A stretch of DNA of 51,523 nucleotides from Pyrinomonadaceae bacterium (GTDB lineage: Bacteria; Acidobacteriota; Blastocatellia; Pyrinomonadales; Pyrinomonadaceae). The DNA lies in contig JBGTKR010000491.1 of the NCBI GenBank assembly GCA_041744535.1, positions 1-51,523 on the forward strand, given 5' to 3'. A model generated the notes under the pieces. That model ran no database searches and had not been told where the DNA came from. It was given only the letters and a program-made list of their open reading frames with translations. The translations under genes were made by a program, and so were the position numbers. Below are positions 1 through 51,523 of the stretch, piece by piece; within the stretch, counting starts at the first letter, position 1; the number at the start of each line of letters is the position of its first letter.

Positions 1-82
1 AAAGTCCTTCTTCACCAAGCAGGTCTTCCGGATTCTTGTAATCCTTGATCAATTCATCGAGTATCTCTTTTCTAATTTCCAT
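1..82 (-). CDS. IS256-family (mutator-type) transposase, N-terminal 27 codons only (partial at window edge)
   Basis: The reverse complement from the ATG at 82..80 reads MEIRKEILDELIKDYKNPEDLLGEEGL, the characteristic IS256 transposase N-terminus. It is a different family member from the copy at 34999-36222. Confidence 0.7.
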   Translation of the reverse strand, partial: MEIRKEILDELIKDYKNPEDLLGEEGL

Positions 83-141
83 AAAGTGTAATTCTCCTTT
101 TATTTATAAATTGTGAATTACACAAAATTTCTTACAGCCTC
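1..141 (-). mobile_element. End of an IS256-family insertion sequence that continues off the left edge
   Basis: The transposase N-terminus is encoded at 82..1. The terminal 27 nt at 115-141 (gaattacacaaaatttcttacagcctc) match about 20 of 27 positions, by eye, of the IR of the complete IS256 copy at 36259-36285. Confidence 0.7.
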
Positions 142-219
142 GAAACTGCCGAAGAAAAAGCAGGATTTCATCTTGCAGTTTCTCGACACCGTTTTGGAAA
201 GCAGTCAGCAAAAGCAAAA

Positions 220-245
220 GGCGTGAGGAAACTCACGCCTTTTTT
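220..245. terminator. GC-rich hairpin with T-tract; likely bidirectional intrinsic terminator
   Basis: Stem ggcgtgag (220-227), loop gaaa, stem ctcacgcc (232-239), then tttttt (240-245). An A-rich run precedes it, so it can also terminate the minus-strand gene ending at 264. Confidence 0.6.
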
Positions 246-263
246 ATCTGTAAAGGAATATTC

Positions 264-923
264 TCAAACAAAGTATTTAAGTTTTTTCCCATCCGGTTCA
301 GTAATAGTTAAACGGTCAAACTGTAAGTTTTTATTTATTTCCACTTCTAGGATAGCGAAAACACCCGCCCCTCGTATTAGTTCAACACTCAACTTTCCTT
401 TTTTTATTCTGGCATTTCCAACAATTCCAATGTTGTCCTTGCTTGCCGAAACTAGAAGTTTGGCAAAAGATTTAACTTGATTAATAGCATCTTCTTTCGA
501 TTTTGCTTGAAAACCTTTTAGTATATTTGAGAATGATCCTGAGGGACGTATTACCCAATAATCACCCCATACAAAACTTTTTACTTCAGCAGTTCGCTTT
601 TCAGTAATTAGAATTAAGTCATGCTTACTCGCAGGTGGATCAATCAATACATTCATTTTGGCAATATAAAATTCATATTGGGGGAAATTTTGTCTTAACT
701 CAATCTGAATGTCTTCAGGTATTAGACAAAAATCTCCGCTAAATGAACTAGTAAAACTGTTTTTGGAATAATCTCGCAATTCTTGACTGGTTTCAAGAAA
801 TGTAATTATTTTATTGTTCGTGTTTTCAACCTGGTTTTCTTGTGCTATCACAAATGATGTATTCGTAAATAAAGCAATAACAAATGTCAATGCCAAGATA
901 TATATTCTAATACTAGGTTTCAT
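264..923 (-). CDS. Secreted hypothetical protein; candidate immunity protein for the orphan Rhs toxin tip
   Basis: The N-terminus MKPSIRIYILALTFVIALFTNTSFVIAQE is a classic signal peptide. The gene starts 11 nt after the stop of the orphan Rhs C-terminal cassette on the same strand. I recognised no motif. Confidence 0.55.
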   Translation of the reverse strand: MKPSIRIYILALTFVIALFTNTSFVIAQENQVENTNNKIITFLETSQELRDYSKNSFTSSFSGDFCLIPEDIQIELRQNFPQYEFYIAKMNVLIDPPASKHDLILITEKRTAEVKSFVWGDYWVIRPSGSFSNILKGFQAKSKEDAINQVKSFAKLLVSASKDNIGIVGNARIKKGKLSVELIRGAGVFAILEVEINKNLQFDRLTITEPDGKKLKYFV

Positions 924-933
924 TTTTTGTACC

Positions 934-1815
934 TCAATTTTTTGGGCGTTGAACTGTTGGTGGAGAAACTTTCGTTATTGTGGCAGAACCATCGCCCTTG
1001 ATAATAATATCATATTGAATGCTTGTATAGACAAAATGGGTTGTGTCTCCAACCTTTAATTGACCATTCGGCGGTGGCGGTTCATAGCGTTTGTCTTTTT
1101 GCCCAAGAATCTTACTTTCCACATCCAATCCCGTTTGATGTGCAGATTTACCACCGTTTTCACCTAAATCAAAGTTTGCACCCGGCTCTCTCATATCCAA
1201 CCCTTCAATAAGAGCATGACCAACCAATGCCTGAGCTAAATCAGTATCCTGATTATCAACAGAATAAATACTTGTAAAATTAAGGTTTCCTGCCCTGATA
1301 TTTTTATTTCCGCTACTATCTACCGTTGCTGAATTAAAAGCGGGCTTATTATCATCAATAAAGACAGTTTCACCACTACTGTTTCCATTAACAATACTTG
1401 AAGAAACATCAAATTTAGCAGTGCCACTCGCACCAGCTACTTTTTTAACTATATCTGCAAATTCCTTATTAACCTTGCCCGTAAAAGACTTATCCTTTTT
1501 AGAGCCAGTAATTCTATATACACCATTCTTTACTTTATATTTGAGCTTGAGACCAGATTTTTGTTCTAAATAGTCAATAAAATTTTGAGCTTGATCACCA
1601 GTCAACTCAATATTATTTCCTGATGGGTCTCTAAATTTTAGTGGATTATTCTGAACATAAGGATAACGATTAAAATTTTGTGGGTCTGCTGGTGTGAAAG
1701 GTCCTACATCAACACTTGTGAATCTGCCTAATTTATTTGCATACATTCTCGCCTGAGCAAAATCGAGGTCAGTTTCAATATCACGTTCATACGAGGTTAT
1801 GAACGTGCAATTCAA
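934..1815 (-). CDS. Orphan Rhs C-terminal cassette: end of the Rhs core plus an unknown toxin domain, with no N-terminal Rhs body
   Basis: It begins FITSYERDIETDLDFAQARMYANKLGRFTSVD...NNPLKFRDPSGN. This parallels FTSYERDTETDLDFAQARYYSNQHGRFTTVD...NNPLKYVDPDGE of the full Rhs gene. About 220 aa of unrelated sequence follow. The annotated Met is probably fortuitous. Confidence 0.75.
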   Translation of the reverse strand: MNCTFITSYERDIETDLDFAQARMYANKLGRFTSVDVGPFTPADPQNFNRYPYVQNNPLKFRDPSGNNIELTGDQAQNFIDYLEQKSGLKLKYKVKNGVYRITGSKKDKSFTGKVNKEFADIVKKVAGASGTAKFDVSSSIVNGNSSGETVFIDDNKPAFNSATVDSSGNKNIRAGNLNFTSIYSVDNQDTDLAQALVGHALIEGLDMREPGANFDLGENGGKSAHQTGLDVESKILGQKDKRYEPPPPNGQLKVGDTTHFVYTSIQYDIIIKGDGSATITKVSPPTVQRPKN

Positions 1816-1959
1816 GATTTCTTATTAACTCGGTTTTCGCTCCGCATCACATTTTCCAATTTCAAAGATCGGCAGCTAAAGAAAGAAGTCTTTCGTTTCC
1901 GAGTTTCGATTATAACCTCAGACGATTTGTTTTCCTAACATTTATTCGATGAACTTATT

Positions 1960-2154
1960 TTGAAAGTCGCCGAGATTTTTAATGTCTCGGCAGACGAACT
2001 TTTAGGCAGAGAAACGAGCAAGCCGAAAGCCAGACCGACGGGCAAAGTCCAGCAGCTTTTTGAAGAAGTCTCCAATCTGCCGCGTCGTCAGCAGGATAAA
2101 GTGGTGGAGTTCGTTTCGGCGTTCGTTCGCCAGCAAAGGCAAGCCGAAAAGTGA
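1960..2154 (+). pseudogene. C-terminal remnant of an XRE-family HTH regulator
   Basis: KVAEIFNVSADELLG is the last helix of an HTH_3 domain. The preceding helices are absent, and the ORF opens with TTG with no upstream in-frame continuation. Confidence 0.45.
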
Positions 2155-2158
2155 AAAA

Positions 2159-2182
2159 GACAGCCTCTCGAAAAAGGCTGTC
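2159..2182. terminator. Hairpin between convergent genes
   Basis: The stem is gacagcc / ggctgtc with a 10-nt loop. The A5 run on the plus side gives a U-tract on the minus strand, downstream of the immunity gene ending at 2230. Confidence 0.5.
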
Positions 2183-2229
2183 AAGCGAAAAACCGTATTT
2201 TCTAACTATTTTTTACTTTCTAAACTTAT

Positions 2230-2715
2230 TTAGTTAGTAATGCTCATTGATGCGGATTCAACATTGCAATCAATAATCTTCTTCGGTTTTTCACCCATAT
2301 TTTTAAAGGCTTTGAAATCTCCTTGTTTAGTAGCTACCGAGAGAAGTTTTGTTCTAGAACAACAGATTCTTGCAATTTGTAATGTTCCGTCGTTACCTTT
2401 GAACGCATATAAAAGCCACTCCGCATTTGGCTCAAAACCGTCAGTGCTTCCAGAAAGTTCTTTGACAATTACGAATTTTTCTAAATCTTCTTTCCAAGTT
2501 TGTTTTACTTCAAACTTTATTACAACGTCGTAGCTATCGGTATTTTCTTGACGAATTTCCTTTGCCTCAATTACTTTGCCAACAAATACAGCATCAGAGC
2601 GTTGAAAATGTTCTTGCACAGTTAACTCCGGCTCACAAGTGCATTGAGCAAAAATTTCGTCTGTTCCGAAACAAAACACGCCAATAATCAAGATACTAAA
2701 AATTATTATTTTCAT
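2230..2715 (-). CDS. Secreted TIMP/NTR-like protein; candidate immunity protein or inhibitor of the Rhs metalloprotease tip
   Basis: The likely start is the second Met (MKIIIFSILIIGVFCF..., a signal peptide). The mature N-terminus is (Q)CTCEPELTVQEHFQRSDAVFVGKV, followed by ...IKFEVKQTWKE... and ...WLLYAFKGNDGTLQIARICCS. This mirrors the TIMP N-domain pattern [25 protein letters not shown]...YEIKMTKMYKG...FLIAGKLQDGLLHITTC. The gene lies directly downstream of the Rhs stop. Confidence 0.6.
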   Translation of the reverse strand: MKIIIFSILIIGVFCFGTDEIFAQCTCEPELTVQEHFQRSDAVFVGKVIEAKEIRQENTDSYDVVIKFEVKQTWKEDLEKFVIVKELSGSTDGFEPNAEWLLYAFKGNDGTLQIARICCSRTKLLSVATKQGDFKAFKNMGEKPKKIIDCNVESASMSITN

Positions 2716-2745
2716 AACATTTGTCGAAGAAGGTAACCACAAGAA

Positions 2746-5700
2746 TTAGTCGATTATGATACCTTTACTCCGTTCTATTTGCCTTATAATTTTATTTCCA
2801 AAATAATGTGGAGACTCTTTTTTAGGGATTCGAGGTCCTCCAGGTTTCCCTTGTTTTGAAGGATGCCAAATATCATTTGAACCTGTTCCAGTTAGACCAG
2901 CTTGCACTTGCAACGGGTCTAAATCGTGTCTGGCTTCATGTCCAAAAACTGCTACCATTTTACCGTTAAGTCTTTCTCCAGAATATCCCAACTCTTCCAT
3001 CTTTTTCTCATAAAGTGTAATTGTTGCTTCTCTATAAGCCCCTTTTATCACATTTCCTTTATCATCAACAGCAGGATCGGCTTTACCGTCAAATTTGTCC
3101 GTTGTGCTGTTAAAAGTTACGGGTCCGTTTTTGTCATGAGGCTCGTGAAGACCAATGGTCGTTGAGCCTGTGTTAATTTCTTCTTGAGTCCTCGAAGTTG
3201 TTGAATCAATAACAAGATTTATCATTGTTTCGTGCTTGTTCAACTTCTTAAACATATTAGAGGCTGTTCTGCTTCCAGAATCGTTAATTAGATTTACCAA
3301 CTTTTGTAAATCTTTTGAGGCATTACCACTTTTAATAACCCATATTTTCTTACCATTTACTTTTTCTCTTTCAATTATAACTTCCTGATCGTCTGTCCCT
3401 TTAAATTTTTCGCCATCGGGATCAACGTATTTCAGAGGATTGTTTCTTGTATAGAGATAAAGATTTATAGCTTGTGGATCAACTAACCTTTTTACCTCCA
3501 ACATTATCGGATCAACTGTTGTAAAGCGTCCGTGCTGATTTGAGTAATATCTCGCCTGAGCGAAATCCAGATCCGTTTCGGTATCGCGTTCATACGAGGT
3601 AAATTTTTGTCTCAGTCCATCTTCCCCATAATTCAGATTTACATCTCTCTGTGCCGTGTGCGTCGAATCCAATTCTTCTCCAAACGGCATAAAATCCCGT
3701 CTGGAGAAAACTCTACCGTCTTTGTCCGTTGTAATTCGCGGGCTTCCCAAGTGATCCGATGTCAAATAACTTACCCGTGCCGTCTGTGTCGGTTCAACAT
3801 TCGTCGCATATTCTGCTACCATTTTACCTGATGCGTCGTACACAAAGATAGTTGTTTGTGTCGCCACATTGTTCGAGAATTCTATCTTCTTGACTCTTTT
3901 TCCATCTCCGTCATAGAAATATTCTCCGATTCTGTTGCCCGATGAATCCTTGACCAGAATTTGTTTGTTTTCCCCGTCATATGTGAATTCTCTTCCGCCC
4001 GGATCTTCTTCCGTATTTCCCGCATTGTCAAAGGTAAAGCCGTTCAACCGATTATTCGTCGTATCTGCCGCCGGATTATCCGCCGGACACACTAAATTCG
4101 GTTCAGTGCCGCAGGTTCTCGGCAAAGTCGTTGTCAGATATTGCCCGCTCTCGCTTCCTTCATTAAACGTGCGGTTGCCGTAGCGATCATAAACAAATTG
4201 CTGCTGCCAGCCTAATTGCACGGATTGTCCTTCCGTTTGGATATTTTCCTTCGCTATTTTGATGCGGTTTAATGAATCGTAAGTATAATACTGCGTTGCC
4301 GTAAAACCGGAAGTCGAGCCGGTTGTCGGGGTGGTTATTATCTGTCTGGCGACATTGCCGTTATTCGTTCCCGCCAAAACCGAACCATCCCAATTTAAGA
4401 CTCCATACTCAAAATTAAGTTTCAGCTTATCATCACCGCCCTGAACTGTTCCGAGTGCAATCTGTGTTGGCTGAAGTCTTGAATTAAACACGGCTGATTC
4501 CCATTTGCCGTTACCCAATTGCATCGAACTGACTGCGCCCGCTGCCGTGAATGTGAAATTCTTCGCATAATCCCAATATCCGGCATTCGCGTTCTTTTTA
4601 CTCTGAACAATCGAAAGCTCACCGTCATTATCTAGAATATTCTTGACGACTCTGCCTGACGGATATTTCTGCTCGACAAGTCCTCCCGACAGATTATAGA
4701 CATATTCCATCTCATTATAGGCGGTGCCGTCGGTCGTCTGTTTGCTTTTCGTTACTCTGCCAAGAATATCAAACTGCGTGTATTCAGTCTTGGAATACGA
4801 GTTTTCCACTTTTATCAACTGACCGACTACAGGCGCGGTTGTGCTGTAAGTATATGTTACATCCGGGGTCAAATCCGAATAATCTCTTAATGTTACGCGG
4901 TTCAATTCGTCGTAGCTGTAATCGGTTTTAACTCCTCTCGCATCCGTTTTCTCCGTAAGATTTCCATTATTATCATAAAGATACGAAATCGTTCCCGATT
5001 CGGGGTTAAATGCGGTTTTCAACCGCGACAGACTGCTGTATGAAAATGTCCTGTTCGTCTGTGAGCCTTGAATTACTTTTGTCAGATTATTCAAAGGGTC
5101 ATATTCATAACCCGTTTTATAACCGTTCAGACTAATTTGCGGACTTCCGAAAGTAATTCCTTCCGTAGCCGAATCCGCTGCCGTGATTTCCCAGACATCG
5201 GTCAACTGTCCCAAGGCATTCGTTTTGCTGATTCTCTGCTTTCCGGCTTGATCCGTAACCAATACTCTGTCCGCATCTATATCGGTTCTGACTTTCCCTG
5301 TTGAATTTGTGTTGTAGCCTGAGGTCAGGAAAGGATGTGGCAATGCTGCTCCCGTAAAGCTTTCCGTTTCCGAATATTTGCCCGTATTAATCGATTTCGA
5401 GCGTGTCCAGCCCATTGAATCTTCATTTGCCGCCTGGCTTGATGTTGCTGCCCGATACGGATTCGAGGTCAGCGTGTAGGAATAAGGATTCCCCATCTTA
5501 TACCGCGTCTGCACCTTGATCCCGTGCTGTTCGTTTGTCGGGTCTTCCGTCGCCGCATTCTCGATTCTTCTCGACAGCCGCACTCTGCCTAGTTCATCAT
5601 AATGCTGAACGGCAATTTTCTTCCCGTCGCCCTTTGTTTCAAGATCGCTTCGAACAATAACTCTTCTTAAAATATCGTTGTATTCAGTTGTCGTCCACAT

Positions 5701-8142
5701 CTCCAACGCCGTTCCTTGCGCTGCGATACTTTTTATCGGACGACCCAAATCATCATATTCGGTCGCATTCGTCAGATTATTATCGACATCCATCGCAGAT
5801 GTTACCAATCCCGTGTAAAAATCATACTGCATCGTCGAGGTTCTCTCGACAGATGTCTGGTAAGCTTTTTCAGTCTGTGTCGGATAAAGATTTGAATAGC
5901 CGTTAATTGAACCGTAAGTTAGATTTGTTACATAACCTTTCGGATCAGTTATAGTCAACGGATTTCCGTATTGATCGTAAGTAGTTAACGCAACTACTGC
6001 ATTTCCGGAATTTAGCCGAAAGCCGTTTCCGTCCGGGCTTGGGAAGGTTGCGGCTTTGGTTGAATCCCACTTTCGCGTTTGAGTCGGATTAGCCGTCGTA
6101 TCGGCATTATCATAGACAATTTCCGTGTGCGATACCGGCGTTAGGTTTGCGTGTTTGACAGTTGTTGATTTCACCGCATTATTGACTTTCTTCGCTGTTG
6201 AATTCCAATAGGAATTGGCATTATTCGCCGTCGAATTCGAGGCATCTTCCGTCGGATTATAATAGACATTTTCCGTAATCCTTTTTACGGTCGCTCCGCC
6301 CGGTATCCCTGTTATATTGCCTGACGAACTACCTGGCATTGCGCTGTATGCCATCCAATCATATTCCGTTATTTTTGTAACATTTCCGTTTTTGTCATAT
6401 TCATAATCCTTGATTGCCGTTAAAGACGGATTTCCGGCATTGTCGGGAATGGTCGTGAACTCCGTTTTGACGTATGTATTCAGCCGTCTCATCGAGCCGC
6501 ATCCGTAGCTCGGGCAACCTCCTACCTTATTGTTTGCCCATATTCTTTCGACAATTGTTCCGCCCGGACTGGTTTCCTTATATACTCTTCCGCTCAGGTC
6601 ATTATCGGTTGTCGTATTAGAAAATTTCTGTGTTGTTACGCCGCCGTCCGGTCCGGTAATTGTCGTTGTGCCGCTCTGACTTATTGAATAGAGCCATGTT
6701 TCGGTAACCTGTTGGGTATTTCCGTCATAATTGGTTTCGTATAAAAGTCTTTTTTCCTTTATCTTGCCCAATAAAGGAAGCAGGTCGTCTGTTCCGAAGG
6801 CGATTTGATGAGAATAATCATATTCCGCCTTTGCTCCAGATGGCAGAGTTACATCTATCAAGTCTCCCCAACCGGGCGAACTGTTCGGATTATTCGGATT
6901 CTGATTATATGCAACTTGTCCTTCGTGTCCGTTATAATTAAATGTATATTTCAATCCGCCTAATTGACTCGGAGTTTCTATCTCATCAATTACTTTGTGT
7001 TGGGCAACCATCACCTGATCGGAATAACAGCATTTTCCGATTCCGCCGCCTGCTCCCGAGGTTCTATAAGGTCTAATCACCGTAATATATTTCCATTTTA
7101 TTTTCCAGATGATCGGCGCTCCGTTAATCCCTAATTTATAAATATGATCTTCTGTCGAAGAAATAGCCTTTCTAGCTACATAACGTCCCATTTGGTCAAT
7201 ATATCCGGTTACGGTTGAGCTGTCAGGCAGGGTAACCTGACCTTTCGTTACAAAATTACCGTTTTCATCATAAACCCTCTGCGGCAAAACATTGCTTTGA
7301 GCATCCAATTCTCCGTTTGTAACTTTACTTCCGTCAGGCATGTAAATTGTCCACTGATTTATATTAGTCTGACCTTGTGGAATCTCGAGCCTCATAAAAG
7401 TTCCATCCGTGCTGTAATAAACCATTGCCGGATTCGGATCTATACTCGGTACAACATATGTGCTGTAAGAAGGATTTCCATCACACATCGTGCTTGCTCC
7501 AGACGTTGTCCATATCAATGTATTTATTTCTCCCGTGGGACTTACATTAAAATAACCATCTCCGAGATATGTTGGATTTCCACTTGAATTGTAAATTGAG
7601 TCTGAATAACCTGTCGGGCGAAATTCATGTTGCGAGCCGTCAGGAAAATAAACCATAAGTTTAAAAACATAAACTCCAGCATAATTAGGTTCCTCACATC
7701 CGCCACCGACTTGAACCGGCTGATCCAGTTCATCATTGCGATTAATAACTCTTATTTCATAATCCCCGTCGTATTTCCATCCGCCTTCATAATCAGGGCG
7801 AATAAATTTTTGAGGCTTTAAATCTCCATTCAGATCAAGAGTTGTCATCACATGAGATTCATACAACTTACTGTTGTATTTCAACGATATTCCCTGCTGC
7901 GCCGTCCCGCGACCTCTGACACTGCCGAACCCAAAATTGAACATCAGATTGCCATTGGTCGTGTTAATTGATTCGATATCGGAAATCGCGTAAGGAATTC
8001 CCGGCTGGAAGTTTTGTTGAGAATGTTTATCCTGTGCCTGAATACCCGAATGTCCGGCTAATAACAAACAAATTAAACTAAAGACCATCGTGAAAATTTT
8101 CCGATCTAACGCCGACACTAAACTTGATTTGAATCTATTCAT
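2746..8142 (-). CDS. Rhs/YD-repeat polymorphic toxin with Sec signal peptide and C-terminal HExxH zinc-metallopeptidase toxin domain
   Basis: The signal peptide is MVFSLICLLLAGHSGIQAQ. There are dozens of YD repeats (YDENGN, YEYDKNGNVTKI, YDQYGNPLTI, YDDLGRPIKS, YLYDNNGNLTEK and others). The core ends at DPxG (YVDPDGE, about 3413-3424). A 218-aa tip follows, containing FGHEARHD (HEARH at 2926-2940). Confidence 0.95.
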   Translation of the reverse strand: MNRFKSSLVSALDRKIFTMVFSLICLLLAGHSGIQAQDKHSQQNFQPGIPYAISDIESINTTNGNLMFNFGFGSVRGRGTAQQGISLKYNSKLYESHVMTTLDLNGDLKPQKFIRPDYEGGWKYDGDYEIRVINRNDELDQPVQVGGGCEEPNYAGVYVFKLMVYFPDGSQHEFRPTGYSDSIYNSSGNPTYLGDGYFNVSPTGEINTLIWTTSGASTMCDGNPSYSTYVVPSIDPNPAMVYYSTDGTFMRLEIPQGQTNINQWTIYMPDGSKVTNGELDAQSNVLPQRVYDENGNFVTKGQVTLPDSSTVTGYIDQMGRYVARKAISSTEDHIYKLGINGAPIIWKIKWKYITVIRPYRTSGAGGGIGKCCYSDQVMVAQHKVIDEIETPSQLGGLKYTFNYNGHEGQVAYNQNPNNPNSSPGWGDLIDVTLPSGAKAEYDYSHQIAFGTDDLLPLLGKIKEKRLLYETNYDGNTQQVTETWLYSISQSGTTTITGPDGGVTTQKFSNTTTDNDLSGRVYKETSPGGTIVERIWANNKVGGCPSYGCGSMRRLNTYVKTEFTTIPDNAGNPSLTAIKDYEYDKNGNVTKITEYDWMAYSAMPGSSSGNITGIPGGATVKRITENVYYNPTEDASNSTANNANSYWNSTAKKVNNAVKSTTVKHANLTPVSHTEIVYDNADTTANPTQTRKWDSTKAATFPSPDGNGFRLNSGNAVVALTTYDQYGNPLTITDPKGYVTNLTYGSINGYSNLYPTQTEKAYQTSVERTSTMQYDFYTGLVTSAMDVDNNLTNATEYDDLGRPIKSIAAQGTALEMWTTTEYNDILRRVIVRSDLETKGDGKKIAVQHYDELGRVRLSRRIENAATEDPTNEQHGIKVQTRYKMGNPYSYTLTSNPYRAATSSQAANEDSMGWTRSKSINTGKYSETESFTGAALPHPFLTSGYNTNSTGKVRTDIDADRVLVTDQAGKQRISKTNALGQLTDVWEITAADSATEGITFGSPQISLNGYKTGYEYDPLNNLTKVIQGSQTNRTFSYSSLSRLKTAFNPESGTISYLYDNNGNLTEKTDARGVKTDYSYDELNRVTLRDYSDLTPDVTYTYSTTAPVVGQLIKVENSYSKTEYTQFDILGRVTKSKQTTDGTAYNEMEYVYNLSGGLVEQKYPSGRVVKNILDNDGELSIVQSKKNANAGYWDYAKNFTFTAAGAVSSMQLGNGKWESAVFNSRLQPTQIALGTVQGGDDKLKLNFEYGVLNWDGSVLAGTNNGNVARQIITTPTTGSTSGFTATQYYTYDSLNRIKIAKENIQTEGQSVQLGWQQQFVYDRYGNRTFNEGSESGQYLTTTLPRTCGTEPNLVCPADNPAADTTNNRLNGFTFDNAGNTEEDPGGREFTYDGENKQILVKDSSGNRIGEYFYDGDGKRVKKIEFSNNVATQTTIFVYDASGKMVAEYATNVEPTQTARVSYLTSDHLGSPRITTDKDGRVFSRRDFMPFGEELDSTHTAQRDVNLNYGEDGLRQKFTSYERDTETDLDFAQARYYSNQHGRFTTVDPIMLEVKRLVDPQAINLYLYTRNNPLKYVDPDGEKFKGTDDQEVIIEREKVNGKKIWVIKSGNASKDLQKLVNLINDSGSRTASNMFKKLNKHETMINLVIDSTTSRTQEEINTGSTTIGLHEPHDKNGPVTFNSTTDKFDGKADPAVDDKGNVIKGAYREATITLYEKKMEELGYSGERLNGKMVAVFGHEARHDLDPLQVQAGLTGTGSNDIWHPSKQGKPGGPRIPKKESPHYFGNKIIRQIERSKGIIID

Positions 8143-8212
8143 TTCTGCTTTCCTTTTCTGCCAAACTTTTCTCTTGATTTTTGTTAATTCTCTATAATCG
8201 ATTTTGACTTGA

Positions 8213-9442
8213 TTATCTTCGGTAAATCGCCGGAACGGGAATATCTCCTGACACGCCCCACTGCACGATTCGCGTCGAGGAATCCGCGCTGTTTCTGATA
8301 TACCACGTCCCCGTCGACGCTCTCCACACCGCTATATCAACTTTGCCGTCTCCGTCGTAATCGTTCTGAACGGCTTCGTCTCCTGATTGCTGCCAACTGA
8401 TTGTTTGGGTTTGATTATTTGAGCTATAAAGGAAATCCCAATCAGCTCCGCTTCTCAGAGCATAATCAGCCTTGCCATCGCCGTCGTAATCCCCCGGCAC
8501 CGGCTTATCTCCGCTTTGTCCGAATTGTGCCGTCTGCAGTTGTGAGTCGCTACTTCTCAAAATGTAGTATGTTCCCGGATTTCCCTCTCTCCAGACAGCA
8601 ATATCGGCTTTCCCATCGCCGTCGTAATCGGCTGCCACAGGTATGTCCGAAGCAAGTCCGAATGAAACAGTATAAAAGCTGTAATCGGTGCTTCTTTGGA
8701 TATACCAGACTCCGCTGCGGAAAAAGGCAATGTCCGTTTTTCCGTCGCCATCGTAATCGGCTTGAGCAAGCTGATCTCCGCTTTGTCCGAACTGGAGAAC
8801 GGTATAGCCGGAAGGATTGGAACTCGGCTGAATATACCAATTGCCTTCCGATGGTCGAAAGACACAGAAATCGGTTTTGCCGTCACCGTCGTAGTCTCCC
8901 GGAGCCGCTTTATCTGTGGAAAGTCCCCACTGAACAGTGGTCTGCTGTGAACCTTGTCCGCCAAGAACCCACCAAACACCGGTCGAAGGTCGCCAGACCG
9001 CCAGATCAGCCGGCGGCACGGCGGAAGCATTAGCGTCCTCAACCGCTAATAATTTGCTCCCGGCATATAAATATTCCTTCGATAATTGCGGTGTCGGAGT
9101 CGGTGAAGGCATTGGAAGAAAAGGGTTTATCCGGTTGAATAAGGATTTATTGTCCGATGTCAATTGTCCGTTTTGCAATTGTCTTTTAGCATCGTCTTCC
9201 AAATATTTCAGACCCGCTCCAAACGCTCCGAGCGAGAGGAACACAATTATCCCCACTACCAGCCAATGCTGTTTCAGATACGAAAGGTTCAGTTTTCCGA
9301 TAACTCCCGTTGTTTCGTTTTTCTGGGAAGCAGTCGTTAGATTCGTTTTTCCCCTGAATTCAGAATTTTTAATACCTTCTGTTAACCCGGTTTCGATCAG
9401 AGCTTCGGCTTTGAGCGCATTTCTTCTTTTCTTTTTCGACAT
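8213..9442 (-). CDS. Single-pass membrane protein with FG-GAP/VCBS-type repeats
   Basis: The N-terminus is basic, followed by a TM segment (WLVVGIIVFLSLGAFGAGL). There are six or more repeats of DYDGDGK(T/A)D(I/F)AV(W/F)R...G.WYI. At DNA level this gives a periodicity of about 130-137 bp. Confidence 0.85.
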   Translation of the reverse strand: MSKKKRRNALKAEALIETGLTEGIKNSEFRGKTNLTTASQKNETTGVIGKLNLSYLKQHWLVVGIIVFLSLGAFGAGLKYLEDDAKRQLQNGQLTSDNKSLFNRINPFLPMPSPTPTPQLSKEYLYAGSKLLAVEDANASAVPPADLAVWRPSTGVWWVLGGQGSQQTTVQWGLSTDKAAPGDYDGDGKTDFCVFRPSEGNWYIQPSSNPSGYTVLQFGQSGDQLAQADYDGDGKTDIAFFRSGVWYIQRSTDYSFYTVSFGLASDIPVAADYDGDGKADIAVWREGNPGTYYILRSSDSQLQTAQFGQSGDKPVPGDYDGDGKADYALRSGADWDFLYSSNNQTQTISWQQSGDEAVQNDYDGDGKVDIAVWRASTGTWYIRNSADSSTRIVQWGVSGDIPVPAIYRR

Positions 9443-10421
9443 AATTTTTTTAATTATTTCTCTCTTGGCTGTTAAACAGACATCGGTCCATATCCGAAGA
9501 AGTGAAAATACACCTCCGGCTTTTAGTTTAAATGTCTGAATCTGATTGATTTTTATGAACGGAAGGTTTAAGATGCAATCTTGAACGTGGTTAGCATCTT
9601 TTGAACCGATTCTGTTCTAAAGATTAGCCGATCCTGCCGGAATGATAACGTCAATTATTATTCCGGCTTTTTCTGTTTATAAAAGACAGAAAAAGCGGCA
9701 AATCTGAGTAAAATCAACAATTTTTCATCAAAGAACTTTATTCTTTATATTTCTTTGCTTTAATTAATTTTCAACCCCTTAAGTAGTAACCGACGACATA
9801 AAAAAAGCTGATCATCCTCAAATACATATAGGACAATCCGCTTTCCTTAAAACTTTTATTTGTTCGATTATTTGCCAACACTTCTGCTTAGAAATAACCG
9901 GAACCAGAAATCCGTAAAAAGATTCCCGGTTTAATTTTATTAAATTGTAAAAATTATCCGACATTAAATAAAACAGTTAGCTGTGCTGGCAATTTTTAAG
10001 ATGTGAAGCGGCAGAAACTCTGCGTGCACATAATAAAAATCCAAATTTAAGGTAATTTTTTCTGATAAAAAGATCAAAGAAGTTTATCAATAAAACTTCA
10101 ATCAAAAAATAAAAAGTCGTTCTCGTTTCCCCGTAAAACTTCGGTCTTTTTCTTTCACAAAAAAGTATTTTTTTCCTTTCAGAAATGCTTCCCCGCAAAA
10201 ATACTTTTTTCTCTTTTTTGTTGTCGGTTGAAAAAAACGGTATCACAGAAAAATTTCAAGTGTCAAGATTTTTTTGCAATCTTTTTCTTTTTTTCTTCAA
10301 AGTTCTTCCGGTTTAATAAAATAAAACATTCTATAAACCGTTGTAAAAGCATGGCTTGAGTTTGTTTAAAGAAAACTGCAATTTATCCGAAAAAGTTAAG
10401 AAATTAGCAACATCTCTTTTA

Positions 10422-10877
10422 TCATTTTCCTAGCTTCGGAAATTGCTTTTCATCTGTGGTATCGAATCCTTTTTGTATTTTTACTGGATTGAGCAAATTG
10501 ATGATATTATCGGAGAGTTTATAAACTCTTCTGGCAGCAAACCCACCATCAGCCGTCAGCCACGCCGAACAATTCCGGCACGGCTCCCACAACAAATAAA
10601 CATCCGAGATCGGACAGGAAAATCTGATCTCGCTGAAATCTATCGTCGCAGGCGCCAGGGTTAAAAGTTTTGCCAGAGCCTCCGCTTCGGCACAGGCATA
10701 TGCGCTTCTCGTTCCCTCATTATGCAGAGAGTCCATAAACTGTCCGAGCGGCGCGGCATACCTTTTGATCGCTTCTGAAGGGGGGGCGCTGTCAAATATA
10801 TTTCTGTCACCTGCGTTGTAACCCATCACCGTGAACTCATCTTTACCTTCTTTGTAAATTGCTTTGATACTTGGCAT
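10422..10877 (-). CDS. Small deaminase-fold protein (cytidine/nucleic-acid deaminase superfamily)
   Basis: It has SAYACAEAEAL (a C-A-E zinc and catalytic motif at a helix start), then 35 intervening residues, then WEPCRNCSAWL (PCxxC). This is the signature arrangement of the deaminase fold. The protein is 151 aa with no signal peptide. Confidence 0.6.
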   Translation of the reverse strand: MPSIKAIYKEGKDEFTVMGYNAGDRNIFDSAPPSEAIKRYAAPLGQFMDSLHNEGTRSAYACAEAEALAKLLTLAPATIDFSEIRFSCPISDVYLLWEPCRNCSAWLTADGGFAARRVYKLSDNIINLLNPVKIQKGFDTTDEKQFPKLGK

Positions 10878-11083
10878 TGCTCTTTCTCAGCCTCCTTTTA
10901 GAATTTTGATTTTTATTTTTGGAAAGATTTATTCTTTCCATTGATATATGATTGTTTTTTCAAAATCATTACAGGAAGAATTTGCCGATATTGAGAAAAG
11001 TAAGAGATTTTTCAATGAGTTAGGAAATGTGCAAAATGTTTTTTTGCATAAAAGATAAGATTTTCGGAGACTTCTTGTAGAAA

Positions 11084-11446
11084 TCATTTTTTAATCAATG
11101 AATCCACCGCGCCCAGTACCTCACGCTTATAAAAAGGTTTATCCAGCGTGCGGTCGGCTCCGAGATGTTTTGCCATTTCGATACGCGGGTTTTCCACCCC
11201 TCCTCCGCTCATGGCAATGATCCTGACACCGGGATATTTCCTTCGGAGTTCCATAATGGTTTCAATGCCGTCTTTTCCCGGCATCTTTATATCGATAATT
11301 ACTAAATCAGGCTGCAATCGCAAATAAACTTCAAGATCTTCCGCACCGCCCCCTGCTTCCAGAACTTCGTGTCCGGCAAACTCCAGAATTTCTCTCAGGA
11401 CGTGTCTGAATTTTTCTTCGTCGTCAACAATCAAAATTTGCGCCAT
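11084..11446 (-). CDS. Stand-alone CheY-like response-regulator receiver domain
   Basis: ILIVDDE..., DLVIIDIKMPGKDG (phospho-acceptor Asp context), IIAMSGGG and DKPF are all present. The protein is 120 aa with no output domain. Confidence 0.9.
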   Translation of the reverse strand: MAQILIVDDEEKFRHVLREILEFAGHEVLEAGGGAEDLEVYLRLQPDLVIIDIKMPGKDGIETIMELRRKYPGVRIIAMSGGGVENPRIEMAKHLGADRTLDKPFYKREVLGAVDSLIKK

Positions 11447-11686
11447 TTTTCATCCCTACCCTGTCTTTTACGATTATTGCAAACGATTATCACATCAATA
11501 GATGCGGAGACCAAATACTTCATCGTTATAAGGCTTGATTTTACAAATCTTTACAAAACAATTTGTTTAACAGGGATGAGTTTATATGGATGAAAGAAAA
11601 AGCCGGTTTGAGAAAATTAACAATAATATTGCAGAGAAACCTGACTCTAATGATATAATCTGCCTATATTTCCCTGAGAGAGTGCG

Positions 11687-11833
11687 TGGCAAGATTGGGG
11701 AGGAGTCGAACCCTTGCGGTTCGGATAATGCCCCGACCTGCCAAAAACATTTCGACGCGTGTGGCAGCGCTTTAATTGTTGAAACCGAGAAGCCCTGATG
11801 TCTTAACCATTTGGGCTTCTCGGTTTTCTCAAC
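11687..11833. other. Cluster of stable hairpins; possible structured RNA or terminator, strand unresolved
   Basis: One hairpin has a 14-bp perfect stem, aaaccgagaagccc (11782-11795) with gggcttctcggttt (11813-11826), extended by gttg/caac. A second is cgaacc-cttgc-ggttcg (11707-11723), enclosed by gggg/cccc. A third pairs ctgcca (11738-11743) with tggcag (11762-11767). An alternative partner, tggcaa, lies at 11687-11692. Confidence 0.3.
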
Positions 11834-12228
11834 CTGCATTCATGCAATGAAAATTGAATCTGCCCCGAAATATGTAGTTTTCAAGCAGTATAATATACCC
11901 GTATCTCTTGAGATCGGTAAATAACCGTTCAGAACTGTTTATAACTTTTAATCTTAGAAAAGATCGAAATGTTATGGAAAAAGATAAAATATGATTTACT
12001 GTCGTGAAAAGCTTATACTTCCTACCAAAACCTTTGCGAAGAACTAAATAAAGTCCTTTACAAATCGGCTCAAAATATTACATTACTTTTGCTTAGGTGC
12101 TTAGATTTTTGCACATTACTGAGAGTGTCAAAAATCACTGATTGTCAAAGTTTCTTTAGTAATCTGACCGGGCGAACCTTTAACAATCAAGACAAGATTA
12201 ATTATGTTTTCTTTCACGCAAACGCAAC

Positions 12229-13077
12229 TCATCCTTCTACAGGAGGATATTCGATTGCCGGAACACAGGCTCCAACTTCGATACCTTTTGGATTCTTGCT
12301 TAATTTGAATTGCCTATTCTCTGTATCAGGATCCTTTAGCAGATCATAATAAAAGCGAAAATCAGAGTCATCTTTCATAAGCTCTTCACATTCCGGCTTA
12401 TTAGTACAGTGATTGGTAAACATAATGTCATAGACAAACTCAGCGGCGGAATCTCTCTCGGGAAGTTTTAACTCGCTAATAAGAGTTGCCTCATGAGCTG
12501 CCTCAATTTTGATTTCAGTTTCACTACCGTTGTCGCACATTATTTTTCCGCCTAATATCTTGCCGAATTCCTTATCTGTAGCACCTGGATTAGCCGTATC
12601 CTCTATCTGAAAACCCTTGATTGTCTCCAGCGTGTAAAAGGCACAATCACTAATAGAAAGAACGATGGGAGGCGAGGGCGGCGGCGGATTTTTAGGAACA
12701 AGTCCCTTTCTATGTAATATAGGCAGATTCAGCATCTTACTTAAATGATGTTCGTCGGGGCTGATCGGGGCTTCGATGCTACCGAAGGATGTTGAATTAT
12801 TCGCCTTGACAGAAATCTTTTGTCCCAAAACAATTTTGGCAATGTGGTAAAGAATCGGTACATTTGAACCGCGCCTTTTTTGAATAACTGCCAGGAAAAG
12901 CTCATGGTGCGGCACATGGCTTAAAAATTTTATTTCCGAAATATCGGTCGCCAGCCGGCAAAGTGCCAGTCCGGTTATCGAAATCCTGACATTTGCATCG
13001 GCGGGAAAGGATTCGGCGGTTGCCGACTCGGATAAAAATAATTCATTAACCTTTAGTGATTTTGTTTCTTTAGACAT
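12229..13077 (-). CDS. Hypothetical protein, last gene of the ECF/CHAT cluster
   Basis: This 282-aa ORF starts 37 nt after the CHAT gene stop on the same strand. It has no signal peptide, a PPPPSPP linker and Cys/His-containing C-terminal segments. I recognised no family. Confidence 0.6.
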   Translation of the reverse strand: MSKETKSLKVNELFLSESATAESFPADANVRISITGLALCRLATDISEIKFLSHVPHHELFLAVIQKRRGSNVPILYHIAKIVLGQKISVKANNSTSFGSIEAPISPDEHHLSKMLNLPILHRKGLVPKNPPPPSPPIVLSISDCAFYTLETIKGFQIEDTANPGATDKEFGKILGGKIMCDNGSETEIKIEAAHEATLISELKLPERDSAAEFVYDIMFTNHCTNKPECEELMKDDSDFRFYYDLLKDPDTENRQFKLSKNPKGIEVGACVPAIEYPPVEG

Positions 13078-13114
13078 TTTTTCTCCTCCGTATTTTTTTT
13101 GTTTTCAATTAGAA

Positions 13115-16100
13115 CTAAAATTCCGAAAATCCTCCGAAGGGGATAAAAGCAGCCCAGTAATACGGGTTACGAAACTGCGTATTTTCACCTTCAAGTAGAT
13201 CTATCTGCGCCCGGCGCAGGGCTGCCGGCGTCGAAAGCTTTTCCAGTTTGCGATAGCGATGAAAACGTATCATCAGCTCCGCGGTCGAATCCGAATCAAC
13301 CTTCCACTGACTGGCGACAATAACCGGAACTCCTAAAGCCAAAAAAGTCCGGGCTGCTCCAATCATTCCCTCACCCTCATAAAAGCGTTCGACCCCGGTT
13401 TCACAAGCTGAAAGAACAATGAGTTGTGTATCTGAAAGTTTTCCCTCAAAGATTTCATAATTAGCGAGAACCGAATCCTTCTTTTCCCGCGTCTGTACGT
13501 TTTCCGCCAGGACAAGGGCGGAAAATAGAGGATTTTTTTGATCGACAACATAATGCCCGGCAAAATGCACCACATCCGCTTTTGACAAATTCTCTTTTAC
13601 CATCTTTTTTGAGGCATCCTTTCCCGTCAATAGAACCGTCGTTTTGTAGAACCGAGAAATCTCCCTTGCTTCCCATTCAGCCGAATCGAGATCAGCTAAA
13701 TCCGCAAACTCTTTTCGACTAAATGACGGATTCCCGATACTGAGCAGGGTTTCGTCCGTATTTTCGAACAACTCACGCGCTCTTTTGGAACTGTTTAAGA
13801 AAACATTGGCACTTGGCGACAGGAACAGGTTGTATTTAGTAATAAAAAACCTATTCTCCCCCGGTGAAATAAGGGCGGCAACAGATAGATGAAATAATAT
13901 CTTGTCGGGAATCAGACAGACCTTTTTTCCCCCGTCCAGTTTTTCTTCTACCGGGCTGATCAGTATTTGGTAAAGTTCTCTGGCTAAAGCGTCCCGCTCG
14001 TTTGCTTGCGGGTGATTGCTGATTGAAATCAAAGCCAAAAATTTTCTGACTTTATCCTCCAAAGCCGGGGCGGAAATATCCGTTTTATAGACGCTGAATT
14101 CCTCTTTTGTCAGCAGCCAGATCAGGGTTTTATCGCCGAGGACAGAGTACTGGATGATTTGCACATCTTCGGGCATCATCGCCCTGATCTCAGACAGTTT
14201 TAGCGGTTCGGCAACATTTAAAGAAAATTTAATTTCAGGATTTAGCCCTTCCTTTGAAATTTCGACAGCAGCATTTTGGAGATCCAGGAGGGAACGCGAA
14301 CGGGATTCTTCGGAATAATCAAAAGCTCTTTCATAATTTTGTTTTTCAAATTCGTAATTAGTAGCGATATCGTAAACGCTCTGTTCCTTGTCAAAAAAGA
14401 GATTCCGGTTCTGTTCCTCCAAAATCTTTGTCCGGTATTCGCGGAAAAGACTCAAAATAACCGGAAGTTCCCCTTCAAAACCGGAATCGTCGTTGGTCTC
14501 GGAGTAGCAGAGCAAGCGTCCCTTATGAGCTTCATAGCGATTTATTTGAAATTCTCCGGTTTCGTAAAAAGTAAGAGCTTTTTCATAATTTTGTAACGCC
14601 TGCGAACAGTCTTTTGCCTGTCGCTGGATATGTGCCGTCTGCAAATCGGCATAAGCATTGCTTTTCTTCTTTAATGCCTCATCGGTAAATTCTTCTGCCA
14701 CTTTCCGCCCCTTATCGAATGAGCTAAAAGCTTCCTCATATTTCCCCTGAGTCCCGTAAATGAGTCCCAGGTCTATATACGATGAGTAAACGAACGAATC
14801 TACCCGCAGGGCTTTCGCCAATATCAAAGATTCATTTCTGTAAGTTATTGCCGCATCATATAATTTCATTGCCAGAAATATGCCTGATACGGCGTAGAAA
14901 TCTCTCCATTTTTGGCGGTCGCTGGATTCCGGAAAAGCGGCTAAAAAAAGACCTTTTTGGGCAAAAACGAGAGCCTCATTATTGTCGCCAAGCCGCCGAT
15001 AAACGTCGGCTTGCTGCAAAAGAGATTTTTGCTCGTTAAAAAGATCAAAAACCTGCCCGGAATACTCAATCGCTTTCCGGTTATATTCAATAGCCCCGGA
15101 CAAATCTTTTGAAATCACCCCATTGTTTGCGAGCCAGCCGAAAACGTGCGAAGCCAGCCAGTAGTATTTATTGCTTTCACAAAAATCGGATAATTCCTGA
15201 AGAATCCGCGTACTGTTATCAATCTGGTTGAGCCGGTTTAGAGAATACCCGATCCAGTAATCGCAAAACCGGGCTTCCCAGATATTTTTAGATTTTTCAA
15301 AAAGAGCACGGGCGCGGGTAAACTCGGCAAGCGCCTTCTGGTGATTGTTTAGCCCGATTTGTTCATATCCTTGGCGGACTGAATTATTTGCCTCTTTGAG
15401 ATCGACCATCTGAGAGGGTGTCGCGGCAGCGTAAAACTTTGCGATATCTAAAAAAAACAGATCACGCGACCTGTTTTTTTCAAGTTCTCCGATATACGTC
15501 ATCGCCGATAAATACTTCGGTTTATCAGTGCCTTCAGCTTCCAAAAATAAAAAAATAAGCTGTTGCGGGATCAATTTTCCGGTTATCATCTCCCGATTTC
15601 GACTGACAATCCGGTAAGCCGTTTCATCATCCGCGTTGTGGTAGGCAGAAAAAAAATCCTGCAGAAGTTGTTGCGGGGTTTTGCTCTGTTGCCGGTTGAA
15701 TTCGAGCAGTTTTAAATTATTACGAGCCTCGTCCGCCCAGGGCGAGAAAGAGTCTTTTTCCAGATATTTCTGCCAAGCTTCTCGTGCCTGCTGAGCAAGT
15801 CCCATTTTTTGCAAAATTAAAGCCCGGTTGAAAAGTGCTTCGGGCAGCGAGTCATTAATTTCTAAAGCCCGGTTGAAGGCTTCAAGACTTTTTGCCTTAT
15901 TTACCAAGCTCTCGTCAAATTTTTTGTCCGCCTCCTCTAGTTTGGATTTCTCCAGAAGAGTGGCACCGATGTCGCTGTGGAGCGCGGCATTATCCGGTGC
16001 CAGCGTTAGGGCGAGGTTAAATTCTTTTAATGCCTCATCGAATTTTTTGTCCGCTAAAAACAATAGCCCGAGCGCGTGATGGGCTTGCGCGTCCGTTTCA

Positions 16101-16768
16101 TTTAAGGTCGCGTCCAGCAGAAACCGTTCGGCGCGGCGATATGCCCGCTGATCCGCGGCAGCAGGGTCGGAGCCGCGGGTTTCCGACATCGGAGCGTAAT
16201 CAAAATTCACCGAAAGGCGCGGCTCGACGGGGCGCTGCCCGCGGTAGGCAAGGCGAAGCTGGGCAATTCCCCGGTCAACATCCGATTGATAAAACGCTAC
16301 CCGCCAAACGCCTAAGACGAGAAATCCCGCAATCAGAATTACGGCGGCGAACCGGACAGTCGCCGTAGAAAACAGCTGCCGCCAGAAAAAACCCGCTCTT
16401 TTTTCTTGAACCGGTTCTTTTAGGTTTTGCGTTTTATTTTTGCCGGCATATTTTTGCAAATTTCGGATGAGCTGAAGTTTTTCCTGACGTTCGGGAAGAA
16501 TCAGAAAAAATCTGAGAAAATGCTCCCGTTGCGACTGAGTGAGATCGCCGTCCAGATAATTTTCAATCAATTCGTCTTCGGCGACGGATATTTTTTCATT
16601 GAAATCATCATCAACCATAATTTTTTCTTCGAATTGGCGCATTTTCGTTTCATCAGCCAGGTTTCCCAGCAGGTAGTCCCTGATCGCCGATTGCTCATCC
16701 AAATCATCTTTTATCTCCTCTTCACCCTTCTTCATAACATAATGACCAAAATTAAAAAAACCTCTCAT
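13115..16768 (-). CDS. Anti-sigma-like N-domain, TM segment, TPR array and CHAT (caspase-like) protease
   Basis: I place the start at the Met whose ATG overlaps the sigma-factor stop as ATGA (16765-16768). The N-terminus reads IRDYLLGNLADETKMRQFEEKIMVDDDF...LIENYLDGDL. The TM segment is VRFAAVILIAGFLVLGVW. A long TPR-like region follows. The C-terminal CHAT dyad is VVHFAGH...LIVLSACETG. Confidence 0.85.
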   Translation of the reverse strand: MRGFFNFGHYVMKKGEEEIKDDLDEQSAIRDYLLGNLADETKMRQFEEKIMVDDDFNEKISVAEDELIENYLDGDLTQSQREHFLRFFLILPERQEKLQLIRNLQKYAGKNKTQNLKEPVQEKRAGFFWRQLFSTATVRFAAVILIAGFLVLGVWRVAFYQSDVDRGIAQLRLAYRGQRPVEPRLSVNFDYAPMSETRGSDPAAADQRAYRRAERFLLDATLNETDAQAHHALGLLFLADKKFDEALKEFNLALTLAPDNAALHSDIGATLLEKSKLEEADKKFDESLVNKAKSLEAFNRALEINDSLPEALFNRALILQKMGLAQQAREAWQKYLEKDSFSPWADEARNNLKLLEFNRQQSKTPQQLLQDFFSAYHNADDETAYRIVSRNREMITGKLIPQQLIFLFLEAEGTDKPKYLSAMTYIGELEKNRSRDLFFLDIAKFYAAATPSQMVDLKEANNSVRQGYEQIGLNNHQKALAEFTRARALFEKSKNIWEARFCDYWIGYSLNRLNQIDNSTRILQELSDFCESNKYYWLASHVFGWLANNGVISKDLSGAIEYNRKAIEYSGQVFDLFNEQKSLLQQADVYRRLGDNNEALVFAQKGLFLAAFPESSDRQKWRDFYAVSGIFLAMKLYDAAITYRNESLILAKALRVDSFVYSSYIDLGLIYGTQGKYEEAFSSFDKGRKVAEEFTDEALKKKSNAYADLQTAHIQRQAKDCSQALQNYEKALTFYETGEFQINRYEAHKGRLLCYSETNDDSGFEGELPVILSLFREYRTKILEEQNRNLFFDKEQSVYDIATNYEFEKQNYERAFDYSEESRSRSLLDLQNAAVEISKEGLNPEIKFSLNVAEPLKLSEIRAMMPEDVQIIQYSVLGDKTLIWLLTKEEFSVYKTDISAPALEDKVRKFLALISISNHPQANERDALARELYQILISPVEEKLDGGKKVCLIPDKILFHLSVAALISPGENRFFITKYNLFLSPSANVFLNSSKRARELFENTDETLLSIGNPSFSRKEFADLADLDSAEWEAREISRFYKTTVLLTGKDASKKMVKENLSKADVVHFAGHYVVDQKNPLFSALVLAENVQTREKKDSVLANYEIFEGKLSDTQLIVLSACETGVERFYEGEGMIGAARTFLALGVPVIVASQWKVDSDSTAELMIRFHRYRKLEKLSTPAALRRAQIDLLEGENTQFRNPYYWAAFIPFGGFSEF

Positions 16769-17334
16769 GCCCCATTTTCTGCAACGCATCCGATCACGCA
16801 TTTCTTTAGGCTGCGGCGGATCCGTGAGGCTTTGACCTGGAAGGCAGTTTCACTGATTCCCAAGTTTTTTCTCATTTGTTTCCGGTGCCGGATTTTTACA
16901 CTTTTTTCGCCCTGGTAATACTCAATTATAAATTCTCGCTGCCGCTCGGGCAGAGTTTTCATACAATCTTCCAAGCATTTGTATTCAATTTCTGAATCTG
17001 TTTCGGTATTCTGATGGTGTATGATGGACGGTTCCATTTTTTTCAGTCTTTTCTGCTTTCTGAGCCATTCGAGATAGATTTTATTTGCCACCCCATAAAA
17101 ATAAAATCCCGGCTCGCCGGTGTAGCTGTCAACGATATGCGACAATTTTAGTGCAACGCGGCTGATTGTTTCGTCCGCCAACTCCTCTGCTTCGAAACAA
17201 CCGCGACCGGCAAAAACACGAATCAACCGCTGACGGATTTTTTCGTATTTTTGCCCGGCAGTTTCCTGATCCAGGTCAAGCCATCCGAGAAGGGAGTGAA
17301 AGCTTTCCCGTGTTACTGTATCTTCTTTAACCAT
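16765..17334 (-). CDS. ECF-type sigma-70 family RNA polymerase sigma factor
   Basis: Region 2-like sequence is IRQRLIRVFAGRGCFEAEELADETISRV...YFYGVANKIYLEWLRK. Region 4 is LPERQREFII...LGISETAFQVKASRIRRSLKKC. The start is set at MVKEDTV, because the upstream 44 codons look like non-coding read-through. Confidence 0.8.
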   Translation of the reverse strand: MVKEDTVTRESFHSLLGWLDLDQETAGQKYEKIRQRLIRVFAGRGCFEAEELADETISRVALKLSHIVDSYTGEPGFYFYGVANKIYLEWLRKQKRLKKMEPSIIHHQNTETDSEIEYKCLEDCMKTLPERQREFIIEYYQGEKSVKIRHRKQMRKNLGISETAFQVKASRIRRSLKKCVIGCVAENGA

Positions 17335-17618
17335 TATCAAAACAGGCTGGTTTAAAATATAGACCCGCAGCAGCAGCGCCAAGATGCACGTAATAAAGGT
17401 AGAGCAAGACTGCGGATAAACCAATTTGCTATAATTTGCTATAGGATTAAAACCCGACTTAACCAACAGGAGATTTTACTAAAATTGGTTTAGGCAAATT
17501 TTCTTCCTCTTCAACCAACTAAATAATGTGACGCTCTTTTTTTCCGGATACCCAGTTTCAAATTATAAAAAATTTACTTGTCGCGGACGGTTTTTTGTTT
17601 AATACTGGTTAAAGGATT

Positions 17619-19028
17619 TTACTCATCAAGTATTATCTCAATTAATTCAAAAAACCCTTCTTCAATTTCCTCTGTGGAATAATAATTTGTCTGCGCCTTC
17701 ATTTCTTCAACCATTTTCGGTAACGGCACTTCCGTTTCCTCGGATTTACCGTGCTTTCCCTTCATAGTTGAAATTACTGTTTTCATCTTTTCGGCTTTCT
17801 CACCTTGTTCGGTTTTCTTTTCAAAACCGTGCCAGATTGACTTGGGCGTGGCGTTACGGCTGCCGTGATGCCCAACTTTGTAAAGAGTAGTACCGCGTAA
17901 TAGGTTTCGTAATTTCTCATCCGTTTTGGCTTGATCCAGAAGGTATTGCCAGTTCTCAATTTGGGCATCTCCGGGGAAAAGCAGTTTCTCGTCTCCGACT
18001 TCGATTAAAAGAATAACGCTGGTATTATTTAGCGCGTTGTCAACAAATCGAACGATCTCAAGCAGTTGATTGGCTCTGAGCGAACGAAGTTGACGGACAA
18101 ACCAGCGGACGTTCGGTGGTACGAATTCCTCATCAAGAACTTTATCTTTGGCAAAAAGGAGCGTCTTGCCTTCAATATGCCCTTTTGTCAGGTTACTTGT
18201 TGCTGCCTGGGTCGCCCAAAAATTCTTGGTCATTGCCTGCAAAGACCAGAATTCATCACTTGTTTTCGTCGCGCGGGTAATTTTATCGCTTTGTTCCAAA
18301 CTCGGCGGTCCCAGCACATGAACTTTTACTCCCGGCAAGATCGTTTCCCAATCGATTTTGTCATAACCGAAATTAACATAATGATTCTCGCCCATCTTTT
18401 GCAGGTTGTCGACCGCCGCCCGATTCTTTATCTGGTTATCATCGGCGGCAAAAATAATTTGTTCGGTCAGCTGATTATCAATCGTTTTGGTAAATTTATT
18501 GGTATTGGAAAGATTCTTGATTTCAGCTTCGATCGAGGCGGCAACAAACTGCATATCGTTTAACATCGCCGCGAAATTCTTAGATCCCTCCGTTTTGAAA
18601 TCAAGCTGATTCAAAAAGGATTTCTTCACATTTAAATCACGATTGTCATCCGGGTTTTCCGTCCAGGGCTGGATGACAATCGTGGGGTGACAATCCATAA
18701 TTATTTTTCCCGCTTCCTTTAAACCGAACCCGTAAATATGATCTTTGTGGCGATGCGTCGCCACGACGATATCGAGCTTTCCGTTAGATGTTGCTTTGAT
18801 ATGTTCCGCAATTTTCAGCAATCTCTGCCCGGTTGTATCCTTATTTTTTTCTTCAATTTCATTTACTTCTGATTCGCCATCTTTTTTATGTTTGCCTTTA
18901 CCCATACTGCCAAAATCAATTAAAACGCTTCTTTGGACGCCGTCATCATATTTGAAGATAATCAGAAAACAGTCGCCGAAATAGACATTATATGAGTACA
19001 GTTCAATTTTATCAGGCTGATTTGACAT
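17619..19028 (-). CDS. Cytoplasmic metallo-beta-lactamase-fold hydrolase
   Basis: DIVVATHRHKDHIYGF contains HxHxDH. PGDAQ and YKVGHHGSRNA lie in the C-terminal half. There is no signal peptide. The gene starts 2 nt after the upstream protease stop. Confidence 0.85.
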   Translation of the reverse strand: MSNQPDKIELYSYNVYFGDCFLIIFKYDDGVQRSVLIDFGSMGKGKHKKDGESEVNEIEEKNKDTTGQRLLKIAEHIKATSNGKLDIVVATHRHKDHIYGFGLKEAGKIIMDCHPTIVIQPWTENPDDNRDLNVKKSFLNQLDFKTEGSKNFAAMLNDMQFVAASIEAEIKNLSNTNKFTKTIDNQLTEQIIFAADDNQIKNRAAVDNLQKMGENHYVNFGYDKIDWETILPGVKVHVLGPPSLEQSDKITRATKTSDEFWSLQAMTKNFWATQAATSNLTKGHIEGKTLLFAKDKVLDEEFVPPNVRWFVRQLRSLRANQLLEIVRFVDNALNNTSVILLIEVGDEKLLFPGDAQIENWQYLLDQAKTDEKLRNLLRGTTLYKVGHHGSRNATPKSIWHGFEKKTEQGEKAEKMKTVISTMKGKHGKSEETEVPLPKMVEEMKAQTNYYSTEEIEEGFFELIEIILDE

Positions 19029-19030
19029 CT

Positions 19031-20845
19031 CTAAAATCCCTCCGTTTCATCAATTTTACGGTTGAGCACTCGGTTCAGGTGCATCCGCGAAAAAGCGTTT
19101 TCCGTATAATCCGGGTTGCCGAGATAACCATATTGCCAGAGATACTTAATCCGCTTAGGCTGGTGGGTACGGCTAAAAATACTATTCGCAATATGATATT
19201 TTAACTTCCCGTATTCATCAAAGATAAGAGTCCCTCCCCCGTAGAGCGTAATTTCCACATCGTCGGGAATTTCCGGCGGGATATTAATGCCGAGCGGCGG
19301 CAGTTCATCGGCTCGTAAAGTCGTCATTTGAACATATTCGGCAACCGTTTCGCGGACAACAAAACCGTCGGGACCGACGCGCAAACAGGGGCGCACGGAT
19401 TGAACTTTCATATAAGCTTTACCGAAGTAGTCCTGCTCGGTTTCCAAATTCAGATCGGCTCGGTTATCCCAGATAAAGCGAAAGATTTCGTTCGGGTCGC
19501 GTAAAAGGGAATCAAAATGTGTGCGATCGTAACAAAAGTCCCTATTGGTCATCCGCCAGAATCCCTCAGTGATGGAAGACCCCGGAGCTGGTTCGATGCC
19601 GTAGGAGGCAAAACTATCGCGTAAGATCTGCCGGTAGCCATACCGCGAATCATCCGGCACGGTTTCGCGGTCAGATGTCAGCAAAGCACTCAGATAATCA
19701 TGAAAGCGAATATCGGTCGGCGGCATGTAATCGAGGGCGCGAATCGCTATCGTCAGCAGATGATCTGCCGCTTCCGCGCCTTCATCGACGACAATCGAAG
19801 CGTCAATTTCCTGTCGTCCCCGGGTAAATCTCTCCATTCGTCTGAGCCATACTTTTAAAAAGGCGTTCATCAGCGCGGCAACAAGAAGTTCGCCGCATTT
19901 ATGCGGTTCCTGAAAAGCCCCCTGCTGCAAGTAAGGAACGGGTTTTTTGGTGTTCACGCGCGGCAATTCATCTAAAGTCGGCAACACGGCGGAACGCCTC
20001 AACGCACTACCGCGAATTCCCGAAAGTTCTTGTCCCATCTGTTCTGCCAGTCCCAGCAAGGTCGTACTTTTCAGATAATCCTCGGTTAGAAACTCGACCG
20101 GAACATTATTTTCCTTAATTTCAAATCCGGCAATCTTTTCCATATTGACATTAAGCAAAAGGTTTTTGACAACGTCTTTTAATGAAAAAACCGAAAGTAG
20201 TGCGACGACATCCGCGAAGCCCTCATGAAAACCGGCTTGCTCGGGTGAAGATGGGGCAGTGTAACGTTCACGTAAACCGTCTAAAATAGCGTGGGTTGTT
20301 TCGTGGGCAACCACATCGTGCGACAAACAGGTGAAAACCACACCCGAAACATCGGTTTCCGACGGCACGCGAAAATAACCGAAAGCCAAAGCCTGGTCGC
20401 GTTTGGAATAAAAGGCATTGGCATCGCCAAAAGCGTGGGGGGCAACGTAAATCTGGTGACCGTCAAATCCCCAACTGATTCTTCTGCCCAGGGCGAACTC
20501 GAATCGTGCCAGCGTTCTCATCACGATCGCATAAACATTTTGGGCGTGAAAACCCGGCTCATCAAGCAACTCCTCAATACGTCCGTCCTCGGCATATGCG
20601 GCAAAAGGGTCAATGTAGCAGCCGTCCTCCTGCGGCGGCTCATATGGTTGCGGTTGATAGAGCGTTCCGGTCGAGGTGTCATAATCAACGACGTGAACGC
20701 GATAACCGCGAGGTCCCGGGGCTAATTCCTCCGCGGGGATCTCGACTTGGGTTACAAGAATACTTTGAGTTTTCTTATTGATTATGCTTGGATCCTGGGC
20801 AATAATCGTTAATTTTCGGGTGCGGGGTAGTGGTCTTGATCTCAC
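19031..20845 (-). CDS. Cytoplasmic thermolysin-like (gluzincin, M4-like) zinc metalloprotease
   Basis: The motif is VVAHETTHAILDG...AGFHEGFADVVA. This is HExxH plus a third-ligand Glu in an xEGxxD context about 23 residues downstream; compare thermolysin HELTHAV...GAINEAISD. There is no signal peptide or TM segment. Confidence 0.8.
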   Translation of the reverse strand: MRSRPLPRTRKLTIIAQDPSIINKKTQSILVTQVEIPAEELAPGPRGYRVHVVDYDTSTGTLYQPQPYEPPQEDGCYIDPFAAYAEDGRIEELLDEPGFHAQNVYAIVMRTLARFEFALGRRISWGFDGHQIYVAPHAFGDANAFYSKRDQALAFGYFRVPSETDVSGVVFTCLSHDVVAHETTHAILDGLRERYTAPSSPEQAGFHEGFADVVALLSVFSLKDVVKNLLLNVNMEKIAGFEIKENNVPVEFLTEDYLKSTTLLGLAEQMGQELSGIRGSALRRSAVLPTLDELPRVNTKKPVPYLQQGAFQEPHKCGELLVAALMNAFLKVWLRRMERFTRGRQEIDASIVVDEGAEAADHLLTIAIRALDYMPPTDIRFHDYLSALLTSDRETVPDDSRYGYRQILRDSFASYGIEPAPGSSITEGFWRMTNRDFCYDRTHFDSLLRDPNEIFRFIWDNRADLNLETEQDYFGKAYMKVQSVRPCLRVGPDGFVVRETVAEYVQMTTLRADELPPLGINIPPEIPDDVEITLYGGGTLIFDEYGKLKYHIANSIFSRTHQPKRIKYLWQYGYLGNPDYTENAFSRMHLNRVLNRKIDETEGF

Positions 20846-20904
20846 GATAGGTCTCCCAATAAAATTTAGTTAATTTATAAAAATACTCAGAATCTCTCTT
20901 CAAC

Positions 20905-22116
20905 TTATCCGACTCCGACTAATGGGAACAGGAATTTTGAAGGTTCCGAAATTGAACTATTGACATACTGCCGCATACCGAGATCAGAGACGGCATATCC
21001 CCAATTGATTAATCTTTCCTGCGTTGCCTGATCGAGCTTTTTAAGCCGGGTGTCAACTTGGGCAAGAAGAGTAGTTTTATCGAACGGGCAATCGAGCGGT
21101 GTTTCTATTTTATAATCCAGTGCCGCATCCGCGCTGATCGTCCAGTAGGTTCCTTGTCTGATTCCTGCAATAAAAGCCTCGACCGCCTGACGTTTTCTGA
21201 GGCTCCTGACCTGATTGTCGATTGTCATCAAAATCCGCACGGAATGCCTGACCCAATCTCTGTGCGGATCGGCTTCCGCGGAAAAACCTCCACCGGCATC
21301 ACTGATCAAAATCGTTTTATATCGTTTCCAGGCGGTTTCAAGCCCTAGATTGTCATACACCCCTCCGTCGGTCAGAACAACCTGCGTGCGGAATTCATCC
21401 CCCTGCAAATCGGTTCCGCTGCCGGGCGTAAAATCCGCCGGGTCCAGATCGAGTTCCATCGGCGAGAGAACCGGCGGGAAAGCGGACGAGGCAGCGACGG
21501 CGACCGCCAGATCGATCTTCGGATTTTTGACTTCGCCGACCCGGTAATCCCTCATATAAGGTTTCATAAACCGCCACAGAACGCCCGATTGGACATTCGT
21601 CGCATTGAAGACAAACCGCGGAGACTGACCCGGCACTTCGTCCACAATGTCCTGCAAAGTGCTGTCTCCAAAGAGATATTTCCGGTATGCGTCGGCAACC
21701 TTATCGCTGATGCTGCCGAACCATAACGCTCCGAGTGCGACCGAGGAGACATCAATCGTCCGGGATGCCAGGTTCTTTATCGGAGAGACGATCAGTTGCT
21801 CAAAATTTTGAGCAACTCCGTCATGAAAATCGAGTTCCTCCCACTTTAAAGCCAAAAGTCCGGCAGTGATCGAACCGCCTGAAACACTCGAAATGCGGTT
21901 TATTTTGGGAAGCCAGCCGATCTCATTGAGCCGCCAGAGAACACCGGCGTGAAAAAGCATCGCCCGGTAGCCGCCGCCCGAAAGACATAAAGCAATGCCT
22001 TCTTCCGGCTCTTTACTCACATCCGTTTCAAGATATTGCACCGGTTCCGCGGCATTTTGATCTTTTTCTTGATAAATTTCGCTTTCTTCGTTATTTTTCA
22101 TCATATTTGAGCACAT
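20905..22116 (-). CDS. Patatin-like phospholipase
   Basis: CLSGGGYRAMLFHAGV is the GGGxR oxyanion box. SSVSGGSITAG is the nucleophile elbow. LTDGGVYDNLG holds the catalytic Asp in DGG. The start may be Met5 or Met6 (22104 or 22101). Any of these starts overlaps the upstream ORF. Confidence 0.9.
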   Translation of the reverse strand: MCSNMMKNNEESEIYQEKDQNAAEPVQYLETDVSKEPEEGIALCLSGGGYRAMLFHAGVLWRLNEIGWLPKINRISSVSGGSITAGLLALKWEELDFHDGVAQNFEQLIVSPIKNLASRTIDVSSVALGALWFGSISDKVADAYRKYLFGDSTLQDIVDEVPGQSPRFVFNATNVQSGVLWRFMKPYMRDYRVGEVKNPKIDLAVAVAASSAFPPVLSPMELDLDPADFTPGSGTDLQGDEFRTQVVLTDGGVYDNLGLETAWKRYKTILISDAGGGFSAEADPHRDWVRHSVRILMTIDNQVRSLRKRQAVEAFIAGIRQGTYWTISADAALDYKIETPLDCPFDKTTLLAQVDTRLKKLDQATQERLINWGYAVSDLGMRQYVNSSISEPSKFLFPLVGVG

Positions 22117-22885
22117 CTATGTAAAGAGATTCCTCCGCCTCTTCATCCTTATCATCAGCAGTCAAGGAAAACGGTCTGATCGATTTTAGCGGTCCGACCG
22201 AAGTGCTAAACCATTTTCGTTTTATGCCGACCAGCTGAAAAAGCGGCGTAACATTTTCAGATTCGAGCATATTCAGCATCGTTCCCGATTGTTTTTTGAT
22301 TGAAAATTTCAGACCGGCATCTCCGAGTTCGACATTACCGACCTGTCCGCTGGCTTGGGCTTCGAGTTCCAATCCTGATTTTGACGATTGCGACACGATG
22401 ATATCGGCATATGGAGCTTGAACAATCGAATAAATAACCGCGTAGTTCTTTTTCCAAACATCGGTTTTATATGCTTCAAGAATTTGTTTTTCGAGTCGCG
22501 CGACATTTCTGATGCGCGGCTCGAAAGTTTTTTTGGCTTTGATAATAAAAGCTCCTTCAGAAGAAAATTCTATCCCGAGACCGGCTTTGCCTTTAGGAAT
22601 ATTGGGCATCGCGGGATTTACCTCACCGGCTAATTTGAAAGCCAGACTGACGCTTTTACTCGAAACCAGATCGATCGGCGAAGAACTGGTGTCAGGAACA
22701 ATGTCCTTGTCGGGCGAAAAACTTATTCCCAAATCGGCAAGCGTCGAAACGGGACGGAAAAAGTAATCGTCAACAACCTCGCCGACAGTGCCGATCTCGA
22801 TGCTTGAGCTAGGAAGCCAGTGAGCAAAATAAAACTTTGTTTGTCTTCTTACATTTTTGGCAAAAACTTTAGCAACAGTTCCCAT
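22091..22885 (-). CDS. Gasdermin-like (bGSDM-like) candidate pore-forming protein with acidic C-terminal tail
   Basis: The protein is 264 aa, soluble and beta-rich, with no Cys. The N-terminus reads LPSSSIEIGTVGEVVDDYFFRPVSTLADLGISF. The later segment is YAVIYSIVQAPYADIIVSQSSKSGLELEAQA...LKFSIKKQSG...TPLFQLVGIK. A tail of about 35 aa follows (...LTADDKDEEAEESLYIDVLKYDEK). It is the first gene of an operon that contains a protease. The family assignment comes from my recollection of the pattern, not from a search. Confidence 0.45.
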   Translation of the reverse strand: MGTVAKVFAKNVRRQTKFYFAHWLPSSSIEIGTVGEVVDDYFFRPVSTLADLGISFSPDKDIVPDTSSSPIDLVSSKSVSLAFKLAGEVNPAMPNIPKGKAGLGIEFSSEGAFIIKAKKTFEPRIRNVARLEKQILEAYKTDVWKKNYAVIYSIVQAPYADIIVSQSSKSGLELEAQASGQVGNVELGDAGLKFSIKKQSGTMLNMLESENVTPLFQLVGIKRKWFSTSVGPLKSIRPFSLTADDKDEEAEESLYIDVLKYDEK

Positions 22886-23283
22886 AACATAAATCTCCTT
22901 AAATTTTTTTTATCTTTTGATTCCGGTATTAAAAACGTTACATTTTAATTAAGCAGGAATCACAGTTTGAATTACTTGAACTCTTTTGGGTTTGGATTAA
23001 AGCTTTTTATTTTCAATTTACCCCTTAAAGAAATTTTTCATCTATAGAAAAGAAATTTCTCTTTAGGCTTAATTGAGGGGTAACAAAAATGGCGATGAGA
23101 GAAAATATATTGATGTTTTTCAATAAATGAATTGACTCCATTTTGAAAAAAAATCACTCCCAAAGTTGCCATCTGATGATATATGCCAAAAACCGATAAA
23201 ATATTACAGATTTTTTTTTCAAAACCATAAAATAAATACGGTTTTATGAAAAACTCAGAGTATTAATCTTAATTCCGATTTTT

Positions 23284-24474
23284 TTACCACATCATCACGG
23301 CGGTCTCCTCTTCTCGTTCAGCGTAATAAAGCCGAATGCGAAGAACGTATTTCTTCCCGCTGAACAGTTTCACCTTCAAATAGGCATTTCGGTCTTCGCC
23401 CCCATCGTCATCGCCGGCAAGATAACGAAGTTTTTCGCCGTCGCGTTCAAATAAAACCATCACGGTGTCGGACGCGCCGAACGTGCGGATTTCGTAATTT
23501 CGGGTTGCCTGGGGTTCGATCTCGAAGTTTTTCTGCTCGCCGGGAGCAATCGACAGCCTTACTGATTCCGCAGGTTTGAGTTTCGGGAAACCGCCTGCTT
23601 TTAGAGGTGGATAAAATGATTTGACCCAGGATTTGTCCCTAACAGAAAGTCCTCCGGCAGGTCTTATTCCGTTTGCGTGAAAATGTGCCGGTTCTTTTAT
23701 AAGTCCCGGTTCAAACGGATAATGCATAATTGAGTTCGGGTCCCATTCGGATCCCTGGACTGTGTCGGGCGAGATTTTTCTTATAATATTATGAAAGGTC
23801 GTCTCTCTGCTCCACCTGTTCGGCGGTTTGGCAAGGGCGGCATAAACGGCTTCCTCGTCCCACGCGATGCCGGCGATCGGATTTTGATGCTCGTGCGGGA
23901 AACCCAAAGTGTGACCGATTTCATGGATAGCCGTATCAATCTCTCCGGGATGGCTCGTTAAATCCCAGCCGAAATTCATAGTCCGCTCGCTGCGCCCGAG
24001 ACCGAGATCAATAATATCGCGTCCGACAAATGACCAGGCACCGTCTTTCCGCTCAAATCCGATGCGGATTTCCGCCTCATCCCTGGAACTGACCTCCTTA
24101 AAATTCAGACCGATGCCGGCTGCCTTCCATGCATCAAAAGCCTGTCGCACCACATCCATTTCCCGTTTGGTCGTTTTCCACGCCCGCCACTCCTTTTTAC
24201 CGGTTGCCATCGTTACATGCCGCCCATCTCCTTCCTCATTAAAAAAATAATAATGGAGGGTTGTTCCATTAACCCATTTTTTCCCGTTTATAATGATTAA
24301 ATCCAATCTGCCTGGGTTGAGACCCGCCGCAAATTGCGGGGCGGAAACCATCGGGATTGAACAATATGCAGGAAAACCTGTTTCCGCCGGTTCGCTTTCG
24401 GAAATTGGCGGCTTTATTACGGGTTCACTTTTTGCAGCTTTTTTTGTTTTGCTTTTGTTGCTTTTTTTTGTCAT
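23284..24474 (-). CDS. Astacin-family (M12A metzincin) metallopeptidase with C-terminal PPC-like domain and no recognisable signal peptide
   Basis: HEIGHTLGFPHEHQNP matches HExxHxxGxxHE. SIMHY is the Met-turn. The C-terminus YEIRTFGASDTVMVLFE...GDDDGGEDRNAYLKV...YVLRIRLY resembles a pre-peptidase C-terminal domain. The N-terminus is Lys-rich (MTKKSNKSKTKKAAKSE) and not hydrophobic. Confidence 0.85.
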   Translation of the reverse strand: MTKKSNKSKTKKAAKSEPVIKPPISESEPAETGFPAYCSIPMVSAPQFAAGLNPGRLDLIIINGKKWVNGTTLHYYFFNEEGDGRHVTMATGKKEWRAWKTTKREMDVVRQAFDAWKAAGIGLNFKEVSSRDEAEIRIGFERKDGAWSFVGRDIIDLGLGRSERTMNFGWDLTSHPGEIDTAIHEIGHTLGFPHEHQNPIAGIAWDEEAVYAALAKPPNRWSRETTFHNIIRKISPDTVQGSEWDPNSIMHYPFEPGLIKEPAHFHANGIRPAGGLSVRDKSWVKSFYPPLKAGGFPKLKPAESVRLSIAPGEQKNFEIEPQATRNYEIRTFGASDTVMVLFERDGEKLRYLAGDDDGGEDRNAYLKVKLFSGKKYVLRIRLYYAEREEETAVMMW

Positions 24475-25021
24475 TTTTGCTCCTTAATTATTTGTAAAAT
24501 GATCCAATCCTCGAAAATGCAGCATACAGCCGAAAGGTTTTCGATGTGCCGTTATCCATACTTATATTAATTTTGGTTAATTTTTATTTGCATGGATGTT
24601 TTTTAATTATTATCTTGCCCCCTCTGCGTGCGTTGCACTTCCTGCTCTCAGAAAAAACTAAGAAAATTTGGTTTGCGCTTGTATTGATCCCTCAACACTT
24701 AATTATTAATCTCCGGCAAAATCGGACAGTATTTTGATCTAAAGACTGTCGCTCTATCCGGATCGCCCCCCAATTTTTCCGAGCTTTTTCAATTTTCAGG
24801 GAATAAACCGGCAATATTCCCTGTTCATCAGTAGGTGAACGAACCTGAAAATCATTTTCAGCGATGAGCACTCCAGTAAAAATAATAATTTGAAACAACC
24901 CGTAATTTTTCACAAACTTCAAATTTTCAATTGACGCTTATCGCTTAAACAAAAAAATGATTACTTTAATTTGCCGGATTACGCCTCCCGGGCAATCCCT
25001 TTAGTCGGATTGCCCATGGGG

Positions 25022-25570
25022 TTAATCGCGCCGGGTGTATTTTAGGACTAATTCTTTGATTTCCCCGTGGCGCACTTTGCCCAGTTTTTCTTCCAATTCC
25101 GCGATCAATTCTTCCCGGCGGAATGTTTCCGAAAAGGAAACGTTGGCAGAATTTCCTTTGGATTCAATTTTGTTTGGCAATTTTCGGGCAATCGAAGTTT
25201 TAGTATCTCTTTTTTCCTCTAGAATTGTTTCAAGAGCTTTGGTCAAATCAAGGGGGGCTTCAATAGCCTTTAGCGTCCCAATACTCCATTCGCTCAGAAC
25301 ATATCGAGTTTCTTTCTCATGCCGGTCATCTTCACGCCTGATTTTATTCAACGCTTTTCGGGCGGAAATTATCGTCAGACAAAAGAGAGGAATTCCCGCC
25401 GCAAAAGGGAAAGCTATAAATACTGTCAGCCAATATCCGCCGGGCAACAGGTCAAAGATGTAAAAAAAAGGTAAGAATCCGACCAAGCTCAGAACAAGCA
25501 GCACTCCGAAAATATCGGCGAGTTCATCGGCATATTTATCATGCCAACTTAACGAGCCAATTTTAGTCAT
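25022..25570 (-). CDS. Small multi-TM membrane protein, unknown function
   Basis: Two or three hydrophobic helices are present (IFGVLLVLSLVGFLPFFYIF and YWLTVFIAFPFAAGIPLFCLTIISA). A charged helical C-terminal half follows. The gene starts 40 nt after the upstream 745-aa gene. Confidence 0.6.
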   Translation of the reverse strand: MTKIGSLSWHDKYADELADIFGVLLVLSLVGFLPFFYIFDLLPGGYWLTVFIAFPFAAGIPLFCLTIISARKALNKIRREDDRHEKETRYVLSEWSIGTLKAIEAPLDLTKALETILEEKRDTKTSIARKLPNKIESKGNSANVSFSETFRREELIAELEEKLGKVRHGEIKELVLKYTRRD

Positions 25571-25610
25571 AAATTTATCCTCTCTCCTCTTACTTTTTTG
25601 TTTATAAATC

Positions 25611-27848
25611 TTAATAACGCGGCGTTCGGGTCAAACGGAGAATCAAATCATCCCATCTTTTCCAGGCGGTCTCGTTTGAAGCGCTTATCAATATTTTCTT
25701 AAGCTCTTTTTTCTTAAACGTTTTATCTTGTTTTGACAGGCTCTCGAATGCCGCCAAGAGTTTATCGTAACTTTCCTTTTCTGCCGCCGCCAAATTTTTC
25801 TCCCTGATCTCCTTAGCCATCTCTTGCTTAAGAAACTCATACGCAAGGTTCGTAACAAGGTATTGCTCAAACCAGAAAAGTGTTTTGACCTGTGTGATGA
25901 TATTCTTACCGTCCCTTCCGACCTGGTTTCTCTGGATACTGACCGTATCTTGTGCAATTTGCTCGGTACCTGTTTTGATCTCGCCCAGTAAAGCTTTGTT
26001 CGATTTGTTAATGCCAACTAATGATTCGGTACCCGGGTCATCTCCAGCCGAACCAACCACCCTTTTAAGATTGGCAAGGTCATTTGAAAAACCATTAAGC
26101 CTGGTGAGAAGGTTACCGTTATTTGGCTCATTAATGTTTTTGTAATAATCAGCGGTTCCGAGAAAATCTGAAATCCGGTTTATTTTTCCGAATAATTTAC
26201 TGTCATCGCGTCCCGCATTCGAATCGCCGATGTCTTCCGTAATTTTTTCTAATCCACTAAACAAAGTTGTTGATTTTCCGGGAGTCGGGTCGCCGATCCG
26301 ACCAACAAATTCACTTCTTAGACTGTTGACCTCGCGTTCAAAGTTTGACGTATCGATTACTGAACGACCTCCAGGAAATAGGAGGACTCTGACGTTCCCT
26401 CCAAACTGAGCGTTATTTATTCGCTGCTCTAATTTATTAACACTCCCCTTTAGCTCATTAAGGCTCAAAGTCAGGGCTTGAACCGATTGGTCATTAAAGT
26501 TATAATCATCCCCAAACGTAAAAAAATTACGGTCTGAGTTTTTGTTGTTCGGGGCACCTTTCCCGCCACTGGTGATATTCGAATTCAAGAGGGCGTTTTG
26601 CGTCTCCCCCGATCTGTAATCAGATGAGATCAGACCTTCCGCCGAGGTTGGAAATTGAGTGGCAACGACGACGACAGCCGCCGAGCCGATACCGATCGCA
26701 ACCAAAGTGGGAAAAATTGCCGGAATAATACCCGGGGCGAGCGGGGATATCTTTTTTAAAGCCAGAAATTCCGTAGCTTTTCCCGTTAATGTATCAGCCG
26801 AACCCGACAGGAAAAAGATGCGCCTGACAGGTATCAAAATTATAAAGAGCAGGGCGAAAACAATAACGGCATTAAGACTTATCGTGAGAAGCTTGTAAGC
26901 GATACTTAATTTTCCGTTATCATCAAAAAACAGTTTCTCTCCGCCTTCTGCTAATTCGGTAAAAAATGTTTTGCTTTCACTGCCCTGCGCGGAAGCCGAA
27001 TCTTTTTTTATTTGTAAAGAACTTTCCCATTTTCCCTTTGTCAGATAAATATTTCTGAAAATGGGCTGGTAGGAAGAGGCGACGTTTTCAATTCTGTTTT
27101 TGTACTCATTTGTTATGTTGGCTCTTTCGCTTTTCGATATGAGAGTTTCAGATTCCTCATCTAATTTTATTATTAATTCTTGCGGAGTATATTTTTTTTG
27201 TTCGCTTTTGTCTCTGATTTTGGTGAGAATCGCCCGTTTTCCGTCAGCTTTAATACCCGGCTTAACCGGCTCGGGAAATTTTATCTGAACAAAACTTTCA
27301 ATATCGACTTCCGTTACGTTATCTTCTAGAAACTCGGTCAGGGCTTGTTTTATCTCAAACAACTCCTTCATCTTTTCTTCCCTGATTTCATTTTCAGCTC
27401 TCAATGATATAAACAAGCTATTTTGCAGACTCGCCAGTTTTATATCGCGGCTCTTTATCACAGCTCCGTTTAAGGCTCCGATCATCTCATCTTCGCCGCT
27501 AAAGTTCTGGTATTGAATTTCAAGGATGCCCCGCCGAATTGTTTGAATCTGCTCCTCATTTAAACTACCGTGCTTTTGTTCCCCGTTTGGATTTTTAATC
27601 TTTTCGACCACCTTTTCAGACGGGATTGTCCTGACATACTTAAGATCAGGCGGATCCTCATCGGTTATCACAATTGGTGATTTTTTCCGTTTCCCATAAT
27701 CCGTCTGACAGGCTTCCAATTTTATTAGCAGAGACATTGCCAATAGGGAGATGACGACAAAAATAACGGGTCTTTTGGTTCTTTCCCAAATGATTTTAAC
27801 AGTTTTATCATCATTTGACTGAACTTTTTCAGGAGCTTTTTTTGACAT
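25611..27848 (-). CDS. Large membrane protein with coiled-coil-like segments, unknown function
   Basis: The N-terminal TM segment is VIFVVISLLAMSLLIKL. Two central TM helices are LLTISLNAVIVFALLFIILIPV and IIPAIFPTLVAIGIGSAAVVVVAT. Long charged helical stretches flank them. I recognised no catalytic motif. Confidence 0.6.
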   Translation of the reverse strand: MSKKAPEKVQSNDDKTVKIIWERTKRPVIFVVISLLAMSLLIKLEACQTDYGKRKKSPIVITDEDPPDLKYVRTIPSEKVVEKIKNPNGEQKHGSLNEEQIQTIRRGILEIQYQNFSGEDEMIGALNGAVIKSRDIKLASLQNSLFISLRAENEIREEKMKELFEIKQALTEFLEDNVTEVDIESFVQIKFPEPVKPGIKADGKRAILTKIRDKSEQKKYTPQELIIKLDEESETLISKSERANITNEYKNRIENVASSYQPIFRNIYLTKGKWESSLQIKKDSASAQGSESKTFFTELAEGGEKLFFDDNGKLSIAYKLLTISLNAVIVFALLFIILIPVRRIFFLSGSADTLTGKATEFLALKKISPLAPGIIPAIFPTLVAIGIGSAAVVVVATQFPTSAEGLISSDYRSGETQNALLNSNITSGGKGAPNNKNSDRNFFTFGDDYNFNDQSVQALTLSLNELKGSVNKLEQRINNAQFGGNVRVLLFPGGRSVIDTSNFEREVNSLRSEFVGRIGDPTPGKSTTLFSGLEKITEDIGDSNAGRDDSKLFGKINRISDFLGTADYYKNINEPNNGNLLTRLNGFSNDLANLKRVVGSAGDDPGTESLVGINKSNKALLGEIKTGTEQIAQDTVSIQRNQVGRDGKNIITQVKTLFWFEQYLVTNLAYEFLKQEMAKEIREKNLAAAEKESYDKLLAAFESLSKQDKTFKKKELKKILISASNETAWKRWDDLILRLTRTPRY

Positions 27849-28631
27849 AGCTTTGTCTTATCCTTTAATTTTTGCAGAGCAAATTCTTATAATTTCTTCC
27901 AAACCGGTGCGGAAATCTTTTTAATTTTTCAAGGAGGTTTTCCGCGATTTGGATTTTCTGCCGAAACAGCCTGTAGCGGGTAGACCTCTTTCCTCTTCAA
28001 ATAATATGGGCTGTCAATCTGGCTTTATCTTCGGCTGAACAGCCGCACGCCCCTTTCCACAAAATTTGTTATCCATACTGTTATGTCAAAAACGGCAGAA
28101 ATATTACAAAAAAAATTCCGGTGTTGTTTTTATGAATAAAAACAGGGGTAAATTTTATTTATTACCAATAATATTTTTCTTGATTTATGGGGGGGCAGAA
28201 TTGGTATTGTTTGCGATAGCCCGGTTCGCAGTTTCGGTGCCCGGTAAATATATAATCAATTTTGAACGGAGACTTTTTATGAGAAAGGACGAATCTTTAA
28301 TTACTGACTAATTCCATAGCAAAACCGTATCAAAAGATAATGATAAACCGGATCAACCAGAAAGTCCGATGATCCGGCAGTCTCAAAAATTCAGACATAA
28401 TTATAAATTAAAGGTTGGGGACAAAGATGAAGACAGCAATAACTAAACCACTCTGCACTGCAAGTGCAGAGGTTTTGGAATCGGAACGCGAATAAAATTC
28501 GCTTTATTGCTCTTTTCTGATTAAGAAAAGAAAACTTAATAAATTCTTGCGCTGAAAGCGCATAGCTTTTACTAGCGTACTGGAACAGTAAAACAAGCAA
28601 AGAAGGAACGCGACTGCCGGATTCATATGAT

Positions 28632-28840
28632 ATGAATGTTAAGCTAACTGATGCCCAATGGCAAAAGATTTGCCCGTGTTAAGATCATTTCCCGAAATTC
28701 GTCTTGGTGCCGAACTTGACTGCCGCCGCTTTCTCGAAGCCGTTCTGTGGATTTCCCGTTCCGGCTCACAATGGCGGCTCTTGCCGAAACAGTACGGCAA
28801 ATGGAATTCCGTTTTCAAACGCTTTTTCTATAAATCTTGA
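28632..28840 (+). pseudogene. IS5-family transposase N-terminal (DUF4096-type) remnant, frameshifted and truncated
   Basis: MNVKLTDAQWQKICPC runs into a stop at 28680. The sequence continues in another frame as LRSFPEIRLGAELDCRRFLEAVLWISRSGSQWRLLPKQYGKWNSVFKRF. The DDE domain is absent. Confidence 0.75.
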
Positions 28841-28875
28841 ATAAATTTAATAAATTCAATTTGTATTTAATTAAG

Positions 28876-29047
28876 TCCGACAGGCGCGACGCGATTCATC
28901 AAGCAATCAAAAAAAGCTAAACACGGAGATGTTGTAATTATTGTGGGAAAAGGACACGAAAATTATCAGATCAACGGCAACGAAAAACATCATTTTGACG
29001 GCCGCGAAATCGCGCTGGAAGCTTTGGAAATATTGCGGGATTCTTAA
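28876..29047 (+). pseudogene. murE: C-terminal fragment of a MurE-type Mur ligase, frameshifted in an A7 run
   Basis: [13 protein letters not shown] in one frame continues after a frame shift as [43 protein letters not shown] followed by a stop. GKGHExYQ...HFDDRE is the conserved MurE C-terminus. No upstream part of the gene is present. Confidence 0.7.
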
Positions 29048-29052
29048 AGTTT

Positions 29053-29868
29053 TTATTGATTAAGCCAAGTTATGTCATTAAAGATATGAACTATAGGAAA
29101 ACCTTGTCCTAATAATATCTTCTGAGCATTCTCACTATCTGTTTCAGTATATCCGTGAACAATTATTTTATCGGACAAAGAAACTTCATTTACGGCTCTG
29201 ATGGAGAGTTCATCTATAGGAATATTAATTGCTCCGGAAAGATGTTTTTGATGATACGCATCTCTTAATCTAACATCAATAATAACGGGTTTTGGATTTT
29301 CTTTTAGTAAATTTTCGATTTTCTCTTTATCAACAAAAGAATCTTTCTTCAAAGGTATATTGAGTTTTAATCTAACTTCGTTTTCTTTGTTCGGCGGTAG
29401 ATACCCGACCCATATATCTTCAATTTTTCCTTCATCATTTACAATCATCAAAACCGGTGTAGCATTAAATCCGATTTGTGCAAAATCAATAGTAAAAACA
29501 TTGAGATTTGCAAGATTGGACTTAATTAAAAACTCTTTCATTTGAAAGTCCGCATCAGAAGAAAAAACAGTCAATTCCGTATTGTCTAAATCGGAAACTT
29601 CTTTCGACAAAGTCTCATAAAAATAAGCACTTTTTACACAATACTGACATGACGAATGTAAAATTAAAAAAATGTTAGTTTTTCCTGCCTTAAAATTAAA
29701 GGCAGGAATATTTATTTGATCCCCAACCCTAAAATTTCTTTTTGGTTTGTCCGAAGAAGAAAAAAAATAGCTTTTTATCACCAGAATAATAAAACATAAA
29801 CTCAATATTACAAGAGAAATATTTACTATTATTCTAAAATAATCTGTGTTTTTCTTATTTTGAATCAT
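29053..29868 (-). CDS. Membrane-anchored thioredoxin-like (CxxC) plus rhodanese-like domain protein
   Basis: The TM anchor is IIVNISLVILSLCFIILVI. The thioredoxin-like part is ILHSSCQYCV...TPVLMIVNDEGKIEDIW. The rhodanese-like part is VIIDVRLRDAYHQKHLSGAINIP...IIVHGYTETD, which has no active-site Cys. The start overlaps the upstream stop as ATGA (29865-29868). Confidence 0.7.
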   Translation of the reverse strand: MIQNKKNTDYFRIIVNISLVILSLCFIILVIKSYFFSSSDKPKRNFRVGDQINIPAFNFKAGKTNIFLILHSSCQYCVKSAYFYETLSKEVSDLDNTELTVFSSDADFQMKEFLIKSNLANLNVFTIDFAQIGFNATPVLMIVNDEGKIEDIWVGYLPPNKENEVRLKLNIPLKKDSFVDKEKIENLLKENPKPVIIDVRLRDAYHQKHLSGAINIPIDELSIRAVNEVSLSDKIIVHGYTETDSENAQKILLGQGFPIVHIFNDITWLNQ

Positions 29869-31931
29869 TGAAACTGTTTCGGATTTTCAACGCGACCGAC
29901 TCCTTTGGCATCTATGACGAAATAAAAGGTAACTTTTCCACGAATGCTAATTGCTTTATCATTCATTCTGCTTGGTTTAAATTTCCATTGTTGCATTGCT
30001 TTTGCAACAGATTCACCTGTTGCAGAATCGGGCGATTCGAGAATTTTCACTTCTGAAACATCACCGTTTCCGTCATATTGAATTTCGGCAACTGCTACAC
30101 CTTTGCTCTTTTTCTGAAGCGATTCTTTCGGATAAGCCGGCATTATTTTCTTGACGGCTGATTTACGAATACCATCTTCACCGACTCTAACGACTATCTC
30201 ATCAACCTTCATTGGTTTATTTTTCACTTTCGACAAAAGAGATTTAGCCAAAATAACAAAGGCTTGTCCTTTCAGCGATTCGTTTTTCAAACTTTCGATA
30301 ATTTGAAGTCCCTCCTCTTCTCTACCAACAATCACTTTTTCAAAATTCTTTTGAAAATCGAGATTGACTCCGCTTACTGATAAATTAAAACGTAGGTTCA
30401 AAGGCTCAAGCGAAATCTTACGCATCAGCGAGGACTGTGTTAGGTTTTCAAATCTGTTAAATGAATTTATTGCTTCATTTAACACCGTGTTGGATTGAAA
30501 ATTGTCGTCTTCGCTCATTTGTCCGCTAATAAATAAAAGCAAAAATGGTGTATTCTGATCATTTAAACGACTTGCCGTCATTTGAGCCGAATTAAGTTCG
30601 GCGGTCGCCTGTAATTTACGACTTTGTTTTTCTGCCGCAATACCAAGCCATAGCAAACACTTTTCGGAACTAACAGGAAGTTTTTCCGCTATTTGCGTAG
30701 CTTGTCCAAGATGAATTTCTCCGTTTTTAATAAGAACTCTGGCTTCACCAAACAGAATAAGAGTTTCTAATTCATTTTTAATGCTGGTATTTTCGATCTT
30801 AGCCGCAGCAATTCGCGCAGTTTGAAAATCGTTCTGCCGCCAAGACTGAAAGACAATATCCAAAAATAGCTGGTCACGGGTGTGTGAATCGGCAATTTTC
30901 TCTATTTCTTCGATTCTTTCGGAAGGTGTGACGGAGTTAGTTTTATTATGATATTTGAATGCATCTTCGTTAGTCATTTCTAAAGAAATCTCTGGTGTCA
31001 AAGATGCCATTGCACCGCCGATGGCACCGACTAAATCTGGTGCAAACTCTTGAGCTTTTGGAATCAATAAATATCCAAGAGCGTATTTACTTTCTCTTTG
31101 ATTTTGTTCATTTGACGGACGATGTATTACGATAACAGCATTTCGTATATATTCACGCACTAAATTAGGCGAAATATTCGGCAAACTTACCGCAATGTTC
31201 GGAAACATAATATTACCGATTCTGGTTAAAGAAACAGATTGGAAATCTTGTGAATTGATAAAAGGCGAGGAAAAGAGATACGTTCCAAGCATTGCAAATT
31301 GATTAGCGTCAACCCGGCGTTGATGCGGAAAAACCGAAATCACTTGCAAAAATAATTGATTTGCTTCCGCTTCATTTTGCTGTCTTAAATTTTTCAAAAA
31401 CCTGACAAAGTTCTCCGTATATTCATTTTGAAGACTCTGTGCGGCAAATTCAGCGGCGCGTTTTGAATCATCTTTTAATAATCTGTCGGCAATTTCGAGA
31501 TTGACATTTGCCGAACCACCGAATTCTTCGGCAAATCCATTGATCAGATCTTTAGCCCAAATCGGATCGTTTTTCGCAATTAAAGCGGTAACTTCAAGAA
31601 AAGCGTTCTTCCGTCGTGCAATTTCTCTTTCTTCGTTTTTTTTATCTACCGACAACTTACTGATGGAAATTGTGAACAAAGATCGGGCGTAATCTGCATC
31701 TTTTGACCAAACATTATCAGCAAGTTGAGCCAACGAAATCGCCGCGACTCTCTGATCCTTAAAATTTGAAATCTGTTGTGAAATGGAATGAATTGTATCA
31801 ATCCTCGAGTCTGAAAATCCTAAAGACGGTTTTTCCAATCGGCTCTTAATGGATTTTGCTTTGATGGTATCAAAACAAAATAAAATTATAATTAAAAGAA
31901 CTGCAGTTTTTATGTTGAAATTTTTCTTCAT
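29865..31931 (-). CDS. Secreted protein with C-terminal TonB-C domain
   Basis: The start is set at MKKNFNIKTAVLLIIILFCF (signal peptide, with an AAGGTG-like RBS upstream). The C-terminus PAYPKESLQKKSKGVAVAEIQYDGNGDVSEVKILESPD...AMQQWKFKPS is the TonB C-terminal fold signature. Confidence 0.75.
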   Translation of the reverse strand: MKKNFNIKTAVLLIIILFCFDTIKAKSIKSRLEKPSLGFSDSRIDTIHSISQQISNFKDQRVAAISLAQLADNVWSKDADYARSLFTISISKLSVDKKNEEREIARRKNAFLEVTALIAKNDPIWAKDLINGFAEEFGGSANVNLEIADRLLKDDSKRAAEFAAQSLQNEYTENFVRFLKNLRQQNEAEANQLFLQVISVFPHQRRVDANQFAMLGTYLFSSPFINSQDFQSVSLTRIGNIMFPNIAVSLPNISPNLVREYIRNAVIVIHRPSNEQNQRESKYALGYLLIPKAQEFAPDLVGAIGGAMASLTPEISLEMTNEDAFKYHNKTNSVTPSERIEEIEKIADSHTRDQLFLDIVFQSWRQNDFQTARIAAAKIENTSIKNELETLILFGEARVLIKNGEIHLGQATQIAEKLPVSSEKCLLWLGIAAEKQSRKLQATAELNSAQMTASRLNDQNTPFLLLFISGQMSEDDNFQSNTVLNEAINSFNRFENLTQSSLMRKISLEPLNLRFNLSVSGVNLDFQKNFEKVIVGREEEGLQIIESLKNESLKGQAFVILAKSLLSKVKNKPMKVDEIVVRVGEDGIRKSAVKKIMPAYPKESLQKKSKGVAVAEIQYDGNGDVSEVKILESPDSATGESVAKAMQQWKFKPSRMNDKAISIRGKVTFYFVIDAKGVGRVENPKQFQ

Positions 31932-32540
31932 CTTATTCACCTTGGAAACAGCACAAACTAAACAAACTGTATCGGACATCCTCTATACACATTCAAAGAA
32001 AAGTATAGAATAAGTTTTTCCCCATTGGCTTTTTATTATGTGACGGGCATCATTGATTTCACGCTTATCTAAAACTCGAATACCCATATTTATCGTTACG
32101 TTAATCAACGCAATAAATACATTGCCAACGTTTTCTCCCATTAGTATTTATTTATCATTTAATGGAAATTATACTTAGAACTTGCCTAAGCAGACTTTCC
32201 CTTTCACACAGTCATAGCTCGAAAATATGATTTATGCAAACCAGACCACAAATTGTAAATCTTTGTACGAAAAATTAAATCTTTATTCTTCACCAAATAA
32301 TAATTTTAACCAAAGCAATCTGTCCTGCTAATAAGCTTAATAAATTTTGAAAATTCGTTATTTTCGGACTACCCCGCTAGCCCCGCTGACGGGGTATTCG
32401 CCCGAAAATTTTGCCCCAAACGGCAAAACCACGAATTTTTTAAAAACAAGAAGTTACCCCCTACAGGGTGAATAAGGAAACCCACGCTGCAAAAAGACGG
32501 GGAATTCTTTTAGATTAAAATTTATAATTTAAGAACCGTT

Positions 32541-32780
32541 TCAATCAAGAATACAAGTGCCTGGAGTAACATGACAGCTACAGGTTTCTTGAATGGGAAT
32601 ACAACTTGGGAAACCGCCCGGTGATTCAACACAACCGACACAAAGCCCCCCGCTTAAAACGACGCAATTTTCACAAGATGCACTTAAACTATCCGTACTC
32701 AACCCTAATTGCAAGGTGATTCCGATTAACATTGCTAAAAGCATTACTCTAAGCTTTAAACTTTTCAAAATTTTTTTCAT
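32541..32780 (-). CDS. Small secreted cysteine-rich peptide (8 Cys in the last 45 aa)
   Basis: The hydrophobic leader is MKKILKSLKLRVMLLAMLIGITLQLGL. The mature part is SASCENCVVLSGGLCVGCVESPGGFPSCIPIQETCSCHVTPGTCILD. Confidence 0.5.
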   Translation of the reverse strand: MKKILKSLKLRVMLLAMLIGITLQLGLSTDSLSASCENCVVLSGGLCVGCVESPGGFPSCIPIQETCSCHVTPGTCILD

Positions 32781-33098
32781 AGTGATTCTCCTTATTAAGT
32801 TTTCTAAAATCCGAATTTTCTATAAAGAAAGAAAATGGCAAAAAGAGTTTTTTGAATAAAATATAAAATCTACTTAAAGCTCTATATGAATAAAGTTTGA
32901 TTGTTAGGCAAAAATCCAAAAGTTTTGTAAATAGCTTACCTAGTCATTACTTACTCTATCTGCTTTTTTCAATTATTTTACAACAGTCAGCCAAAAGCTA
33001 TTTAAAGCGTCCATTGTAATGGAACTCTTCTAATTGGTTGTTAATTGAAATGGGAATAATGATATAGCAAAGTGCAGAAATTAAGCAATATTTTTTTA

Positions 33099-33464
33099 TT
33101 AGTGGATTCTGCTATTTACTTGCAAATTATCTGATTCTCGAAAGTTTTTCCGAAATTTAGTAGGTGTTATTTGAAATGTCTGTTTGAAACTGCATAAAAA
33201 ATGCGATAAATCTGAGTATCCTATCTTAACTTGGATTTGTTTAATGCTTAAATCGGTGGTTTGTAAAAGTTTTTTTGCTTTCTCAAGTCGACGTTTTTTT
33301 AGGTAGTTAGTGAAGCTCATTCCGACTTCTTTTTTGAACAAATGCTGAAAATAAGAAATGGACAAACCTTTTGACTCGGAAACCGGTTTGATTTTCATTG
33401 GCTGAGAAATATTTTCATCAATTTTGAGCAAAATTTCTTTAATTCGATAATCCATTTGAATCAC
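33099..33464 (-). CDS. Short AraC-family HTH protein (DNA-binding domain only)
   Basis: LSISYFQHLFKKEVGMSFTNYLKKRRLEKAKKLL...IKQIQVKIGYSDLSHFLCSFKQTFQITPTKFRK is the two-HTH AraC C-terminal module. Confidence 0.8.
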   Translation of the reverse strand: MIQMDYRIKEILLKIDENISQPMKIKPVSESKGLSISYFQHLFKKEVGMSFTNYLKKRRLEKAKKLLQTTDLSIKQIQVKIGYSDLSHFLCSFKQTFQITPTKFRKNFRESDNLQVNSRIH

Positions 33465-33599
33465 CCTGATTTTGGAATATAAGAGTTAAAAAACATGATA
33501 AAAAGTTTTAGACAATTATGTTTTAGTCTGATTTATCGTTGATAATATATTACAGGTGCATTCTTATGTCAATAAATTTTATTTTTTAAGCAAAACAAC

Positions 33600-34860
33600 T
33601 AGGGCTTATTCAAAGTAGGAATAGATATTTGAAAAATTAAAAAGACTTTCCCACAATTGGTTTGATGTCACGCTAATAACATTTTAACCAGAGGAAAGTC
33701 TTTATGAACAATAGCACAAAAACCGCAGAGAATAATAAAAGTGTTGTTTCAATATTTGCTGAAATGACAGATCAAAGAAAGCCGAAAGGAGTTCGTTATC
33801 AATTTCAACTGTTACTTATTTTGTTGAGTTTAGCGCGCGATATGCAATCAAGACACCCCATCTGAAATATCTGATTGGGTGAAGAACCGGGAAGATTTAT
33901 TAAAAGAAAAGTTAGATTTGGATTGGAAACAGATGCCATCGCAATCGACCTGGCAGAGATTGATCGGCACGAACATAGATGCATCGCAGTTCGATAAAAA
34001 GGTTTCCGAGTATTTTCAGAGTCTGAGTTCAAATGAGCGGCAATTATATAATTTAGATGGAAAAGTCGTTTGCGGAACGGTTGAAAAAGAAACATCGGAG
34101 CAGTTGTATTTATTGGCATTGCAGGAGCAGAAAACGAATTTGGTAATTGAGCAAACTCAGATAAAGACCGGCGAAAATGAAATTACGGGAGCAAAAAGAT
34201 TATTAGAGCGAACCGCGTTATCAAAGAAAATAGTGTCGGGAGATGCGATCTTTGCTCAACAGTAATTATCCGAGAAAGTAGTTTCAAGCGGAGGCGAATA
34301 TCTGTGGAAACTGCGAGCCAATCAAGGAAAGATTTATGAGTTGGCAAAGCAACATTTTGAAGAACTGTCGGATCGCTATCTGGAGCGAGCAAGCAGTTTG
34401 GAAAAAGGACACGGGCGAATAGATGAAAGAGAAATCTTGACGAGTTTTCGTCTTGCCGGACAAATTGAGTTTCCCTATTTGGAGCAAGTCTTCAAGATTA
34501 CTCGTTGGAGTCAGCAAGTAAAGACAGGAAAGGTTTCCGAACAAACGATTTACGGGATCACATCGGGAAGTGTAGAAGAGTTTTCAGCCGAAGAATTATT
34601 GAAATTAACCAGAGAGCATTGGGGAATCGAAAACGGCTTACATTATCGGCGGGATGTAACTTTTAAGGAAGATGCGTGTCGTCAAACAAGTAAAAAAGGC
34701 GGAAGAGTATTGGCAGTCTTAAACAACCTAACAATCGGAATATTAAGAAAAAGGGGTTGGGAAAATATAGCCAAAGCAAGGCGATATTATGATGCTCTGA
34801 TAGATAAAGCTTTGAGTTTGATAATGACTCCCTTAGATTGCCTACTTTGAATAAGCCCTA
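33600..34860 (+). mobile_element. ISAs1-family insertion sequence, decayed
   Basis: The terminal inverted repeats are perfect 20-bp copies: tagggcttattcaaagtagg (33600-33619) and cctactttgaataagcccta (34841-34860). They enclose an ISAs1-like transposase reading frame. Confidence 0.85.
33704..34850 (+). pseudogene. ISAs1-family (H-repeat-associated type) transposase, inactivated
   Basis: The N-terminus is FAEMTDQRKPKGVRYQFQLLLILLSLA. A frameshift lies near 33840-33880. An in-frame TAA at 34263-34265 (GDAIFAQQ, stop, LSEKVVSSGGEYLWKLRANQ) splits pieces that share the same frame. Confidence 0.8.
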
Positions 34861-34957
34861 CGCCTCCGTTGCTTTTGCTGGCTATAATTAATCAGATTAT
34901 TTAAAGTTTGTTAGTATATGCAAACAGGAGAAGAGAATAATGAAAAATGCTGAAGGT

Positions 34958-34965
34958 CTTTTGAT
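34958..34965. repeat. Left copy of the 8-bp target-site duplication of the IS256 insertion
   Basis: cttttgat lies immediately outside the left IR. The identical octamer lies immediately outside the right IR. Confidence 0.85.
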
Positions 34966-36285
34966 GAGCCTGTAAAACAGATTGTGTAACTGCCCGTTTT
35001 ACAAATGCGGAGCCAGTTGCTCCTCGAACTCAATGGCGAAGCGGTTCATCGCCTGTTTCCAGTTTTTGATCGGCATCGTCCATTTCTTAGATGCTGCCTG
35101 GGTCGCCAAAAAGACCAGCTTCAATGCCGATTCGTCATTCGGGAATATTTTTCTCTTTTTCGTCGCTTTTCTGATCACGGAATTTAATGACTCGATCGCA
35201 TTGGTCGTATAAATAGCTTTACGAATTTCCTCAGGATAGTCAAAGATCGTGATCAGATTTGCCCAATGGGCGTTCCACGATTTGGCGATATTCGGATATT
35301 TTTCATCCCATTTTTCGGCAAATCGCTCCAGTTCAATCCGCGCCTCTTCTTCCGAAGCCGACTTGTAAATGCTTTTCAGATCGGCAGTTACCGCCTTGTA
35401 ATCCTTCCAACTGACATATCTCAGAGAATTTCTCACCATATGAATGATGCACAATTGAACTTTTGCATTCGGATATTCGACCTCGATCGCTTCGGGAAAA
35501 CCGCTCAAGCCGTCAACACACGCGATCAGAATCTGCTCGAGTCCACGATTCTTTAGTTCGGTCAGAATCGAGAGCCAGAATTTTGCGCCTTCCGTTTCCG
35601 AAATCCACATTCCCAAAAGTTCTTTCTGTCCGTCTAAATTAACCCCCAGTGCCAGATAAACAGACTTTTTGATCACCCGTTTATCCTGCCGAATCTTCAA
35701 AACGATGCAGTCCAGATAAACGATCGGATAAACCTCGTCGAGCGGTCGGTGCTGCCACTCTCTGACCTGTTCGATTACAGCATTCGTCACCTGTGAAACA
35801 AGTCCGGCAGAGACATTTGCGCCATACATCTCTTCAAATGCTTCGACAATCTCGCGCGTCGAAAGTCCTTTGGCATACAGACACAGAATCTGCTCATCCA
35901 TCCCGGTAATCCGGGTTTGTCCTTTTTTAATGATCTCCGGTTCAAAGCTGCCTAACCGATCACGCGGAGTTTCGATTCGCACTTCGCCGTGATCGCCTTT
36001 GACGATTTTCGGCGTGGTGCCGTTACGGCTGTTTCCCGTATGATGCCCTGCCGGAGAATACGGCGGATAACCGAGATGATTTTCCATCTCGGCTCTCATG
36101 GCAGCTTCGACGGTCAGTTTGACTAATTTGGCTGATAAAGAACTCAAATCCTCGCCTGTTTTAATATCCTTAGCCAGCTCGCCGGCTAATTGCTTCAATT
36201 TCTCTTCTTGTGTCTTGTTCATTTATTTACCTCTCTTTTTAGATTAATTTTTAATGAACAGTTACACAATCTGTTTTACAGGCTC
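34966..36285 (-). mobile_element. Complete IS256-family insertion sequence (1320 bp)
   Basis: The 27-bp IRs are perfect: gagcctgtaaaacagattgtgtaactg (34966-34992) and cagttacacaatctgttttacaggctc (36259-36285). The transposase ORF is intact, and 8-bp direct repeats flank the element. Confidence 0.95.
34999..36222 (-). CDS. IS256-family transposase
   Basis: The ORF is an uninterrupted 407 aa. It contains ...EAAMRAEMENHLGY..., ...VYLDCIVLKIRQD..., ...ACVDGLSGFPEAI..., ...CIIHMVRNSL... and ...TTNAIESLNS..., the typical mutator/IS256 blocks. Confidence 0.95.
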   Translation of the reverse strand: MNKTQEEKLKQLAGELAKDIKTGEDLSSLSAKLVKLTVEAAMRAEMENHLGYPPYSPAGHHTGNSRNGTTPKIVKGDHGEVRIETPRDRLGSFEPEIIKKGQTRITGMDEQILCLYAKGLSTREIVEAFEEMYGANVSAGLVSQVTNAVIEQVREWQHRPLDEVYPIVYLDCIVLKIRQDKRVIKKSVYLALGVNLDGQKELLGMWISETEGAKFWLSILTELKNRGLEQILIACVDGLSGFPEAIEVEYPNAKVQLCIIHMVRNSLRYVSWKDYKAVTADLKSIYKSASEEEARIELERFAEKWDEKYPNIAKSWNAHWANLITIFDYPEEIRKAIYTTNAIESLNSVIRKATKKRKIFPNDESALKLVFLATQAASKKWTMPIKNWKQAMNRFAIEFEEQLAPHL

Positions 36286-36293
36286 CTTTTGAT
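36286..36293. repeat. Right copy of the 8-bp target-site duplication of the IS256 insertion
   Basis: cttttgat follows the right IR directly. Confidence 0.85.
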
Positions 36294-36355
36294 ATTTTTT
36301 GATGAAACCAAACGCAACCAACTTCTAAGCGAGGTAGTGTCCTAATAATGTGTTG

Positions 36356-36541
36356 CTACTTATTTTTGGTGTCACTTATTCTTGCTCTTAGGCTATTTGC
36401 AAGATGTGAGCGAATATAGCTTGCAAATTGGTGTCGTTCTTCTGAATCACCTTGCATTTCAGTTGCTGTATGTAGAATTGCATCTATTTCTTCGTGTATT
36501 ATTTGTCTGATTTCTTCTTTATCTTCATTACTAAGTGCCAT
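36356..36541 (-). CDS. Small acidic hypothetical protein inside the IS1-family element
   Basis: This 61-aa ORF lies downstream of the transposase. Its TAG stop is formed by the last 3 nt of the left IR (36356-36358). Confidence 0.35.
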   Translation of the reverse strand: MALSNEDKEEIRQIIHEEIDAILHTATEMQGDSEERHQFASYIRSHLANSLRARISDTKNK

Positions 36542-36564
36542 TGTTTTTCCTCTTTGTTTATTAT

Positions 36565-37536
36565 TTAGTGATCGCTATATTGCGTTAATTTATCGTATAA
36601 ATCTTCAATTTCCCAAACTGACTTTGTGATGTCAGCCGCCATCGCCGGAGTGCATCTTAAAGTTTTGTGAACTCGGCAATAATTATAATAAGCGAAATGC
36701 AGAGCAATGGCATAACCTAAGTTTTCAAACTTTTTAGAAAAGCCGTTTGTAAGGCGCGTCATTCTACGCATTGACATTCTCATTGTAAGATTTTGTCTTT
36801 CAACATAGCTTGTCGAAATTGAATCCAAGTTCGGATTTCCGGCAACAATTCTTTTTTTGATTTCAATAACTTCACTTCCTGAATATCTCACTTGTTCGGG
36901 ATTCGGTTGACCGTAAATCTTTATAACTTGTCCGTAGTCAGCTTGCGGCAAAACTTCGTTTACCGTGTGATCGTAGCCGCGCCAACCGTCTGTGGACATT
37001 TGAAAACGACCGTTTGTGTCTTTCGAGATTTCATAAATTTTTTCTAGGAAAATAAGCGCGTCTTGTTCGGTGCGTTTGCCGAGATGCCAAGCAACAATCA
37101 TTTTGGAATTGCCTTCAATACTCGTAAAAGTGTAAGTGCTTCCGACTTTATCGTTTTCATCCAAACCTTGCTTATTTGCCGTTTTTTGCTTCATTCCGAC
37201 AAACGCCCAAATTTCGTCAGCTTCCAGATTATTGATCGGCATACCTTGAACCAAATCATAATGCAGTTTTTCGCATTTCTTACCGACTTTTTCGAGAAGT
37301 CTTAAAATAGTATCGCGGTGAACATTTGCGATTCGTTCGGTTGAACGGATTGAATTGCCCTCAACTAATAATTTCAAACAAAGAATTGCTTTATCTCTCT
37401 CAAGGCGCATTTCATCAAGCGGTTTGTCGAGTTTTTCAATGTAAGTTTTTCCGCATTCCTTACACATAAATCTTTGGTTGCCATCTCTATCTTTTCCGTT
37501 TTTCTTTGGTAAGCCGTTGCAATATGGACAATTCAT
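36565..37536 (-). CDS. IS1-family transposase (fused single ORF with N-terminal zinc finger)
   Basis: MNCPYCNG...FMCKECGKTY is the zinc ribbon. The HTH is STERIANVHRDTILRLL. The DDE core begins LEADEIWAFVGMKQK. RVHKTL lies near the C-terminus. Confidence 0.8.
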   Translation of the reverse strand: MNCPYCNGLPKKNGKDRDGNQRFMCKECGKTYIEKLDKPLDEMRLERDKAILCLKLLVEGNSIRSTERIANVHRDTILRLLEKVGKKCEKLHYDLVQGMPINNLEADEIWAFVGMKQKTANKQGLDENDKVGSTYTFTSIEGNSKMIVAWHLGKRTEQDALIFLEKIYEISKDTNGRFQMSTDGWRGYDHTVNEVLPQADYGQVIKIYGQPNPEQVRYSGSEVIEIKKRIVAGNPNLDSISTSYVERQNLTMRMSMRRMTRLTNGFSKKFENLGYAIALHFAYYNYCRVHKTLRCTPAMAADITKSVWEIEDLYDKLTQYSDH

Positions 37537-37550
37537 AATTTTTATTCCTT

Positions 37551-37628
37551 TTTTGTGTTGCTGTAATGTGTATTATGCTTGTTCGGTAAGGATAAAGCAA
37601 GCATAAAATACACAAAAACAACACAAAA
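37551..37628. other. Long imperfect palindrome between the passenger genes and the transposase start
   Basis: ttttgtgttgctgtaatgtgtattatgcttg (37551-37581) faces caagcataaaatacacaaaaacaacacaaaa (37598-37628). Blocks of 9, 6 and 10 bp are complementary, separated by internal loops. Confidence 0.45.
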
Positions 37629-37818
37629 GTATGCTGTTTTGAGAGTTGATGAATTGAAAAAGCCAAATTTTACTTGACAAACTTGTAATGTTTGTTATTC
37701 TGTAAAAGATGCTTTTACCGTCACGGATGCCCTGTGCCGAAAAAGGTTTTGTAAAAGCAGCTCCATTAACAATGGAAATGAGCGCGCCCTTGAGCCAAGA
37801 TACAATCAAGGGCATTTT

Positions 37819-38295
37819 TCATTTAAATCTCTTTATTAACGTTGCGTCCTTAGTAACATTAGTTGCTAGGTATTTTTGAGTTGTAGGAAACGCAGTCTTA
37901 AACGTCCATCCGCTTGTTTTGCGATTTAGGCACACAATGTACGGTTTGTTAAAAGACAAATAATACCGCTTAACAATGCCGCTAACTGTTTTTTCCCAAC
38001 ACTCTGAGCTTGGTACACTACCTGATACAAAGCATTTTACCCATCGCATTCGCTTTACTCTAGCCACATCTATTTCTTTCTTACCATTTTCATTAAAGAA
38101 AGCGTGGTCGAACCTGTCGCTGTATATAACGATGCTTTCATCGTCGTGCGTATAAAAGTACCCTTTCGCTCCATCTTTTAAGAAAATTTTTGAAAACAGT
38201 TTGCGTCCAGCTTCTTTAATTTCATCTACAGACATTTCGCCAAAATGAAGCATAAGCGAATCTAAATCAAGTGTTTTTTTGTTTCTTCCTTCCAT
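37819..38295 (-). CDS. Hypothetical protein (passenger gene)
   Basis: This 158-aa ORF starts 9 nt after the upstream 347-aa gene. I recognised no motif. Confidence 0.55.
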   Translation of the reverse strand: MEGRNKKTLDLDSLMLHFGEMSVDEIKEAGRKLFSKIFLKDGAKGYFYTHDDESIVIYSDRFDHAFFNENGKKEIDVARVKRMRWVKCFVSGSVPSSECWEKTVSGIVKRYYLSFNKPYIVCLNRKTSGWTFKTAFPTTQKYLATNVTKDATLIKRFK

Positions 38296-38304
38296 AGGTA
38301 AAAA

Positions 38305-39348
38305 TTACTCTGCCGCATTATTTGAGGTTGATTGAATTGGTTTTGCTTCTTCACCATTCTCATATTGGTCAAAAAGTTCAATAAGTTTAAGGACGAAATT
38401 CATATCTTTGCCTGTTTTGATCTCAAACATTGTGGCATCGGTGCTTACCAAAATGGACTTTTTACTTTCTTTCAAGAATATCTTGCGAATTGCGTTTGTG
38501 GTTTCGATATTTTGAACGTTTTCTGGTTCATCGGTATTGACGGCAATTTCTGTTAGTTCGGCTTTGTCAGAATCCGGCTTTTCTTCAACCTCTTCAGTTT
38601 TTTTCTCATCCGACATTTCACCAATACCTTCCAGAACTTGTATTCGCCCATCCTGCCGTTTAGAAAATAAGCCTGCAAATTCCGCTGAAATCTTAAAATT
38701 TTCCATCCATTTTTTTGCAAAACTCTTTGGAACTACTTCCGCAAAAATATTTTTCAAAAATTCATCTTGGGGCAGAATTTTCCCCGCGAACTGGCTATAA
38801 ATTTTTTCAAAACGCCGGTAGCCTAAAAATGCCGTTTTAAGATTTATTAGTTTTTCTTCAGGTGTCTTTGGTGCAACAATCAACCTTGCCGTGTCCGTTA
38901 AAGTAAGAGAATCGGCTTTATCTTCGATCAAATTAAATTTTTTCAAAGCTGATAATTTATTTTTGAATGTCGAACTGGACGGCGAATTTTCTGTAAATTT
39001 CGATAACACATCTAAATTTACCATCCCTCCCGCATCCTCATACAATTTTAATGTAATTTCAACCGCTTCTTTTAAGGTTAATTTTGGCGGCTTACTGCCT
39101 CTAGGAACTCTTTCGACAGTTCTTATAGTAGTGTTATTCTCTATGTCATCTTCGCTGTATTCATCTTCATCTTCATCTTCGTTTTCTACCTGTGCCGTTT
39201 GCAATTCCTCAACTTTTTTCTCATTGAATGGATTGCTCTCATTAAAAAAGGCATTTGCAATTTCTTCCACATTTAGCGGATCGTTAAGCTTGATATTTTC
39301 CGCGTTTTTGTTAATTTCGTTTTCTTCTACCCAAGTCATTTTAAACAC
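38305..39348 (-). CDS. Hypothetical acidic protein (passenger gene), possibly with a wHTH-like segment
   Basis: This is a 347-aa ORF with an acidic low-complexity stretch (ENEDEDEDEYSEDD). The central part, LKEAVEITLKLYEDAGGMVNLDVLSK...LSALKKFNLIE, is reminiscent of a winged helix. Confidence 0.55.
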   Translation of the reverse strand: MFKMTWVEENEINKNAENIKLNDPLNVEEIANAFFNESNPFNEKKVEELQTAQVENEDEDEDEYSEDDIENNTTIRTVERVPRGSKPPKLTLKEAVEITLKLYEDAGGMVNLDVLSKFTENSPSSSTFKNKLSALKKFNLIEDKADSLTLTDTARLIVAPKTPEEKLINLKTAFLGYRRFEKIYSQFAGKILPQDEFLKNIFAEVVPKSFAKKWMENFKISAEFAGLFSKRQDGRIQVLEGIGEMSDEKKTEEVEEKPDSDKAELTEIAVNTDEPENVQNIETTNAIRKIFLKESKKSILVSTDATMFEIKTGKDMNFVLKLIELFDQYENGEEAKPIQSTSNNAAE

Positions 39349-39788
39349 ACTCCTACCTACAAATTTTTCTGATTTTTAAATTGATTTTGGGAAAAGAGTA
39401 TGGTAAGATTGGTAATAATTTCAAGGTAATTATTTTACCATAATAAGAGCATCAGATTTTGGTTTTTCCTGTCAGTTAAATCACGAAATCTGATGCTCTT
39501 TCCTTTTCTTAATAGTTATCTTGGCATAGTTGAATTTTTAAAACAAGAGAGAAAATATATTTTTCGTGTTCTTTAACGCAAAAATCTTTAATAAACGCGA
39601 TTTCGTTTATTAAAGATTTTATCATTTTATAGTATTTATAGGGCTTCTGTCGCTTTTTGTTTTTACAATGTGTTTATAGAAAAAAACTTAATTTGTTTAT
39701 AAAAATTACATTAAATAGTTGTTTATGGTTGTTTTGTATAACCAATCGTATATGAAATATACAACATTATTGAATGGTGGAATATATC

Positions 39789-40049
39789 TTACTCTTTTTC
39801 TCTATTCCAACGCACTTTTGCGGCTTTCTTAGCAATCGCGCTTCGTTCTTCGGCGGTCAAGGCTTCGGCGCGAGCCTTACCGCCTTTTTTGCCGCCTAAA
39901 CGACCTAATGCGACCGCCGCCGGATTCTTTTTCGGCGGCTCTTTGTCGAAATCTTCGCTTTCGGTTTCTTCGATAATGTCATCAATGAGATTTTTTGCTA
40001 AAATATTCTCATCTTTGCTTCGTTTATTTTTGCTTGAGCGGTTTTGCAT
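39789..40049 (-). CDS. Small basic protein with a KGG/ARW C-terminal motif (passenger gene)
   Basis: NPAAVALGRLGGKKGGKARAEALTAEERSAIAKKAAKVRW is a widespread small-protein motif often seen in mobile DNA. Its function is unknown. Confidence 0.55.
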   Translation of the reverse strand: MQNRSSKNKRSKDENILAKNLIDDIIEETESEDFDKEPPKKNPAAVALGRLGGKKGGKARAEALTAEERSAIAKKAAKVRWNREKE

Positions 40050-40125
40050 AATCGTAAGATTATCACAAGTAAAAATGCGTTGCCAGAACTTATTTTGCCT
40101 AGCAACACATTATTAGGACACTACC

Positions 40126-40927
40126 AGGTGAAGAAATCAAAGCCAAACTTACCGAAAAGGCTAATGAACTAACTCCGTTCTATTTAGAGAAACTTAAAAT
40201 ATTTGAAATCGTTAAACAATTGCAGGAAAAAGGCTTGACCATCAATCAAATCAGAATGCAAATAAGTCGGCATCATACGACTGTTGCCAGATGCTACCGG
40301 GCAGAAGAATTTGAAAAGACCAAACGCGAAACGGGGAGCCGATTATTGAAACCGTTTATCGAATATCTCAAAAAGCGTTGGGAAGAAGGCTGTCAAAATT
40401 CTAAACAGCTTTGTCGCGAAATCAAACTGCAGGGTTACAAAGGAAGCGATGTGACAGTGCGACGATTGACTTGTCAATGGAAAACTACAACTACTCAAAA
40501 CATTAGATTCATTAGAACGGCGCCGCCTAAATTGCCGTCCGTTAAACAAATCGTCTGGCTGTTGTTGAAATCAGAAGATAAGTTAAAGGATGAAGAAAAG
40601 GAGTTCAAACAAAAAATTATTGAGAATTCGGATGAAATCAGACAAGGGCTGACATTATTAAACAAATTCCGAACGATGGTCAGAGAAAAACAGGTTGATA
40701 AATACGAACAATGGCATCAAGAAGTCCAAAATAGATCGCTGACGGAATTTTTGAATTTTGCCAGAGGTTTGAGACGGGATAACGAAGCAGTTAAAAATGC
40801 CTTATCTGAAGAATGGAGTAACGGACAGGTCGAAGGTCAAGTGAACCGCTTGAAATTTATCAAACGAGCAATGTATGGGCGAGCAAACTTTGACCTCCTA
40901 AAAGCCAGAGTTATCCATCAATTCTAG
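40126..40927 (+). pseudogene. ISL3-family transposase, C-terminal ~265 codons only
   Basis: The open frame begins directly at the IS1-element IR. It contains LLKPFIEYLKKRWEEGCQNSKQLCREIKLQGYKGSDVTVRR. It ends with EEWSNGQVEGQVNRLKFIKRAMYGRANFDLLKARVIH, the conserved ISL3 C-terminus. The N-terminal zinc finger and DDE start are missing from the window. Confidence 0.75.
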
Positions 40928-41096
40928 GCTCACAAAACTTGAGAATTTCTCAAATTGAAAAAGGTAAAGGTCTGTGTAAAATCAGCCGTTTGCACCAAAA
41001 TTGCGGATCAACCGTTCGCGCGTAATCGGTGTTCATCTTCGCACGTAATATGCAAAATATTGGCTAAATCGTAATTTTTATATATAATCCGGTTCA

Positions 41097-41771
41097 TTAT
41101 TTAACTTGTATTGCCCGCATTGTTTTTTTTCCAATTCTTCTAAATTTATAGATTCGGTCAAATAATCCTAGAAATAGCGATGGTAAATGTGATTTCGGGC
41201 TGTTCCACTCCAAATTCAAAAATACATCTACATTATGTCTCTTTGAAAAATTATCGGCATACATTGCATAATCACTTAGCCAAGAAATTTTGTTTATATT
41301 CCCAAACTCATCAAAATTGGGGTATTCATCTTCGTATTCTTCATACTCAATATCTAACTCGTTATTACGCATAATCATTTGTTCGATATATTTTTTATAT
41401 CTTTCTTTATATCCATCTGAATTTTGATTGTTAAATTTTTCAACCAATTCACTTGTCACGCCCTTCACAAATACGATATCGCCGCCGAAAAAGATTTTTT
41501 TGCCTAACGTTTGATAGAAAATTTCCCTCGGTATTTCAAGGAAAGCTTCCGATGATTCTGACCAGAAAACGTTTGCATCTTCGTCAATATTCAATAAGCT
41601 TCGATATTTTATAGTTTCGGGACACAACCACCTTATCCCGTGCTGTAAAGAATATTTGTAAATTGTTTCATTTAGAAACGAACCTGCAAGCTCTTCAGAA
41701 CCTAAAATCAGGCTCGAGCTTCCTCCTAAAAATTCCACATTAGGGATGTATTTAGTGTTTATCTCTACCAT
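41097..41771 (-). CDS. Hypothetical protein downstream of NurA, AT-rich
   Basis: This 224-aa ORF starts 81 nt after the NurA-like stop on the same strand. It has an acidic Tyr/Glu-rich segment (DIEYEEYEDEYPNFDEF). I recognised no motif. Confidence 0.5.
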   Translation of the reverse strand: MVEINTKYIPNVEFLGGSSSLILGSEELAGSFLNETIYKYSLQHGIRWLCPETIKYRSLLNIDEDANVFWSESSEAFLEIPREIFYQTLGKKIFFGGDIVFVKGVTSELVEKFNNQNSDGYKERYKKYIEQMIMRNNELDIEYEEYEDEYPNFDEFGNINKISWLSDYAMYADNFSKRHNVDVFLNLEWNSPKSHLPSLFLGLFDRIYKFRRIGKKTMRAIQVK

Positions 41772-41852
41772 ATCGTTAGATTGCCTCCGCCAATAAATTT
41801 TGCTACTAAAAATTGATTGTTAAATTTCCTTAGAATGAAAGTTAGAAATATC

Positions 41853-43244
41853 TTATGCGAGTGCCATAATATCCCTTGAAAGACTTTCCAAAACGCGCCG
41901 CCCAAGCTTTGCCGGAATAGCAGCCTCGCCATGCGCCAAAGTTATTGGGATTAAAGCGTTCGAATAGCGCGAAGAGCCAAGCGCATCGAACAAATTCAAA
42001 GCATCGGCAAGACGAGGAAATTGTTCAGGCAAAGCCACATTCAAGTTTCGATCTTCGGGTTTCAGAAACGGAAGCGTAGCGATTATTTGCGAGCCTGTTT
42101 TAGTCCGGTAGAACAGTTTCCGCGAGAAATAATTGACATCTCCATGCGGTCGCTTATCCTTGCTAAGCACAATAAATTTGCGGATATATTCATTGGTTAA
42201 TAAAATTGCTGTTTGCGCAGGAACTTTGATGCTTCCGCGATTAACATCATAATCAGCGCAAAGCCGGTAAAAGTGATCGGCAAACGCGCCGCTCTTTTCA
42301 ATTCCGATGATTAATAAATCTTTTCCCGTTCGTTTTTTTAACTTTTCATTAATTCGCGATAATTCGCGTGATATAGATTTGCTAAGCCATCCGGGTCGCC
42401 CAAAAACAGCCAGCGGTCCATCTAAAACAATCGCCATATTTGCTAGAACTTCGAGCATATTCTGCTGTTCCAAAGACCTGATAATATGCATTAACCATAA
42501 GCGCTCGGTAACATGAATGATTTCGCCAAACGCGGTTCCATTGTCACCTGCCGAATTGAATCGTTCGTAAAGCCGCATGGCATCAGTTGAATGGTAAGGT
42601 AGCTTTAGGGGGCAACTGCAAAATTCGGTGCCTGAAATACGCGAACAAGCTGTGCGCGGCGATTCGTGCGCGCACAAATCGCCATACGGGCAACTTTCGG
42701 GCGGCACTAATGGTTTATTCGTCAGTAGTGCTTCGTAAGTGTCCAGTAAGCTTTCGCCATCTTCGAAAGCCCGCTGTTCGCGGAAAAGATCGATTACACC
42801 TCTTCGAAAACTGCTCTGGGCATCGATCTCGCCTTCGAAAATCACGTTACATCCAGCCAGCACTGTATCGGTTGCGCCGCTCGATTGGGTTTTCCGAATT
42901 TCTCGCGGATCCGCAGGGCGTACAGCATCGAGCTCCTGCAATTTTTTCAACTGCAGCAGCACATCGGTGATCGTCGTATAAGCAATTTTTGCCGATACTG
43001 ATTCATTCGAAACCGGAACTTCAACAAAACTTCCATCGATTGACAATACGAAATCCGGCAGCGCAACAGCTTTGCTTTTTCTAATAATGTCGGTTTTAAG
43101 TACCGATGTATAAATTTCTTCTTTAGTGTCTTCAATAGTTTCAGGAACAGTTAATCTATAATTTTTCAAAATTTCTTTAATGCGATTATTTTCCGATATT
43201 CGTTTTATTGAATTGTATTGTGCGAATTCGCCCTGGTATGGCAT
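41853..43244 (-). CDS. nurA: NurA-domain nuclease with a Cys-rich insert
   Basis: NurA motifs are FVLSIDGSFVEV (the DGS motif), MAIVLDGPLAVFG and IIGIEKSGAF. The insert is CPYGDLCAHESPRTACSRISGTEFCSCP. The gene starts 60 nt after the HerA stop. Confidence 0.7.
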   Translation of the reverse strand: MPYQGEFAQYNSIKRISENNRIKEILKNYRLTVPETIEDTKEEIYTSVLKTDIIRKSKAVALPDFVLSIDGSFVEVPVSNESVSAKIAYTTITDVLLQLKKLQELDAVRPADPREIRKTQSSGATDTVLAGCNVIFEGEIDAQSSFRRGVIDLFREQRAFEDGESLLDTYEALLTNKPLVPPESCPYGDLCAHESPRTACSRISGTEFCSCPLKLPYHSTDAMRLYERFNSAGDNGTAFGEIIHVTERLWLMHIIRSLEQQNMLEVLANMAIVLDGPLAVFGRPGWLSKSISRELSRINEKLKKRTGKDLLIIGIEKSGAFADHFYRLCADYDVNRGSIKVPAQTAILLTNEYIRKFIVLSKDKRPHGDVNYFSRKLFYRTKTGSQIIATLPFLKPEDRNLNVALPEQFPRLADALNLFDALGSSRYSNALIPITLAHGEAAIPAKLGRRVLESLSRDIMALA

Positions 43245-43304
43245 AAAACTTCTCCTTTTTATTAATAAATGTTTGAATTAAGAAAATGATTGTTCGTTAA
43301 TTCG

Positions 43305-45401
43305 TTACACCTCAAAACGTTTAATTTGAACAGGCATCACAAACAAATTGCTCAAGGTTTTAATGCGCAAAAAGCCTTTATCCTGAGCCCGGCGAATTGA
43401 TCCTTCGAAATCTGCGAAATCATAGTATTTGCACAGTTCCCGCGTTTCATCCGTATTATTTAAATGTGCCACGAAAAAATTCGCCGTATTCTTCAAAATG
43501 TTCTTCTGGATGCTGGATACTTCCTGGGTGGCATATACTAACCCAATCCGGTATTTACCGCCTTCTTTAGCGGTTCTAACCCATATATTTTGCAGATTCG
43601 TTTCGCCTCCGGAAGGCAAAATGGTGTGCGCCTCTTCTAAATAGATAAGAATTTCCGCCGGCTGCAGTCCGTTGCGAAAAGATTCCTGGTTCAAGCGAAA
43701 AATTCGCTCCATCAGCCTGGTGGCATTGGCACAATTAATTTCTTCATCGCCCGATGATTGATCGACAATTACCAATCTGCCGGCAGTCAAATCTTTATAA
43801 ATTGCTTCTGCGTAATCACCCGATAATTCAGGTGTATGCTGCGGCACAAGCTTTCCGATTTGGCGTGATCCATTAGGAAAACGAAACATTTCTAAAATCT
43901 TTTTTAAAGTATCATCTGCCCAAGCATCGCCCGATGAACTTTTTGTAATATAGGCAGCTTCAAATACGGCATATCCACTGGTGCGGTCGTAGATAAAGTC
44001 ATACAAATACTCTAATGCCTGCGCCAGTTTATCCCAGCTTAATGCGCTATCTGCTAGAAGGCGGGCGGCTTGTTGATGATCGACGGCGCGCACTCCTGCG
44101 CTTGCTTCTAATGCTGCGATTAGTTCTTTACCAAATAACCCTTTAATTATGGGTTTTAAAGCAGCAGGCGGTTGGAAATCAGCTTTTTTCAATAGTGCGC
44201 GATAAGACAAAACGTGGCGTTTATATCTTGTTATAGCGGAGAAGTTAGCCGGGTCAGGCTCTTCGAAAGTTACCTGCTGGAAATTCCGGATGAATTTTGA
44301 AGTATCCCCCTCAAGGGCATTATCAATGATGGTTTTTCCAACCTGAAGATTTTCCTGGGCATAAAAATTCAAAAGCATTAGCTTACGCCCAGGGTCTTTT
44401 GGATGGGTAGTCAACCCGTAAGTCACTACATCTTCGGCTTTGGCAGCGGGATGTGAATCGCGCAAATTTTTAATCGCGGCTGCTACACGTGCGCCGCTTG
44501 CGTCCTGCGTATTTTCGTTGGCATATTCGCCGTTGGCATCGAAAATCAATTGTCCTATTTTCTTTTGTTTTCCACCTCTGACAATAGGTGTGTATCGCAT
44601 TTCATGTACGGCTTTTACAATAATTTTTGTAGTATTCGATTTGCCGGATCGAGTAATACCGAATAAAGCAGTTTTCTGCGCAAGGAGATCTTCGGGCAAG
44701 ATCTCAAAACTAACATTAGCCATATTTTGAAAATCACGGTCGGTCGAAGCATATCGCACGTATCCAACCGGAACACTCGAATTTTTTATAAAAGTCGACT
44801 TTGCACTTTCCCGGAAATTTACAATCTTTTGAAGTGCGCTGGCATTTGGTTTATATACTTTTAGCCCTCGGTTCGGATAAAAATTCGGAATATCGCAGCC
44901 AAATCGAAGCTCCAATTTTTCGCCTTTCTCCGGTTCGCTTTTAGCCAGGTAGAAAGTTCCCAGCACGCGACATCGAACCCCGGCGAAGCTTAGTAAATTC
45001 GCTGTAACCGCATCCATAGCTCCGGTATCATCCCAATTCAAATCAAATTCACCGTTGACGCGCTGTCCAATTTCAACGCGAATTCGCTCGGCTTCCTGGT
45101 TATTCGGAAGTGCCGCAGAATCGAGCACCCGGAGCAGAATTAAATTTGAATCTTCTTGATTAAAATCAATTTCTTTTTCAGTATTGATCCGGGTAGCAAG
45201 AAGCAGGCACATTCCCGGTATCCCCCCGACTTTCTGGCGAAAACTATCGTGAATTTGCACCAATGCCGAATCATAATTCAGCGAATACACATCGCCTATC
45301 AGTTGTTCGGGCTGAATAAATTCACGAAAAATACGTGATCCTTCTTTTCTTACCGTTTCTTCTTTATCGGCTGCTAATGCAGTTGCTAAGTGCGATTTCA
45401 T
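43305..45401 (-). CDS. herA: HerA/DUF87-family hexameric ATPase
   Basis: The N-terminal HAS-barrel-like segment is [18 protein letters not shown]. Walker A is [23 protein letters not shown] is present. Walker B is [22 protein letters not shown] lies near the C-terminus. Confidence 0.8.
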
Positions 45402-45514
45402 ATAACCTTTCTTCTCCTTGATAATTTATTGAATTAATTCTTTTCGCTGCTGCTATATTTATTTGTGTACTTCCTGATAAATAAAATTTTAACCAGATTT
45501 TGTCGGAAAATTTT

Positions 45515-45910
45515 TCAGCATATTTTTGCCTTCCATGCGTTTCCAACGCGCCAGAATGTAAATTTGCCGTGGAAAAATAAAAACTGGTTTTCTTTGATTG
45601 CTAGGTTCAATTCAGGCATGAAGAAATCTTGTAAATACTGCACTTTTGCTGTCCAAGTACAGCAGAACTTACTGGTTCCGATTTTTACTTTAGAAAGAAT
45701 TCGAAATGTAACGAGTCTTAAAAATTCTTTGTTTGTTCCGCCCATCAAAGCGAACCGGCGATTGAATAGTTCACTTATAGCCTGCTCGTTTGGCTCTTCA
45801 ATTTCCCAGGAAAGGGTGGTTTGCACAGGAAATAGATCAACATCTGGAATTCGAATTAATAAAGTATTTGTTTTCAATTCACCGGGATGAATATTTTGTG
45901 TAACTTTCAT
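45515..45910 (-). CDS. Hypothetical protein, first gene of the HerA/NurA cluster
   Basis: This 131-aa ORF lies 113 nt upstream of herA on the same strand. It is divergent from the XRE regulator. I recognised no motif. Confidence 0.5.
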   Translation of the reverse strand: MKVTQNIHPGELKTNTLLIRIPDVDLFPVQTTLSWEIEEPNEQAISELFNRRFALMGGTNKEFLRLVTFRILSKVKIGTSKFCCTWTAKVQYLQDFFMPELNLAIKENQFLFFHGKFTFWRVGNAWKAKIC

Positions 45911-45973
45911 ATAATTTTCCTCAATATTCTTTTCAAAATTTTTGAACTAACATTTTTTCAGCCTTCGGATGAC

Positions 45974-45999
45974 ACAGTAGGACTAAATAGTCCTACTGT
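45974..45999. promoter_or_regulatory. Perfect 11-4-11 palindrome in the divergent promoter region; candidate XRE operator
   Basis: The sequence is acagtaggact aaat agtcctactgt. It lies between the divergent starts at 45910 and 46061. Confidence 0.55.
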
Positions 46000-46060
46000 C
46001 AAATCACAATTTTTATATTATTTAATTTTTTGAGAAGATTATTTGGGGAGCAGAAAAGAA

Positions 46061-46315
46061 ATGGGTAGAAAATCTCGCTTGAGGGTAAATAATTTACCCG
46101 GAAAACTGCAGCAAATAAGGGATCGGCTTAATTTATCTCAAGCCGGAATGCTTCAATTATTAAACTTTGAAGAATTAAATGATAGAAGCGTTATTTCTGC
46201 ATATGAAAGAGGAGAACGCGAGCCACCCATACCCGTTGTGCTAAAGTATGCTCGACTTGCGGAAATTAATGTTGAATTTTTAATTGATGATAAGTTAGAT
46301 TTGCCTGAAAATTAA
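46061..46315 (+). CDS. XRE-family HTH transcriptional regulator
   Basis: LQQIRDRLNLSQAGMLQLL...SVISAYERGEREPPIPVVLKYARLAEINVEFLIDD is an HTH_3 domain. I prefer the ATG at 46061 over the TTG at 46043. Confidence 0.8.
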   Translation: MGRKSRLRVNNLPGKLQQIRDRLNLSQAGMLQLLNFEELNDRSVISAYERGEREPPIPVVLKYARLAEINVEFLIDDKLDLPEN

Positions 46316-46699
46316 TTATGTCAAAAGAAGTTTTTTCCTACTGTACTTTTGCCAATGCAGTTTCAAAAGTAAATGGCGGCTTGATATTAGTTAGTGTCGG
46401 TATTGTCTGTTCGTTTATTTTTTCTCCTTTTTCAAAACTTGGAAAGAGTAAATCCAGCTAGGTTTGCCCTTTCCAATTCGCCAAGCCATTAGATATTCGC
46501 CGAACGGCTTTTAAGTGGAAATTCGATTGCCGGAAAATTAATTTTCGTCTGCGCGATTTCCTTAAAATAGTTGGTGAAAATATTGAGCGCGACATTAGCG
46601 ACCATTTCTCCAACTTCACCATTGGGAAATCCGGCTTCTTTGCTTACCTGCAAATCCACTTCTTTTCATTGGCTTGTTTAAACATTTCTTGAAAATGAT

Positions 46700-47094
46700 C
46701 ATTCTTGGTTTTGCCATCCGAATCAGAATTGTAATTCCGATAATTTACCGGATAAAACTCTCCCATCGCTCCATATCGTATGCACCAAATTGACCAGACT
46801 GATGTCTTTTACCAAGCCTTCGACATTGCCGCTATATTGCAACTTCACCGTTTCAATAAATCGTGAATACTGCTTGTTTTGGACTGAATCATCCACCTAC
46901 AAAAAGGCTTCTTCACTATCATCAATGCGATTTTTGACTAATTCCCACAACTCTTTGGGCGTGAACTTGGAATTTTGCAAAAAATTCGTCACAGAATCGT
47001 GGTTAATATTCTCAAAACGCTCCGCTAAATTGGAACAAATGTAATTTATTGGCGTATTTAACAGATATTCGATATATCGATTTTTAGTTATCAT
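46700..47094 (-). pseudogene. Degraded DDE transposase (IS4/IS701-like superfamily) N-terminal part
   Basis: The reading is YIEYLLNTPINYICSNLAERFENINHDSVTNFLQNSKFTPKELWELVKNRIDDSEEAFL, then an in-frame TAG, then VDDSVQNKQYSRFIETVKLQYSGNVEGLVKDISLVNLVH. Further downstream the frame collapses into multiple stops. Confidence 0.65.
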
Positions 47095-47143
47095 CAGAAC
47101 ATCTGTTTAATCATATTTTTTCCAAAAGCGAAAGTTCTATTTA

Positions 47144-47602
47144 CTAAACATTTTTTTGAATTGTGTCTGCTTCCTTCTGTAACTTGTCAGTTGTTTCCGA
47201 AAGAATTTTTAGAAGCAAATCAAATTTTTCCTCGCCAATAGTTTTAACTACTATCTGGGATATTCTTTCCAGCTCATTGATATACATTTCGTGAATTTGT
47301 TGCCATTTTGGTGTTACTTCAACCATAACGATCCGGCGGTCATTAAAATTTTCGTAACGAGAAACCATTTCTTTTTTTTGCAGCCTTAGTATTATGCCAG
47401 TCATTATATTGGGTTTGACTTCTATAAATTCTGAAAGTTCTTTCATAGACGCGGCACCAAATTTTGCCAAATACTCAAAAGTATTCATTTCTTCGCTGCT
47501 TAAATTTTCTTCGAAAGCAGGCATTCTTAAATAGTTGGTCAAGTTAATTAATTTACAGGATTCGTTATCTAAATCTATAAATTTTTTAGAATAGTTTTTC
47601 AT
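47144..47602 (-). CDS. MarR-family transcriptional regulator
   Basis: FEYLAKFGAASMKELSEFIEVKPNIMTGIILRLQKKEMVSRYENFNDRRIVMVEVT is the wHTH followed by the DRR wing motif. Confidence 0.8.
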   Translation of the reverse strand: MKNYSKKFIDLDNESCKLINLTNYLRMPAFEENLSSEEMNTFEYLAKFGAASMKELSEFIEVKPNIMTGIILRLQKKEMVSRYENFNDRRIVMVEVTPKWQQIHEMYINELERISQIVVKTIGEEKFDLLLKILSETTDKLQKEADTIQKNV

Positions 47603-47867
47603 AATGTTATTTCAAGTAGTGAATATTTCATGTTCTGAAATAATTTTATCATTAAATCTTAAAATTTTAACCTAAAGTTACTAAAAAATAATCCCGCAAC
47701 TACTGTCCTATCTGTATTTATATCATTATTAGTTATTGTCTTTTAATTAATGCTAAGCTGTGAGTTTTGCATTCAAATTCACACCCACCTGCATATTTAT
47801 ATGAAGCTAATTTCATTATAAGTTTTGGTTTTTGCGAAAAATTTACATTTTCGATTAAATTGCGGTT

Positions 47868-48977
47868 ATGACAACGCAACGCATAAATGAGCCAAATGAC
47901 GCTCAATCGCAATTGTCACAAGAAACTTCCGCTCAGGCAGAGGTCTCTACGGTTAATAAAATTAAGCAGGCTGATCAAGTTAACGAGGCAGCCAATGTAG
48001 AATCTTTAAATGCAGAAAGCAATATATCATCTGCGCAGTCCGAAACAAACGCGGGCAATATTATTTCAAATACAACTAATTTAAAAGCAAATACTGCCGT
48101 TAGCAGTAACAAAATTTCAAATATTATTTCCGAAGATTCAAATCTTCAAAAACAAATCAGCGACCAATCGAATGCAGTTTGCGAGAAAAAACAACACGAG
48201 CAGGTCAAAAAGTTTACCCGAAGCGTCCCGCAATTTTATTCAATAGAAGCGCGGTGGCTTTACGAGTGCGGCGAAGATAAGTATTACGATCTCGCTATCG
48301 AAACAATCAAAAATACCCAGAAAAATGTGAATGCCGGAAAAATATTAATTGCTCTGGCGGCACACGCAGTATGGAGCAGAACGCCTGCCGAAAAAGGCGG
48401 AAGAGGAAACAAGGTCGCGCCGGGAGAAGGGCGAAAGAATGTCCTTGATAAATTTTCGGCAGATTGCCTTTCAAAAGGGATAAAAATCAGCCCCGCGACA
48501 CTCCACGATTATGTTGGTCGTATTCAGAAGTTAGTCGAAGACCCCCTCAAGCAGTTCGAGGGAAAAAGCAAAGAATTTATCACTCAGGAGCGAGCCAAAT
48601 CAATCGACAATCTGTTTTTGGTTCCGATGGGTTTCCTTAAGATAGCATCGCAAACAACAAAACCGGCAGAAGCACTGGCAATCGCTTGTGAGAAAAAGGC
48701 GAACGAAGCAGAAGCACTGGCAATCGCTTGTGAGAAAAAGGCGAATAAAGATACCAAATTTACGGAGAATCAATACAAGGAAGCGATTAGCCATTTAATA
48801 AAGAAAGCCGTTGATACAAAAGACGATAAGGCATCGAGTTTCGACAATATTGTAATTTTGCAACTAAAGGTCGTAGCAGGGCGAGCTAACGTAAGTTTCG
48901 AGCAAGTAGTAGAAATTTATATTTCCATTCTGCAGTTGCAACTTTCAATTTTCAAAGATATGGGGGTTAAAGAATAA
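47868..48977 (+). CDS. Hypothetical protein with a low-complexity N-terminus and an internal 14-aa tandem duplication
   Basis: This is a 369-aa ORF with a Ser/Asn/Gln-rich first ~100 aa. Its stop lies 3 nt before the methyltransferase start. Confidence 0.6.
   Translation: MTTQRINEPNDAQSQLSQETSAQAEVSTVNKIKQADQVNEAANVESLNAESNISSAQSETNAGNIISNTTNLKANTAVSSNKISNIISEDSNLQKQISDQSNAVCEKKQHEQVKKFTRSVPQFYSIEARWLYECGEDKYYDLAIETIKNTQKNVNAGKILIALAAHAVWSRTPAEKGGRGNKVAPGEGRKNVLDKFSADCLSKGIKISPATLHDYVGRIQKLVEDPLKQFEGKSKEFITQERAKSIDNLFLVPMGFLKIASQTTKPAEALAIACEKKANEAEALAIACEKKANKDTKFTENQYKEAISHLIKKAVDTKDDKASSFDNIVILQLKVVAGRANVSFEQVVEIYISILQLQLSIFKDMGVKE
48666..48749 (+). repeat. Two tandem 42-bp units inside the 369-aa ORF
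   Basis: gcagaagcactggcaatcgcttgtgagaaaaaggcgaa occurs at 48666 and again at 48708. The units differ only in their last 4 nt and encode AEALAIACEKKANE / AEALAIACEKKANK. Confidence 0.9.
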
Positions 48978-48979
48978 TT

Positions 48980-50041
48980 ATGAATTCAATTAATACAAAT
49001 AACGTTTTAGATGACTTTTTAGAATTTGAACAGACTAATTCGGCGCAGAAAAATTCAAGCGGGCTTTCAATAAAGAAAGCCCAGATTCACCTGCCGCCTT
49101 GGACGAATAAAGTTAAACAATTGCTTCCGCCTTTTACTTACTTTGGTGGAAAACGAAAGGCGGCACTCGAAGTTTGGCGGCGATTCGGTGAAGATCTTGA
49201 AAACACCATTGACCCTTTCTCAGGCAGTTTATCGTTTCATTTAGCACGTCCGGTTTATGATATGAGAAAACTGCAGAGTTACCGGGAATTAGCAAATGAT
49301 TCGAATTTGTTTTTAATCAACTTTTGGAGAACAGTGCAACATAAGAAAAACGTCAGAAAACTCATAAAATTGATGGACTTTCCCGCTCACGAATTTGAAC
49401 TGCTGACGCGGCGCGAGGAAATGATGCAACGAGCCGTAGATTTACAGAATAAGCTGCGCCATCCTAACGGTCACGATGCAAAGCTTGCTGCCTACTGGCT
49501 TTATATTCAACGCCAGTGGATCGGTCAGGGTGCTGATGATATTTCGTTTTCTCCAACACTGAAAATGGTTCGCGCTCTCGAAAGCGGAACAATGACCGGT
49601 TCATTGAAAGATGATCTAAATTTATTAAAGGCAAGAACGCGCCACATGCGGTTTTTCCAAGGCGATTGGCAGCGCGCGCTGATTAGCCGAACACAAACGA
49701 TTAGTATCGGGACCACGGGTGCTTTCCTTGATCCGCCATACATTGATACCACCAATATTTACAAGGGGCGGCTTGATATGAATGATCCCTTGAATGCAGT
49801 ACCGCTTGCCGCTCGCGCCTGGGCACTTAAATTCGGGCAATACAAGCAATTCCGCATCGGTTATTGCGGTTATTTTCACCACCACGATGAATTTTTTCCG
49901 CGAGGCAAAAATGGCTGGATCAGATACCACTGGCAGTTTAAAAACGGTATGTCCAAACCCGTTGAAGGCGAGGAAAGAGAAATCGACACGATTTGGTTTT
50001 CGCCCCACTGTCTTAGATTTGACGATGACTCTCAAGATTAA
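48980..50041 (+). CDS. Dam-type (D12 class) N6-adenine DNA methyltransferase; no restriction partner seen
   Basis: The N-terminal motif is PFTYFGGKRKAALEVW...IDPFSGSLSF. The catalytic motif is GAFLDPPYID. Confidence 0.75.
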   Translation: MNSINTNNVLDDFLEFEQTNSAQKNSSGLSIKKAQIHLPPWTNKVKQLLPPFTYFGGKRKAALEVWRRFGEDLENTIDPFSGSLSFHLARPVYDMRKLQSYRELANDSNLFLINFWRTVQHKKNVRKLIKLMDFPAHEFELLTRREEMMQRAVDLQNKLRHPNGHDAKLAAYWLYIQRQWIGQGADDISFSPTLKMVRALESGTMTGSLKDDLNLLKARTRHMRFFQGDWQRALISRTQTISIGTTGAFLDPPYIDTTNIYKGRLDMNDPLNAVPLAARAWALKFGQYKQFRIGYCGYFHHHDEFFPRGKNGWIRYHWQFKNGMSKPVEGEEREIDTIWFSPHCLRFDDDSQD

Positions 50042-50056
50042 TCTTTAAAAAATAAA

Positions 50057-50080
50057 GAAAGTCGCTTTAAAGCGGCTTTC
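50057..50080 (+). terminator. Hairpin after the methyltransferase gene
   Basis: The stem is gaaagtcgct / agcggctttc (one G-U pair) with loop ttaa. A weak T-rich tail follows. Confidence 0.45.
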
Positions 50081-50386
50081 TGTTCCTTATAGTTTTATAC
50101 CGCTTCAAGAAACGGTAGTAAAATTTATTTCCATGAAGAAAAATATTCGCTAGCGCTACTCACCAAAACCTACGGCTCGCAAGGCAAATAAAAAAAGCCG
50201 TCATCGATCAATTTGCTACCGGTATAACTTAATTCAGGGACAAATACGAGTTATACAAACAAACTAACCGCAACTTTGCTGATTACGATTTCAATCCTTT
50301 AAGAATTTACCCAATTGTTCGTCCTTGGACTAAAGCCGCCAACAGAAATGCTTCATTAAGGCGAAATAAGTAATGGTTAATTTAAT

Positions 50387-50417
50387 GGAAACTATTCGTT
50401 CAAAACGAATAGTTTCC
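50387..50417. other. Perfect 12-bp-stem hairpin in non-coding DNA
   Basis: The sequence is ggaaactattcg ttcaaaa cgaatagtttcc. It lies about 100 nt downstream of the minus-strand ORF ending at 50516. Confidence 0.4.
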
Positions 50418-50515
50418 ATCCATAAAAACTATTAAGCAAAGTTAACATCCGGATAAGGTTTAGTACCTGTGCAGAAATTATATTTAATTGTGAGGATTTT
50501 ATAAATGTGCCGGTA

Positions 50516-50899
50516 TTAACTTACGTCCGGATTCCTTTCTAATCGCTCAAAATTTGCTTTACACAAATTATGAATTTCGGCATTAGTGACCTTTTTACCA
50601 GCCCGCAAAAGTTCCATTAAATCTTCTATTGAGGCAACCAGATATTCTTCCCTAAATAATTGTAAAAAGACATCGACTTGATCAGGGTAATCTTTTTTAA
50701 GCCTTTCTTCGTTGCCCTCCGGAACTCTTACAAACAAATTTCTTATTTCGACCATCTTCGAAAAGACTTCATTGTTTTCTCTTAACTGCATGAGTTTTTG
50801 AAAAAATGAATTCATTTCCGCGCTTCGCCCGTGTTCATAGCTGTACCCGTTGGCTTTTAACAGATAAAACAAATCGGCAAAGAGTGTCGACAGCAGCAT
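50516..50899 (-). CDS. Hypothetical protein, possibly N-terminally truncated
   Basis: This is a 127-aa ORF. The frame stays open about 47 codons upstream of the ATG with no alternative start codon. That suggests a fragment of a longer gene. Confidence 0.4.
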   Translation of the reverse strand: MLLSTLFADLFYLLKANGYSYEHGRSAEMNSFFQKLMQLRENNEVFSKMVEIRNLFVRVPEGNEERLKKDYPDQVDVFLQLFREEYLVASIEDLMELLRAGKKVTNAEIHNLCKANFERLERNPDVS

Positions 50900-51455
50900 G
50901 ACAATATCTACCTTAATGGCTTTTTGATGTGCTGCAAGATCCTGGAAAGCATAATCGCTAGTATAATCCCAATTCCAACTTTTCCATTCGCTGATTACCT
51001 CAGCGCAAGAACCAGTTTTATGAGCTTTAACTTTTGATTTTTAATCAAGTTTCAAATCTTGCAGGTGTATTCTTTGAGAGCTATTCTTAATACATGATCA
51101 AGCGCGATTTGTTAAAATACTCAAAACTATATATTCAACTAGAAAAATTGGAGATCGAACTTCGGAATACAAGCGACCTGGGAATCCATCTAAAAGCTGC
51201 AACCCCTGAATTATTTAAAAAACTCGATGATGCAGCAGATGCCATTTCCCAATATTTTAACGAAGAAGAAAAAGATGATAGACGGAAATAAAGTTCTCTT
51301 TTGGAAGTTTGAACCACGAGTAAAAACCTGCTGAGGTATTATGAAATCCTTATAGCCGATTATTTCTTTTTGGTTTGAAATACTTAGAAGCTGTTTGAAA
51401 ACTCGAAATAAAAGGTGATTTGACTACCAGCTTGTCAGTTTGGGTAAAATAAGTT

Positions 51456-51523
51456 GTGAACAAAAAATATCCAACCTGTTTAACCGATAGTCAATGGAAT
51501 CATATCAAAGATTTGTTTCCAGC
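51456..51523 (+). CDS. IS5-family transposase N-terminus (DUF4096-type), partial at window edge
   Basis: From the GTG at 51456 it reads NKKYPTCLTDSQWNHIKDLFP. This is the same LTDxQW opening as the remnant at 28632. Confidence 0.6.
   Translation, partial: MNKKYPTCLTDSQWNHIKDLFP

Follow-up and report, generated by a model that had tools for sequence, protein, structure and literature searches.

Does a polymorphic toxin whose tip carries a metallopeptidase motif have, as its immunity protein, a relative of the animal tissue inhibitors of metalloproteinases (TIMPs)? This question is raised by two adjacent genes of the window—the whole stretch of DNA analysed, 51,523 nucleotides—for which an earlier note, written from the sequence alone, had proposed such a pair. 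All the features quoted in that note were found where it had placed them, on the minus strand. The host of the Rhs module is a Pyrinomonadaceae-like soil acidobacterium.

The Rhs gene and its tip

The toxin gene and its surroundings comprise the following features:
8213..9442, minus strand: FG-GAP-repeat protein, 409 aa, membrane-anchored at its N-terminus (Pfam FG-GAP_3, E 5.7e-24)
2746..8142, minus strand: Rhs/YD polymorphic toxin gene, 1798 aa plus stop (ORF and translation)
8035..8142, minus strand: predicted Sec signal peptide of the Rhs protein, aa 1-36 (...GIQA/QDK)
2749..3411, minus strand: C-terminal toxin tip, 221 aa after DPDG, HExxH zincin-like domain (alignments and AlphaFold)
2926..2940, minus strand: HEARH, putative zinc-binding/catalytic motif of the tip (direct sequence reading)

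The 1798-aa ORF contains RHS repeats (Pfam RHS_repeat PF05593, E 5e-18) and the Rhs-associated core (TIGR03696, 53.3 bits for a cut-off of 32.5), which terminates at ...NPLKYVDPDG. By profile match, this end aligns with those of the cores in solved structures of Rhs and TcC proteins, and the tips of the compared Rhs proteins diverge after DP(D/N)G. The protein has thus the Rhs/YD architecture: a repeat shell, then a core ending in DPxG, then a variable tip. The FG-GAP gene lies directly upstream of the Rhs gene, an arrangement repeated in two other loci (L001 and L027); the FG-GAP/Rhs locus L027 also gives a faint TcdB_toxin_midN match. A scan of 20 ORFs of the window, 19 of them of at least 150 aa, revealed no type VI secretion (T6SS) domain.

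The earlier note had seen an HExxH tip of 218 residues after DPxG; motif and boundary are as it described them, but the tip is 221 residues long (its residues are numbered hereafter from the Pro of PDG). All 15 tips compared keep H-E-x-x-H-D, even where identity falls to 31%, and Rhs proteins of Bacteroidota also belong to the family. The residues invariant in the 14 close homologues are F110, Y129, A132-T135 (in Y-x-E-A-T-I-T), F159-G-H161-E162-x-x-H165-D166, D168, Q171 and H186, those invariant in all 15 tips being F110, G112, Y129, A132-I134, F159, H161, E162, H165 and D166; the conservation of D168 and H186 is lost in the most divergent members. The tip has no match in Pfam, NCBIfam, PHROG or PDB families. 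Its AlphaFold model (pLDDT 93, pTM 0.90) starts with beta strands and places HExxH on helix 148-167, at its C-terminal end. The fold matches of this model are weak and non-significant (best E 0.07 in the PDB, 3e-3 to 0.09 in BFVD), and all are of zincin types: YbeY—as AQ_1354 the best PDB match—M1 catalytic domains, phage Zn-proteases, SprT-like proteins, BepA and M34. We regard the tip as a putative zincin-like HExxH metallopeptidase domain, the protease activity being presumed from the motif and the predicted fold.

A metzincin was considered and is ruled out: HEARHDLDPLQ does not conform to HExxHxxGxxH (no Gly at +3, no His or Asp at +6), no downstream Met that could form a Met-turn is conserved, and no Pfam metzincin model matches the tip.

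The neighbouring gene belongs to the TIMP/NTR family

The Rhs stop codon is followed, after 30 nt and on the same strand, by a gene with these features:
2230..2715, minus strand: TIMP/NTR-family immunity candidate, 161 aa plus stop (Pfam, hhalign, AlphaFold/Foldseek, synteny)
2647..2715, minus strand: predicted Sec signal peptide, aa 1-23 (...DEIFA), with a predicted signal peptidase I cut at A23/Q24
2635..2646, minus strand: mature N-terminus Q24-C25-T26-C27 (column statistics; registered to TIMP Cys1 and Cys3)
2359..2364, minus strand: invariant vicinal Cys118-Cys119 in ...ICCSRTK... (alignments)

The ORF begins mechanically at TTG 2742 (170 aa), but all of the 30 homologues align from ATG 2715, from which the 161-aa protein reads MKIIIFSILIIGVFCFGTDEIFAQCTCEP...; C-T-C is at 2643-2635, and SDAVFVGKV, IKFEVKQTWKE and WLLYAFKGNDGTLQIARICCS come after it.

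The likeness to TIMPs noticed earlier is borne out by Pfam, by hhalign against N-TIMPs and by Foldseek, which points to NTR domains and not to an unrelated OB fold. Residues 24-73 match positions 2-52 of the Pfam TIMP profile (PF00965) with E 3.2e-4 and 21.0 bits, below the gathering score of 23.1; the same profile is matched by 24 of the 30 homologues (best E 1.1e-7), and precomputed PF00965 annotation exists for two of them (P0011, P0013) and for one Bacillus relative. When the family is compared by hhalign with human N-TIMP1-4 (81% probability, E 1.2e-5) the alignment begins at Cys1, as does the hmmsearch alignment to TIMP-2 (C1). The AlphaFold model (pLDDT 84.5) is an OB-type five-stranded barrel with flanking helices, nearer to NTR domains than to generic OB folds: all 19 Foldseek matches in the PDB that reach E <= 1e-3 belong to TIMPs or to further NTR domains, with TIMP-1/-2 at the top, besides agrin NtA and the NTR domains of Meteorin-like and PCOLCE. 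The TM-scores reach 0.63 for TIMP/NTR when normalised by the target, those of RPA/SSB OB folds being about 0.3 when normalised by the query. As judged from profiles and predicted fold, the resemblance of the 161-aa protein to TIMPs is a true homology, within the TIMP/NTR family.

A profile search shows that this prokaryotic family is large, about 4,200 sequence clusters, few of which are named (Bacillus, Paenibacillus, Nitrosopumilaceae archaea). Its matches in genomes are in Acidobacteriota and one Rickettsiales MAG, and in UniRef the family's Bacillus and Paenibacillus entries go under the name 'Tissue inhibitor of metalloproteinase'.

The mature N-terminus and the cysteines

In TIMPs the mature protein begins with Cys1. 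Here the predicted mature start is ...IFA/QCTCEP, and the signal region has no lipobox. In the subfamily, Gln24 is preceded by A, G or S, in one case by V, and three positions ahead of it stands T, S, A, G, V or L; a cut on the far side of the Gln would leave Q at -1 and, at -3, F, Y or S. Since a small residue precedes the invariant Gln24, the (-3,-1) rule predicts a cut A/QC, so that Cys would be residue 2, and Cys25 sits probably behind a Gln or a pyroglutamate. The earlier note had written the mature end as (Q)CTCEP, weighing AQ/C against A/QC; the prediction is for the latter, with the Cys next to the N-terminus.

Q24, C25 and C27 are invariant in the subfamily and P29 is invariant or nearly so, while residues 26 and 28, which correspond to TIMP residues 2 and 4, are among the most variable, and residue 30 is also hypervariable. 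C119 aligns with Cys99 of TIMP-1; the equivalent of Cys70 is missing, and the adjacent C118 stands in its place. Distant bacterial members have an A/C-x-C cleavage site, and their C1, C3, C70 and C99 (the latter two in the contexts ...SASCGY... and ...NLCSRT...) are in register with human TIMP-1/-2. Of all features, the N-terminal C-x-C, immediately behind the signal peptide, is the best conserved over the approximately 4,200 clusters. The variable columns of the immunity family (26, 28 and 30; 87-92; 115-117) correspond in TIMPs to the N-terminal ridge, C-D connector and E-F loop, which hints at an interface; this pattern is weak evidence, as in every protein the loops are more variable than the core.

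Two tip clades and two families of putative immunity proteins

The earlier note took the neighbour for the immunity candidate of the Rhs protein, a proposal that its position and its distribution among other loci strengthen. In six distinct loci whose tips share at least 67% identity with that of the window, the TIMP-like gene is directly downstream of the tip, on the same strand, at 30-54 nt; among them are Rhs genes of full length (L001, L027) as well as orphan cassettes (L004, L028, L030). In nine loci where the identity of the tip is 62% at most, the downstream gene encodes an unrelated signal-peptide protein and the TIMP-like gene is found in none (0/9). Two tip clades are thus paired with two immunity families, without exception (6 + 9 loci), and both cassette types are present side by side in L030. 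Tips and TIMP-like partners diverge to a similar extent (67-78% and 72-82% identity respectively). We found no candidate ORF other than the TIMP-like gene between the tip and the cassette that follows.

Homologues of the TIMP-like protein with less than about 60% identity have no tip beside them (L003, L008, L014, L015); homologues that occur on their own within arrays of small exported proteins resemble orphan immunity genes. No secreted protease adjoins the Bacillus members. From the synteny in the six and nine loci we infer that the TIMP-like protein is the cognate immunity protein of the tip.

Signal-peptide-like N-termini are present on the Rhs protein, on the TIMP-like protein and on most copies of the alternative immunity protein (L010, L007, L030, L031). 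They fit a periplasmic or envelope target, as the earlier note had proposed in considering both partners as exported, and it is there that the toxin would act.

The window contains another pair of this kind:
934..1815, minus strand: orphan Rhs C-terminal cassette, 293 aa (translation), in which a core remnant ...SYERDIETDLDFAQARMY...FRDPSG precedes an unrelated tip
264..923, minus strand: immunity candidate belonging to that cassette, 219 aa (translation), signal peptide ...SFVIA/QENQ

Neither the cassette at 934-1815 nor its partner at 264-923 matches a Pfam family. The pair is typical of an orphan toxin cassette array, like those of L004 and L030.

How the putative immunity protein might act

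TIMPs inhibit metzincins by chelating the active-site zinc with the amine and the carbonyl of Cys1, and metzincins are the sole protease clan that TIMPs are known to target. The reading that we favour, with moderate confidence, is a Rhs module made of a Sec-exported metallopeptidase tip and a periplasmic immunity protein of the TIMP/NTR family, inhibiting in a way that is TIMP-like in outline. The Rhs protein would be exported by Sec, and the target of its 221-aa tip would be periplasmic or in the envelope; the next gene would provide the cognate periplasmic immunity protein, a TIMP/NTR member from a large prokaryotic branch, and this TIMP-type inhibitor would have replaced an unrelated ancestral immunity family in one tip subclade. 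The disulfide-tethered Q-C-x-C-x-P segment might wedge, with the adjacent loops, into the protease cleft, the specificity being set by the variable residues at the positions equivalent to TIMP 2 and 4. The N-terminus would be a Gln, possibly a pyroglutamate, instead of Cys1, and the tether of Cys1 would have moved to the vicinal Cys-Cys. Because of this Gln N-terminus and moved tether, a bidentate chelation of zinc by the amine and carbonyl of Cys1 is not expected in that form; a TIMP-like mechanism is plausible, its canonical version is doubtful. In TIMPs, the inhibition of MMP drops severely when Cys1 is blocked or extended, while one or two residues more are tolerated by ADAM17 and ADAMTS-4/-5 (PMC3003256).

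The Gln or pyroglutamate predicted ahead of Cys, the rearrangement of the Cys1-Cys70 tether that builds the TIMP ridge and a target that is not a metzincin would suit a cognate immunity protein that does not bind like a TIMP, but through an exosite, by capping or by another face of its OB barrel, Cys-x-Cys being then a structural staple. Moreover, related tips would be neutralised by a different protein family, so that no particular binding mode is required, and an OB-fold inhibitor, potempin A, works by a different, bilobal mechanism (PMC9890683). On the other hand, the alternation of the invariant or nearly invariant Q24, C25, C27 and P29 with the hypervariable 26, 28 and 30 is what a strand would show if it presented every second side chain to a partner; the conservation of C-x-C over the approximately 4,200 clusters suggests a functional N-terminus; and TIMP-3 that has one or two additional N-terminal residues still inhibits ADAM17 and ADAMTS-4/-5 (PMC3003256). 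We consider such a non-TIMP binding mode as unlikely, though with a real share of the probability, and keep as preferred reading the inhibition by the N-terminal segment.

It is quite improbable that the tip is not a peptidase, its HExxH serving another metal-dependent activity (a YbeY-like nuclease, another hydrolase) or none, and its partner being no protease inhibitor. The best PDB match, non-significant as indicated (E 0.07), is indeed YbeY/AQ_1354, a metal-dependent RNase, no peptidase family of Pfam or NCBIfam is matched, and neither D168 nor H186, which might serve as third metal ligand, is conserved throughout. However, the motif of YbeY is HxxxH, while the Glu of HExxH is invariant in the tips; the remaining weak fold matches (M1, phage Zn-protease, SprT-like, BepA, M34) are all peptidases; and the recruitment of a partner from a family of metalloprotease inhibitors fits a peptidase. 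The signal-peptide-like N-termini, found in most loci and with both immunity families, place the action of the toxin outside the cytoplasm, so that RNA would not be its target.

Finally, that the TIMP-like gene is no immunity gene but encodes a general secreted protease inhibitor, or another protein travelling with the cassette, protection being unnecessary or coming from elsewhere, deserves hardly any credit: many members (acidobacterial paralogues, Bacillus) occur without a toxin gene, but the partition with the tips is perfect (6/6 against 0/9), orphan cassettes devoid of a Rhs body keep gene and tip together, the same-strand gaps are tight (30-54 nt) without any other candidate ORF before the next cassette, and those stand-alone homologues that lie in arrays themselves resemble orphan immunity genes.

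Beyond the preferred reading of a TIMP/NTR immunity protein, we advance, tentatively and with less conviction, a wider proposal: the TIMP fold might be old and widespread in prokaryotes, with a role in periplasmic immunity against metallopeptidase toxins that pass from one bacterium to another, and would here have displaced an older family to block a non-metzincin zincin through a (Gln/pyroglutamate)-Cys-x-Cys ridge.

Significance

The reviews consulted here treat TIMPs as a metazoan or eukaryotic family (PMC9409782, PMC4860685), and the authors of the Listeria Tim study reported no literature record of bacterial TIMP-like proteins (PMC8235301). The databases nevertheless hold thousands of prokaryotic TIMP homologues, and the locus would give one subfamily a concrete partner and a testable phenotype. 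The repertoire of polymorphic toxins would gain an immunity family and a metallopeptidase toxin domain, both of them new, together with a clean case of immunity-gene displacement inside one toxin family. If the N-terminal ridge is what inhibits, the TIMP mechanism would prove flexible—an extended N-terminus, a moved disulfide, a target other than a metzincin—which would be relevant to the engineering of selective TIMPs. If the wider proposal holds, TIMP inhibition would extend beyond metzincins and beyond animals, which would bear on the origin of the animal TIMPs.

Comparison with known systems

AprI/APRin of Pseudomonas and Serratia and potempin A of Tannerella are, like the putative inhibitor of the window, small exported inhibitors encoded beside their protease. 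The N-terminal residue of AprI/APRin coordinates zinc. These inhibitors have no sequence relation to TIMPs, and they guard the producer against its own secreted virulence protease and not against a contact-delivered toxin. PotA also has an OB-fold barrel, but its bilobal mechanism differs from the N-terminal mode of TIMPs (PMC9890683).

VgrG2b of Pseudomonas aeruginosa and PA0261 are, as is proposed for the pair of the window, an antibacterial metallopeptidase that is toxic in the periplasm and its cognate immunity protein; delivery is there by the T6SS, as a VgrG fusion, and not as a Sec-exported Rhs protein (PMC6899460). The solved structure of VgrG2b is absent among the 50 Foldseek matches listed for the tip model.

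The succession of RHS repeats, core and HExxH tip is shared with the Rhs proteins carrying Tox-MPTase1-5, HopH1/NleD-M91 or PVC-metallopeptidase (Zhang et al. 2012, PMC3482391) and with the Rhs-M91 of Salmonella Dublin (PMC13556075). The catalogued metallopeptidase tips are small zincin-like domains, distantly like Wss1/SprT (PMC3482391), and the model of the window tip likewise has weak matches to SprT-like proteins, but the tip matches none of their Pfam models. The 2012 catalogue lists no immunity family for Tox-MPTase1-5 and does not mention TIMP or netrin (PMC3482391).

In the Mtz-Tim pair of Listeria monocytogenes, a metallopeptidase gene is also followed by a gene for a TIMP fold, and both products are exported and affect the envelope (PMC8235301). 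Unlike the protein of the window, Tim is TIMP-like in predicted structure (Phyre2, from about 60 to over 90%) and not in sequence; it is a lipoprotein, cleaved and released by Mtz, whose inhibition by Tim was not demonstrated; and Mtz is a metzincin, the pair being derived from a phage and not part of a polymorphic toxin system (PMC8235301).

With the NTR domain of animal TIMPs (PF00965, MEROPS I35) the window protein shares a homology seen in profiles and in the predicted fold, secretion, the Cys-x-Cys at the mature start, the (S/A)D(A/V)VF-x-GKV strand that corresponds to SDLVIRAKF of TIMP-1, a Cys3-Cys99 pair in register and, genetically, the pairing with an HExxH enzyme. It differs from them in being prokaryotic and single-domain, in the invariant Gln ahead of Cys1, in the vicinal Cys-Cys that replaces the partner Cys70 and in the absence of the third disulfide of N-TIMPs; its partner is not a metzincin, and its putative role would be immunity between bacteria instead of the regulation of matrix turnover.

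Gene order at the Rhs locus

The Rhs protein (1798 aa) opens, in the ORF translation, with a predicted Sec-type signal peptide and carries PF05593 RHS repeats (Pfam, E 5e-18) and the Rhs-associated core TIGR03696 (NCBIfam, 53.3 bits for a cut-off of 32.5). Its core ends at ...NPLKYVDPDG; the 221 residues that remain, FGHEARHD included (HEARH at 2940-2926), form the toxin tip. The next ORF, TIMP-like, starts at ATG 2715, 30 bases past the Rhs stop codon, and encodes 161 aa in the order MKIIIFSILIIGVFCFGTDEIFAQCTCEP...SDAVFVGKV...IKFEVKQTWKE...WLLYAFKGNDGTLQIARICCS.... The sequence features that an earlier note reported for tip and neighbour are all read from the window exactly as written, apart from the tip length, which is 221 and not 218 aa; the start codon is ATG 2715, backed by all homologues, and not the upstream TTG. 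The features of the window are the following.

264-923 (-): signal-peptide immunity candidate of the orphan cassette, no Pfam family
934-1815 (-): orphan Rhs C-terminal cassette, no Pfam family
1960-2154 (+): short ORF whose sequence resembles the C-terminal portion of an HTH regulator
2230-2715 (-): TIMP-like protein
2746-8142 (-): Rhs protein
8213-9442 (-): membrane-anchored FG-GAP-repeat protein
within 13115-16801, 20905-22116 and 34999-37536 (-): 1228-aa TPR-CHAT protein, patatin-like phospholipase, two transposase genes (Mutator family, IS1-like)
23284-24474 (-): metzincin, astacin/matrixin-like, 396 aa

The FG-GAP-repeat protein lies directly upstream of Rhs in every locus where Rhs is full-length: the window and the related loci L001 (3372-4541) and L027 (599-1738), the L027 copy showing a faint TcdB_toxin_midN match. 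Reminiscent of TcB, it may help to deliver or assemble the toxin. The 20 window ORFs scanned include no T6SS component. The short ORF just beyond the TIMP-like gene is on the strand opposite to the cassettes, and a 96-aa HTH_3 gene has the equivalent position in L028 (1560-1850).

Homology of the 161-aa protein with TIMPs

The neighbour of the tip is a true homologue of TIMPs. Residues 24-73 align with positions 2-52 of the Pfam TIMP profile, slightly below the gathering score (E 3.2e-4, 21.0 bits vs 23.1). A word-index search brought 32 relatives, of which nearly all come from metagenomes of soil or from MAGs of Pyrinomonadaceae or Acidobacteriota; 24 of 30 aligned relatives match the same model, the best at E 1.1e-7. 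Taken alone, the sequence had no phmmer match among PDB sequences and no meaningful NCBIfam match; it took the profile of the family to reach TIMP-2, and then weakly (E 0.2), in an alignment running from Cys1 onward. Compared by hhalign with human N-TIMP-1 to -4, the family aligns, also from Cys1, at 81% probability (E 1.2e-5, 35% identity over 97 columns). As for the fold, TIMP-2 and TIMP-1 are the top Foldseek matches of the AlphaFold model (pLDDT 84.5), and all PDB matches at E <= 1e-3 (19/19) are TIMPs or NTR modules (agrin NtA, Meteorin-like, PCOLCE). Generic OB folds rank below, with much lower TM scores.

A prokaryotic branch of the family

When 1.84 billion representative proteins were scanned in full with HMMER, 4,240 clusters matched at E <= 1e-3, 311 of them at E <= 1e-10. 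Few members are named: Bacillus and Paenibacillus, whose UniRef name is "Tissue inhibitor of metalloproteinase", and Nitrosopumilaceae archaea. In distant members (P0098-P0193) the signal peptide ends ...A/C-S-C (the slash marks predicted cleavage), and when they are aligned together with the human proteins TIMP-1 and TIMP-2 their C1, C3, ...SASCGY... (Cys70) and ...NLCSRT... (Cys99) are in register; the four cysteines of both core N-TIMP disulfides are thus kept. Many prokaryotic members have a hydrophobic C-terminal tail, a possible membrane anchor, and in three Bacillus-type loci (L024-L026) no secreted protease was seen beside the gene.

Homologues less than about 60% identical to the window protein have no tip beside their gene and are often found in small exported-protein arrays, where they look like orphan immunity genes. 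More paralogues with an A/C-x-C end occur in arrays of toxin cassettes or small ORFs: L030 (2160-2672), L008 (a 100-aa ORF, ...PVSA/CMC...) and L015 (2402-2983), which holds two TIMP-like genes in tandem; one such paralogue lies directly upstream of another Rhs fragment.

The literature searched does not take up this prokaryotic family. The authors of a 2021 study of a metzincin paired with a TIMP-like protein in Listeria state that they found no record of TIMP-like proteins from bacteria (PMC8235301), and searches for TIMP-type immunity proteins gave only false positives (the author name Timperley, the TimP toxin). According to a TIMP review, all Metazoa express the family, and its text never names prokaryotes or bacterial homologues (PMC9409782); TIMPs are termed an ancient eukaryotic family in another paper (PMC4860685), and the 2012 polymorphic toxin catalogue names neither TIMP nor netrin (PMC3482391).

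The TIMP-like gene switches with the tip

The tip, the TIMP-like protein and a second downstream protein were searched by tblastn against all collected loci that contain relatives of the tip or of the TIMP-like protein. Six loci (the window, L001, L004, L027, L028, L030) have tips 67-78% identical to that of the window, and in all six the TIMP-like gene follows in the same orientation after a gap of 30-54 nt, whether the tip ends a full-length Rhs (L001, L027) or belongs to an orphan C-terminal cassette (L004, L028, L030). Where tips are at most 62% identical (L007, L010, L017, L018, L020, L021, L022, L023 and the second L030 cassette), an unrelated protein stands downstream instead, 9/9. This partition by tip clade has no exception across loci; the co-switching of tip and partner, six loci vs nine, supports the cognate pairing first proposed for the TIMP-like gene.

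The alternative immunity family bears the motif ...NNHxYHF...LKxFKxINC..., as a single copy or a tandem duplicate, most copies with a signal-peptide-like N-terminus:

L007 1236-2255; L010 3425-4006; L017 3104-3619; L018 3436-4476; L021 1543-2640; L030 4465-5037; L031 4096-4587: alternative immunity family, without Pfam model

It is paired with every divergent member of the tip family, in Acidobacteriota and Bacteroidota, the tip family reaching Rhs proteins of Chryseobacterium and Flavobacterium. Since the downstream gene in Chryseobacterium is of this type, the alternative family probably came first as the partner, to be replaced by the TIMP-type protein in a single subclade of acidobacterial tips.

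The 396-aa metzincin of the window (HEIGHTLGFPHEH, SIMHY Met-turn) is a rejected candidate for the partner of the TIMP-like protein: 20 kb separate the two genes, no signal peptide is evident on the metzincin, and the related loci lack it.

The tip, a divergent HExxH domain

The tip itself is no metzincin, because it has neither HExxHxxGxxH nor a Met-turn. No family was found for it in Pfam (as a single sequence or with 12 members), NCBIfam, PHROG or PDB sequences, and no significant Foldseek match among solved structures. Conservation among aligned tips (12, then 15) is mostly confined to F-G-H-E-x-x-H-D and a Y-x-E-A-T-I-T strand; D168 and H186, candidate third zinc ligands, are lost in the most divergent tips. 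In the AlphaFold model (pLDDT 93, pTM 0.90) HExxH ends a long helix, at its C-terminal side, after a beta-sheet region. The best PDB fold matches are YbeY (E 0.07) and the catalytic domains of M1 aminopeptidases, and those in BFVD a phage "Zn-dependent protease", SprT-like, BepA-like and M34 proteins (E 3e-3 to 0.8). Weak as they are, these matches to the model fit a very divergent zincin.

Departures from TIMPs and a proposed binding mode

A Gln precedes the first Cys in 29/29 members of the window protein's subfamily. Directly ahead of this Gln comes A, G or S (V once), and three positions ahead of it T, S, A, G, V or L; cleavage at AQ/C would put Q at -1 and F/Y/S at -3 throughout the subfamily and is rejected by the (-3,-1) rule, which predicts A/Q-C. 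Of the two sites weighed in the earlier note, the prediction thus favours the one that leaves Gln ahead of Cys. A lipoprotein is rejected too, ...IFAQC being no lipobox. The subfamily further misses the Cys70 equivalent, with an invariant vicinal Cys118-Cys119 at the Cys99 position, and the third disulfide.

Leaving the TIMP-like proteins aside, about 12 of about 15 Sec signal peptides of the acidobacterial loci also show a +1 Gln at their best (-3,-1) site, in calls that are heuristic and read by eye, from a small sample biased to toxin-immunity loci (IQA/QDK, VIA/QEN, SIA/QSR, VSA/QPI, SFA/QQV, DFA/QLP, TWS/QQP, AYS/QKD). The observation covers 8035-8142 (Rhs), 264-923 and 2647-2715 of the window and L001, L003, L004, L007, L014, L015 and L030. 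The pattern looks like the "Q-rule" of pyroglutamate N-termini, published as Bacteroidetes-specific (PMC5837995).

In TIMPs the amine and carbonyl of Cys1 chelate the zinc. An extended or blocked N-terminus severely reduces MMP inhibition (PMC3003256), and this effect, together with the departures of the subfamily, makes canonical Cys1 chelation by the TIMP-like protein unlikely. The hypothesis of the earlier note, that an immunity protein adopted the TIMP mechanism, would then concern at least a modified mechanism, as three features of the sequence argue.

We favour a TIMP-like wedge that would enter the active-site cleft, with about an even chance of being the real binding mode. Four residues, Q24, C25, C27 and P29, do not vary within the family, whose most variable columns include positions 26, 28 and 30; TIMP-1 residues 2 and 4 occupy the S1' and S3' pockets (PMC3003256). 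Further variable patches, 87-92 and 115-117, align with two TIMP elements that complete the ridge, the C-D connector and E-F loop, and insertion of the ridge in the cleft is possible. Because loops vary in any protein, this pattern is weak evidence for the wedge.

Expected site of action and known systems

Signal-peptide-like N-termini are found on Rhs (...GIQA/QDK), on the TIMP-like protein and on most alternative immunity copies (L010, L007, L030, L031); the encounters of the toxin with its immunity protein and with its target should therefore both take place outside the cytoplasm. We infer that the tip would be an envelope-toxic zinc peptidase, which the TIMP-type protein would bind one-to-one in the periplasm. 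Here the Rhs toxin-immunity theme would join an unclassified HExxH domain to an immunity protein drawn from the prokaryotic TIMP branch. The tip recalls the remark made on the Tox-MPTase families, described as distantly Wss1-like zincins (PMC3482391), and a functional precedent is given by VgrG2b, a metallopeptidase acting in the periplasm, and its immunity protein (PMC6899460).

Follow-up and report, generated by a model that had tools for sequence, protein, structure and literature searches.

Four tightly packed open reading frames on the minus strand of a Pyrinomonadaceae contig, at positions 17619-22885 of the 51,523-nucleotide stretch analysed here (the window), probably form a bacterial cell-suicide/anti-phage module. 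In the reading that we favor, with moderate confidence, the operon would be a composite, protease-gated module of the abortive-infection type, assembled around a two-gene core that consists of a zinc metallopeptidase (M) and a metallo-β-lactamase-fold hydrolase (MBL), to which a patatin-like phospholipase (PAT) and a divergent gasdermin (G) have been added.

Operon layout and predicted proteins

The close packing reported in the preliminary description was confirmed: G (22885-22091; 264 aa), PAT (22116-20905; 403 aa), M (20845-19031; 604 aa), and MBL (19028-17619; 469 aa) follow one another, with PAT overlapping the 3′ end of G by 26 nt when counted from the first ATG (11-14 nt from Met5/Met6), a gap of 59 bp between PAT and M, and a gap of 2 bp between M and MBL. 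An AAGGAG ribosome-binding site stands ahead of the G ATG. The AT-rich, 398-bp intergenic spacer upstream of G (22886-23283; 26% GC, i.e., 0.261 versus 0.406 for the whole window) separates it from a gene for an astacin-like peptidase (AST; minus strand, 23284-24474; 396 aa) and is probably the promoter region of the G-PAT-M-MBL transcript; the one sigma-70-like candidate in it (22971-22942) was picked out by consensus alone. The operon has no gene for a dedicated sensor of the STAND, SMC, or helicase type. An RHS toxin is also carried in the window. As described earlier, the four proteins have neither a signal-peptide-like N terminus nor a transmembrane helix, and the same is true of AST; in a Kyte-Doolittle scan, G, PAT, and MBL have no TM-like window (maxima 0.98-1.36), and the one marginal hydrophobic window in M (1.68) lies inside the catalytic helix.

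By modelled fold, profile links, and the gene context of its relatives, G is best described as a divergent bacterial gasdermin, which upholds the original suggestion of a gasdermin-like protein. The AlphaFold2 model (pLDDT 80, pTM 0.76) shows a helix at the N terminus, a beta core bearing long hairpins, a low-confidence, disordered linker at approximately residues 225-250, and a short, conserved C-terminal strand with the pattern LYxDxL (254-258). All 13 best Foldseek matches in the PDB are gasdermins (prob 0.94-1.0), at low TM-scores (0.28-0.46). G itself has no direct match to the PADLOC bGSDM model or to the Pfam gasdermin models, and an N-terminal cysteine for palmitoylation is absent. A profile of the G family leads to 2131 representatives, with 12 of 105 sampled members matching PADLOC bGSDM, and the widened profile matches the Bradyrhizobium gasdermin (PDB: 7n50; E = 6.4e-5), for which a comparable short C-terminal strand has been described (PMC10989679). 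At the loci of three distant relatives, the G-like gene precedes three Peptidase_C14 genes, as in classic gasdermin/caspase-like operons.

The patatin and MBL assignments hold as well, and the motifs quoted for the patatin, the protease, and the hydrolase are all present and conserved. PAT matches Pfam Patatin (E = 2.1e-21), and its GGGxR, SxSxG, and DGG motifs are kept in 14/14 homologues. Identification of PAT as CapV was rejected, its scores being only E = 0.082 with NCBIfam CBASS_lipase and E = 8.7e-4 with the PADLOC phospholipase effector. In MBL, THRHKDH lies at residues 91-97 and GHHGS at 386-390; HxHxDH is found in 81/82 and HHG[ST] in 79/82 homologues. The models that it matches (PADLOC: LmuA-associated MBL, 9.4e-17; PDC-M48B, 3e-10; RTasMBL, 8.5e-7; Avs1a, 3.9e-6; NCBIfam: 6A-MBL enzyme, 1.3e-8; Avs1a, 2.6e-8; ComEC/Rec2, 1.9e-6) place it among the defence-associated, gated pro-nuclease MBLs of the Avs1a, Lamassu, DRT, and 6A-MBL kinds. 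Relatives of the Lamassu, Avs1a, DRT, 6A-MBL, and ComEC types have been shown to be protease-activated DNases (PMC12799240), and MBL is probably a (pro-)DNase. A search of its sequence for gating loops with conserved cleavage residues found only indel-prone segments, poorly conserved among homologues (approximately residues 45-68, 131-150, 171-190, and 271-290).

M carries HETTH at residues 181-185 followed by GFHEGFAD, which contains E208; H181, E182, H185, and E208 do not vary among 38 homologues, and the two motifs are found at fixed spacing in 84/85 homologues, the lone exception being a truncated ORF. In thermolysin-family (M4) peptidases the second motif reads NEAxSD and in M1 peptidases NEGFA, and the GFHEGFAD of M resembles both. 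M had been called thermolysin-like. The gluzincin arrangement stands, but membership of M4 is not demonstrable: no Pfam family scores above threshold (M4 at E = 0.099), and a Foldseek search of the PDB with the AlphaFold2 model (pLDDT 77.5, pTM 0.85) gave no significant match, only weak ones to the M1 aminopeptidases ERAP1/2 (prob 0.3-0.4) and to NTF2-like folds. We therefore describe M as an unannotated, gluzincin-type zinc peptidase with a putative protease fold. Beyond the catalytic part, it has a beta domain at the N terminus, a helical domain, and, at the C terminus, an alpha+beta domain that may be NTF2-like.

AST is a second co-conserved metalloprotease, overlooked in the preliminary description. 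It is predicted to be a cytoplasmic astacin/MMP-like zinc peptidase, with the motif HEIGHTLGFPHEH and a SIMHY Met-turn, matches to Pfam Astacin (1.4e-8) and Peptidase_M10 (7.8e-8), and a match to NCBIfam NF050131 "AbsR1" (E = 1.8e-137) that is below that model's cutoff. Copies that are 76-77% identical lie inside or beside the block at two other loci (L005 and L008), a 63% identical copy is found at L012, and at four more loci (L034, L046, L059, and L070) a shorter relative adjoins M on its upstream side.

Recurrence of the block and its parts across genomes

The complete block recurs on two related contigs, as G-PAT-M-MBL without an astacin gene (L001) and as G-astacin-PAT-M-MBL (L005). The flanking genes differ among the window, these two contigs, and L008, and because the same block recurs with differing flanks it is more than a chance arrangement. 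The four genes are thus co-conserved on both contigs, but from the gene neighborhoods the constant unit is the M-MBL pair, and the four-gene block is modular. In 74/85 cases the gene next downstream of M is MBL, most gaps being -4 to +12 nt, and the pair, widespread but so far without a name, spans many phyla; homologues of M fall into more than 5131 clusters at 90% identity, with 349 matching stretches in a one-genome-per-species set. G sits beside M-MBL on three related contigs only (the window, L001, and L005) and is a rare, late add-on; three further members of its sub-family are solitary, without a protease.

This distribution bears on whether the operon is one system or two neighbours, i.e., a gasdermin-patatin killing pair, activated by AST or by an unlinked protease, next to a self-contained M-MBL pair in which M acts on neither G nor PAT. 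We consider such an arrangement possible but somewhat unlikely. It would account for the G/PAT overlap, suggestive of translational coupling, as opposed to the 59-bp gap between PAT and M, for the astacin gene directly between G and PAT in L005, and for the lack of G at 79/79 species-level M-MBL loci and of PAT at most of these; clustering is, moreover, common among defence systems. Against it, homologues of PAT (39-86% identity) adjoin the pair on the same strand at 14 loci (Acidobacteriota, Planctomycetota, and Alphaproteobacteria), either just ahead of M or just behind MBL, and on Agrobacterium and Rhizobium plasmids the lipase slot is filled by a different family (DUF2235/Tle1-like). Since a patatin adjoins M-MBL in two gene orders and can be replaced by another lipase, at least PAT is tied to the core. 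The recurrent add-ons of M-MBL are thus phospholipases, either patatin or DUF2235, and the astacin-like peptidase. In L005, furthermore, the G/AST/PAT set (67-77% identical) is retained with a very divergent M-MBL pair (only 34% and 28%), and L001 has no astacin gene, so that M is the only protease common to all three gasdermin-bearing loci.

M is encoded on 49 plasmids, 30 of them conjugative, and several loci are embedded among defence genes: Rhizobium leguminosarum pRle248a has the order CBASS, PAT-M-MBL, HamA-HamB; in R. phaseoli, CBASS adjoins M-MBL-DUF2235; in Methylobacterium extorquens, an S8-M fusion and MBL lie between SIR2 genes; L001 adjoins AbiE and an integrase; and Hachiman, bSEFIR, PDC-M23B, SngC, and mad2 are among the operon partners at other loci. 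Many other M-MBL pairs are found among housekeeping genes (glpX, metK, ahcY, and bipA), and some modules have hemocyanin/tyrosinase, haem peroxidase, GMC oxidoreductase, or metallophosphoesterase genes upstream. These oxidative and hydrolytic neighbours, the housekeeping surroundings, the RHS toxin in the window, and the carriage on conjugative plasmids, which agrees with addiction or exclusion no less than with defence, would suit a module that is not anti-phage at all, with M-MBL(-lipase) serving stress- or development-linked autolysis, DNA/nutrient scavenging, plasmid addiction/exclusion, or inter-microbial antagonism, and the gasdermin acting as a lysis/release factor. We regard this as distinctly unlikely: none of the proteins carries a secretion signal, every one of the closest named relatives of MBL is part of an anti-phage system, anti-phage roles have been demonstrated for bacterial gasdermins and for protease/MBL pairs (PMC10312443, PMC12799240), and several loci lie between CBASS, Hachiman, and SIR2 genes.

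Proposed gating and candidate proteases

In the composite module that we favor, M would be a cytoplasmic zinc peptidase, translationally coupled to the downstream MBL nuclease. By analogy with the gated MBL pro-nucleases that trypsin or caspase partners activate, it would remain inactive until infection or stress supplies a cue, probably sensed via its own non-catalytic domains. Activated M would cut MBL and turn it into an indiscriminate DNase. To this core, the present lineage would have added two membrane-attacking proteins, the patatin phospholipase and the divergent gasdermin; proteolytic removal of the G linker (~225-250) and the C-terminal LYxDxL strand would release the pore-forming form. 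M possibly frees G too, with AST as an alternative protease. Every activation step, the substrate relations, and the defence phenotype are inferred, and M-dependent cleavage of G is the weakest step, because G lies beside M-MBL on only three contigs and three members of its sub-family have no protease.

Another protease is encoded nearby. An ECF-sigma-like gene (17466-16765; weak Sigma70_r4_2 match) and a TPR-CHAT protease gene (16801-13115; Pfam CHAT, 3.5e-62, plus TPRs, with TM-like windows) lie on the same strand, outside the conserved module, and resemble a regulatory pair of the sigma/anti-sigma kind. Gasdermins (PMC10989679) and gated MBL nucleases (PMC12799240) both have CHAT/caspase-like proteases among their established partners, the distant G relatives use Peptidase_C14 partners, and the CHAT gene is only ~0.8 kb downstream of MBL, all of which would fit a scheme in which the CHAT protein is what activates the gasdermin, MBL, or both in this genome, as in the known gasdermin and caspase-nuclease (canu) systems, with M doing something else. 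That scheme is highly improbable, however: the protein is membrane-anchored and paired with the ECF-sigma-like gene, L001, L005, and L008 have no CHAT homologue beside the block, and 87/88 loci examined have none, the sole match being ~8 kb from M (L026). The M-MBL adjacency is conserved, and the CHAT adjacency is not.

Relation to known systems

Like thermolysin (M4) and the M1 gluzincins, M has an HExxH motif and, after it, an xEGFAD motif whose Glu is the third ligand; unlike them, it is a cytoplasmic protein of 600 aa with unrelated flanking domains and lacks a significant sequence or fold match to either. PAT resembles CapV of CBASS in being a cytoplasmic patatin-like phospholipase and presumptive membrane-destroying effector in a defence-type operon, but the operon has no cyclase or nucleotide-sensing domain, and the CBASS next door on pRle248a has a DUF6602 effector of its own. 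With the bGSDM-protease systems (Johnson et al., 2022; Wein et al., PMC10312443), the operon shares a gasdermin-fold protein of ~260 aa that is briefly extended at its C terminus, the presence of protease gene(s) beside it, relatives of G with canonical caspase-like partners, and the swapping of effectors around a conserved protease core that is known there. It differs in that G escapes the gasdermin models and lacks the palmitoylation cysteine, in that the associated proteases, gluzincin-like M and astacin-like AST, belong to the metallopeptidases and not to the caspase-like, CHAT, trypsin, or subtilisin types, and in that a lipase and a nuclease are co-encoded, with no NLR/STAND ATPase.

A close parallel is with the protease/gated-MBL pairs (Avs1a-Avs1b, HamMAB, the Lamassu and DRT variants, and the caspase-nuclease CanABC), of which trypsin- and caspase-activated pro-nucleases have been characterised experimentally (Tuck et al., Science 2025; PMC12799240). 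In both, a ComEC-like MBL lies beside, and is co-inherited with, a protease gene, and MBL matches the same models (LmuA-MBL, Avs1a, RTasMBL, and 6A-MBL); M-MBL likewise has conserved catalytic residues in both partners and is mobile, modular, and found beside Hachiman, CBASS, and SIR2 genes. Here, however, the nuclease gene is downstream rather than upstream of the protease gene, there is no fused STAND, HamA, or SMC sensor, the search for gating loops in MBL gave only variable segments, and lipase, gasdermin, and astacin genes are attached. The protease partners in that survey are trypsin, caspase/CHAT, and subtilase only (PMC12799240), whereas M is a stand-alone gluzincin-type zinc peptidase without a Pfam family. 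The preliminary description had proposed an undescribed system, and our literature search found no published combination of a gasdermin, a metalloprotease, a patatin, and an MBL enzyme; the protease-gated principle for MBL nucleases has, however, already been published with other proteases (PMC12799240), so that the operon is not of a wholly undescribed kind, and what is new is the metalloprotease variant.

Operon layout and a divergent bacterial gasdermin

The block at 17619-22885 consists of four co-directional minus-strand ORFs encoding the gasdermin-like protein G (22885-22091, 264 aa), the patatin PAT (22116-20905, 403 aa), the zinc peptidase M (20845-19031, 604 aa) and the MBL hydrolase, here called MBL (19028-17619, 469 aa). 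They are packed as closely as the preliminary description had it: the G and PAT frames overlap by 11-26 nt (26 nt, or 11-14 nt when counted from Met5/Met6), and the remaining junctions are gaps of 59 bp (PAT/M) and 2 bp (M/MBL). An AAGGAG ribosome-binding site lies 5' of G, with a 398-bp spacer (GC 26%) upstream, and a scan for consensus promoters and terminators gave no signal above shuffled expectation. A hydropathy scan detected neither a TM helix nor a signal-peptide-like N-terminus in the four proteins, again in agreement with that description, nor in AST, a 396-aa astacin/MMP-like zinc peptidase encoded 5' of G (23284-24474, minus strand). GC content is ∼0.50 for AST, PAT and M, 0.44 for G and 0.42 for MBL, compared with 0.406 for the whole window, and this unevenness within 17619-24474 hints that parts of the cluster have different histories. 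The window is a variable region with many mobile elements; it encodes a 1798-aa RHS-repeat protein, an FG-GAP repeat protein and Mutator-family (IS256-like) and IS1-like transposases at 2746-9442 and 34999-37536.

Direct searches with G against Pfam, PADLOC, NCBIfam and PDB sequences returned no match, and a word-indexed search recovered only 16 relatives. When an AF2 model built on that alignment (pLDDT 80, pTM 0.76) was compared with the PDB using Foldseek, the best 13 matches were exclusively gasdermins (probability 0.94-1.0, with TM-scores of only 0.28-0.46), including GSDME, the GSDMA3 pore, Vitiosangium bGSDM pore and oligomers, Runella and Bradyrhizobium bGSDMs and fungal RCD-1. An exhaustive profile search with the G family yielded 2131 representatives at E ≤ 1e-3, and 12 of 105 sampled members matched the PADLOC bGSDM model (best E = 1.8e-5) and no other PADLOC family. 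A narrower G profile found nothing among PDB sequences, and only the widened profile from 105 G-family sequences matched the Bradyrhizobium gasdermin 7n50 (E = 6.4e-5), so that the sequence tie of G to recognised bGSDMs is transitive, running through the family profile where the direct test fails. Finally, distant relatives of G on long contigs are followed directly by three Peptidase_C14 genes in three of three cases, which is the canonical gasdermin/caspase-like layout. Because these three independent lines (i.e., fold, profile and gene context) agree, we conclude that G, described at first as gasdermin-like, is a divergent bacterial gasdermin.

A palmitoylated N-terminal cysteine is found in several bGSDMs and is not universal; G has no Cys in its first ∼20 residues, and none is conserved there in a 17-member alignment. 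The model of G has a low-confidence linker at residues 225-250, followed by a short strand (residues 254-258) on the conserved C-terminal LYxDxL motif, an arrangement that, as modeled, is compatible with a removable inhibitory tail. A comparable short C-terminal strand is present in the Bradyrhizobium gasdermin structure (PMC10989679). As operonic protease partners, G has two metallopeptidase genes in or beside its operon, M and AST, and three members of its sub-family are solitary, with no protease partner. Scans of metagenomes for further G loci gave none, or contigs that were too short; L089 and L093 were likewise too short.

Other members of the superfamily depart from this architecture. 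One relative (P0005; L002 10001-10902, also at L003 and L004) is 240 aa long, 58% identical to G and lacks the C-terminal tail; its gene is followed by a 48-aa ORF and is otherwise solitary, next to a LexA-like S24 peptidase/UmuC-like polymerase pair that is transcribed divergently. The gene may have been frameshifted or split, or may encode a gasdermin under SOS-linked control. Fusions to large extra regions are also found, in P0150 (1119 aa, with the gasdermin-like domain at residues 141-378), P0191 (649 aa) and P0277 and P0280 (∼390 aa each).

The enzymes encoded with G

PAT matches the Pfam Patatin model (PF01734) over its full length with E = 2.1e-21, as expected of the patatin lipase initially proposed, and its oxyanion, nucleophile and DGG motifs are kept in 14/14 homologues, with the nucleophile motif reading S-V-S-G-G. 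Assignment of PAT to the CapV type of CBASS was rejected (CBASS_lipase model, E = 0.082), as was assignment of the whole block to CBASS-type systems: by ORF and domain search, neither the operon nor its flanks encode a CD-NTase cyclase. The same search revealed no NTPase or helicase in the operon.

M was previously described as a cytoplasmic thermolysin-like protease with the gluzincin arrangement. Across 38 homologues, the residues H181, E182, H185 and E208 do not vary, and the HExxH…xE(G/A)xAD motif is found at fixed spacing in 84/85. M is above threshold for no family model, the sole trace being Pfam Peptidase_M4 (E = 0.099, 13.5 bits against a cutoff of 22.4), and it has no match among PDB sequences, either as a single sequence or as a profile. 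With the full-length AF2 model (pLDDT 77.5, pTM 0.85), Foldseek found nothing in the PDB at E ≤ 0.001; the weak matches are to the M1 gluzincins ERAP1/2 (probability 0.33-0.41) and, for the C-terminal domain, to NTF2-like folds. The conserved motif, with weak fold agreement, supports a classification of M as a gluzincin-type zinc peptidase, whereas an M4/thermolysin-like identity is not established; membership in M4 was rejected on the sub-threshold score and the missing PDB and fold matches. The family has neither a Pfam nor an NCBIfam model and is large, with more than 5131 clusters at 90% identity and 349 matching stretches in a one-genome-per-species collection, spread over Acidobacteriota, Alphaproteobacteria, Planctomycetota, Verrucomicrobiota, Gemmatimonadota, Nitrospirota and Actinomycetota.

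The identification of the fourth protein as an MBL hydrolase was upheld by matches to defence-associated models. In PADLOC, MBL matches Lamassu-associated MBL (LmuA-MBL; 9.4e-17) and also PDC-M48B, DRT-MBL (RTasMBL) and Avs1a, and in NCBIfam it matches the 6A-MBL enzyme, Avs1a and ComEC/Rec2; all scores lie below the curated equivalog cutoffs, which makes MBL a member of a related family and not of the same one. HxHxDH is present in 81/82 homologues and HHG[ST] in 79/82, and with these all motifs quoted for PAT, M and MBL in the preliminary description are accounted for. Gated pro-nuclease MBLs are marked by disordered insertions that block the active site and by conserved cleavage residues. 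An alignment of 73 homologues (sequence alignment only) has indel-prone, weakly conserved segments at residues 45-68, 131-150, 171-190 and 271-290, and no conserved cleavage residue was identified from this alignment. The first segment corresponds to a Lys/Glu-rich stretch (window 18825-18896, residues ∼45-68; KHKKDGESEVNEIEEKNKDTTG) just 5' of HxHxDH that is missing in ∼90% of MBL homologues and could form a loop close to the active site that is specific to this lineage.

AST matches the NCBIfam model NF050131, "beta-glucuronidase AbsR1," with E = 1.8e-137, below the cutoff. The name derives from an AST relative, Streptomyces SCO6992, which binds zinc, has no protease activity on casein and has reported glucuronidase activity (PMC9705864). 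For a family with a metallopeptidase fold the label looks doubtful as a statement of function, and the lack of general protease activity of SCO6992 on casein would fit an enzyme of narrow specificity.

Conservation of the M-MBL pair and its genomic settings

Gene neighbourhoods were compared by ORF and BLAST analysis at 88 loci. An MBL homologue lies directly 3' of M in 74/85 cases, and the pairing is kept even at ∼30% identity; M-MBL is the conserved core. Among the operon mates (n = 102), only two families recur, patatin (9) and astacin (6), the others being singletons or housekeeping genes. Patatin homologues (39-86% identity) occur on the same strand in 14 loci, either just 5' of M or just after MBL, and astacin-like genes lie immediately 5' of M in four further loci. 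In one Acidobacteriota MAG (L010 8751-9912), the patatin gene 5' of M-MBL is broken into two ORFs (267 and 111 aa), probably because it is a pseudogene with a frameshift or because the assembly is wrong at this point.

The four-gene block as a whole recurs at two loci whose flanks differ from those of the window: G-PAT-M-MBL beside AbiE and an integrase (L001), and G-astacin-PAT-M-MBL followed by an M29-like gene and an ATPase (L005). A third locus (L008) has astacin-PAT-M-MBL without G. The co-conservation of the four genes holds for these two loci. A G-superfamily HMM found no gasdermin near M in 79 species-level loci. The gasdermin is a rare, lineage-restricted add-on. The possibility that ∼240-280-aa genes 5' of M are hidden gasdermins was rejected on the same search (0/79 species loci); one family of such genes is DUF4388. 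The block could also consist of two independent modules that happen to adjoin, which is a rather unlikely reading. In the comparison of L005 with the window, G, AST and PAT are 67-77% identical, M only 34% and MBL only 28%. This contrast implies that the accessory set either remained attached to a highly divergent core pair or became linked to it again.

Unusual enzymes are encoded immediately 5' and on the same strand at five M-MBL or G loci (L017 7553-9655; L072 312-2156; L012 8223-9992; L009 8082-9980; L001 7811-9853), comprising a hemocyanin/tyrosinase, an animal-type haem peroxidase, a GMC oxidoreductase, a membrane metallophosphoesterase and a vanadium-chloroperoxidase-like protein. Each has been seen once or twice only, which leaves their tie to the module unproven, and the idea that the tyrosinase/hemocyanin, peroxidase and GMC oxidoreductase are swapped effectors is weakened because only patatin and astacin recur.

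Directly 3' of the MBL gene in the window (13115-17466, minus strand) are an ECF-sigma-like gene and a gene for a TPR-CHAT (caspase-like) protease of 1228 aa that is anchored in the membrane. Both gasdermins (PMC10989679) and gated MBL nucleases (PMC12799240) have CHAT/caspase proteases among their known partners, and the neighbour could on this ground be the activator of the system. Elsewhere, the single CHAT match among the 88 loci lies ∼8 kb from M (L026). We consequently rejected the neighbour as a member of the system, and its role as activator is highly improbable because it is not conserved.

Many M-MBL pairs sit among housekeeping genes, and a non-defence role of the module is one possible reading of the family; we regard it as improbable. 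Homologues of M are found on 49 plasmids, 30 of them conjugative, and, judged by inspection, the plasmid loci are typical defence-island settings. On plasmids of Agrobacterium vitis (L097 9984-11117) and Rhizobium phaseoli (L100 7984-9117), the end of the MBL gene is overlapped by a gene for DUF2235, a T6SS Tle1-like phospholipase, and the R. phaseoli M-MBL-DUF2235 set adjoins a CBASS operon. Two unrelated lipase families, patatin and DUF2235, thus occupy one slot (M-MBL-lipase). R. leguminosarum pRle248a (L102 8583-11734) carries CBASS with its own DUF6602 effector, patatin-M-MBL and HamA-HamB, and a Bosea vaviloviae genomic contig (L084 5107-9439) carries M-MBL-HamA-HamB. The two replicons are unrelated, their M proteins are ∼31% and ∼50% identical, respectively, to that of the window, and in both HamA (DUF1837) and HamB (helicase) are encoded on the same strand after M-MBL; this arrangement may represent a form of Hachiman whose metalloprotease and nuclease are unfused, or the genes could merely be defence-island neighbours. 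In Methylorubrum extorquens CM4 pCMU01 (L098 5717-8815), a protein of 1032 aa with the annotation "S8 family serine peptidase" joins an N-terminal subtilase to an M-like C-terminal domain in which HETTH…AFHEAFAD is intact; its gene is followed by one for an MBL-fold hydrolase and lies between SIR2 genes. The metallopeptidase domain may therefore also be present in some of the "subtilase-associated" MBL nucleases. A Hymenobacter plasmid has AAA ATPase-M-MBL beside an integrase, and among the distant variants an AAA ATPase adjoins the pair at L005 and L099, just as HamAB does at L084 and L102.

A proposed mechanism and its relation to known systems

The initial interpretation, a protease-gated suicide or defence operon, was largely right in spirit and needs recasting around the M-MBL core: the system is best read as a metalloprotease-based variant of protease-gated effector systems, with a widespread M-MBL core, a recurrent lipase and astacin and a rare gasdermin. 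We propose that M would be inactive until a cue appears, possibly sensed by its own N-terminal, helical or NTF2-like domains, and would then cut MBL to give an active DNase. In this lineage it may also cut the tail of the gasdermin and, possibly, the lipase; no other protease is shared by all three gasdermin loci. AST might provide a second proteolytic step or be a gasdermin-specific activator, and the combined destruction of DNA and membrane would amount to abortive infection. Taken as a whole, this model of M-gated suicide by MBL, gasdermin and lipase is the reading that we modestly favor. The more far-reaching view, that M-MBL(-phospholipase) is a widespread undescribed anti-phage family in which M acts as sensor and master activator, here unleashing at once three zymogen-like killers, a gasdermin pore, a phospholipase and a DNase, is possible and on balance doubtful; if true, it would represent the first metalloprotease-gated bacterial pyroptosis.

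Should the model hold, two principles, protease-released gasdermin pores and protease-unmasked MBL pro-nucleases, would extend to zinc metallopeptidases, a class so far implicated in neither, and membrane and DNA destruction could share one trigger. A function would also be at hand for the large M family, to which none is assigned at present, with its >5,000 90%-identity clusters in many phyla and its presence on 49 plasmids. The core comprises just two genes, and in natural variants the lipase is swapped (patatin/DUF2235), a gasdermin is present in addition or M is fused to a subtilase, so the substrate relations are within reach of straightforward co-expression and cleavage assays.

Bacterial gasdermins "almost always" share an operon with a protease that cuts off an inhibitory segment at their C-terminus, and other effectors are known to take the place of the gasdermin next to a conserved protease core (PMC10312443). 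No publication combining a gasdermin with a metallopeptidase, a patatin and an MBL turned up in a literature search, in line with the earlier statement that no such system was known. The closest comparison for the core pair is with the ComEC-like MBL hydrolases of AVAST type 1, Hachiman (HamMAB), Lamassu and DRT, which are "gated" pro-DNases that a partner protease switches on by cutting them at specific sites (Tuck et al., Science 2025; PMC12799240); an additional radiation of gated MBLs is paired with caspase-like proteases (CanABC), and the operonic proteases in that survey belong to three families, trypsin, caspase/CHAT and subtilase (PMC12799240). Like these, the MBL of the window is of the ComEC/Avs1a type, in the same neighbourhood of families and with intact metal-binding motifs, and an adjacent protease gene is co-inherited with it. 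The gene order of published HamMAB (MBL, protease-HamA and HamB) is echoed by M-MBL-HamA-HamB at L084 and L102. Unlike in the gated pairs, the partner M is a zinc metallopeptidase rather than a trypsin, caspase or subtilase, and at 604 aa it stands alone instead of being fused to a STAND, HamAB or SMC sensor. Because M has no Pfam model, a domain-based survey would not register it as a protease, and its family will escape any survey that looks for protease-associated defence genes by way of Pfam protease domains; if the anti-phage reading is true, M would represent a fourth, previously invisible protease family among the pro-nuclease partners.

Follow-up and report, generated by a model that had tools for sequence, protein, structure and literature searches.

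A probable cysteine-free relative of bacterial gasdermins encoded in an operon with patatin, thermolysin-like and MBL-fold genes

An unannotated 264-residue protein encoded on a Pyrinomonadaceae contig (JBGTKR010000491.1, of which the 51,523 nucleotides analysed are called here the window) is very probably related, though distantly, to the bacterial gasdermins (bGSDMs), and it contains no cysteine. Gasdermins, pore formers that kill cells, carry out pyroptosis in organisms ranging from bacteria to humans. To our knowledge, all of their characterised activation routes proceed through cysteine or serine proteases, and the characterised bacterial gasdermins known to us depend on an N-terminal palmitoyl group. 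The gene described here opened a different kind of operon, in the order gasdermin-like gene, patatin phospholipase, thermolysin-like zinc metalloprotease and MBL-fold hydrolase, with genes overlapping or tightly spaced. Two features were unusual, namely the conserved patatin/M4-like/MBL partners in place of the usual caspase-like protease, and a superfamily almost entirely devoid of the palmitoylated N-terminal cysteine. A cassette of this composition was not found described in the literature search. The explanation towards which we lean, with moderate confidence, is that the protein would be an autoinhibited, palmitoylation-independent gasdermin in a protease-gated multi-effector suicide cassette.

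The gene and the parts of its product discussed below were located as follows.
22091-22885, minus strand: gasdermin-like gene (ORF, ribosome-binding site, homologues, AF2 model, gasdermin fold matches and profile links to bGSDMs)
22841-22876, minus strand: N-terminal basic helix, residues 4-15 (VAKVFAKNVRRQ; AF2 helix H4-15)
22553-22660, minus strand: first amphipathic beta-hairpin, residues 76-111, putative membrane-inserting finger 1
22289-22387, minus strand: second amphipathic beta-hairpin, residues 167-199, putative membrane-inserting finger 2
22136-22213, minus strand: disordered variable linker, residues 225-250 (pLDDT below 50; length and sequence differing among homologues)
22109-22126, minus strand: conserved C-terminal 'latch' strand LYIDVL, residues 254-259 (AF2 strand E254-258, pLDDT about 75)

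The length of 264 residues given in a preliminary description of this DNA was correct for the minus-strand ORF 22091-22885, whose translation agreed. The claimed absence of cysteine was also confirmed (no residue out of 264), and every peptide string quoted in that description was found in the protein. One of them was nevertheless misplaced: the stretch beginning IEIGTVGEVV, given as the N-terminus, corresponded to residues 29-56, the actual N-terminus being MGTVAKVFAKNVRRQTKFYF, a basic helix with five K/R and no D/E among residues 1-20. The protein was beta-strand-rich as proposed (about 37% strand and about 11% helix in the AF2 secondary-structure string), and no TM-like or signal-like segment was found in it. 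A perfect AAGGAG ribosome-binding site was situated 9 nt 5' of the ATG, a promoter-like site was found at 22971-22942, and a single-sequence search retrieved 16 homologues (E 1e-110 to 3e-38); the gene is thus genuine and not a chance ORF. A profile search widened the homologues to 2,131 clusters at 50% identity, hereafter the superfamily.

The gasdermin identity had been guessed in the preliminary description from length, strand pattern and tail, and it was supported here by fold matches as well as by profile links of the superfamily. The AF2 model (pLDDT 80.3, pTM 0.76) was built on 17 sequences. The fold search that had been suggested as a check was performed with Foldseek and returned gasdermins at all of the first 13 PDB ranks (E 6e-5 to 2e-2, prob 0.66-1.0), from mammalian, placozoan, fungal (RCD-1) and three bacterial sources. 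TM-scores to these gasdermins were low (0.28-0.46), with rmsd above 10 A, and the best matches were pore-state chains. MACPF/CDC pore formers followed at ranks 14-27 (E at least 0.08, prob at most 0.15); these matches were weaker than those to gasdermins, and MACPF/CDC proteins are much larger and of different topology. The same gasdermin-then-MACPF/CDC order of matches is reported for bona fide bGSDMs (Johnson et al., Fig. S2 legend). The viral fold library yielded no match for the model.

Searches with gasdermin profile HMMs, the other suggested check, had a divided outcome, since the curated models missed the target but the superfamily profile was linked to bGSDMs. Neither PADLOC PDLC02986 nor NCBIfam NF051890 matched the target at E <= 0.1; the positive control P0286 scored 4e-48 with the PADLOC model. 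The Pfam scan, among models that did not include the gasdermin PF26164, gave nothing for the target and nothing for P0286 either, so that it is uninformative here. PDB sequence searches with the target by itself and with the narrow profile gave nothing meaningful (a chance WYL match, E = 0.63). On the other hand, the superfamily profile matched the Bradyrhizobium gasdermin 7n50 (7n50_A) with E = 2e-5, and its hhalign comparison with the canonical bGSDM alignment (prob 91.9%, E = 7e-7) was collinear over 176 columns, positions 24-208 being paired with 24-209. The narrow-family profile was weak in this comparison (prob 9.8%, E = 3e-3). Among 114 sampled relatives from the superfamily, 14 matched PADLOC bGSDM and four matched NCBIfam prok_gasdermin, and these two were the only curated families to be matched recurrently. 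Proteases also recurred across the superfamily, both as fusions and as neighbours: some members were fused to CHAT and to S8 subtilase proteases, a C14 caspase was encoded two genes upstream of member P0017, and an M48 metalloprotease gene began 10 nt after P0299. The possibility that the M48-like neighbour in L022 and the M4-like protease of the window are of one family was also considered, and was rejected because the alignment was limited to HExxH.

In the core of the protein, the basic helix 4-15 occupies the place expected of the gasdermin alpha-1 'thumb' and may be its equivalent. Four segments with period-2 amphipathicity, a level reached by 4 of 500 shuffles, made up the two hairpins. 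In the first (AF2 strands E79-84 and E102-107), residues 76-92 and 98-111 had a period-2 hydrophobic moment above that of 95% of shuffles, and the tip was conserved as P94-x-x-P97...A101-G102, with P94, P97, A101 and G102 invariant in the homologue alignment. The period-2 signal was strongest in the second hairpin (strands E170-176 and E194-200), at residues 167-183 and 188-199. The conserved self-palmitoylated N-terminal cysteine of bGSDMs (C3/C4) was absent from the target, and only two of the 114 sampled superfamily members had a cysteine within their first six residues, in agreement with the 'lipid-anchor-free branch' anticipated in the preliminary description. An accepted bGSDM, that of Gillisia, also lacks the N-terminal cysteine; its absence therefore marks the clade and does not exclude membership.

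The C-terminal tail was present as described earlier, but its length had been underestimated at about 35 residues: 41 residues (224-264) follow the last core strand. It is acidic (10 D/E against 6 K/R), and its length falls inside the published range of 17-67 aa for bGSDM inhibitory tails (PMC13475620). The linker 225-250 is the predicted proteolytic cleavage region. Beyond it, the motif Y-[ILVF]-D-x-[LIV] was found in 11 of 17 family members, and a looser pattern in 13 of 17. This YIDVL-type motif resembles the Bradyrhizobium latch F253-V-D255-L (tail AFVDL), in which F253-D255 forms the autoinhibitory strand (Johnson et al.). The tail of the 264-residue protein may dock on the core and inhibit it, and its removal may allow pore formation. 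One family member, P0005, was entirely devoid of the latch and was nonetheless maintained in six contigs, with no frameshifted tail in any of the frames checked, which speaks against a universal need for autoinhibition by the tail or for a protease encoded in the operon.

The neighbouring genes to be considered as partners were the following.
23284-24474, minus strand: astacin-like metzincin, 396 aa (Pfam Astacin 1.4e-8; HEIGHTLGFPH motif)
20905-22116, minus strand: patatin-like phospholipase, 403 aa (Pfam Patatin 2e-21; DGG at residue 250)
19031-20845, minus strand: cytoplasmic thermolysin-like (M4/M36-fold) zinc metalloprotease, 604 aa (HExxH plus Glu; fold)
17619-19028, minus strand: MBL-fold hydrolase, 469 aa (HRHKDH motif; 2 nt downstream of the M4-like gene)
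16765-17466, minus strand: ECF sigma factor (sigma-70 ECF), overlapping the TPR-CHAT gene
13115-16801, minus strand: TPR-CHAT protease, 1,228 aa (CHAT 3.5e-62, plus TPRs)

Three proteases were thus encoded near the gasdermin-like gene, the M4-like one within its operon and two genes downstream of it, the astacin-like one upstream and TPR-CHAT 5 kb downstream. The patatin, a putative second killing effector, is encoded by a gene overlapping the gasdermin-like gene by 11-26 nt. Its possible starts, at 22116 inside the latch codons and at 22104 and 22101 just downstream, were all situated within the codons of the tail. Patatin was co-inherited in L001, L007, L008 and L012 with 67-86% identity. 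The five cassette proteins (astacin-like, gasdermin-like, patatin, M4-like and MBL) were all devoid of signal or TM segments, with catalytic motifs intact. The gasdermin linker was compared with the patatin, MBL, astacin-like and M4-like proteins in search of a common cleavage motif, and nothing exceeded shuffles.

The M4-like protein, which we propose as the activating protease, displayed an invariant H181-E182-x-x-H185 and an invariant E208 (in GFHEGFAD), and it carried an extra C-terminal domain (about 478-594). No signal peptide was found. Its AF2 model (pLDDT 83, pTM 0.89) had fungalysin, vibriolysin and aureolysin as the three top Foldseek matches (4k90, 3nqz and 1bqb; prob 1.0, TMt 0.50-0.55). 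The score against Pfam Peptidase_M4 was 13.5 bits, below the 22.4 cut-off, and the profile had no PDB sequence match; the resemblance to thermolysin is one of fold and not of family membership (MEROPS M4/M36). More than 5,131 homologues were found, all of them unannotated.

The MBL-fold hydrolase is, by analogy with published protease-associated MBLs, a putative zymogen DNase effector. It matched in part PADLOC LmuA (9e-17), Avs1a and PDC-M48B as well as NCBIfam Avs1a and ComEC, and had no PDB sequence match. Membership in 6A-MBL (NCBIfam NF058524) was rejected, at 34.4 bits against a cut-off of 220, and so was membership in Avs1a, at 33 bits against 420. The MBL gene was always paired with an M4-like gene, the pair being conserved in 8 loci. 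As for the astacin-like protein, a putative accessory protease or effector of the cassette, it had a Lys-rich N-terminus and no signal peptide, and its gene was present in L007 and L012 (76-77% identity) and missing from L001.

One search for related loci gave 2 from genomes and 6, most of them short, from metagenomes. The association of the cassette rests on three loci. In all three informative loci (the window, L001 and L012), patatin, M4-like and MBL genes were found together with gasdermin-like genes 66-67% identical, and an astacin-like protease was found in two of these three. Since the M4-like and MBL genes of L012 were just 33% and 28% identical, respectively, the association spans divergent lineages of the M4-like/MBL pair. 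Elsewhere, this pair was preceded only by patatin, by a metallophosphoesterase-like gene or by another, paralogous pair, as is expected of a protease hub with swappable effectors. Remoter members of the gasdermin-like family were orphans with no adjacent protease (L002-4, L006, L024-27). A STAND-like NTPase followed the cassette in L012 only. Settings resembling defence islands were encountered in L001 (AbiE and an integrase), in the window (HerA, PDC-M04B and a methyltransferase) and in L009 (a TIR protein), which suggests that the cassette may have a defence role.

According to the explanation that we favour, the protein would be made as a soluble, autoinhibited precursor, the two amphipathic hairpins of its core (1-223) being able to refold into a membrane beta-barrel. 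The acidic 41-residue tail would loop back through the disordered linker, and the LYIDVL strand would clamp the core. The trigger would be an unspecified stress or phage signal that switches on the cytoplasmic M4-like metalloprotease, the presumed activating protease, which would cut the gasdermin linker and so release pore formation. By analogy with serine-protease/MBL modules, the same protease might also license the MBL nuclease, perhaps along with the patatin lipase, and the infected cell would be killed by combined membrane and DNA damage. A broader proposal, that the M4-like/MBL pair constitutes the core of a widespread, undescribed protease-gated defence family (more than 5,000 'hypothetical' proteins) licensing several effectors at once, is less probable and is put forward tentatively.

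Other readings of these data differ in what they retain of the gasdermin assignment and of the protease partnership. The most radical one sees a beta-rich protein of unrelated, non-gasdermin function whose fold resembles pore formers superficially, as the missing direct HMM matches, TM-scores below 0.5, the weak hhalign result of the narrow-family profile and a model built from just 17 sequences might suggest. It is very unlikely, however, in view of 13 consecutive best PDB matches to one family from four kingdoms (prob up to 1.0), the absence of any such match in the viral fold library, the sequence-profile links obtained independently and the protease fusions, which fit gasdermin biology. 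If the fold is accepted, the protein might still be constitutively active or respond to another cue, like RCD-1 and TrichoGSDM, two gasdermins without an inhibitory domain (PMC13475620), which show that activity independent of cleavage exists in this family. The tail would then serve in partner binding and not in autoinhibition. In one version of this idea, the protein would perturb or dock on membranes and thereby give the co-translated patatin access to phospholipids. The orphan relatives without proteases, the retention of P0005 despite its missing latch and the overlap with the patatin gene are in line with such a role. However, the latch motif is conserved beyond a variable linker and resembles an autoinhibitory strand of solved bGSDM structure, and protease fusions and neighbours recur in the superfamily. 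Moreover, patatin/M4-like/MBL cassettes occur without a gasdermin-like gene in L007 and L008, so that the lipase does not need the gasdermin-like protein as a cofactor. We regard activity without cleavage as rather improbable.

Cleavage by a protease other than the M4-like one has also to be considered, the TPR-CHAT protein, a caspase-like protease of the canonical kind encoded two genes past MBL, being the rival candidate; patatin, M4-like and MBL would then form an independent neighbour system. CHAT is the commonest bGSDM partner, often with TPRs, and accounted for 23 of 59 adjacent proteases (Johnson et al.); the gene shares its strand with the target, and one superfamily member carries a CHAT domain in the same polypeptide. 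Nevertheless, four genes are counted between CHAT and the target, the CHAT gene is overlap-paired with the ECF sigma factor, and the gasdermin-like gene overlaps patatin and not CHAT. Homologues of TPR-CHAT and of the ECF sigma factor were found in none of 21 related loci, including L001 and L012, and both were rejected as conserved partners. Activation by TPR-CHAT is thus judged unlikely, and the M4-like protease remains our proposed activator, although the literature searched contained no case of a gasdermin activated by a metalloprotease.

Compared with the structurally known bGSDMs of Bradyrhizobium (7n50), Vitiosangium (7n51/8sl0) and Runella (7n52), the protein was alike in size (about 260 aa), in its N-domain-like fold and in having, instead of a large C-terminal domain, a short peptide ending in aromatic-aliphatic-Asp-aliphatic (YIDV here, FVDL there). 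Two amphipathic hairpins, nearby protease genes and a defence-island setting were further points in common. It differed from them in that the target and nearly all of the superfamily were without the N-terminal cysteine and palmitoyl anchor, in that it escaped the curated bGSDM HMMs, and in its partners (M4-like, patatin and MBL), whereas canonical bGSDMs adjoin C14, CHAT, subtilase and trypsin-like proteases. With regard to fungal proteins, the 41-residue tail was close in length to the inhibitory peptide of HET-Q1 (38-43 aa; PMC13475620), which is cleaved by the subtilisin HET-Q2, but no sequence similarity was detectable. The same lack of detectable similarity applied to RCD-1, although its pore chains were among the top fold matches; it lacks an inhibitory tail and works through heteromeric recognition.

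At the level of the cassette, protease-associated MBLs are known as zymogen dsDNases unmasked by cleavage at two sites (Evans et al. 2025, PMC12642450), and those modules share with the present one a ComEC/Avs1a-like MBL next to a protease and varied co-components. Their published clades are trypsin-like, caspase-like and subtilisin-like, whereas an M4/M36-fold zinc metalloprotease was found here, and extra effectors (patatin, gasdermin-like, astacin-like) were encoded in the same operon. The logic of protease-gated effectors is also that of the CARD systems, where a gasdermin, a phospholipase or an endonuclease may serve as effector (Wein et al. 2023, PMC10312443). There, one effector type stands in for another, whereas all three types co-occurred here, and neither a CARD, an NLR-like ATPase nor a trypsin-like protease was detected in the cassette of the window.

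Surveys of bacterial pyroptosis probably undercount this cysteine-less clade, which comprises at least 2,131 clusters at 50% identity, because it is nearly all without cysteine and mostly missed by current gasdermin models. The cassette is compact, with four or five genes, and can be tested directly. If the broader proposal on the M4-like/MBL pair is true, it would provide the first metalloprotease-activated gasdermin together with a bacterial 'multi-executioner' death cassette that combines, in this window, a gasdermin pore with a patatin lipase and an MBL DNase. Should the wiring prove functional, gasdermin activation would reach a third catalytic class of protease, protease-MBL modules would gain a fourth protease class, and bacteria would stack pore, lipid-hydrolysis and DNA-degradation effectors behind one switch.

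The 264-aa gasdermin-like open reading frame at 22091-22885 of the minus strand is a genuine gene, both conserved and rare. Its ATG is preceded, at a distance of 9 nt, by a perfect AAGGAG, a promoter-like site is found about 57 nt 5' of the gene, and a search among 5.8 billion proteins returned 16 homologues (E-values from 1e-110 to 3e-38), none of which bore an informative name. The preliminary description was exact regarding coordinates, length and the absence of cysteines (0 in the target), and every peptide string it quoted was found, but the string presented as N-terminus corresponds to residues 29-56. At the true N-terminus, MGTVAKVFAKNVRRQTKFYF forms a basic helix containing five K/R and no D/E. 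The C-terminal extension is present and acidic as described (10 acidic and 6 basic residues), its length being 41 residues past the last core strand rather than about 35. This length fits bacterial gasdermins (bGSDMs), since it falls within the 17-67 aa published for their tails.

Direct model searches were negative: the target matched no Pfam, PADLOC or NCBIfam model, and sequence searches of the PDB gave no match. The PADLOC miss is genuine because the same bGSDM model scored a canonical Bradyrhizobium gasdermin, used as positive control, at 4e-48. The Pfam miss is silent on the bacterial gasdermin family PF26164, since the Pfam-A set used also gave no family for this canonical gasdermin, precomputed as PF26164.

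Structural comparison was based on an AlphaFold2 model built from the 17-sequence family alignment, which was confident (pLDDT 80.3, pTM 0.76). In a Foldseek search of the PDB, ranks 1-13 were all occupied by bacterial and eukaryotic gasdermins (E-values 6e-5 to 2e-2, probabilities up to 1.0), namely GSDME, the GSDMA3 pore, the Vitiosangium bGSDM (two entries), the Trichoplax GSDM, Neurospora RCD-1, the Runella and Bradyrhizobium bGSDMs and GSDMB, and MACPF/CDC pore formers ranked after them. TM-scores were low (0.28-0.46) and rmsd high; the best matches were to chains in the pore state, and long extended strands are a feature of the model. No match was obtained in a viral structure library (best E = 0.12), so the model is not a promiscuous beta-rich one.

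The family profile, searched against 1.84 billion representatives, collected 2,131 clusters at E <= 1e-3 (1,478 at E <= 1e-10), most of them of about 250 aa. No gasdermin model detected the target, but the profile of a 114-sequence sample of this superfamily matched the Bradyrhizobium gasdermin crystal structure 7n50 (E = 2e-5) and, using hhalign, the canonical Bradyrhizobium-type alignment (91.9% probability, E = 7e-7), with 176 aligned columns in register (24-208 against 24-209). The narrow family alignment gave the same register with bGSDMs at a weaker E-value of 3e-3. The only curated families recurring among the 114 members were PADLOC bGSDM (14 members, best 1.8e-5) and NCBIfam prok_gasdermin (4 members). 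In two superfamily members, a natural single-chain fusion joins the gasdermin-like domain to a gasdermin-type protease, namely a CHAT domain (P0150, 1,119 aa) or an S8 subtilase (P0191, 649 aa), effector and protease sharing one polypeptide in both. A Peptidase_C14 caspase, itself matching the PADLOC 'caspase' model, is encoded two genes upstream of P0017, from the target's own family. Because these indirect tests of fold, profile, fusion and neighbourhood succeeded and were mutually consistent, homology of the target to gasdermins, as initially proposed, is very likely.

A conserved N-terminal cysteine, self-palmitoylated and important for toxicity, was reported in most bGSDMs by Johnson et al., and a Gillisia bGSDM is devoid of it. 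The target has no cysteine at all, and only two of the 114 sampled superfamily members carry one within their first six residues; in its place, this sample shows invariant W23 and P25. This scarcity points to a large Cys-less clade and not to a one-off loss, in agreement with the lipid-anchor-free branch suggested in the preliminary description. The target is an unannotated member of this bGSDM branch, most of which escapes current models. Because bacterial gasdermins are already known, it does not represent a novel type of protein.

Besides a beta core, the following elements were seen in the target model:

Residues 4-15: helix
Residues 79-84 with 102-107: strand pair
Residues 148-165 and 203-223: long strands
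Residues 170-176 with 194-200: strand pair
Residues 225-250: disordered stretch (pLDDT < 50)
Residues 254-258: short strand (pLDDT about 75)

Family-averaged hydrophobicity displayed a period-2 (beta-amphipathic) signal in exactly four segments (76-92, 98-111, 167-183 and 188-199), equalled in only 4 of 500 shuffles. They form two hairpins, and their number matches the four membrane strands contributed by each gasdermin protomer. The linker of the tail differs in length and sequence from one family member to another, and most members share a distal motif L-Y-[ILVF]-D-x-[LIV] (Y-[ILVF]-D-x-[LIV] in 11 of 17, a looser pattern in 13 of 17); the looser pattern is enriched in the wider superfamily (31% versus 12% in shuffled tails). 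The autoinhibitory peptide seen in the crystal structure of the Bradyrhizobium gasdermin has A-F253-V-D255-L at its end, with F253-D255 forming a short strand against the core. At the sequence level, the parallel between YIDV in the target and FVDL in Bradyrhizobium is suggestive and not a proof.

The gene lies among the following neighbours:

23284-24474, minus strand: astacin-like metzincin, 398-nt gap before the gasdermin-like gene
22091-22885, minus strand: gasdermin-like gene, between the astacin-like and patatin genes
20905-22116, minus strand: patatin phospholipase, possible start codons inside the gasdermin tail codons
19031-20845, minus strand: 604-aa HExxH protein (M4-like), after the patatin gene
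17619-19028, minus strand: 469-aa MBL-fold protein, 2 nt past the M4-like gene
16765-17466, minus strand: ECF sigma factor gene, 37-nt overlap with the TPR-CHAT gene
13115-16801, minus strand: 1,228-aa TPR-CHAT protease, two genes beyond the MBL gene

Residues H181, E182, H185 and E208 (in GFHEGFAD) of the M4-like protein are invariant across 76 homologues. Its AlphaFold2 model was confident (pLDDT 83, pTM 0.89), with fungalysin (M36), vibriolysin (M4) and aureolysin (M4) as top three fold matches (probability 1.0, TMt 0.50-0.55), and no signal peptide was found in it. The protein is predicted to be a cytoplasmic thermolysin-like zinc protease with an extra C-terminal domain, for which fold matches were weak (NTF2-like and whole orange carotenoid proteins, E > 0.03). 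The MBL protein has an HRHKDH motif and partial matches to defence MBLs (LmuA-type, Avs1a, PDC-M48B) and ComEC. The astacin-like protein displays a metzincin motif (HEIGHTLGFPH), an Astacin Pfam match and a Lys-rich, signal-less N-terminus. It also scored 458 bits (E = 1.8e-137), below the 650 cut-off, with the NCBIfam model 'beta-glucuronidase AbsR1', named after S. coelicolor SCO6992 (PMC9705864), a family name that looks at odds with its metzincin fold.

The target is probably a cleavage-released pore former. The precursor would be autoinhibited, clamped by its YIDVL latch, until an activated cassette protease cut the linker at 225-250 and freed the core. Needing no lipid anchor, the core would then oligomerise and its two hairpins would enter the inner membrane; the MBL nuclease and the patatin lipase would act in parallel with the pore. 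No cleavage motif common to the cassette proteins was found. The M4-like protease may well be the activator. Patatin, M4-like and MBL genes form one tight same-strand cluster in all three informative loci, i.e. the window, L001 and L012, the gasdermin-like proteins of the related loci being 66-67% identical to the target (a fourth locus, L013, ends at this gene), and gene order and flanks differ among the three. Between L012 and the window, identity is 67-77% for the gasdermin-like, astacin-like and patatin proteins versus 33% for M4-like and 28% for MBL, so that the association spans deeply divergent lineages of the M4-like/MBL pair. The main rival activator is the TPR-CHAT protease, encoded on the same strand two genes past the MBL gene and belonging to the commonest class of bGSDM partners; its pairing with an ECF sigma factor recalls the Craspase/Csx30/RpoE logic of type III-E CRISPR. 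However, neither TPR-CHAT nor the sigma factor had a homologue in 21 related loci. TPR-CHAT is thus a local neighbour and not a co-inherited partner, and its role as activator is unlikely. Activation by the adjacent astacin-like protease is still less probable, and the remaining probability goes to another protease or to no cleavage.

Loci L002-4, L006 and L024-27 hold orphan genes of more distant family and superfamily members. One of these proteins, P0005 (58% identical to the target), ends at 240 aa; the truncation is genuine, and none of the frames contains a latch motif. Its gene (L002 10001-10723, also in L003 and L004) was found in six contigs, divergent next to umuD/umuC (Peptidase_S24 and IMS), and may represent a gasdermin-like gene that is tail-less and linked to SOS. 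This truncation implies that tail autoinhibition relieved by an operon-encoded protease is not universal in the clade.

The surroundings of the window (HerA-like, PDC-M04B, methyltransferase genes and transposases), of L001 (AbiE and integrase) and of L009 (TIR protein) look like defence islands. The following genes suggest a mobile, defence-rich region at 34999-50041 of the window:

34999-36222: Mutator-family transposase
36565-37536: IS1-like transposase
37819-38295: PDC-M04B candidate defence protein
43305-45401: HerA-like ATPase, with an unannotated 463-aa partner at 41853-43244
48980-50041: type II methyltransferase-like gene

Upstream of the astacin-like gene, 25022-27848 (minus strand) contains two membrane-associated ORFs (182 and 745 aa), neither of which has a Pfam match or a homologue among the related loci; a weak PADLOC match, to PDC-S31 (E = 0.007), was obtained for the 182-aa protein. 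At the window edge, 2746-9442 (minus strand) encodes a 1,798-aa RHS-repeat protein, then a 409-aa FG-GAP repeat protein, a polymorphic-toxin-like locus. The L012 cassette continues (9288-12362) with an M29-like aminopeptidase, then a STAND-like NTPase (weak ATPase_2, AAA_22 and nSTAND1 matches), a possible sensor component without counterpart in the window; this NTPase and the M4-like C-terminal domain are only hints of sensing.

In an Alphaproteobacteria MAG, the gene of the gasdermin-like P0299 (L022 7001-9734, also L023) is followed 10 nt 3' by that of a zinc protease of 637 aa, a Peptidase_M48 member with no relationship to the M4-like proteins. This is a second, independent metalloprotease linkage. 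This protease weakly matched PADLOC peptidase_U41 (PDLC03011), an accession falling among gasdermin-system protease models, e.g. caspase and subtilase. Adjacency and match together support the ability of zinc proteases to partner with the Cys-less gasdermin clade. They also mean that existing catalogues may include some of these partners, so that the claim of novelty has to be tempered.

More than 5,131 M4-like homologues were found, all unannotated, and an MBL gene follows the M4-like gene in every sampled locus. Upstream of this pair are astacin-like and patatin genes without a gasdermin-like gene (L007), a patatin gene (L008) or a metallophosphoesterase-like gene (L009), and two loci (L010 and L011) have two tandem paralogous pairs. 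Such constancy of the pair beside varying upstream genes is characteristic of a protease hub whose effectors can be exchanged. Protease-adjacent MBL proteins have been described as zymogen dsDNases unmasked by two cleavages, with metallophosphoesterase and gasdermin as other protease-associated effectors; the proteases paired with these MBL proteins are of the trypsin-like, caspase-like or subtilisin-like type (PMC12642450), whereas that of the window is thermolysin-like. A literature search yielded no description of a cassette of metalloprotease, MBL, patatin and sometimes astacin-like genes. The window cassette thus joins three effector types known as interchangeable behind a class of protease for which the literature consulted gives no precedent in such modules, and the M4-like/MBL pair, a widespread two-gene module, may represent an undescribed family of defence systems in its own right.

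Follow-up and report, generated by a model that had tools for sequence, protein, structure and literature searches.

A mobile HerA-NurA cassette with a linked D12 adenine methyltransferase in a Pyrinomonadaceae bacterium: a probable restriction-modification-like system

The window (the whole stretch of 51,523 nucleotides analysed here, from a Pyrinomonadaceae bacterium) contains neighbouring genes for a HerA-type ATPase and a NurA-like nuclease. Do these genes repair the DNA of the host, or do they defend it against foreign DNA? An initial annotation placed the unit at 41097-46315 and described four minus-strand ORFs (orf224, the NurA-like gene, herA and orf131) and a divergent XRE gene. These were found in the translations where they had been claimed (Table 1). 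Comparison with related loci showed that this interval is only about half of a conserved cassette of eight genes at 41097-50044, and that the MarR gene, orf369 and the D12 methyltransferase gene (47144-50041) had been overlooked. The cassette has two parts: the XRE gene with orf131-herA-nurA-orf224, and the MarR gene with orf369 and the D12 adenine methyltransferase gene. The overlooked methyltransferase module is likely the key to the mechanism.

The cassette is intact and horizontally mobile. All of its genes are full length compared with their homologues. Related cassettes are homologous to the window at the DNA level as far as 41119 on one side and 50044 on the other, and 50044 is also the point where homology to locus L001 stops. 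Transposase debris had been noted on both sides of the block. Both remnants exist, but only the ISL3 remnant, whose match to the DDE_Tnp_ISL3 profile (Pfam, 4e-16) is limited to positions 109-240 of 240, is a flank. The remnant at 46723-47094, which matches annotated transposases on 240 plasmids (tblastn, 1e-29), is an insertion within the cassette and not a border. The spacer between the XRE and MarR genes is 828 bp in the window, 508 bp in L001 and 185 bp in L083, and in L085 the two overlap. The herA (43.5% GC) and nurA (44.5%) genes are richer in GC than orf224, orf131, XRE and MarR (32-37%), as had been judged by eye, but both values are still inside the range of the window (29-51%, mean 40.6%).

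Table 1. Features of the cassette and its borders in the window.
Feature	Coordinates	Strand	Remarks
ISL3 transposase remnant	40220..40927	+	internal deletion; flanks cassette, outside system
orf224	41097..41771	-	ORF; putative variable accessory gene 3' of nurA
nurA-like nuclease gene	41853..43244	-	463 aa; RNase H-like fold; four-Cys insert
herA	43305..45401	-	698 aa; hexameric translocase-type ATPase; Pfam DUF87 8e-8
orf131	45515..45910	-	first gene of nuclease operon; small subclade-specific protein
Candidate XRE operator	45974..45999	.	perfect palindrome ACAGTAGGACTA-aa-TAGTCCTACTGT; abuts TTGACA hexamer on operon strand
XRE-family HTH regulator gene	46043..46315	+	HTH_3 1.8e-6; divergent from nuclease operon
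Transposase N-terminal remnant	46723..47094	-	in-frame stop; between XRE and MarR, within cassette
MarR-family regulator gene	47144..47602	-	Pfam MarR 1.9e-9; divergent from orf369-methyltransferase operon
orf369	47868..48977	+	putative methyltransferase partner; stops 2 bp short of methyltransferase start
D12-class (Dam-like) N6-adenine DNA methyltransferase gene	48980..50041	+	FGGKR and DPPY motifs
Terminator-like hairpin	50056..50081	+	closes cassette

The motifs reported for the ATPase (a stretch of 15 residues and YLEEAH) and for the nuclease (IDGS, LDGPL, IEKSG and a Cys-rich insert) were all present in the translations. HerA was above the Pfam DUF87/HerA threshold (33 vs. 23.2 bits). 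Its best PDB sequence match was TdpA (8wet, 4e-15), confined to the C-terminal 135 aa. The window NurA was under the Pfam threshold (15.9 vs. 21), and PF09376 was matched by 26 of 27 family members, at best with 7e-16. Seven residues, D70 (IDGS), D275 (LDGPL), E316 (IEKSG), C185, C191, C209 and C211, were invariant among 27 homologues. The AF2 model of NurA (pLDDT 83.5) had TdpB as its top Foldseek match (8wfd_G, 5e-8, TM 0.56) at 12% identity, and the NurA proteins of D. radiodurans, P. furiosus and S. solfataricus ranked next; the top five PDB matches were all NurA or TdpB. The system is not among the PADLOC models; the HerA models there gave only partial matches (best 1.8e-17), and NurA had none.

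A survey of 185,579 species genomes turned up the HerA/NurA family at 143 places, which span more than ten bacterial phyla; about 0.1% of species carry it. Its distribution is rare, patchy and scattered, and plasmid copies occur. In each of the 82 loci examined, herA came immediately before nurA, usually with a spacing of -4 to +3 bp. In 74 of 80 GTDB loci, nurA was followed by a DNA methyltransferase (about 373 aa, PF01555). The two genes mostly overlapped by 4 bp, and the methyltransferase motifs DPFxGR and TSPPY were at least 95% conserved. The same trio is present on a haloarchaeal plasmid. The neighbours varied between loci (the 121 neighbours held 162 Pfam families, of which none occurred in more than three loci), and the neighbour survey found neither a conserved mre11/rad50 linkage nor a constant fourth gene around the triads.

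The HerA tree places the window within a monophyletic subclade that branches among lineages with the methylase. This subclade has lost the operonic methyltransferase and gained the XRE gene, the palindrome and, usually, orf131. The XRE gene is kept in all intact subclade loci and has weak PADLOC matches to R-M control proteins; its true start is likely the ATG at 46061. The core of the candidate operator, TAGGAC-N6-GTCCTA, is conserved with compensatory changes in the arms in L001, L002, L083 and L003, and is degenerate in L084-L086. The MarR gene is syntenic in L001, L083 and L085. Of the two small ORFs, both expected to be conserved with the cassette, orf131 largely behaves so: 8 of 10 subclade loci have it 5' of herA, and it is missing from L003, L098 and the wider family. 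Only 16 such proteins were found among 5.8 billion, and the AF2 model (pLDDT 79.5) gave only weak, NTF2-like likenesses. The expectation failed for orf224, which evolves fast (45% identity where NurA has 81%) and is replaced elsewhere by unrelated genes. Its homologues are located 3' of nurA in L001, L002, L083, L098 and L092-94, and the same slot in L084-L086 holds non-homologous ORFs. Searches of Pfam, PHROG and NCBIfam gave no match to orf224; it accounts for 9 representative clusters in a set of 1.84 billion proteins, and a relative lies outside any HerA-NurA setting.

The D12 methyltransferase matched Pfam MethyltransfD12 (1.4e-8), TIGR00571 dam (3.6e-5) and the PHROG DNA methyltransferase (2e-11). 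It is invariably preceded by orf369, whose alignment shows a low-complexity, variable N-terminus and a conserved central region. This ORF holds a 42-bp tandem duplication (48666-48745) and had no protein-family match in profile searches. The module is linked to XRE-herA-nurA in the window, L001, L083, L085, L098 and L099 (six of nine informative subclade loci), with differing flanks, and the linkage persists across 60-84% NurA identity. In searches begun from the D12 methyltransferase, every sufficiently long contig also carried herA-nurA. The module is missing from the intact loci L084, L086 and L003, and in two of these the surrounding 7-10 kb hold no recognisable methyltransferase; this indicates that methylation may not be obligatory in the subclade.

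Several known systems resemble the cassette. TdpABC of thermophiles, listed as a phosphorothioate-based R-M system, also has a HerA-type hexameric ATPase (TdpA) and a NurA-fold nuclease (TdpB), which together form its restriction module, with an adjacent DNA-modifying enzyme. An et al. reportedly found in 2025 that phosphorothioate stops TdpAB from acting on self DNA. The modification enzyme of that system is the phosphorothioate-forming TdpC, whereas the canonical family has the PF01555 methylase and the window a D12 base methyltransferase; no dnd/tdpC-like gene was found in scans of the window ORFs or in the family neighbourhoods. Compared with TdpA and TdpB, the window HerA and NurA each have about 100 aa more, the four-Cys insert is a feature of the window NurA, and the likeness to TdpB is in fold only. 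Sir2-HerA (Nezha) and DUF4297-HerA likewise place a HerA-family ATPase and an effector in a defence operon, but their effector is Sir2 or DUF4297 instead of NurA and they have no methyltransferase. The window HerA matched the PADLOC and NCBIfam HerA_antiphage models weakly (NCBIfam, 36 bits vs. a cut-off of 800). Type II R-M systems with a C protein share the small XRE-type regulator, the palindromic operator at the nuclease promoter and the separately expressed methyltransferase. They use a PD-(D/E)XK endonuclease, whereas the window has an ATP-driven HerA-NurA and adds MarR on the methylase side.

We believe that the cassette is probably a restriction-modification-like system, in which HerA-NurA would act as the restriction enzyme and destroy unmarked foreign DNA. 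If the cassette works like the solved structures of HerA-NurA and TdpAB, ATP would drive double-stranded DNA through a HerA hexamer and into a NurA dimer, where it would be degraded. Host DNA would be spared because it is methyl-marked. In the ancestral and commonest form, the mark would come from the methyltransferase whose gene stands third in the herA-nurA operon. After the loss of this gene in the window subclade, the nuclease operon may have come under an XRE repressor that binds the palindrome in the divergent promoter region, and orf131 may have joined as its new first gene. The separately regulated MarR and orf369-D12 module, which accompanies most members, is probably the source of the self mark, with D12 as the putative cognate methylase. 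On arrival of the cassette in a new cell, the two repressors could let methylation start before restriction. The roles given here to orf131, orf224 and orf369 are putative. Some observations count against the restriction reading: three intact subclade loci lack the D12 module, the PADLOC models do not cover the system, the variable neighbourhoods are not conspicuous defence islands, and the window D12 methyltransferase lies 3.7 kb from nurA and is of another class than the ancestral methylase.

A less probable, still tentative explanation is a modification-independent defence, in which HerA-NurA is silenced by XRE and/or orf131 and released by infection or DNA damage. Once freed, the nuclease would break down whatever DNA offers accessible ends, or the DNA of its own cell (abortive infection), and the D12 module would be a separate passenger, such as an orphan or anti-restriction methylase. 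The sole invariant core of the subclade is XRE with herA-nurA, the D12 module is absent from three intact loci, the candidate operator lies within the promoter region of the nuclease operon, and the subclade-specific orf131 arose when the operonic methylase was lost. Archaeal HerA-NurA loads at DNA ends and digests both strands (PMC12977600). However, the ancestral family is nearly always methyltransferase-coupled, the D12 module stays with the nuclease despite sequence divergence and differing flanks, and orf131 is missing from L003 and L098. We also considered the donation of DNA, with a HerA-type pump exporting nuclease-processed DNA, which seems improbable. The ICEth1 operon of Thermus thermophilus HB27 encodes Tth111II, the NurA-like TTC1878, the HerA-like TdtA and TTC1880, a PF01555 methylase (PMC5365140). 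A NurA nuclease, a HerA/FtsK-type ATPase and an N4/N6 methylase here share one operon on a mobile element, and at the level of protein families the canonical relatives of the window genes have the same three. ICEth1 holds the one operon of this type studied by experiment; its reported function is DNA donation ("transjugation"), which requires its nuclease and ATPase (PMC5365140) and counts against the restriction reading. Nevertheless, nurA precedes the ATPase gene in ICEth1, which also has a type IIG restriction enzyme and an integrase, whereas the family triad has no conserved integrase, type IIG enzyme or fourth gene, and no integrase was found among the scanned window ORFs. In the window, the D12 methylase gene belongs to a second operon, and XRE, MarR and orf131 are present as well. 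The solved proteins nearest to the window pair, TdpA and TdpB, are restriction proteins.

Housekeeping end resection at double-strand breaks is very improbable, although NCBI names the homologues "DNA double-strand break repair nuclease NurA". Archaeal and Deinococcus HerA-NurA (PDB 4d2i, 2ygk, 3tal, 7f6d) share the folds, the pairing of adjacent genes, the Walker motifs and the catalytic Asp in DGS. Two of 121 neighbours are SMC_N and two are Metallophos, which could be SbcCD-like, and L087 has an SMC/Rad50-like gene upstream. In contrast, the window family occurs in few species dispersed over many phyla, is mobile, methyltransferase-coupled and repressor-controlled, is carried on plasmids, is flanked by IS debris, and lacks conserved mre11/rad50 linkage. 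Its HerA scored 32-35 bits against the NCBIfam repair-HerA models, far under their cut-offs of 800-970. The genomic context gives good support to a predicted role in defence over one in repair. The idea of a mobile, regulator-controlled, non-housekeeping module agrees with the patchy distribution, the homology that stops at the edges, the changing neighbours, the plasmid copies, the methyltransferase linkage and the conserved candidate operator.

The initial annotation took NurA as the nuclease effector of HerA in a module that looked like defence or plasmid exclusion. This pairing has a precedent in TdpAB, which is also the closest solved relative. With this precedent, HerA-NurA is already known as a defence pairing, and the window cassette couples the pair to a base methyltransferase.

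The initial annotation had described this region as a HerA–NurA island with two small ORFs, a divergent XRE regulator and transposase debris on both flanks. All four minus-strand ORFs were found where they had been placed, as were the XRE gene and the two transposase remnants, and the HerA and NurA motifs and the Cys-rich insert of NurA were confirmed in the translations. The gene block is real, but the conserved unit is larger and also includes MarR, orf369 and a D12 methyltransferase, as seen in L001, L083 and L085. In L001, a related locus on a 5.3-Mb contig (NurA 83% identical), the same four genes are accompanied by XRE, MarR, an unknown protein of ~400 aa and a D12-class methyltransferase. 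The same eight genes are present in L083 (NurA identity 77%) and L085 (60%), with unrelated flanks. The window and L001 share DNA homology that ends at both sides of the cassette and has a sole break, into which the second transposase remnant falls. Because the homology is otherwise continuous, this remnant is an insertion in the XRE–MarR spacer; both remnants thus exist, but the second lies inside the cassette and not on its flank. The spacer measured 828 bp in the window, against 508 bp in L001 and 185 bp in L083; in L085, XRE and MarR overlap. The coordinates are listed in the table.

Coordinates of features in the window and in the related loci
Locus	Positions	Feature
Window	2230-9442	RHS-repeat protein of 1798 aa (2746-8142, minus strand), 170-aa ORF just downstream, FG-GAP repeat protein upstream
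Window	13115-22885	Minus-strand run: TPR-CHAT protease-like (1228 aa), small sigma-70 region 4-like ORF, metallo-beta-lactamase-like, 604-aa unknown, patatin phospholipase
Window	32347-32440	Non-coding, 89% identical to L002 7951-8045
Window	34999-37536	Apparently intact IS256/Mutator-family transposase (2e-119) beside an IS1-like ORF
Window	41119-50044	DNA homology with L001
Window	45974-45999	Perfect 12+12 palindrome, XRE–operon intergenic region
Window	46306-47195	Break in the homology with L001
Window	46723-47094	Second transposase remnant
Window	47144-47602	Counterpart of L001 MarR
Window	47868-48977	orf369, counterpart of the ~400-aa unknown protein of L001
Window	48666-48745	Perfect 42-bp in-frame tandem duplication in orf369, 1.9 copies; duplicated peptide AEALAIACEKKANE
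Window	48980-50041	Counterpart of L001 D12 methyltransferase
Window	50371-50415	Non-coding, 83% identical to L002 5457-5504
L001	13940-14281	Second XRE paralogue
L002	7351-7647	Second XRE paralogue
L083	18941-19234	Second XRE paralogue
L099	6144-6389	Second XRE paralogue
L003	7608-7656	Perfect hairpin with 23-bp arms between XRE and herA
L005	5571-10653	Canonical herA-nurA-methylase operon, subclade XRE homologue immediately downstream
L091	52-4746	Relative of the orf224 C-terminal 70 residues between a tyrosine integrase/DUF6262 pair and a C5 cytosine methylase
L096	3625-8433	Distant HTH/DUF87/NurA operon (NurA identity 25%), Nostoc cf. commune plasmid pANSO36C

The ISL3 ORF retains just the second half of the DDE domain. 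The second remnant corresponds to the N-terminal part of a transposase and contains an in-frame stop; transposases annotated on 240 plasmids match it. Given these two remnants, the IS256/Mutator transposase and the IS1-like ORF, the 35-47 kb part of the window is dense in insertion sequences. The non-coding stretches shared with L002 lie beyond the cassette and may represent a small repeat or mobile element of both genomes. Elsewhere in the window, the region of the RHS-repeat protein looks like a polymorphic-toxin locus, and the minus-strand run with the patatin phospholipase could form a further cluster of conflict or effector genes. The GC contrast seen by eye between herA/nurA and the flanking ORFs is real: herA and nurA have 43.5-44.5% GC, and the small ORFs and regulators 32-37%. 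This is weak evidence, since the window itself ranges from 29% to 51%. Megablast of window 40000-47700 against plasmids gave no match, the whole window had no match in Rfam, and the tRNA scan detected none.

The translated HerA contains GITRSGKS (Walker A), FDANGEY and ILIYLEEAH (Walker B region). It scored 33 bits against PF01935, above the Pfam HerA/DUF87 cut-off of 23.2, and its best solved relative by sequence was TdpA (8wet, 4e-15). Several PADLOC HerA models matched it partially (best 1.8e-17), and it scored 36 bits against the cut-off of 800 of NF042943, the HerA_antiphage equivalog. The Walker motifs and the Pfam score place the protein in the HerA clade of the HerA/FtsK ATPase superfamily, with a predicted hexameric ring that would translocate on dsDNA. 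A HerA gene of ~700 aa stands directly upstream of nurA in 82/82 loci, usually overlapping it or a few bases apart.

The nuclease carries IDGS, LDGPL and IEKSG. Its own score against Pfam NurA (PF09376) was 15.9 bits (E = 0.0096), below the cut-off of 21, and searches of the PDB by sequence, with a single query or a profile, returned no match, so a fold search was needed. The five best PDB fold matches of the AF2 model (pLDDT 83.5, pTM 0.84) had E-values of 5e-8 to 1e-4: TdpB in the TdpAB-DNA complex came first (8wfd_G, 5e-8), and the others were NurA from D. radiodurans, P. furiosus (two entries) and S. solfataricus. PF09376 was matched by 26 of 27 aligned relatives (best 7e-16), and the protein family has more than 560 members, mostly bearing PF09376. 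These lines support a NurA assignment for the protein, whose own score is sub-threshold, and the model indicates an RNase H-like NurA fold. Four acidic residues are invariant: D70 in IDGS, E164, D275 and E316. In S. solfataricus NurA the catalytic residues are D58 (DGS motif), E116 and D133; the DGS aspartate is common to both proteins, and the other invariant acidic residues may include counterparts of the second and third. The insert, which resembles a zinc-binding knuckle, contains four invariant cysteines (C185, C191, C209 and C211).

An alignment scan with NurA over 185,579 species, with one genome per species, found 143 relatives. The best 80 of these 143 loci were fetched, and they came from Cyanobacteria, Acidobacteriota, Chloroflexota, Latescibacterota, Armatimonadota, Planctomycetota, Actinomycetota, Proteobacteria, Bacillota, Patescibacteria and others. 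Clustering of the neighbours revealed a single further conserved gene, which encodes a protein of ~373 aa directly after nurA in 74/80 loci; most of these genes overlap nurA by 4 bp. The encoded protein belongs to the PF01555 DNA methylases, with the AdoMet-binding DPFxGR and the catalytic TSPPY at least 95% conserved. Motif I precedes motif IV by ~200 residues, a permutation of the classic beta-class order. A plasmid from the archaeon Halorarius halobius likewise carries the trio. Among the 121 nearest flanking proteins, which matched 162 Pfam families, no family occurred in more than three loci and there was no other conserved neighbour; SMC_N and Metallophos neighbours, possibly SbcCD-like, were found in 2/121 each. 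The family was almost absent from viral contigs, where one distant NurA relative (26% identity) was detected. The results showed that a HerA-type ATPase and a NurA-fold nuclease are always co-encoded and that their coupling to a DNA methyltransferase is ancestral and near-universal. The linked methyltransferases have intact catalytic motifs both in the canonical operons and, as the D12 enzyme, in the window, which is the broad genetic arrangement of restriction-modification. In L096, the gene after the operon encodes a 352-aa hypothetical protein that is not annotated as a methylase; more HerA-NurA variants exist on cyanobacterial plasmids.

In the neighbour-joining tree of HerA, the window forms one clade with L001, L002, L083, L099, L003, L084, L085, L098 and L086. 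This subclade is nested among methylase-bearing lineages, and its sister group is formed by the methylase-bearing Pyrinomonadaceae loci L004 and L005. The subclade has lost the operonic methylase; no remnant of it was detectable in the window. The arrangement of L005 may be an intermediate between the canonical and subclade architectures. The branch has switched to a separately regulated Dam-like methyltransferase module; it has also gained a repressor, whose operator is conserved, and a small gene that now heads the operon. FGGKR and DPPY are both found in the D12 enzyme, which matched Dam-type models and lies in the same conserved cassette as the nuclease genes in six loci. The D12/orf369 module was found in 6/9 informative subclade loci, and three intact loci do not have it. 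A metagenome search begun from the D12 enzyme gave four loci, and both sufficiently long ones carried XRE, herA and nurA at the expected distance; a scan by orf369 alignment yielded no confirmed locus.

The divergent XRE gene is present in all intact subclade members. The core of the palindrome before the operon, TAGGAC-N6-GTCCTA, lies beside a TTGACA hexamer and is kept in L001, L002, L083 and L003 with compensatory changes in the arms, and it is degenerate in L084-L086. It is a credible candidate operator for a dimeric HTH repressor. The MarR–orf369 intergenic region has no palindrome. The hairpin in the table belongs to L003, the one close relative without orf131, and the second XRE paralogues lie a few kb from the cassette.

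The small ORFs had been proposed as parts of the cassette. This was upheld for orf131, which is upstream of herA in 8/10 subclade loci (26-85% identity, some residues invariant) and absent from L003 and L098, but not for orf224, which is found after nurA in just L098 and the closest relatives and diverges fast (45% identity where NurA has 81%). L085 and L003 carry a second, unrelated family at this position, and the downstream ORFs of L084-L086 showed no similarity to orf224. Proteins of the orf131 type numbered only 16 among 5.8 billion. The fold search of orf131 in the PDB and viral structures gave only non-significant NTF2-like matches, and orf131, orf224 and orf369 had no match in Pfam, PHROG or NCBIfam. 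That orf224 is a decayed ancestral methylase was ruled out, as tblastn with 76 canonical methylases gave nothing significant in the window. The L091 element with the orf224 relative is without herA or nurA.

HerA-NurA is already known as a restriction effector from TdpAB. Tdp is a phosphorothioate-based restriction-modification system with modification by tdpC alone. TdpAB reportedly translocates along unmodified DNA and degrades it, and is said to be blocked by phosphorothioate on self DNA. The TdpA-like ATPase and TdpB-like nuclease are also found in the window, with remote likeness; TdpABC has an adjacent tdpC, whereas the third gene of the present family is usually the PF01555 methylase. 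A phosphorothioate link (dnd/tdpC), raised by the TdpA match, was ruled out, and no such genes were found in the scanned window ORFs or the related loci. The earlier idea that HerA acts with NurA itself as a defence effector fits the family context and has a precedent in TdpAB. Sir2-HerA and DUF4297-HerA differ in their effector partner, neither of which is in the window. PADLOC assigned the cassette to no known system, with nothing for NurA, orf131 or orf224 and, besides the partial HerA matches, only a weak mad8 match; MADS identity was ruled out.

We believe that the cassette is probably a restriction-like system, in which HerA-NurA degrades unmodified DNA and methylation is the self mark. 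HerA6-NurA2 would thread unmodified DNA and degrade it, and host methylation would block loading, translocation or cleavage. On arrival in a new host, the controller proteins of type II systems set the order of expression; XRE on the nuclease side and MarR on the methylase side may act likewise. The product of orf131 and the variable gene after nurA may modulate or re-target the complex. The D12 enzyme could be the cognate protective methylase, to which we give somewhat less than even weight because three intact subclade loci are without the module. Those methylase-less loci, together with the invariant XRE-herA-nurA core, would also fit a repressor-gated nuclease independent of modification, which we consider unlikely.

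DNA donation is a much less likely role. In the ICEth1 operon of Thermus thermophilus (Tth111II, NurA-like, TdtA and PF01555 methylase), the nuclease and the HerA-like ATPase are needed for DNA donation (PMC5365140), and these protein families are common to ICEth1 and the relatives of the window. However, the element context of ICEth1, with an integrase, att repeats and the type IIG enzyme Tth111II, is not shared: no integrase or conserved fourth gene accompanies the family or was found among the scanned window ORFs, and an adjacent integrase was seen only in L086. Housekeeping repair is the least likely reading of all, and we give it hardly any weight. It is at odds with the distribution, context and control of the cassette: for repair of the archaeal HerA-NurA type, mre11-rad50 linkage and a core vertical distribution would be expected, whereas this family occurs in 143 places across the scanned species and in many phyla. 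A 2026 study argued that archaeal HerA-NurA digests both strands and may be antiviral, not a resection machine (PMC12977600). The cassette is intact and mobile, and the proposal of a mobile, regulator-controlled module rather than housekeeping repair is supported by its patchy distribution, variable neighbours, conserved operator and lack of mre11-rad50 linkage.

A NurA/HerA-like/methylase operon has been seen once, in ICEth1. The large family with a base methyltransferase as third gene and the derived architecture of the window appear to be undescribed: the openly accessible literature searched describes no herA-nurA-methylase defence system, PADLOC v2 holds no model of the family, and NCBIfam r20 no specific family. 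Tentatively, the HerA-NurA-methyltransferase operon may represent an unnamed, ancient restriction-modification class of bacteria and archaea, in which an ATP-driven ring translocase that feeds NurA would recognise base methylation in the way that TdpAB recognises phosphorothioate. The window would be a derived form, in which the permuted N4/N6 methylase was swapped for a Dam-like methylase with a new partner protein, and to which a repressor switch and the new small subunit orf131 were added. If so, the motor-nuclease would be re-targetable to different epigenetic marks.

If the restriction-like reading is true, 'double-strand break repair nuclease NurA' annotations would need re-labelling, and detection tools would gain a defence family. 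The finding would also bear on the current debate over repair and antiviral roles of archaeal HerA-NurA (PMC12977600). The TdpAB principle, a HerA-NurA shredder held back by a DNA mark, would reach beyond phosphorothioate and thermophiles, and would extend to ordinary base methylation across many phyla, among them cyanobacteria, acidobacteria, Chloroflexota and actinomycetes, and to a haloarchaeal plasmid. The subclade of the window would then be a natural experiment, in which a modification module was swapped and transcriptional control was added.
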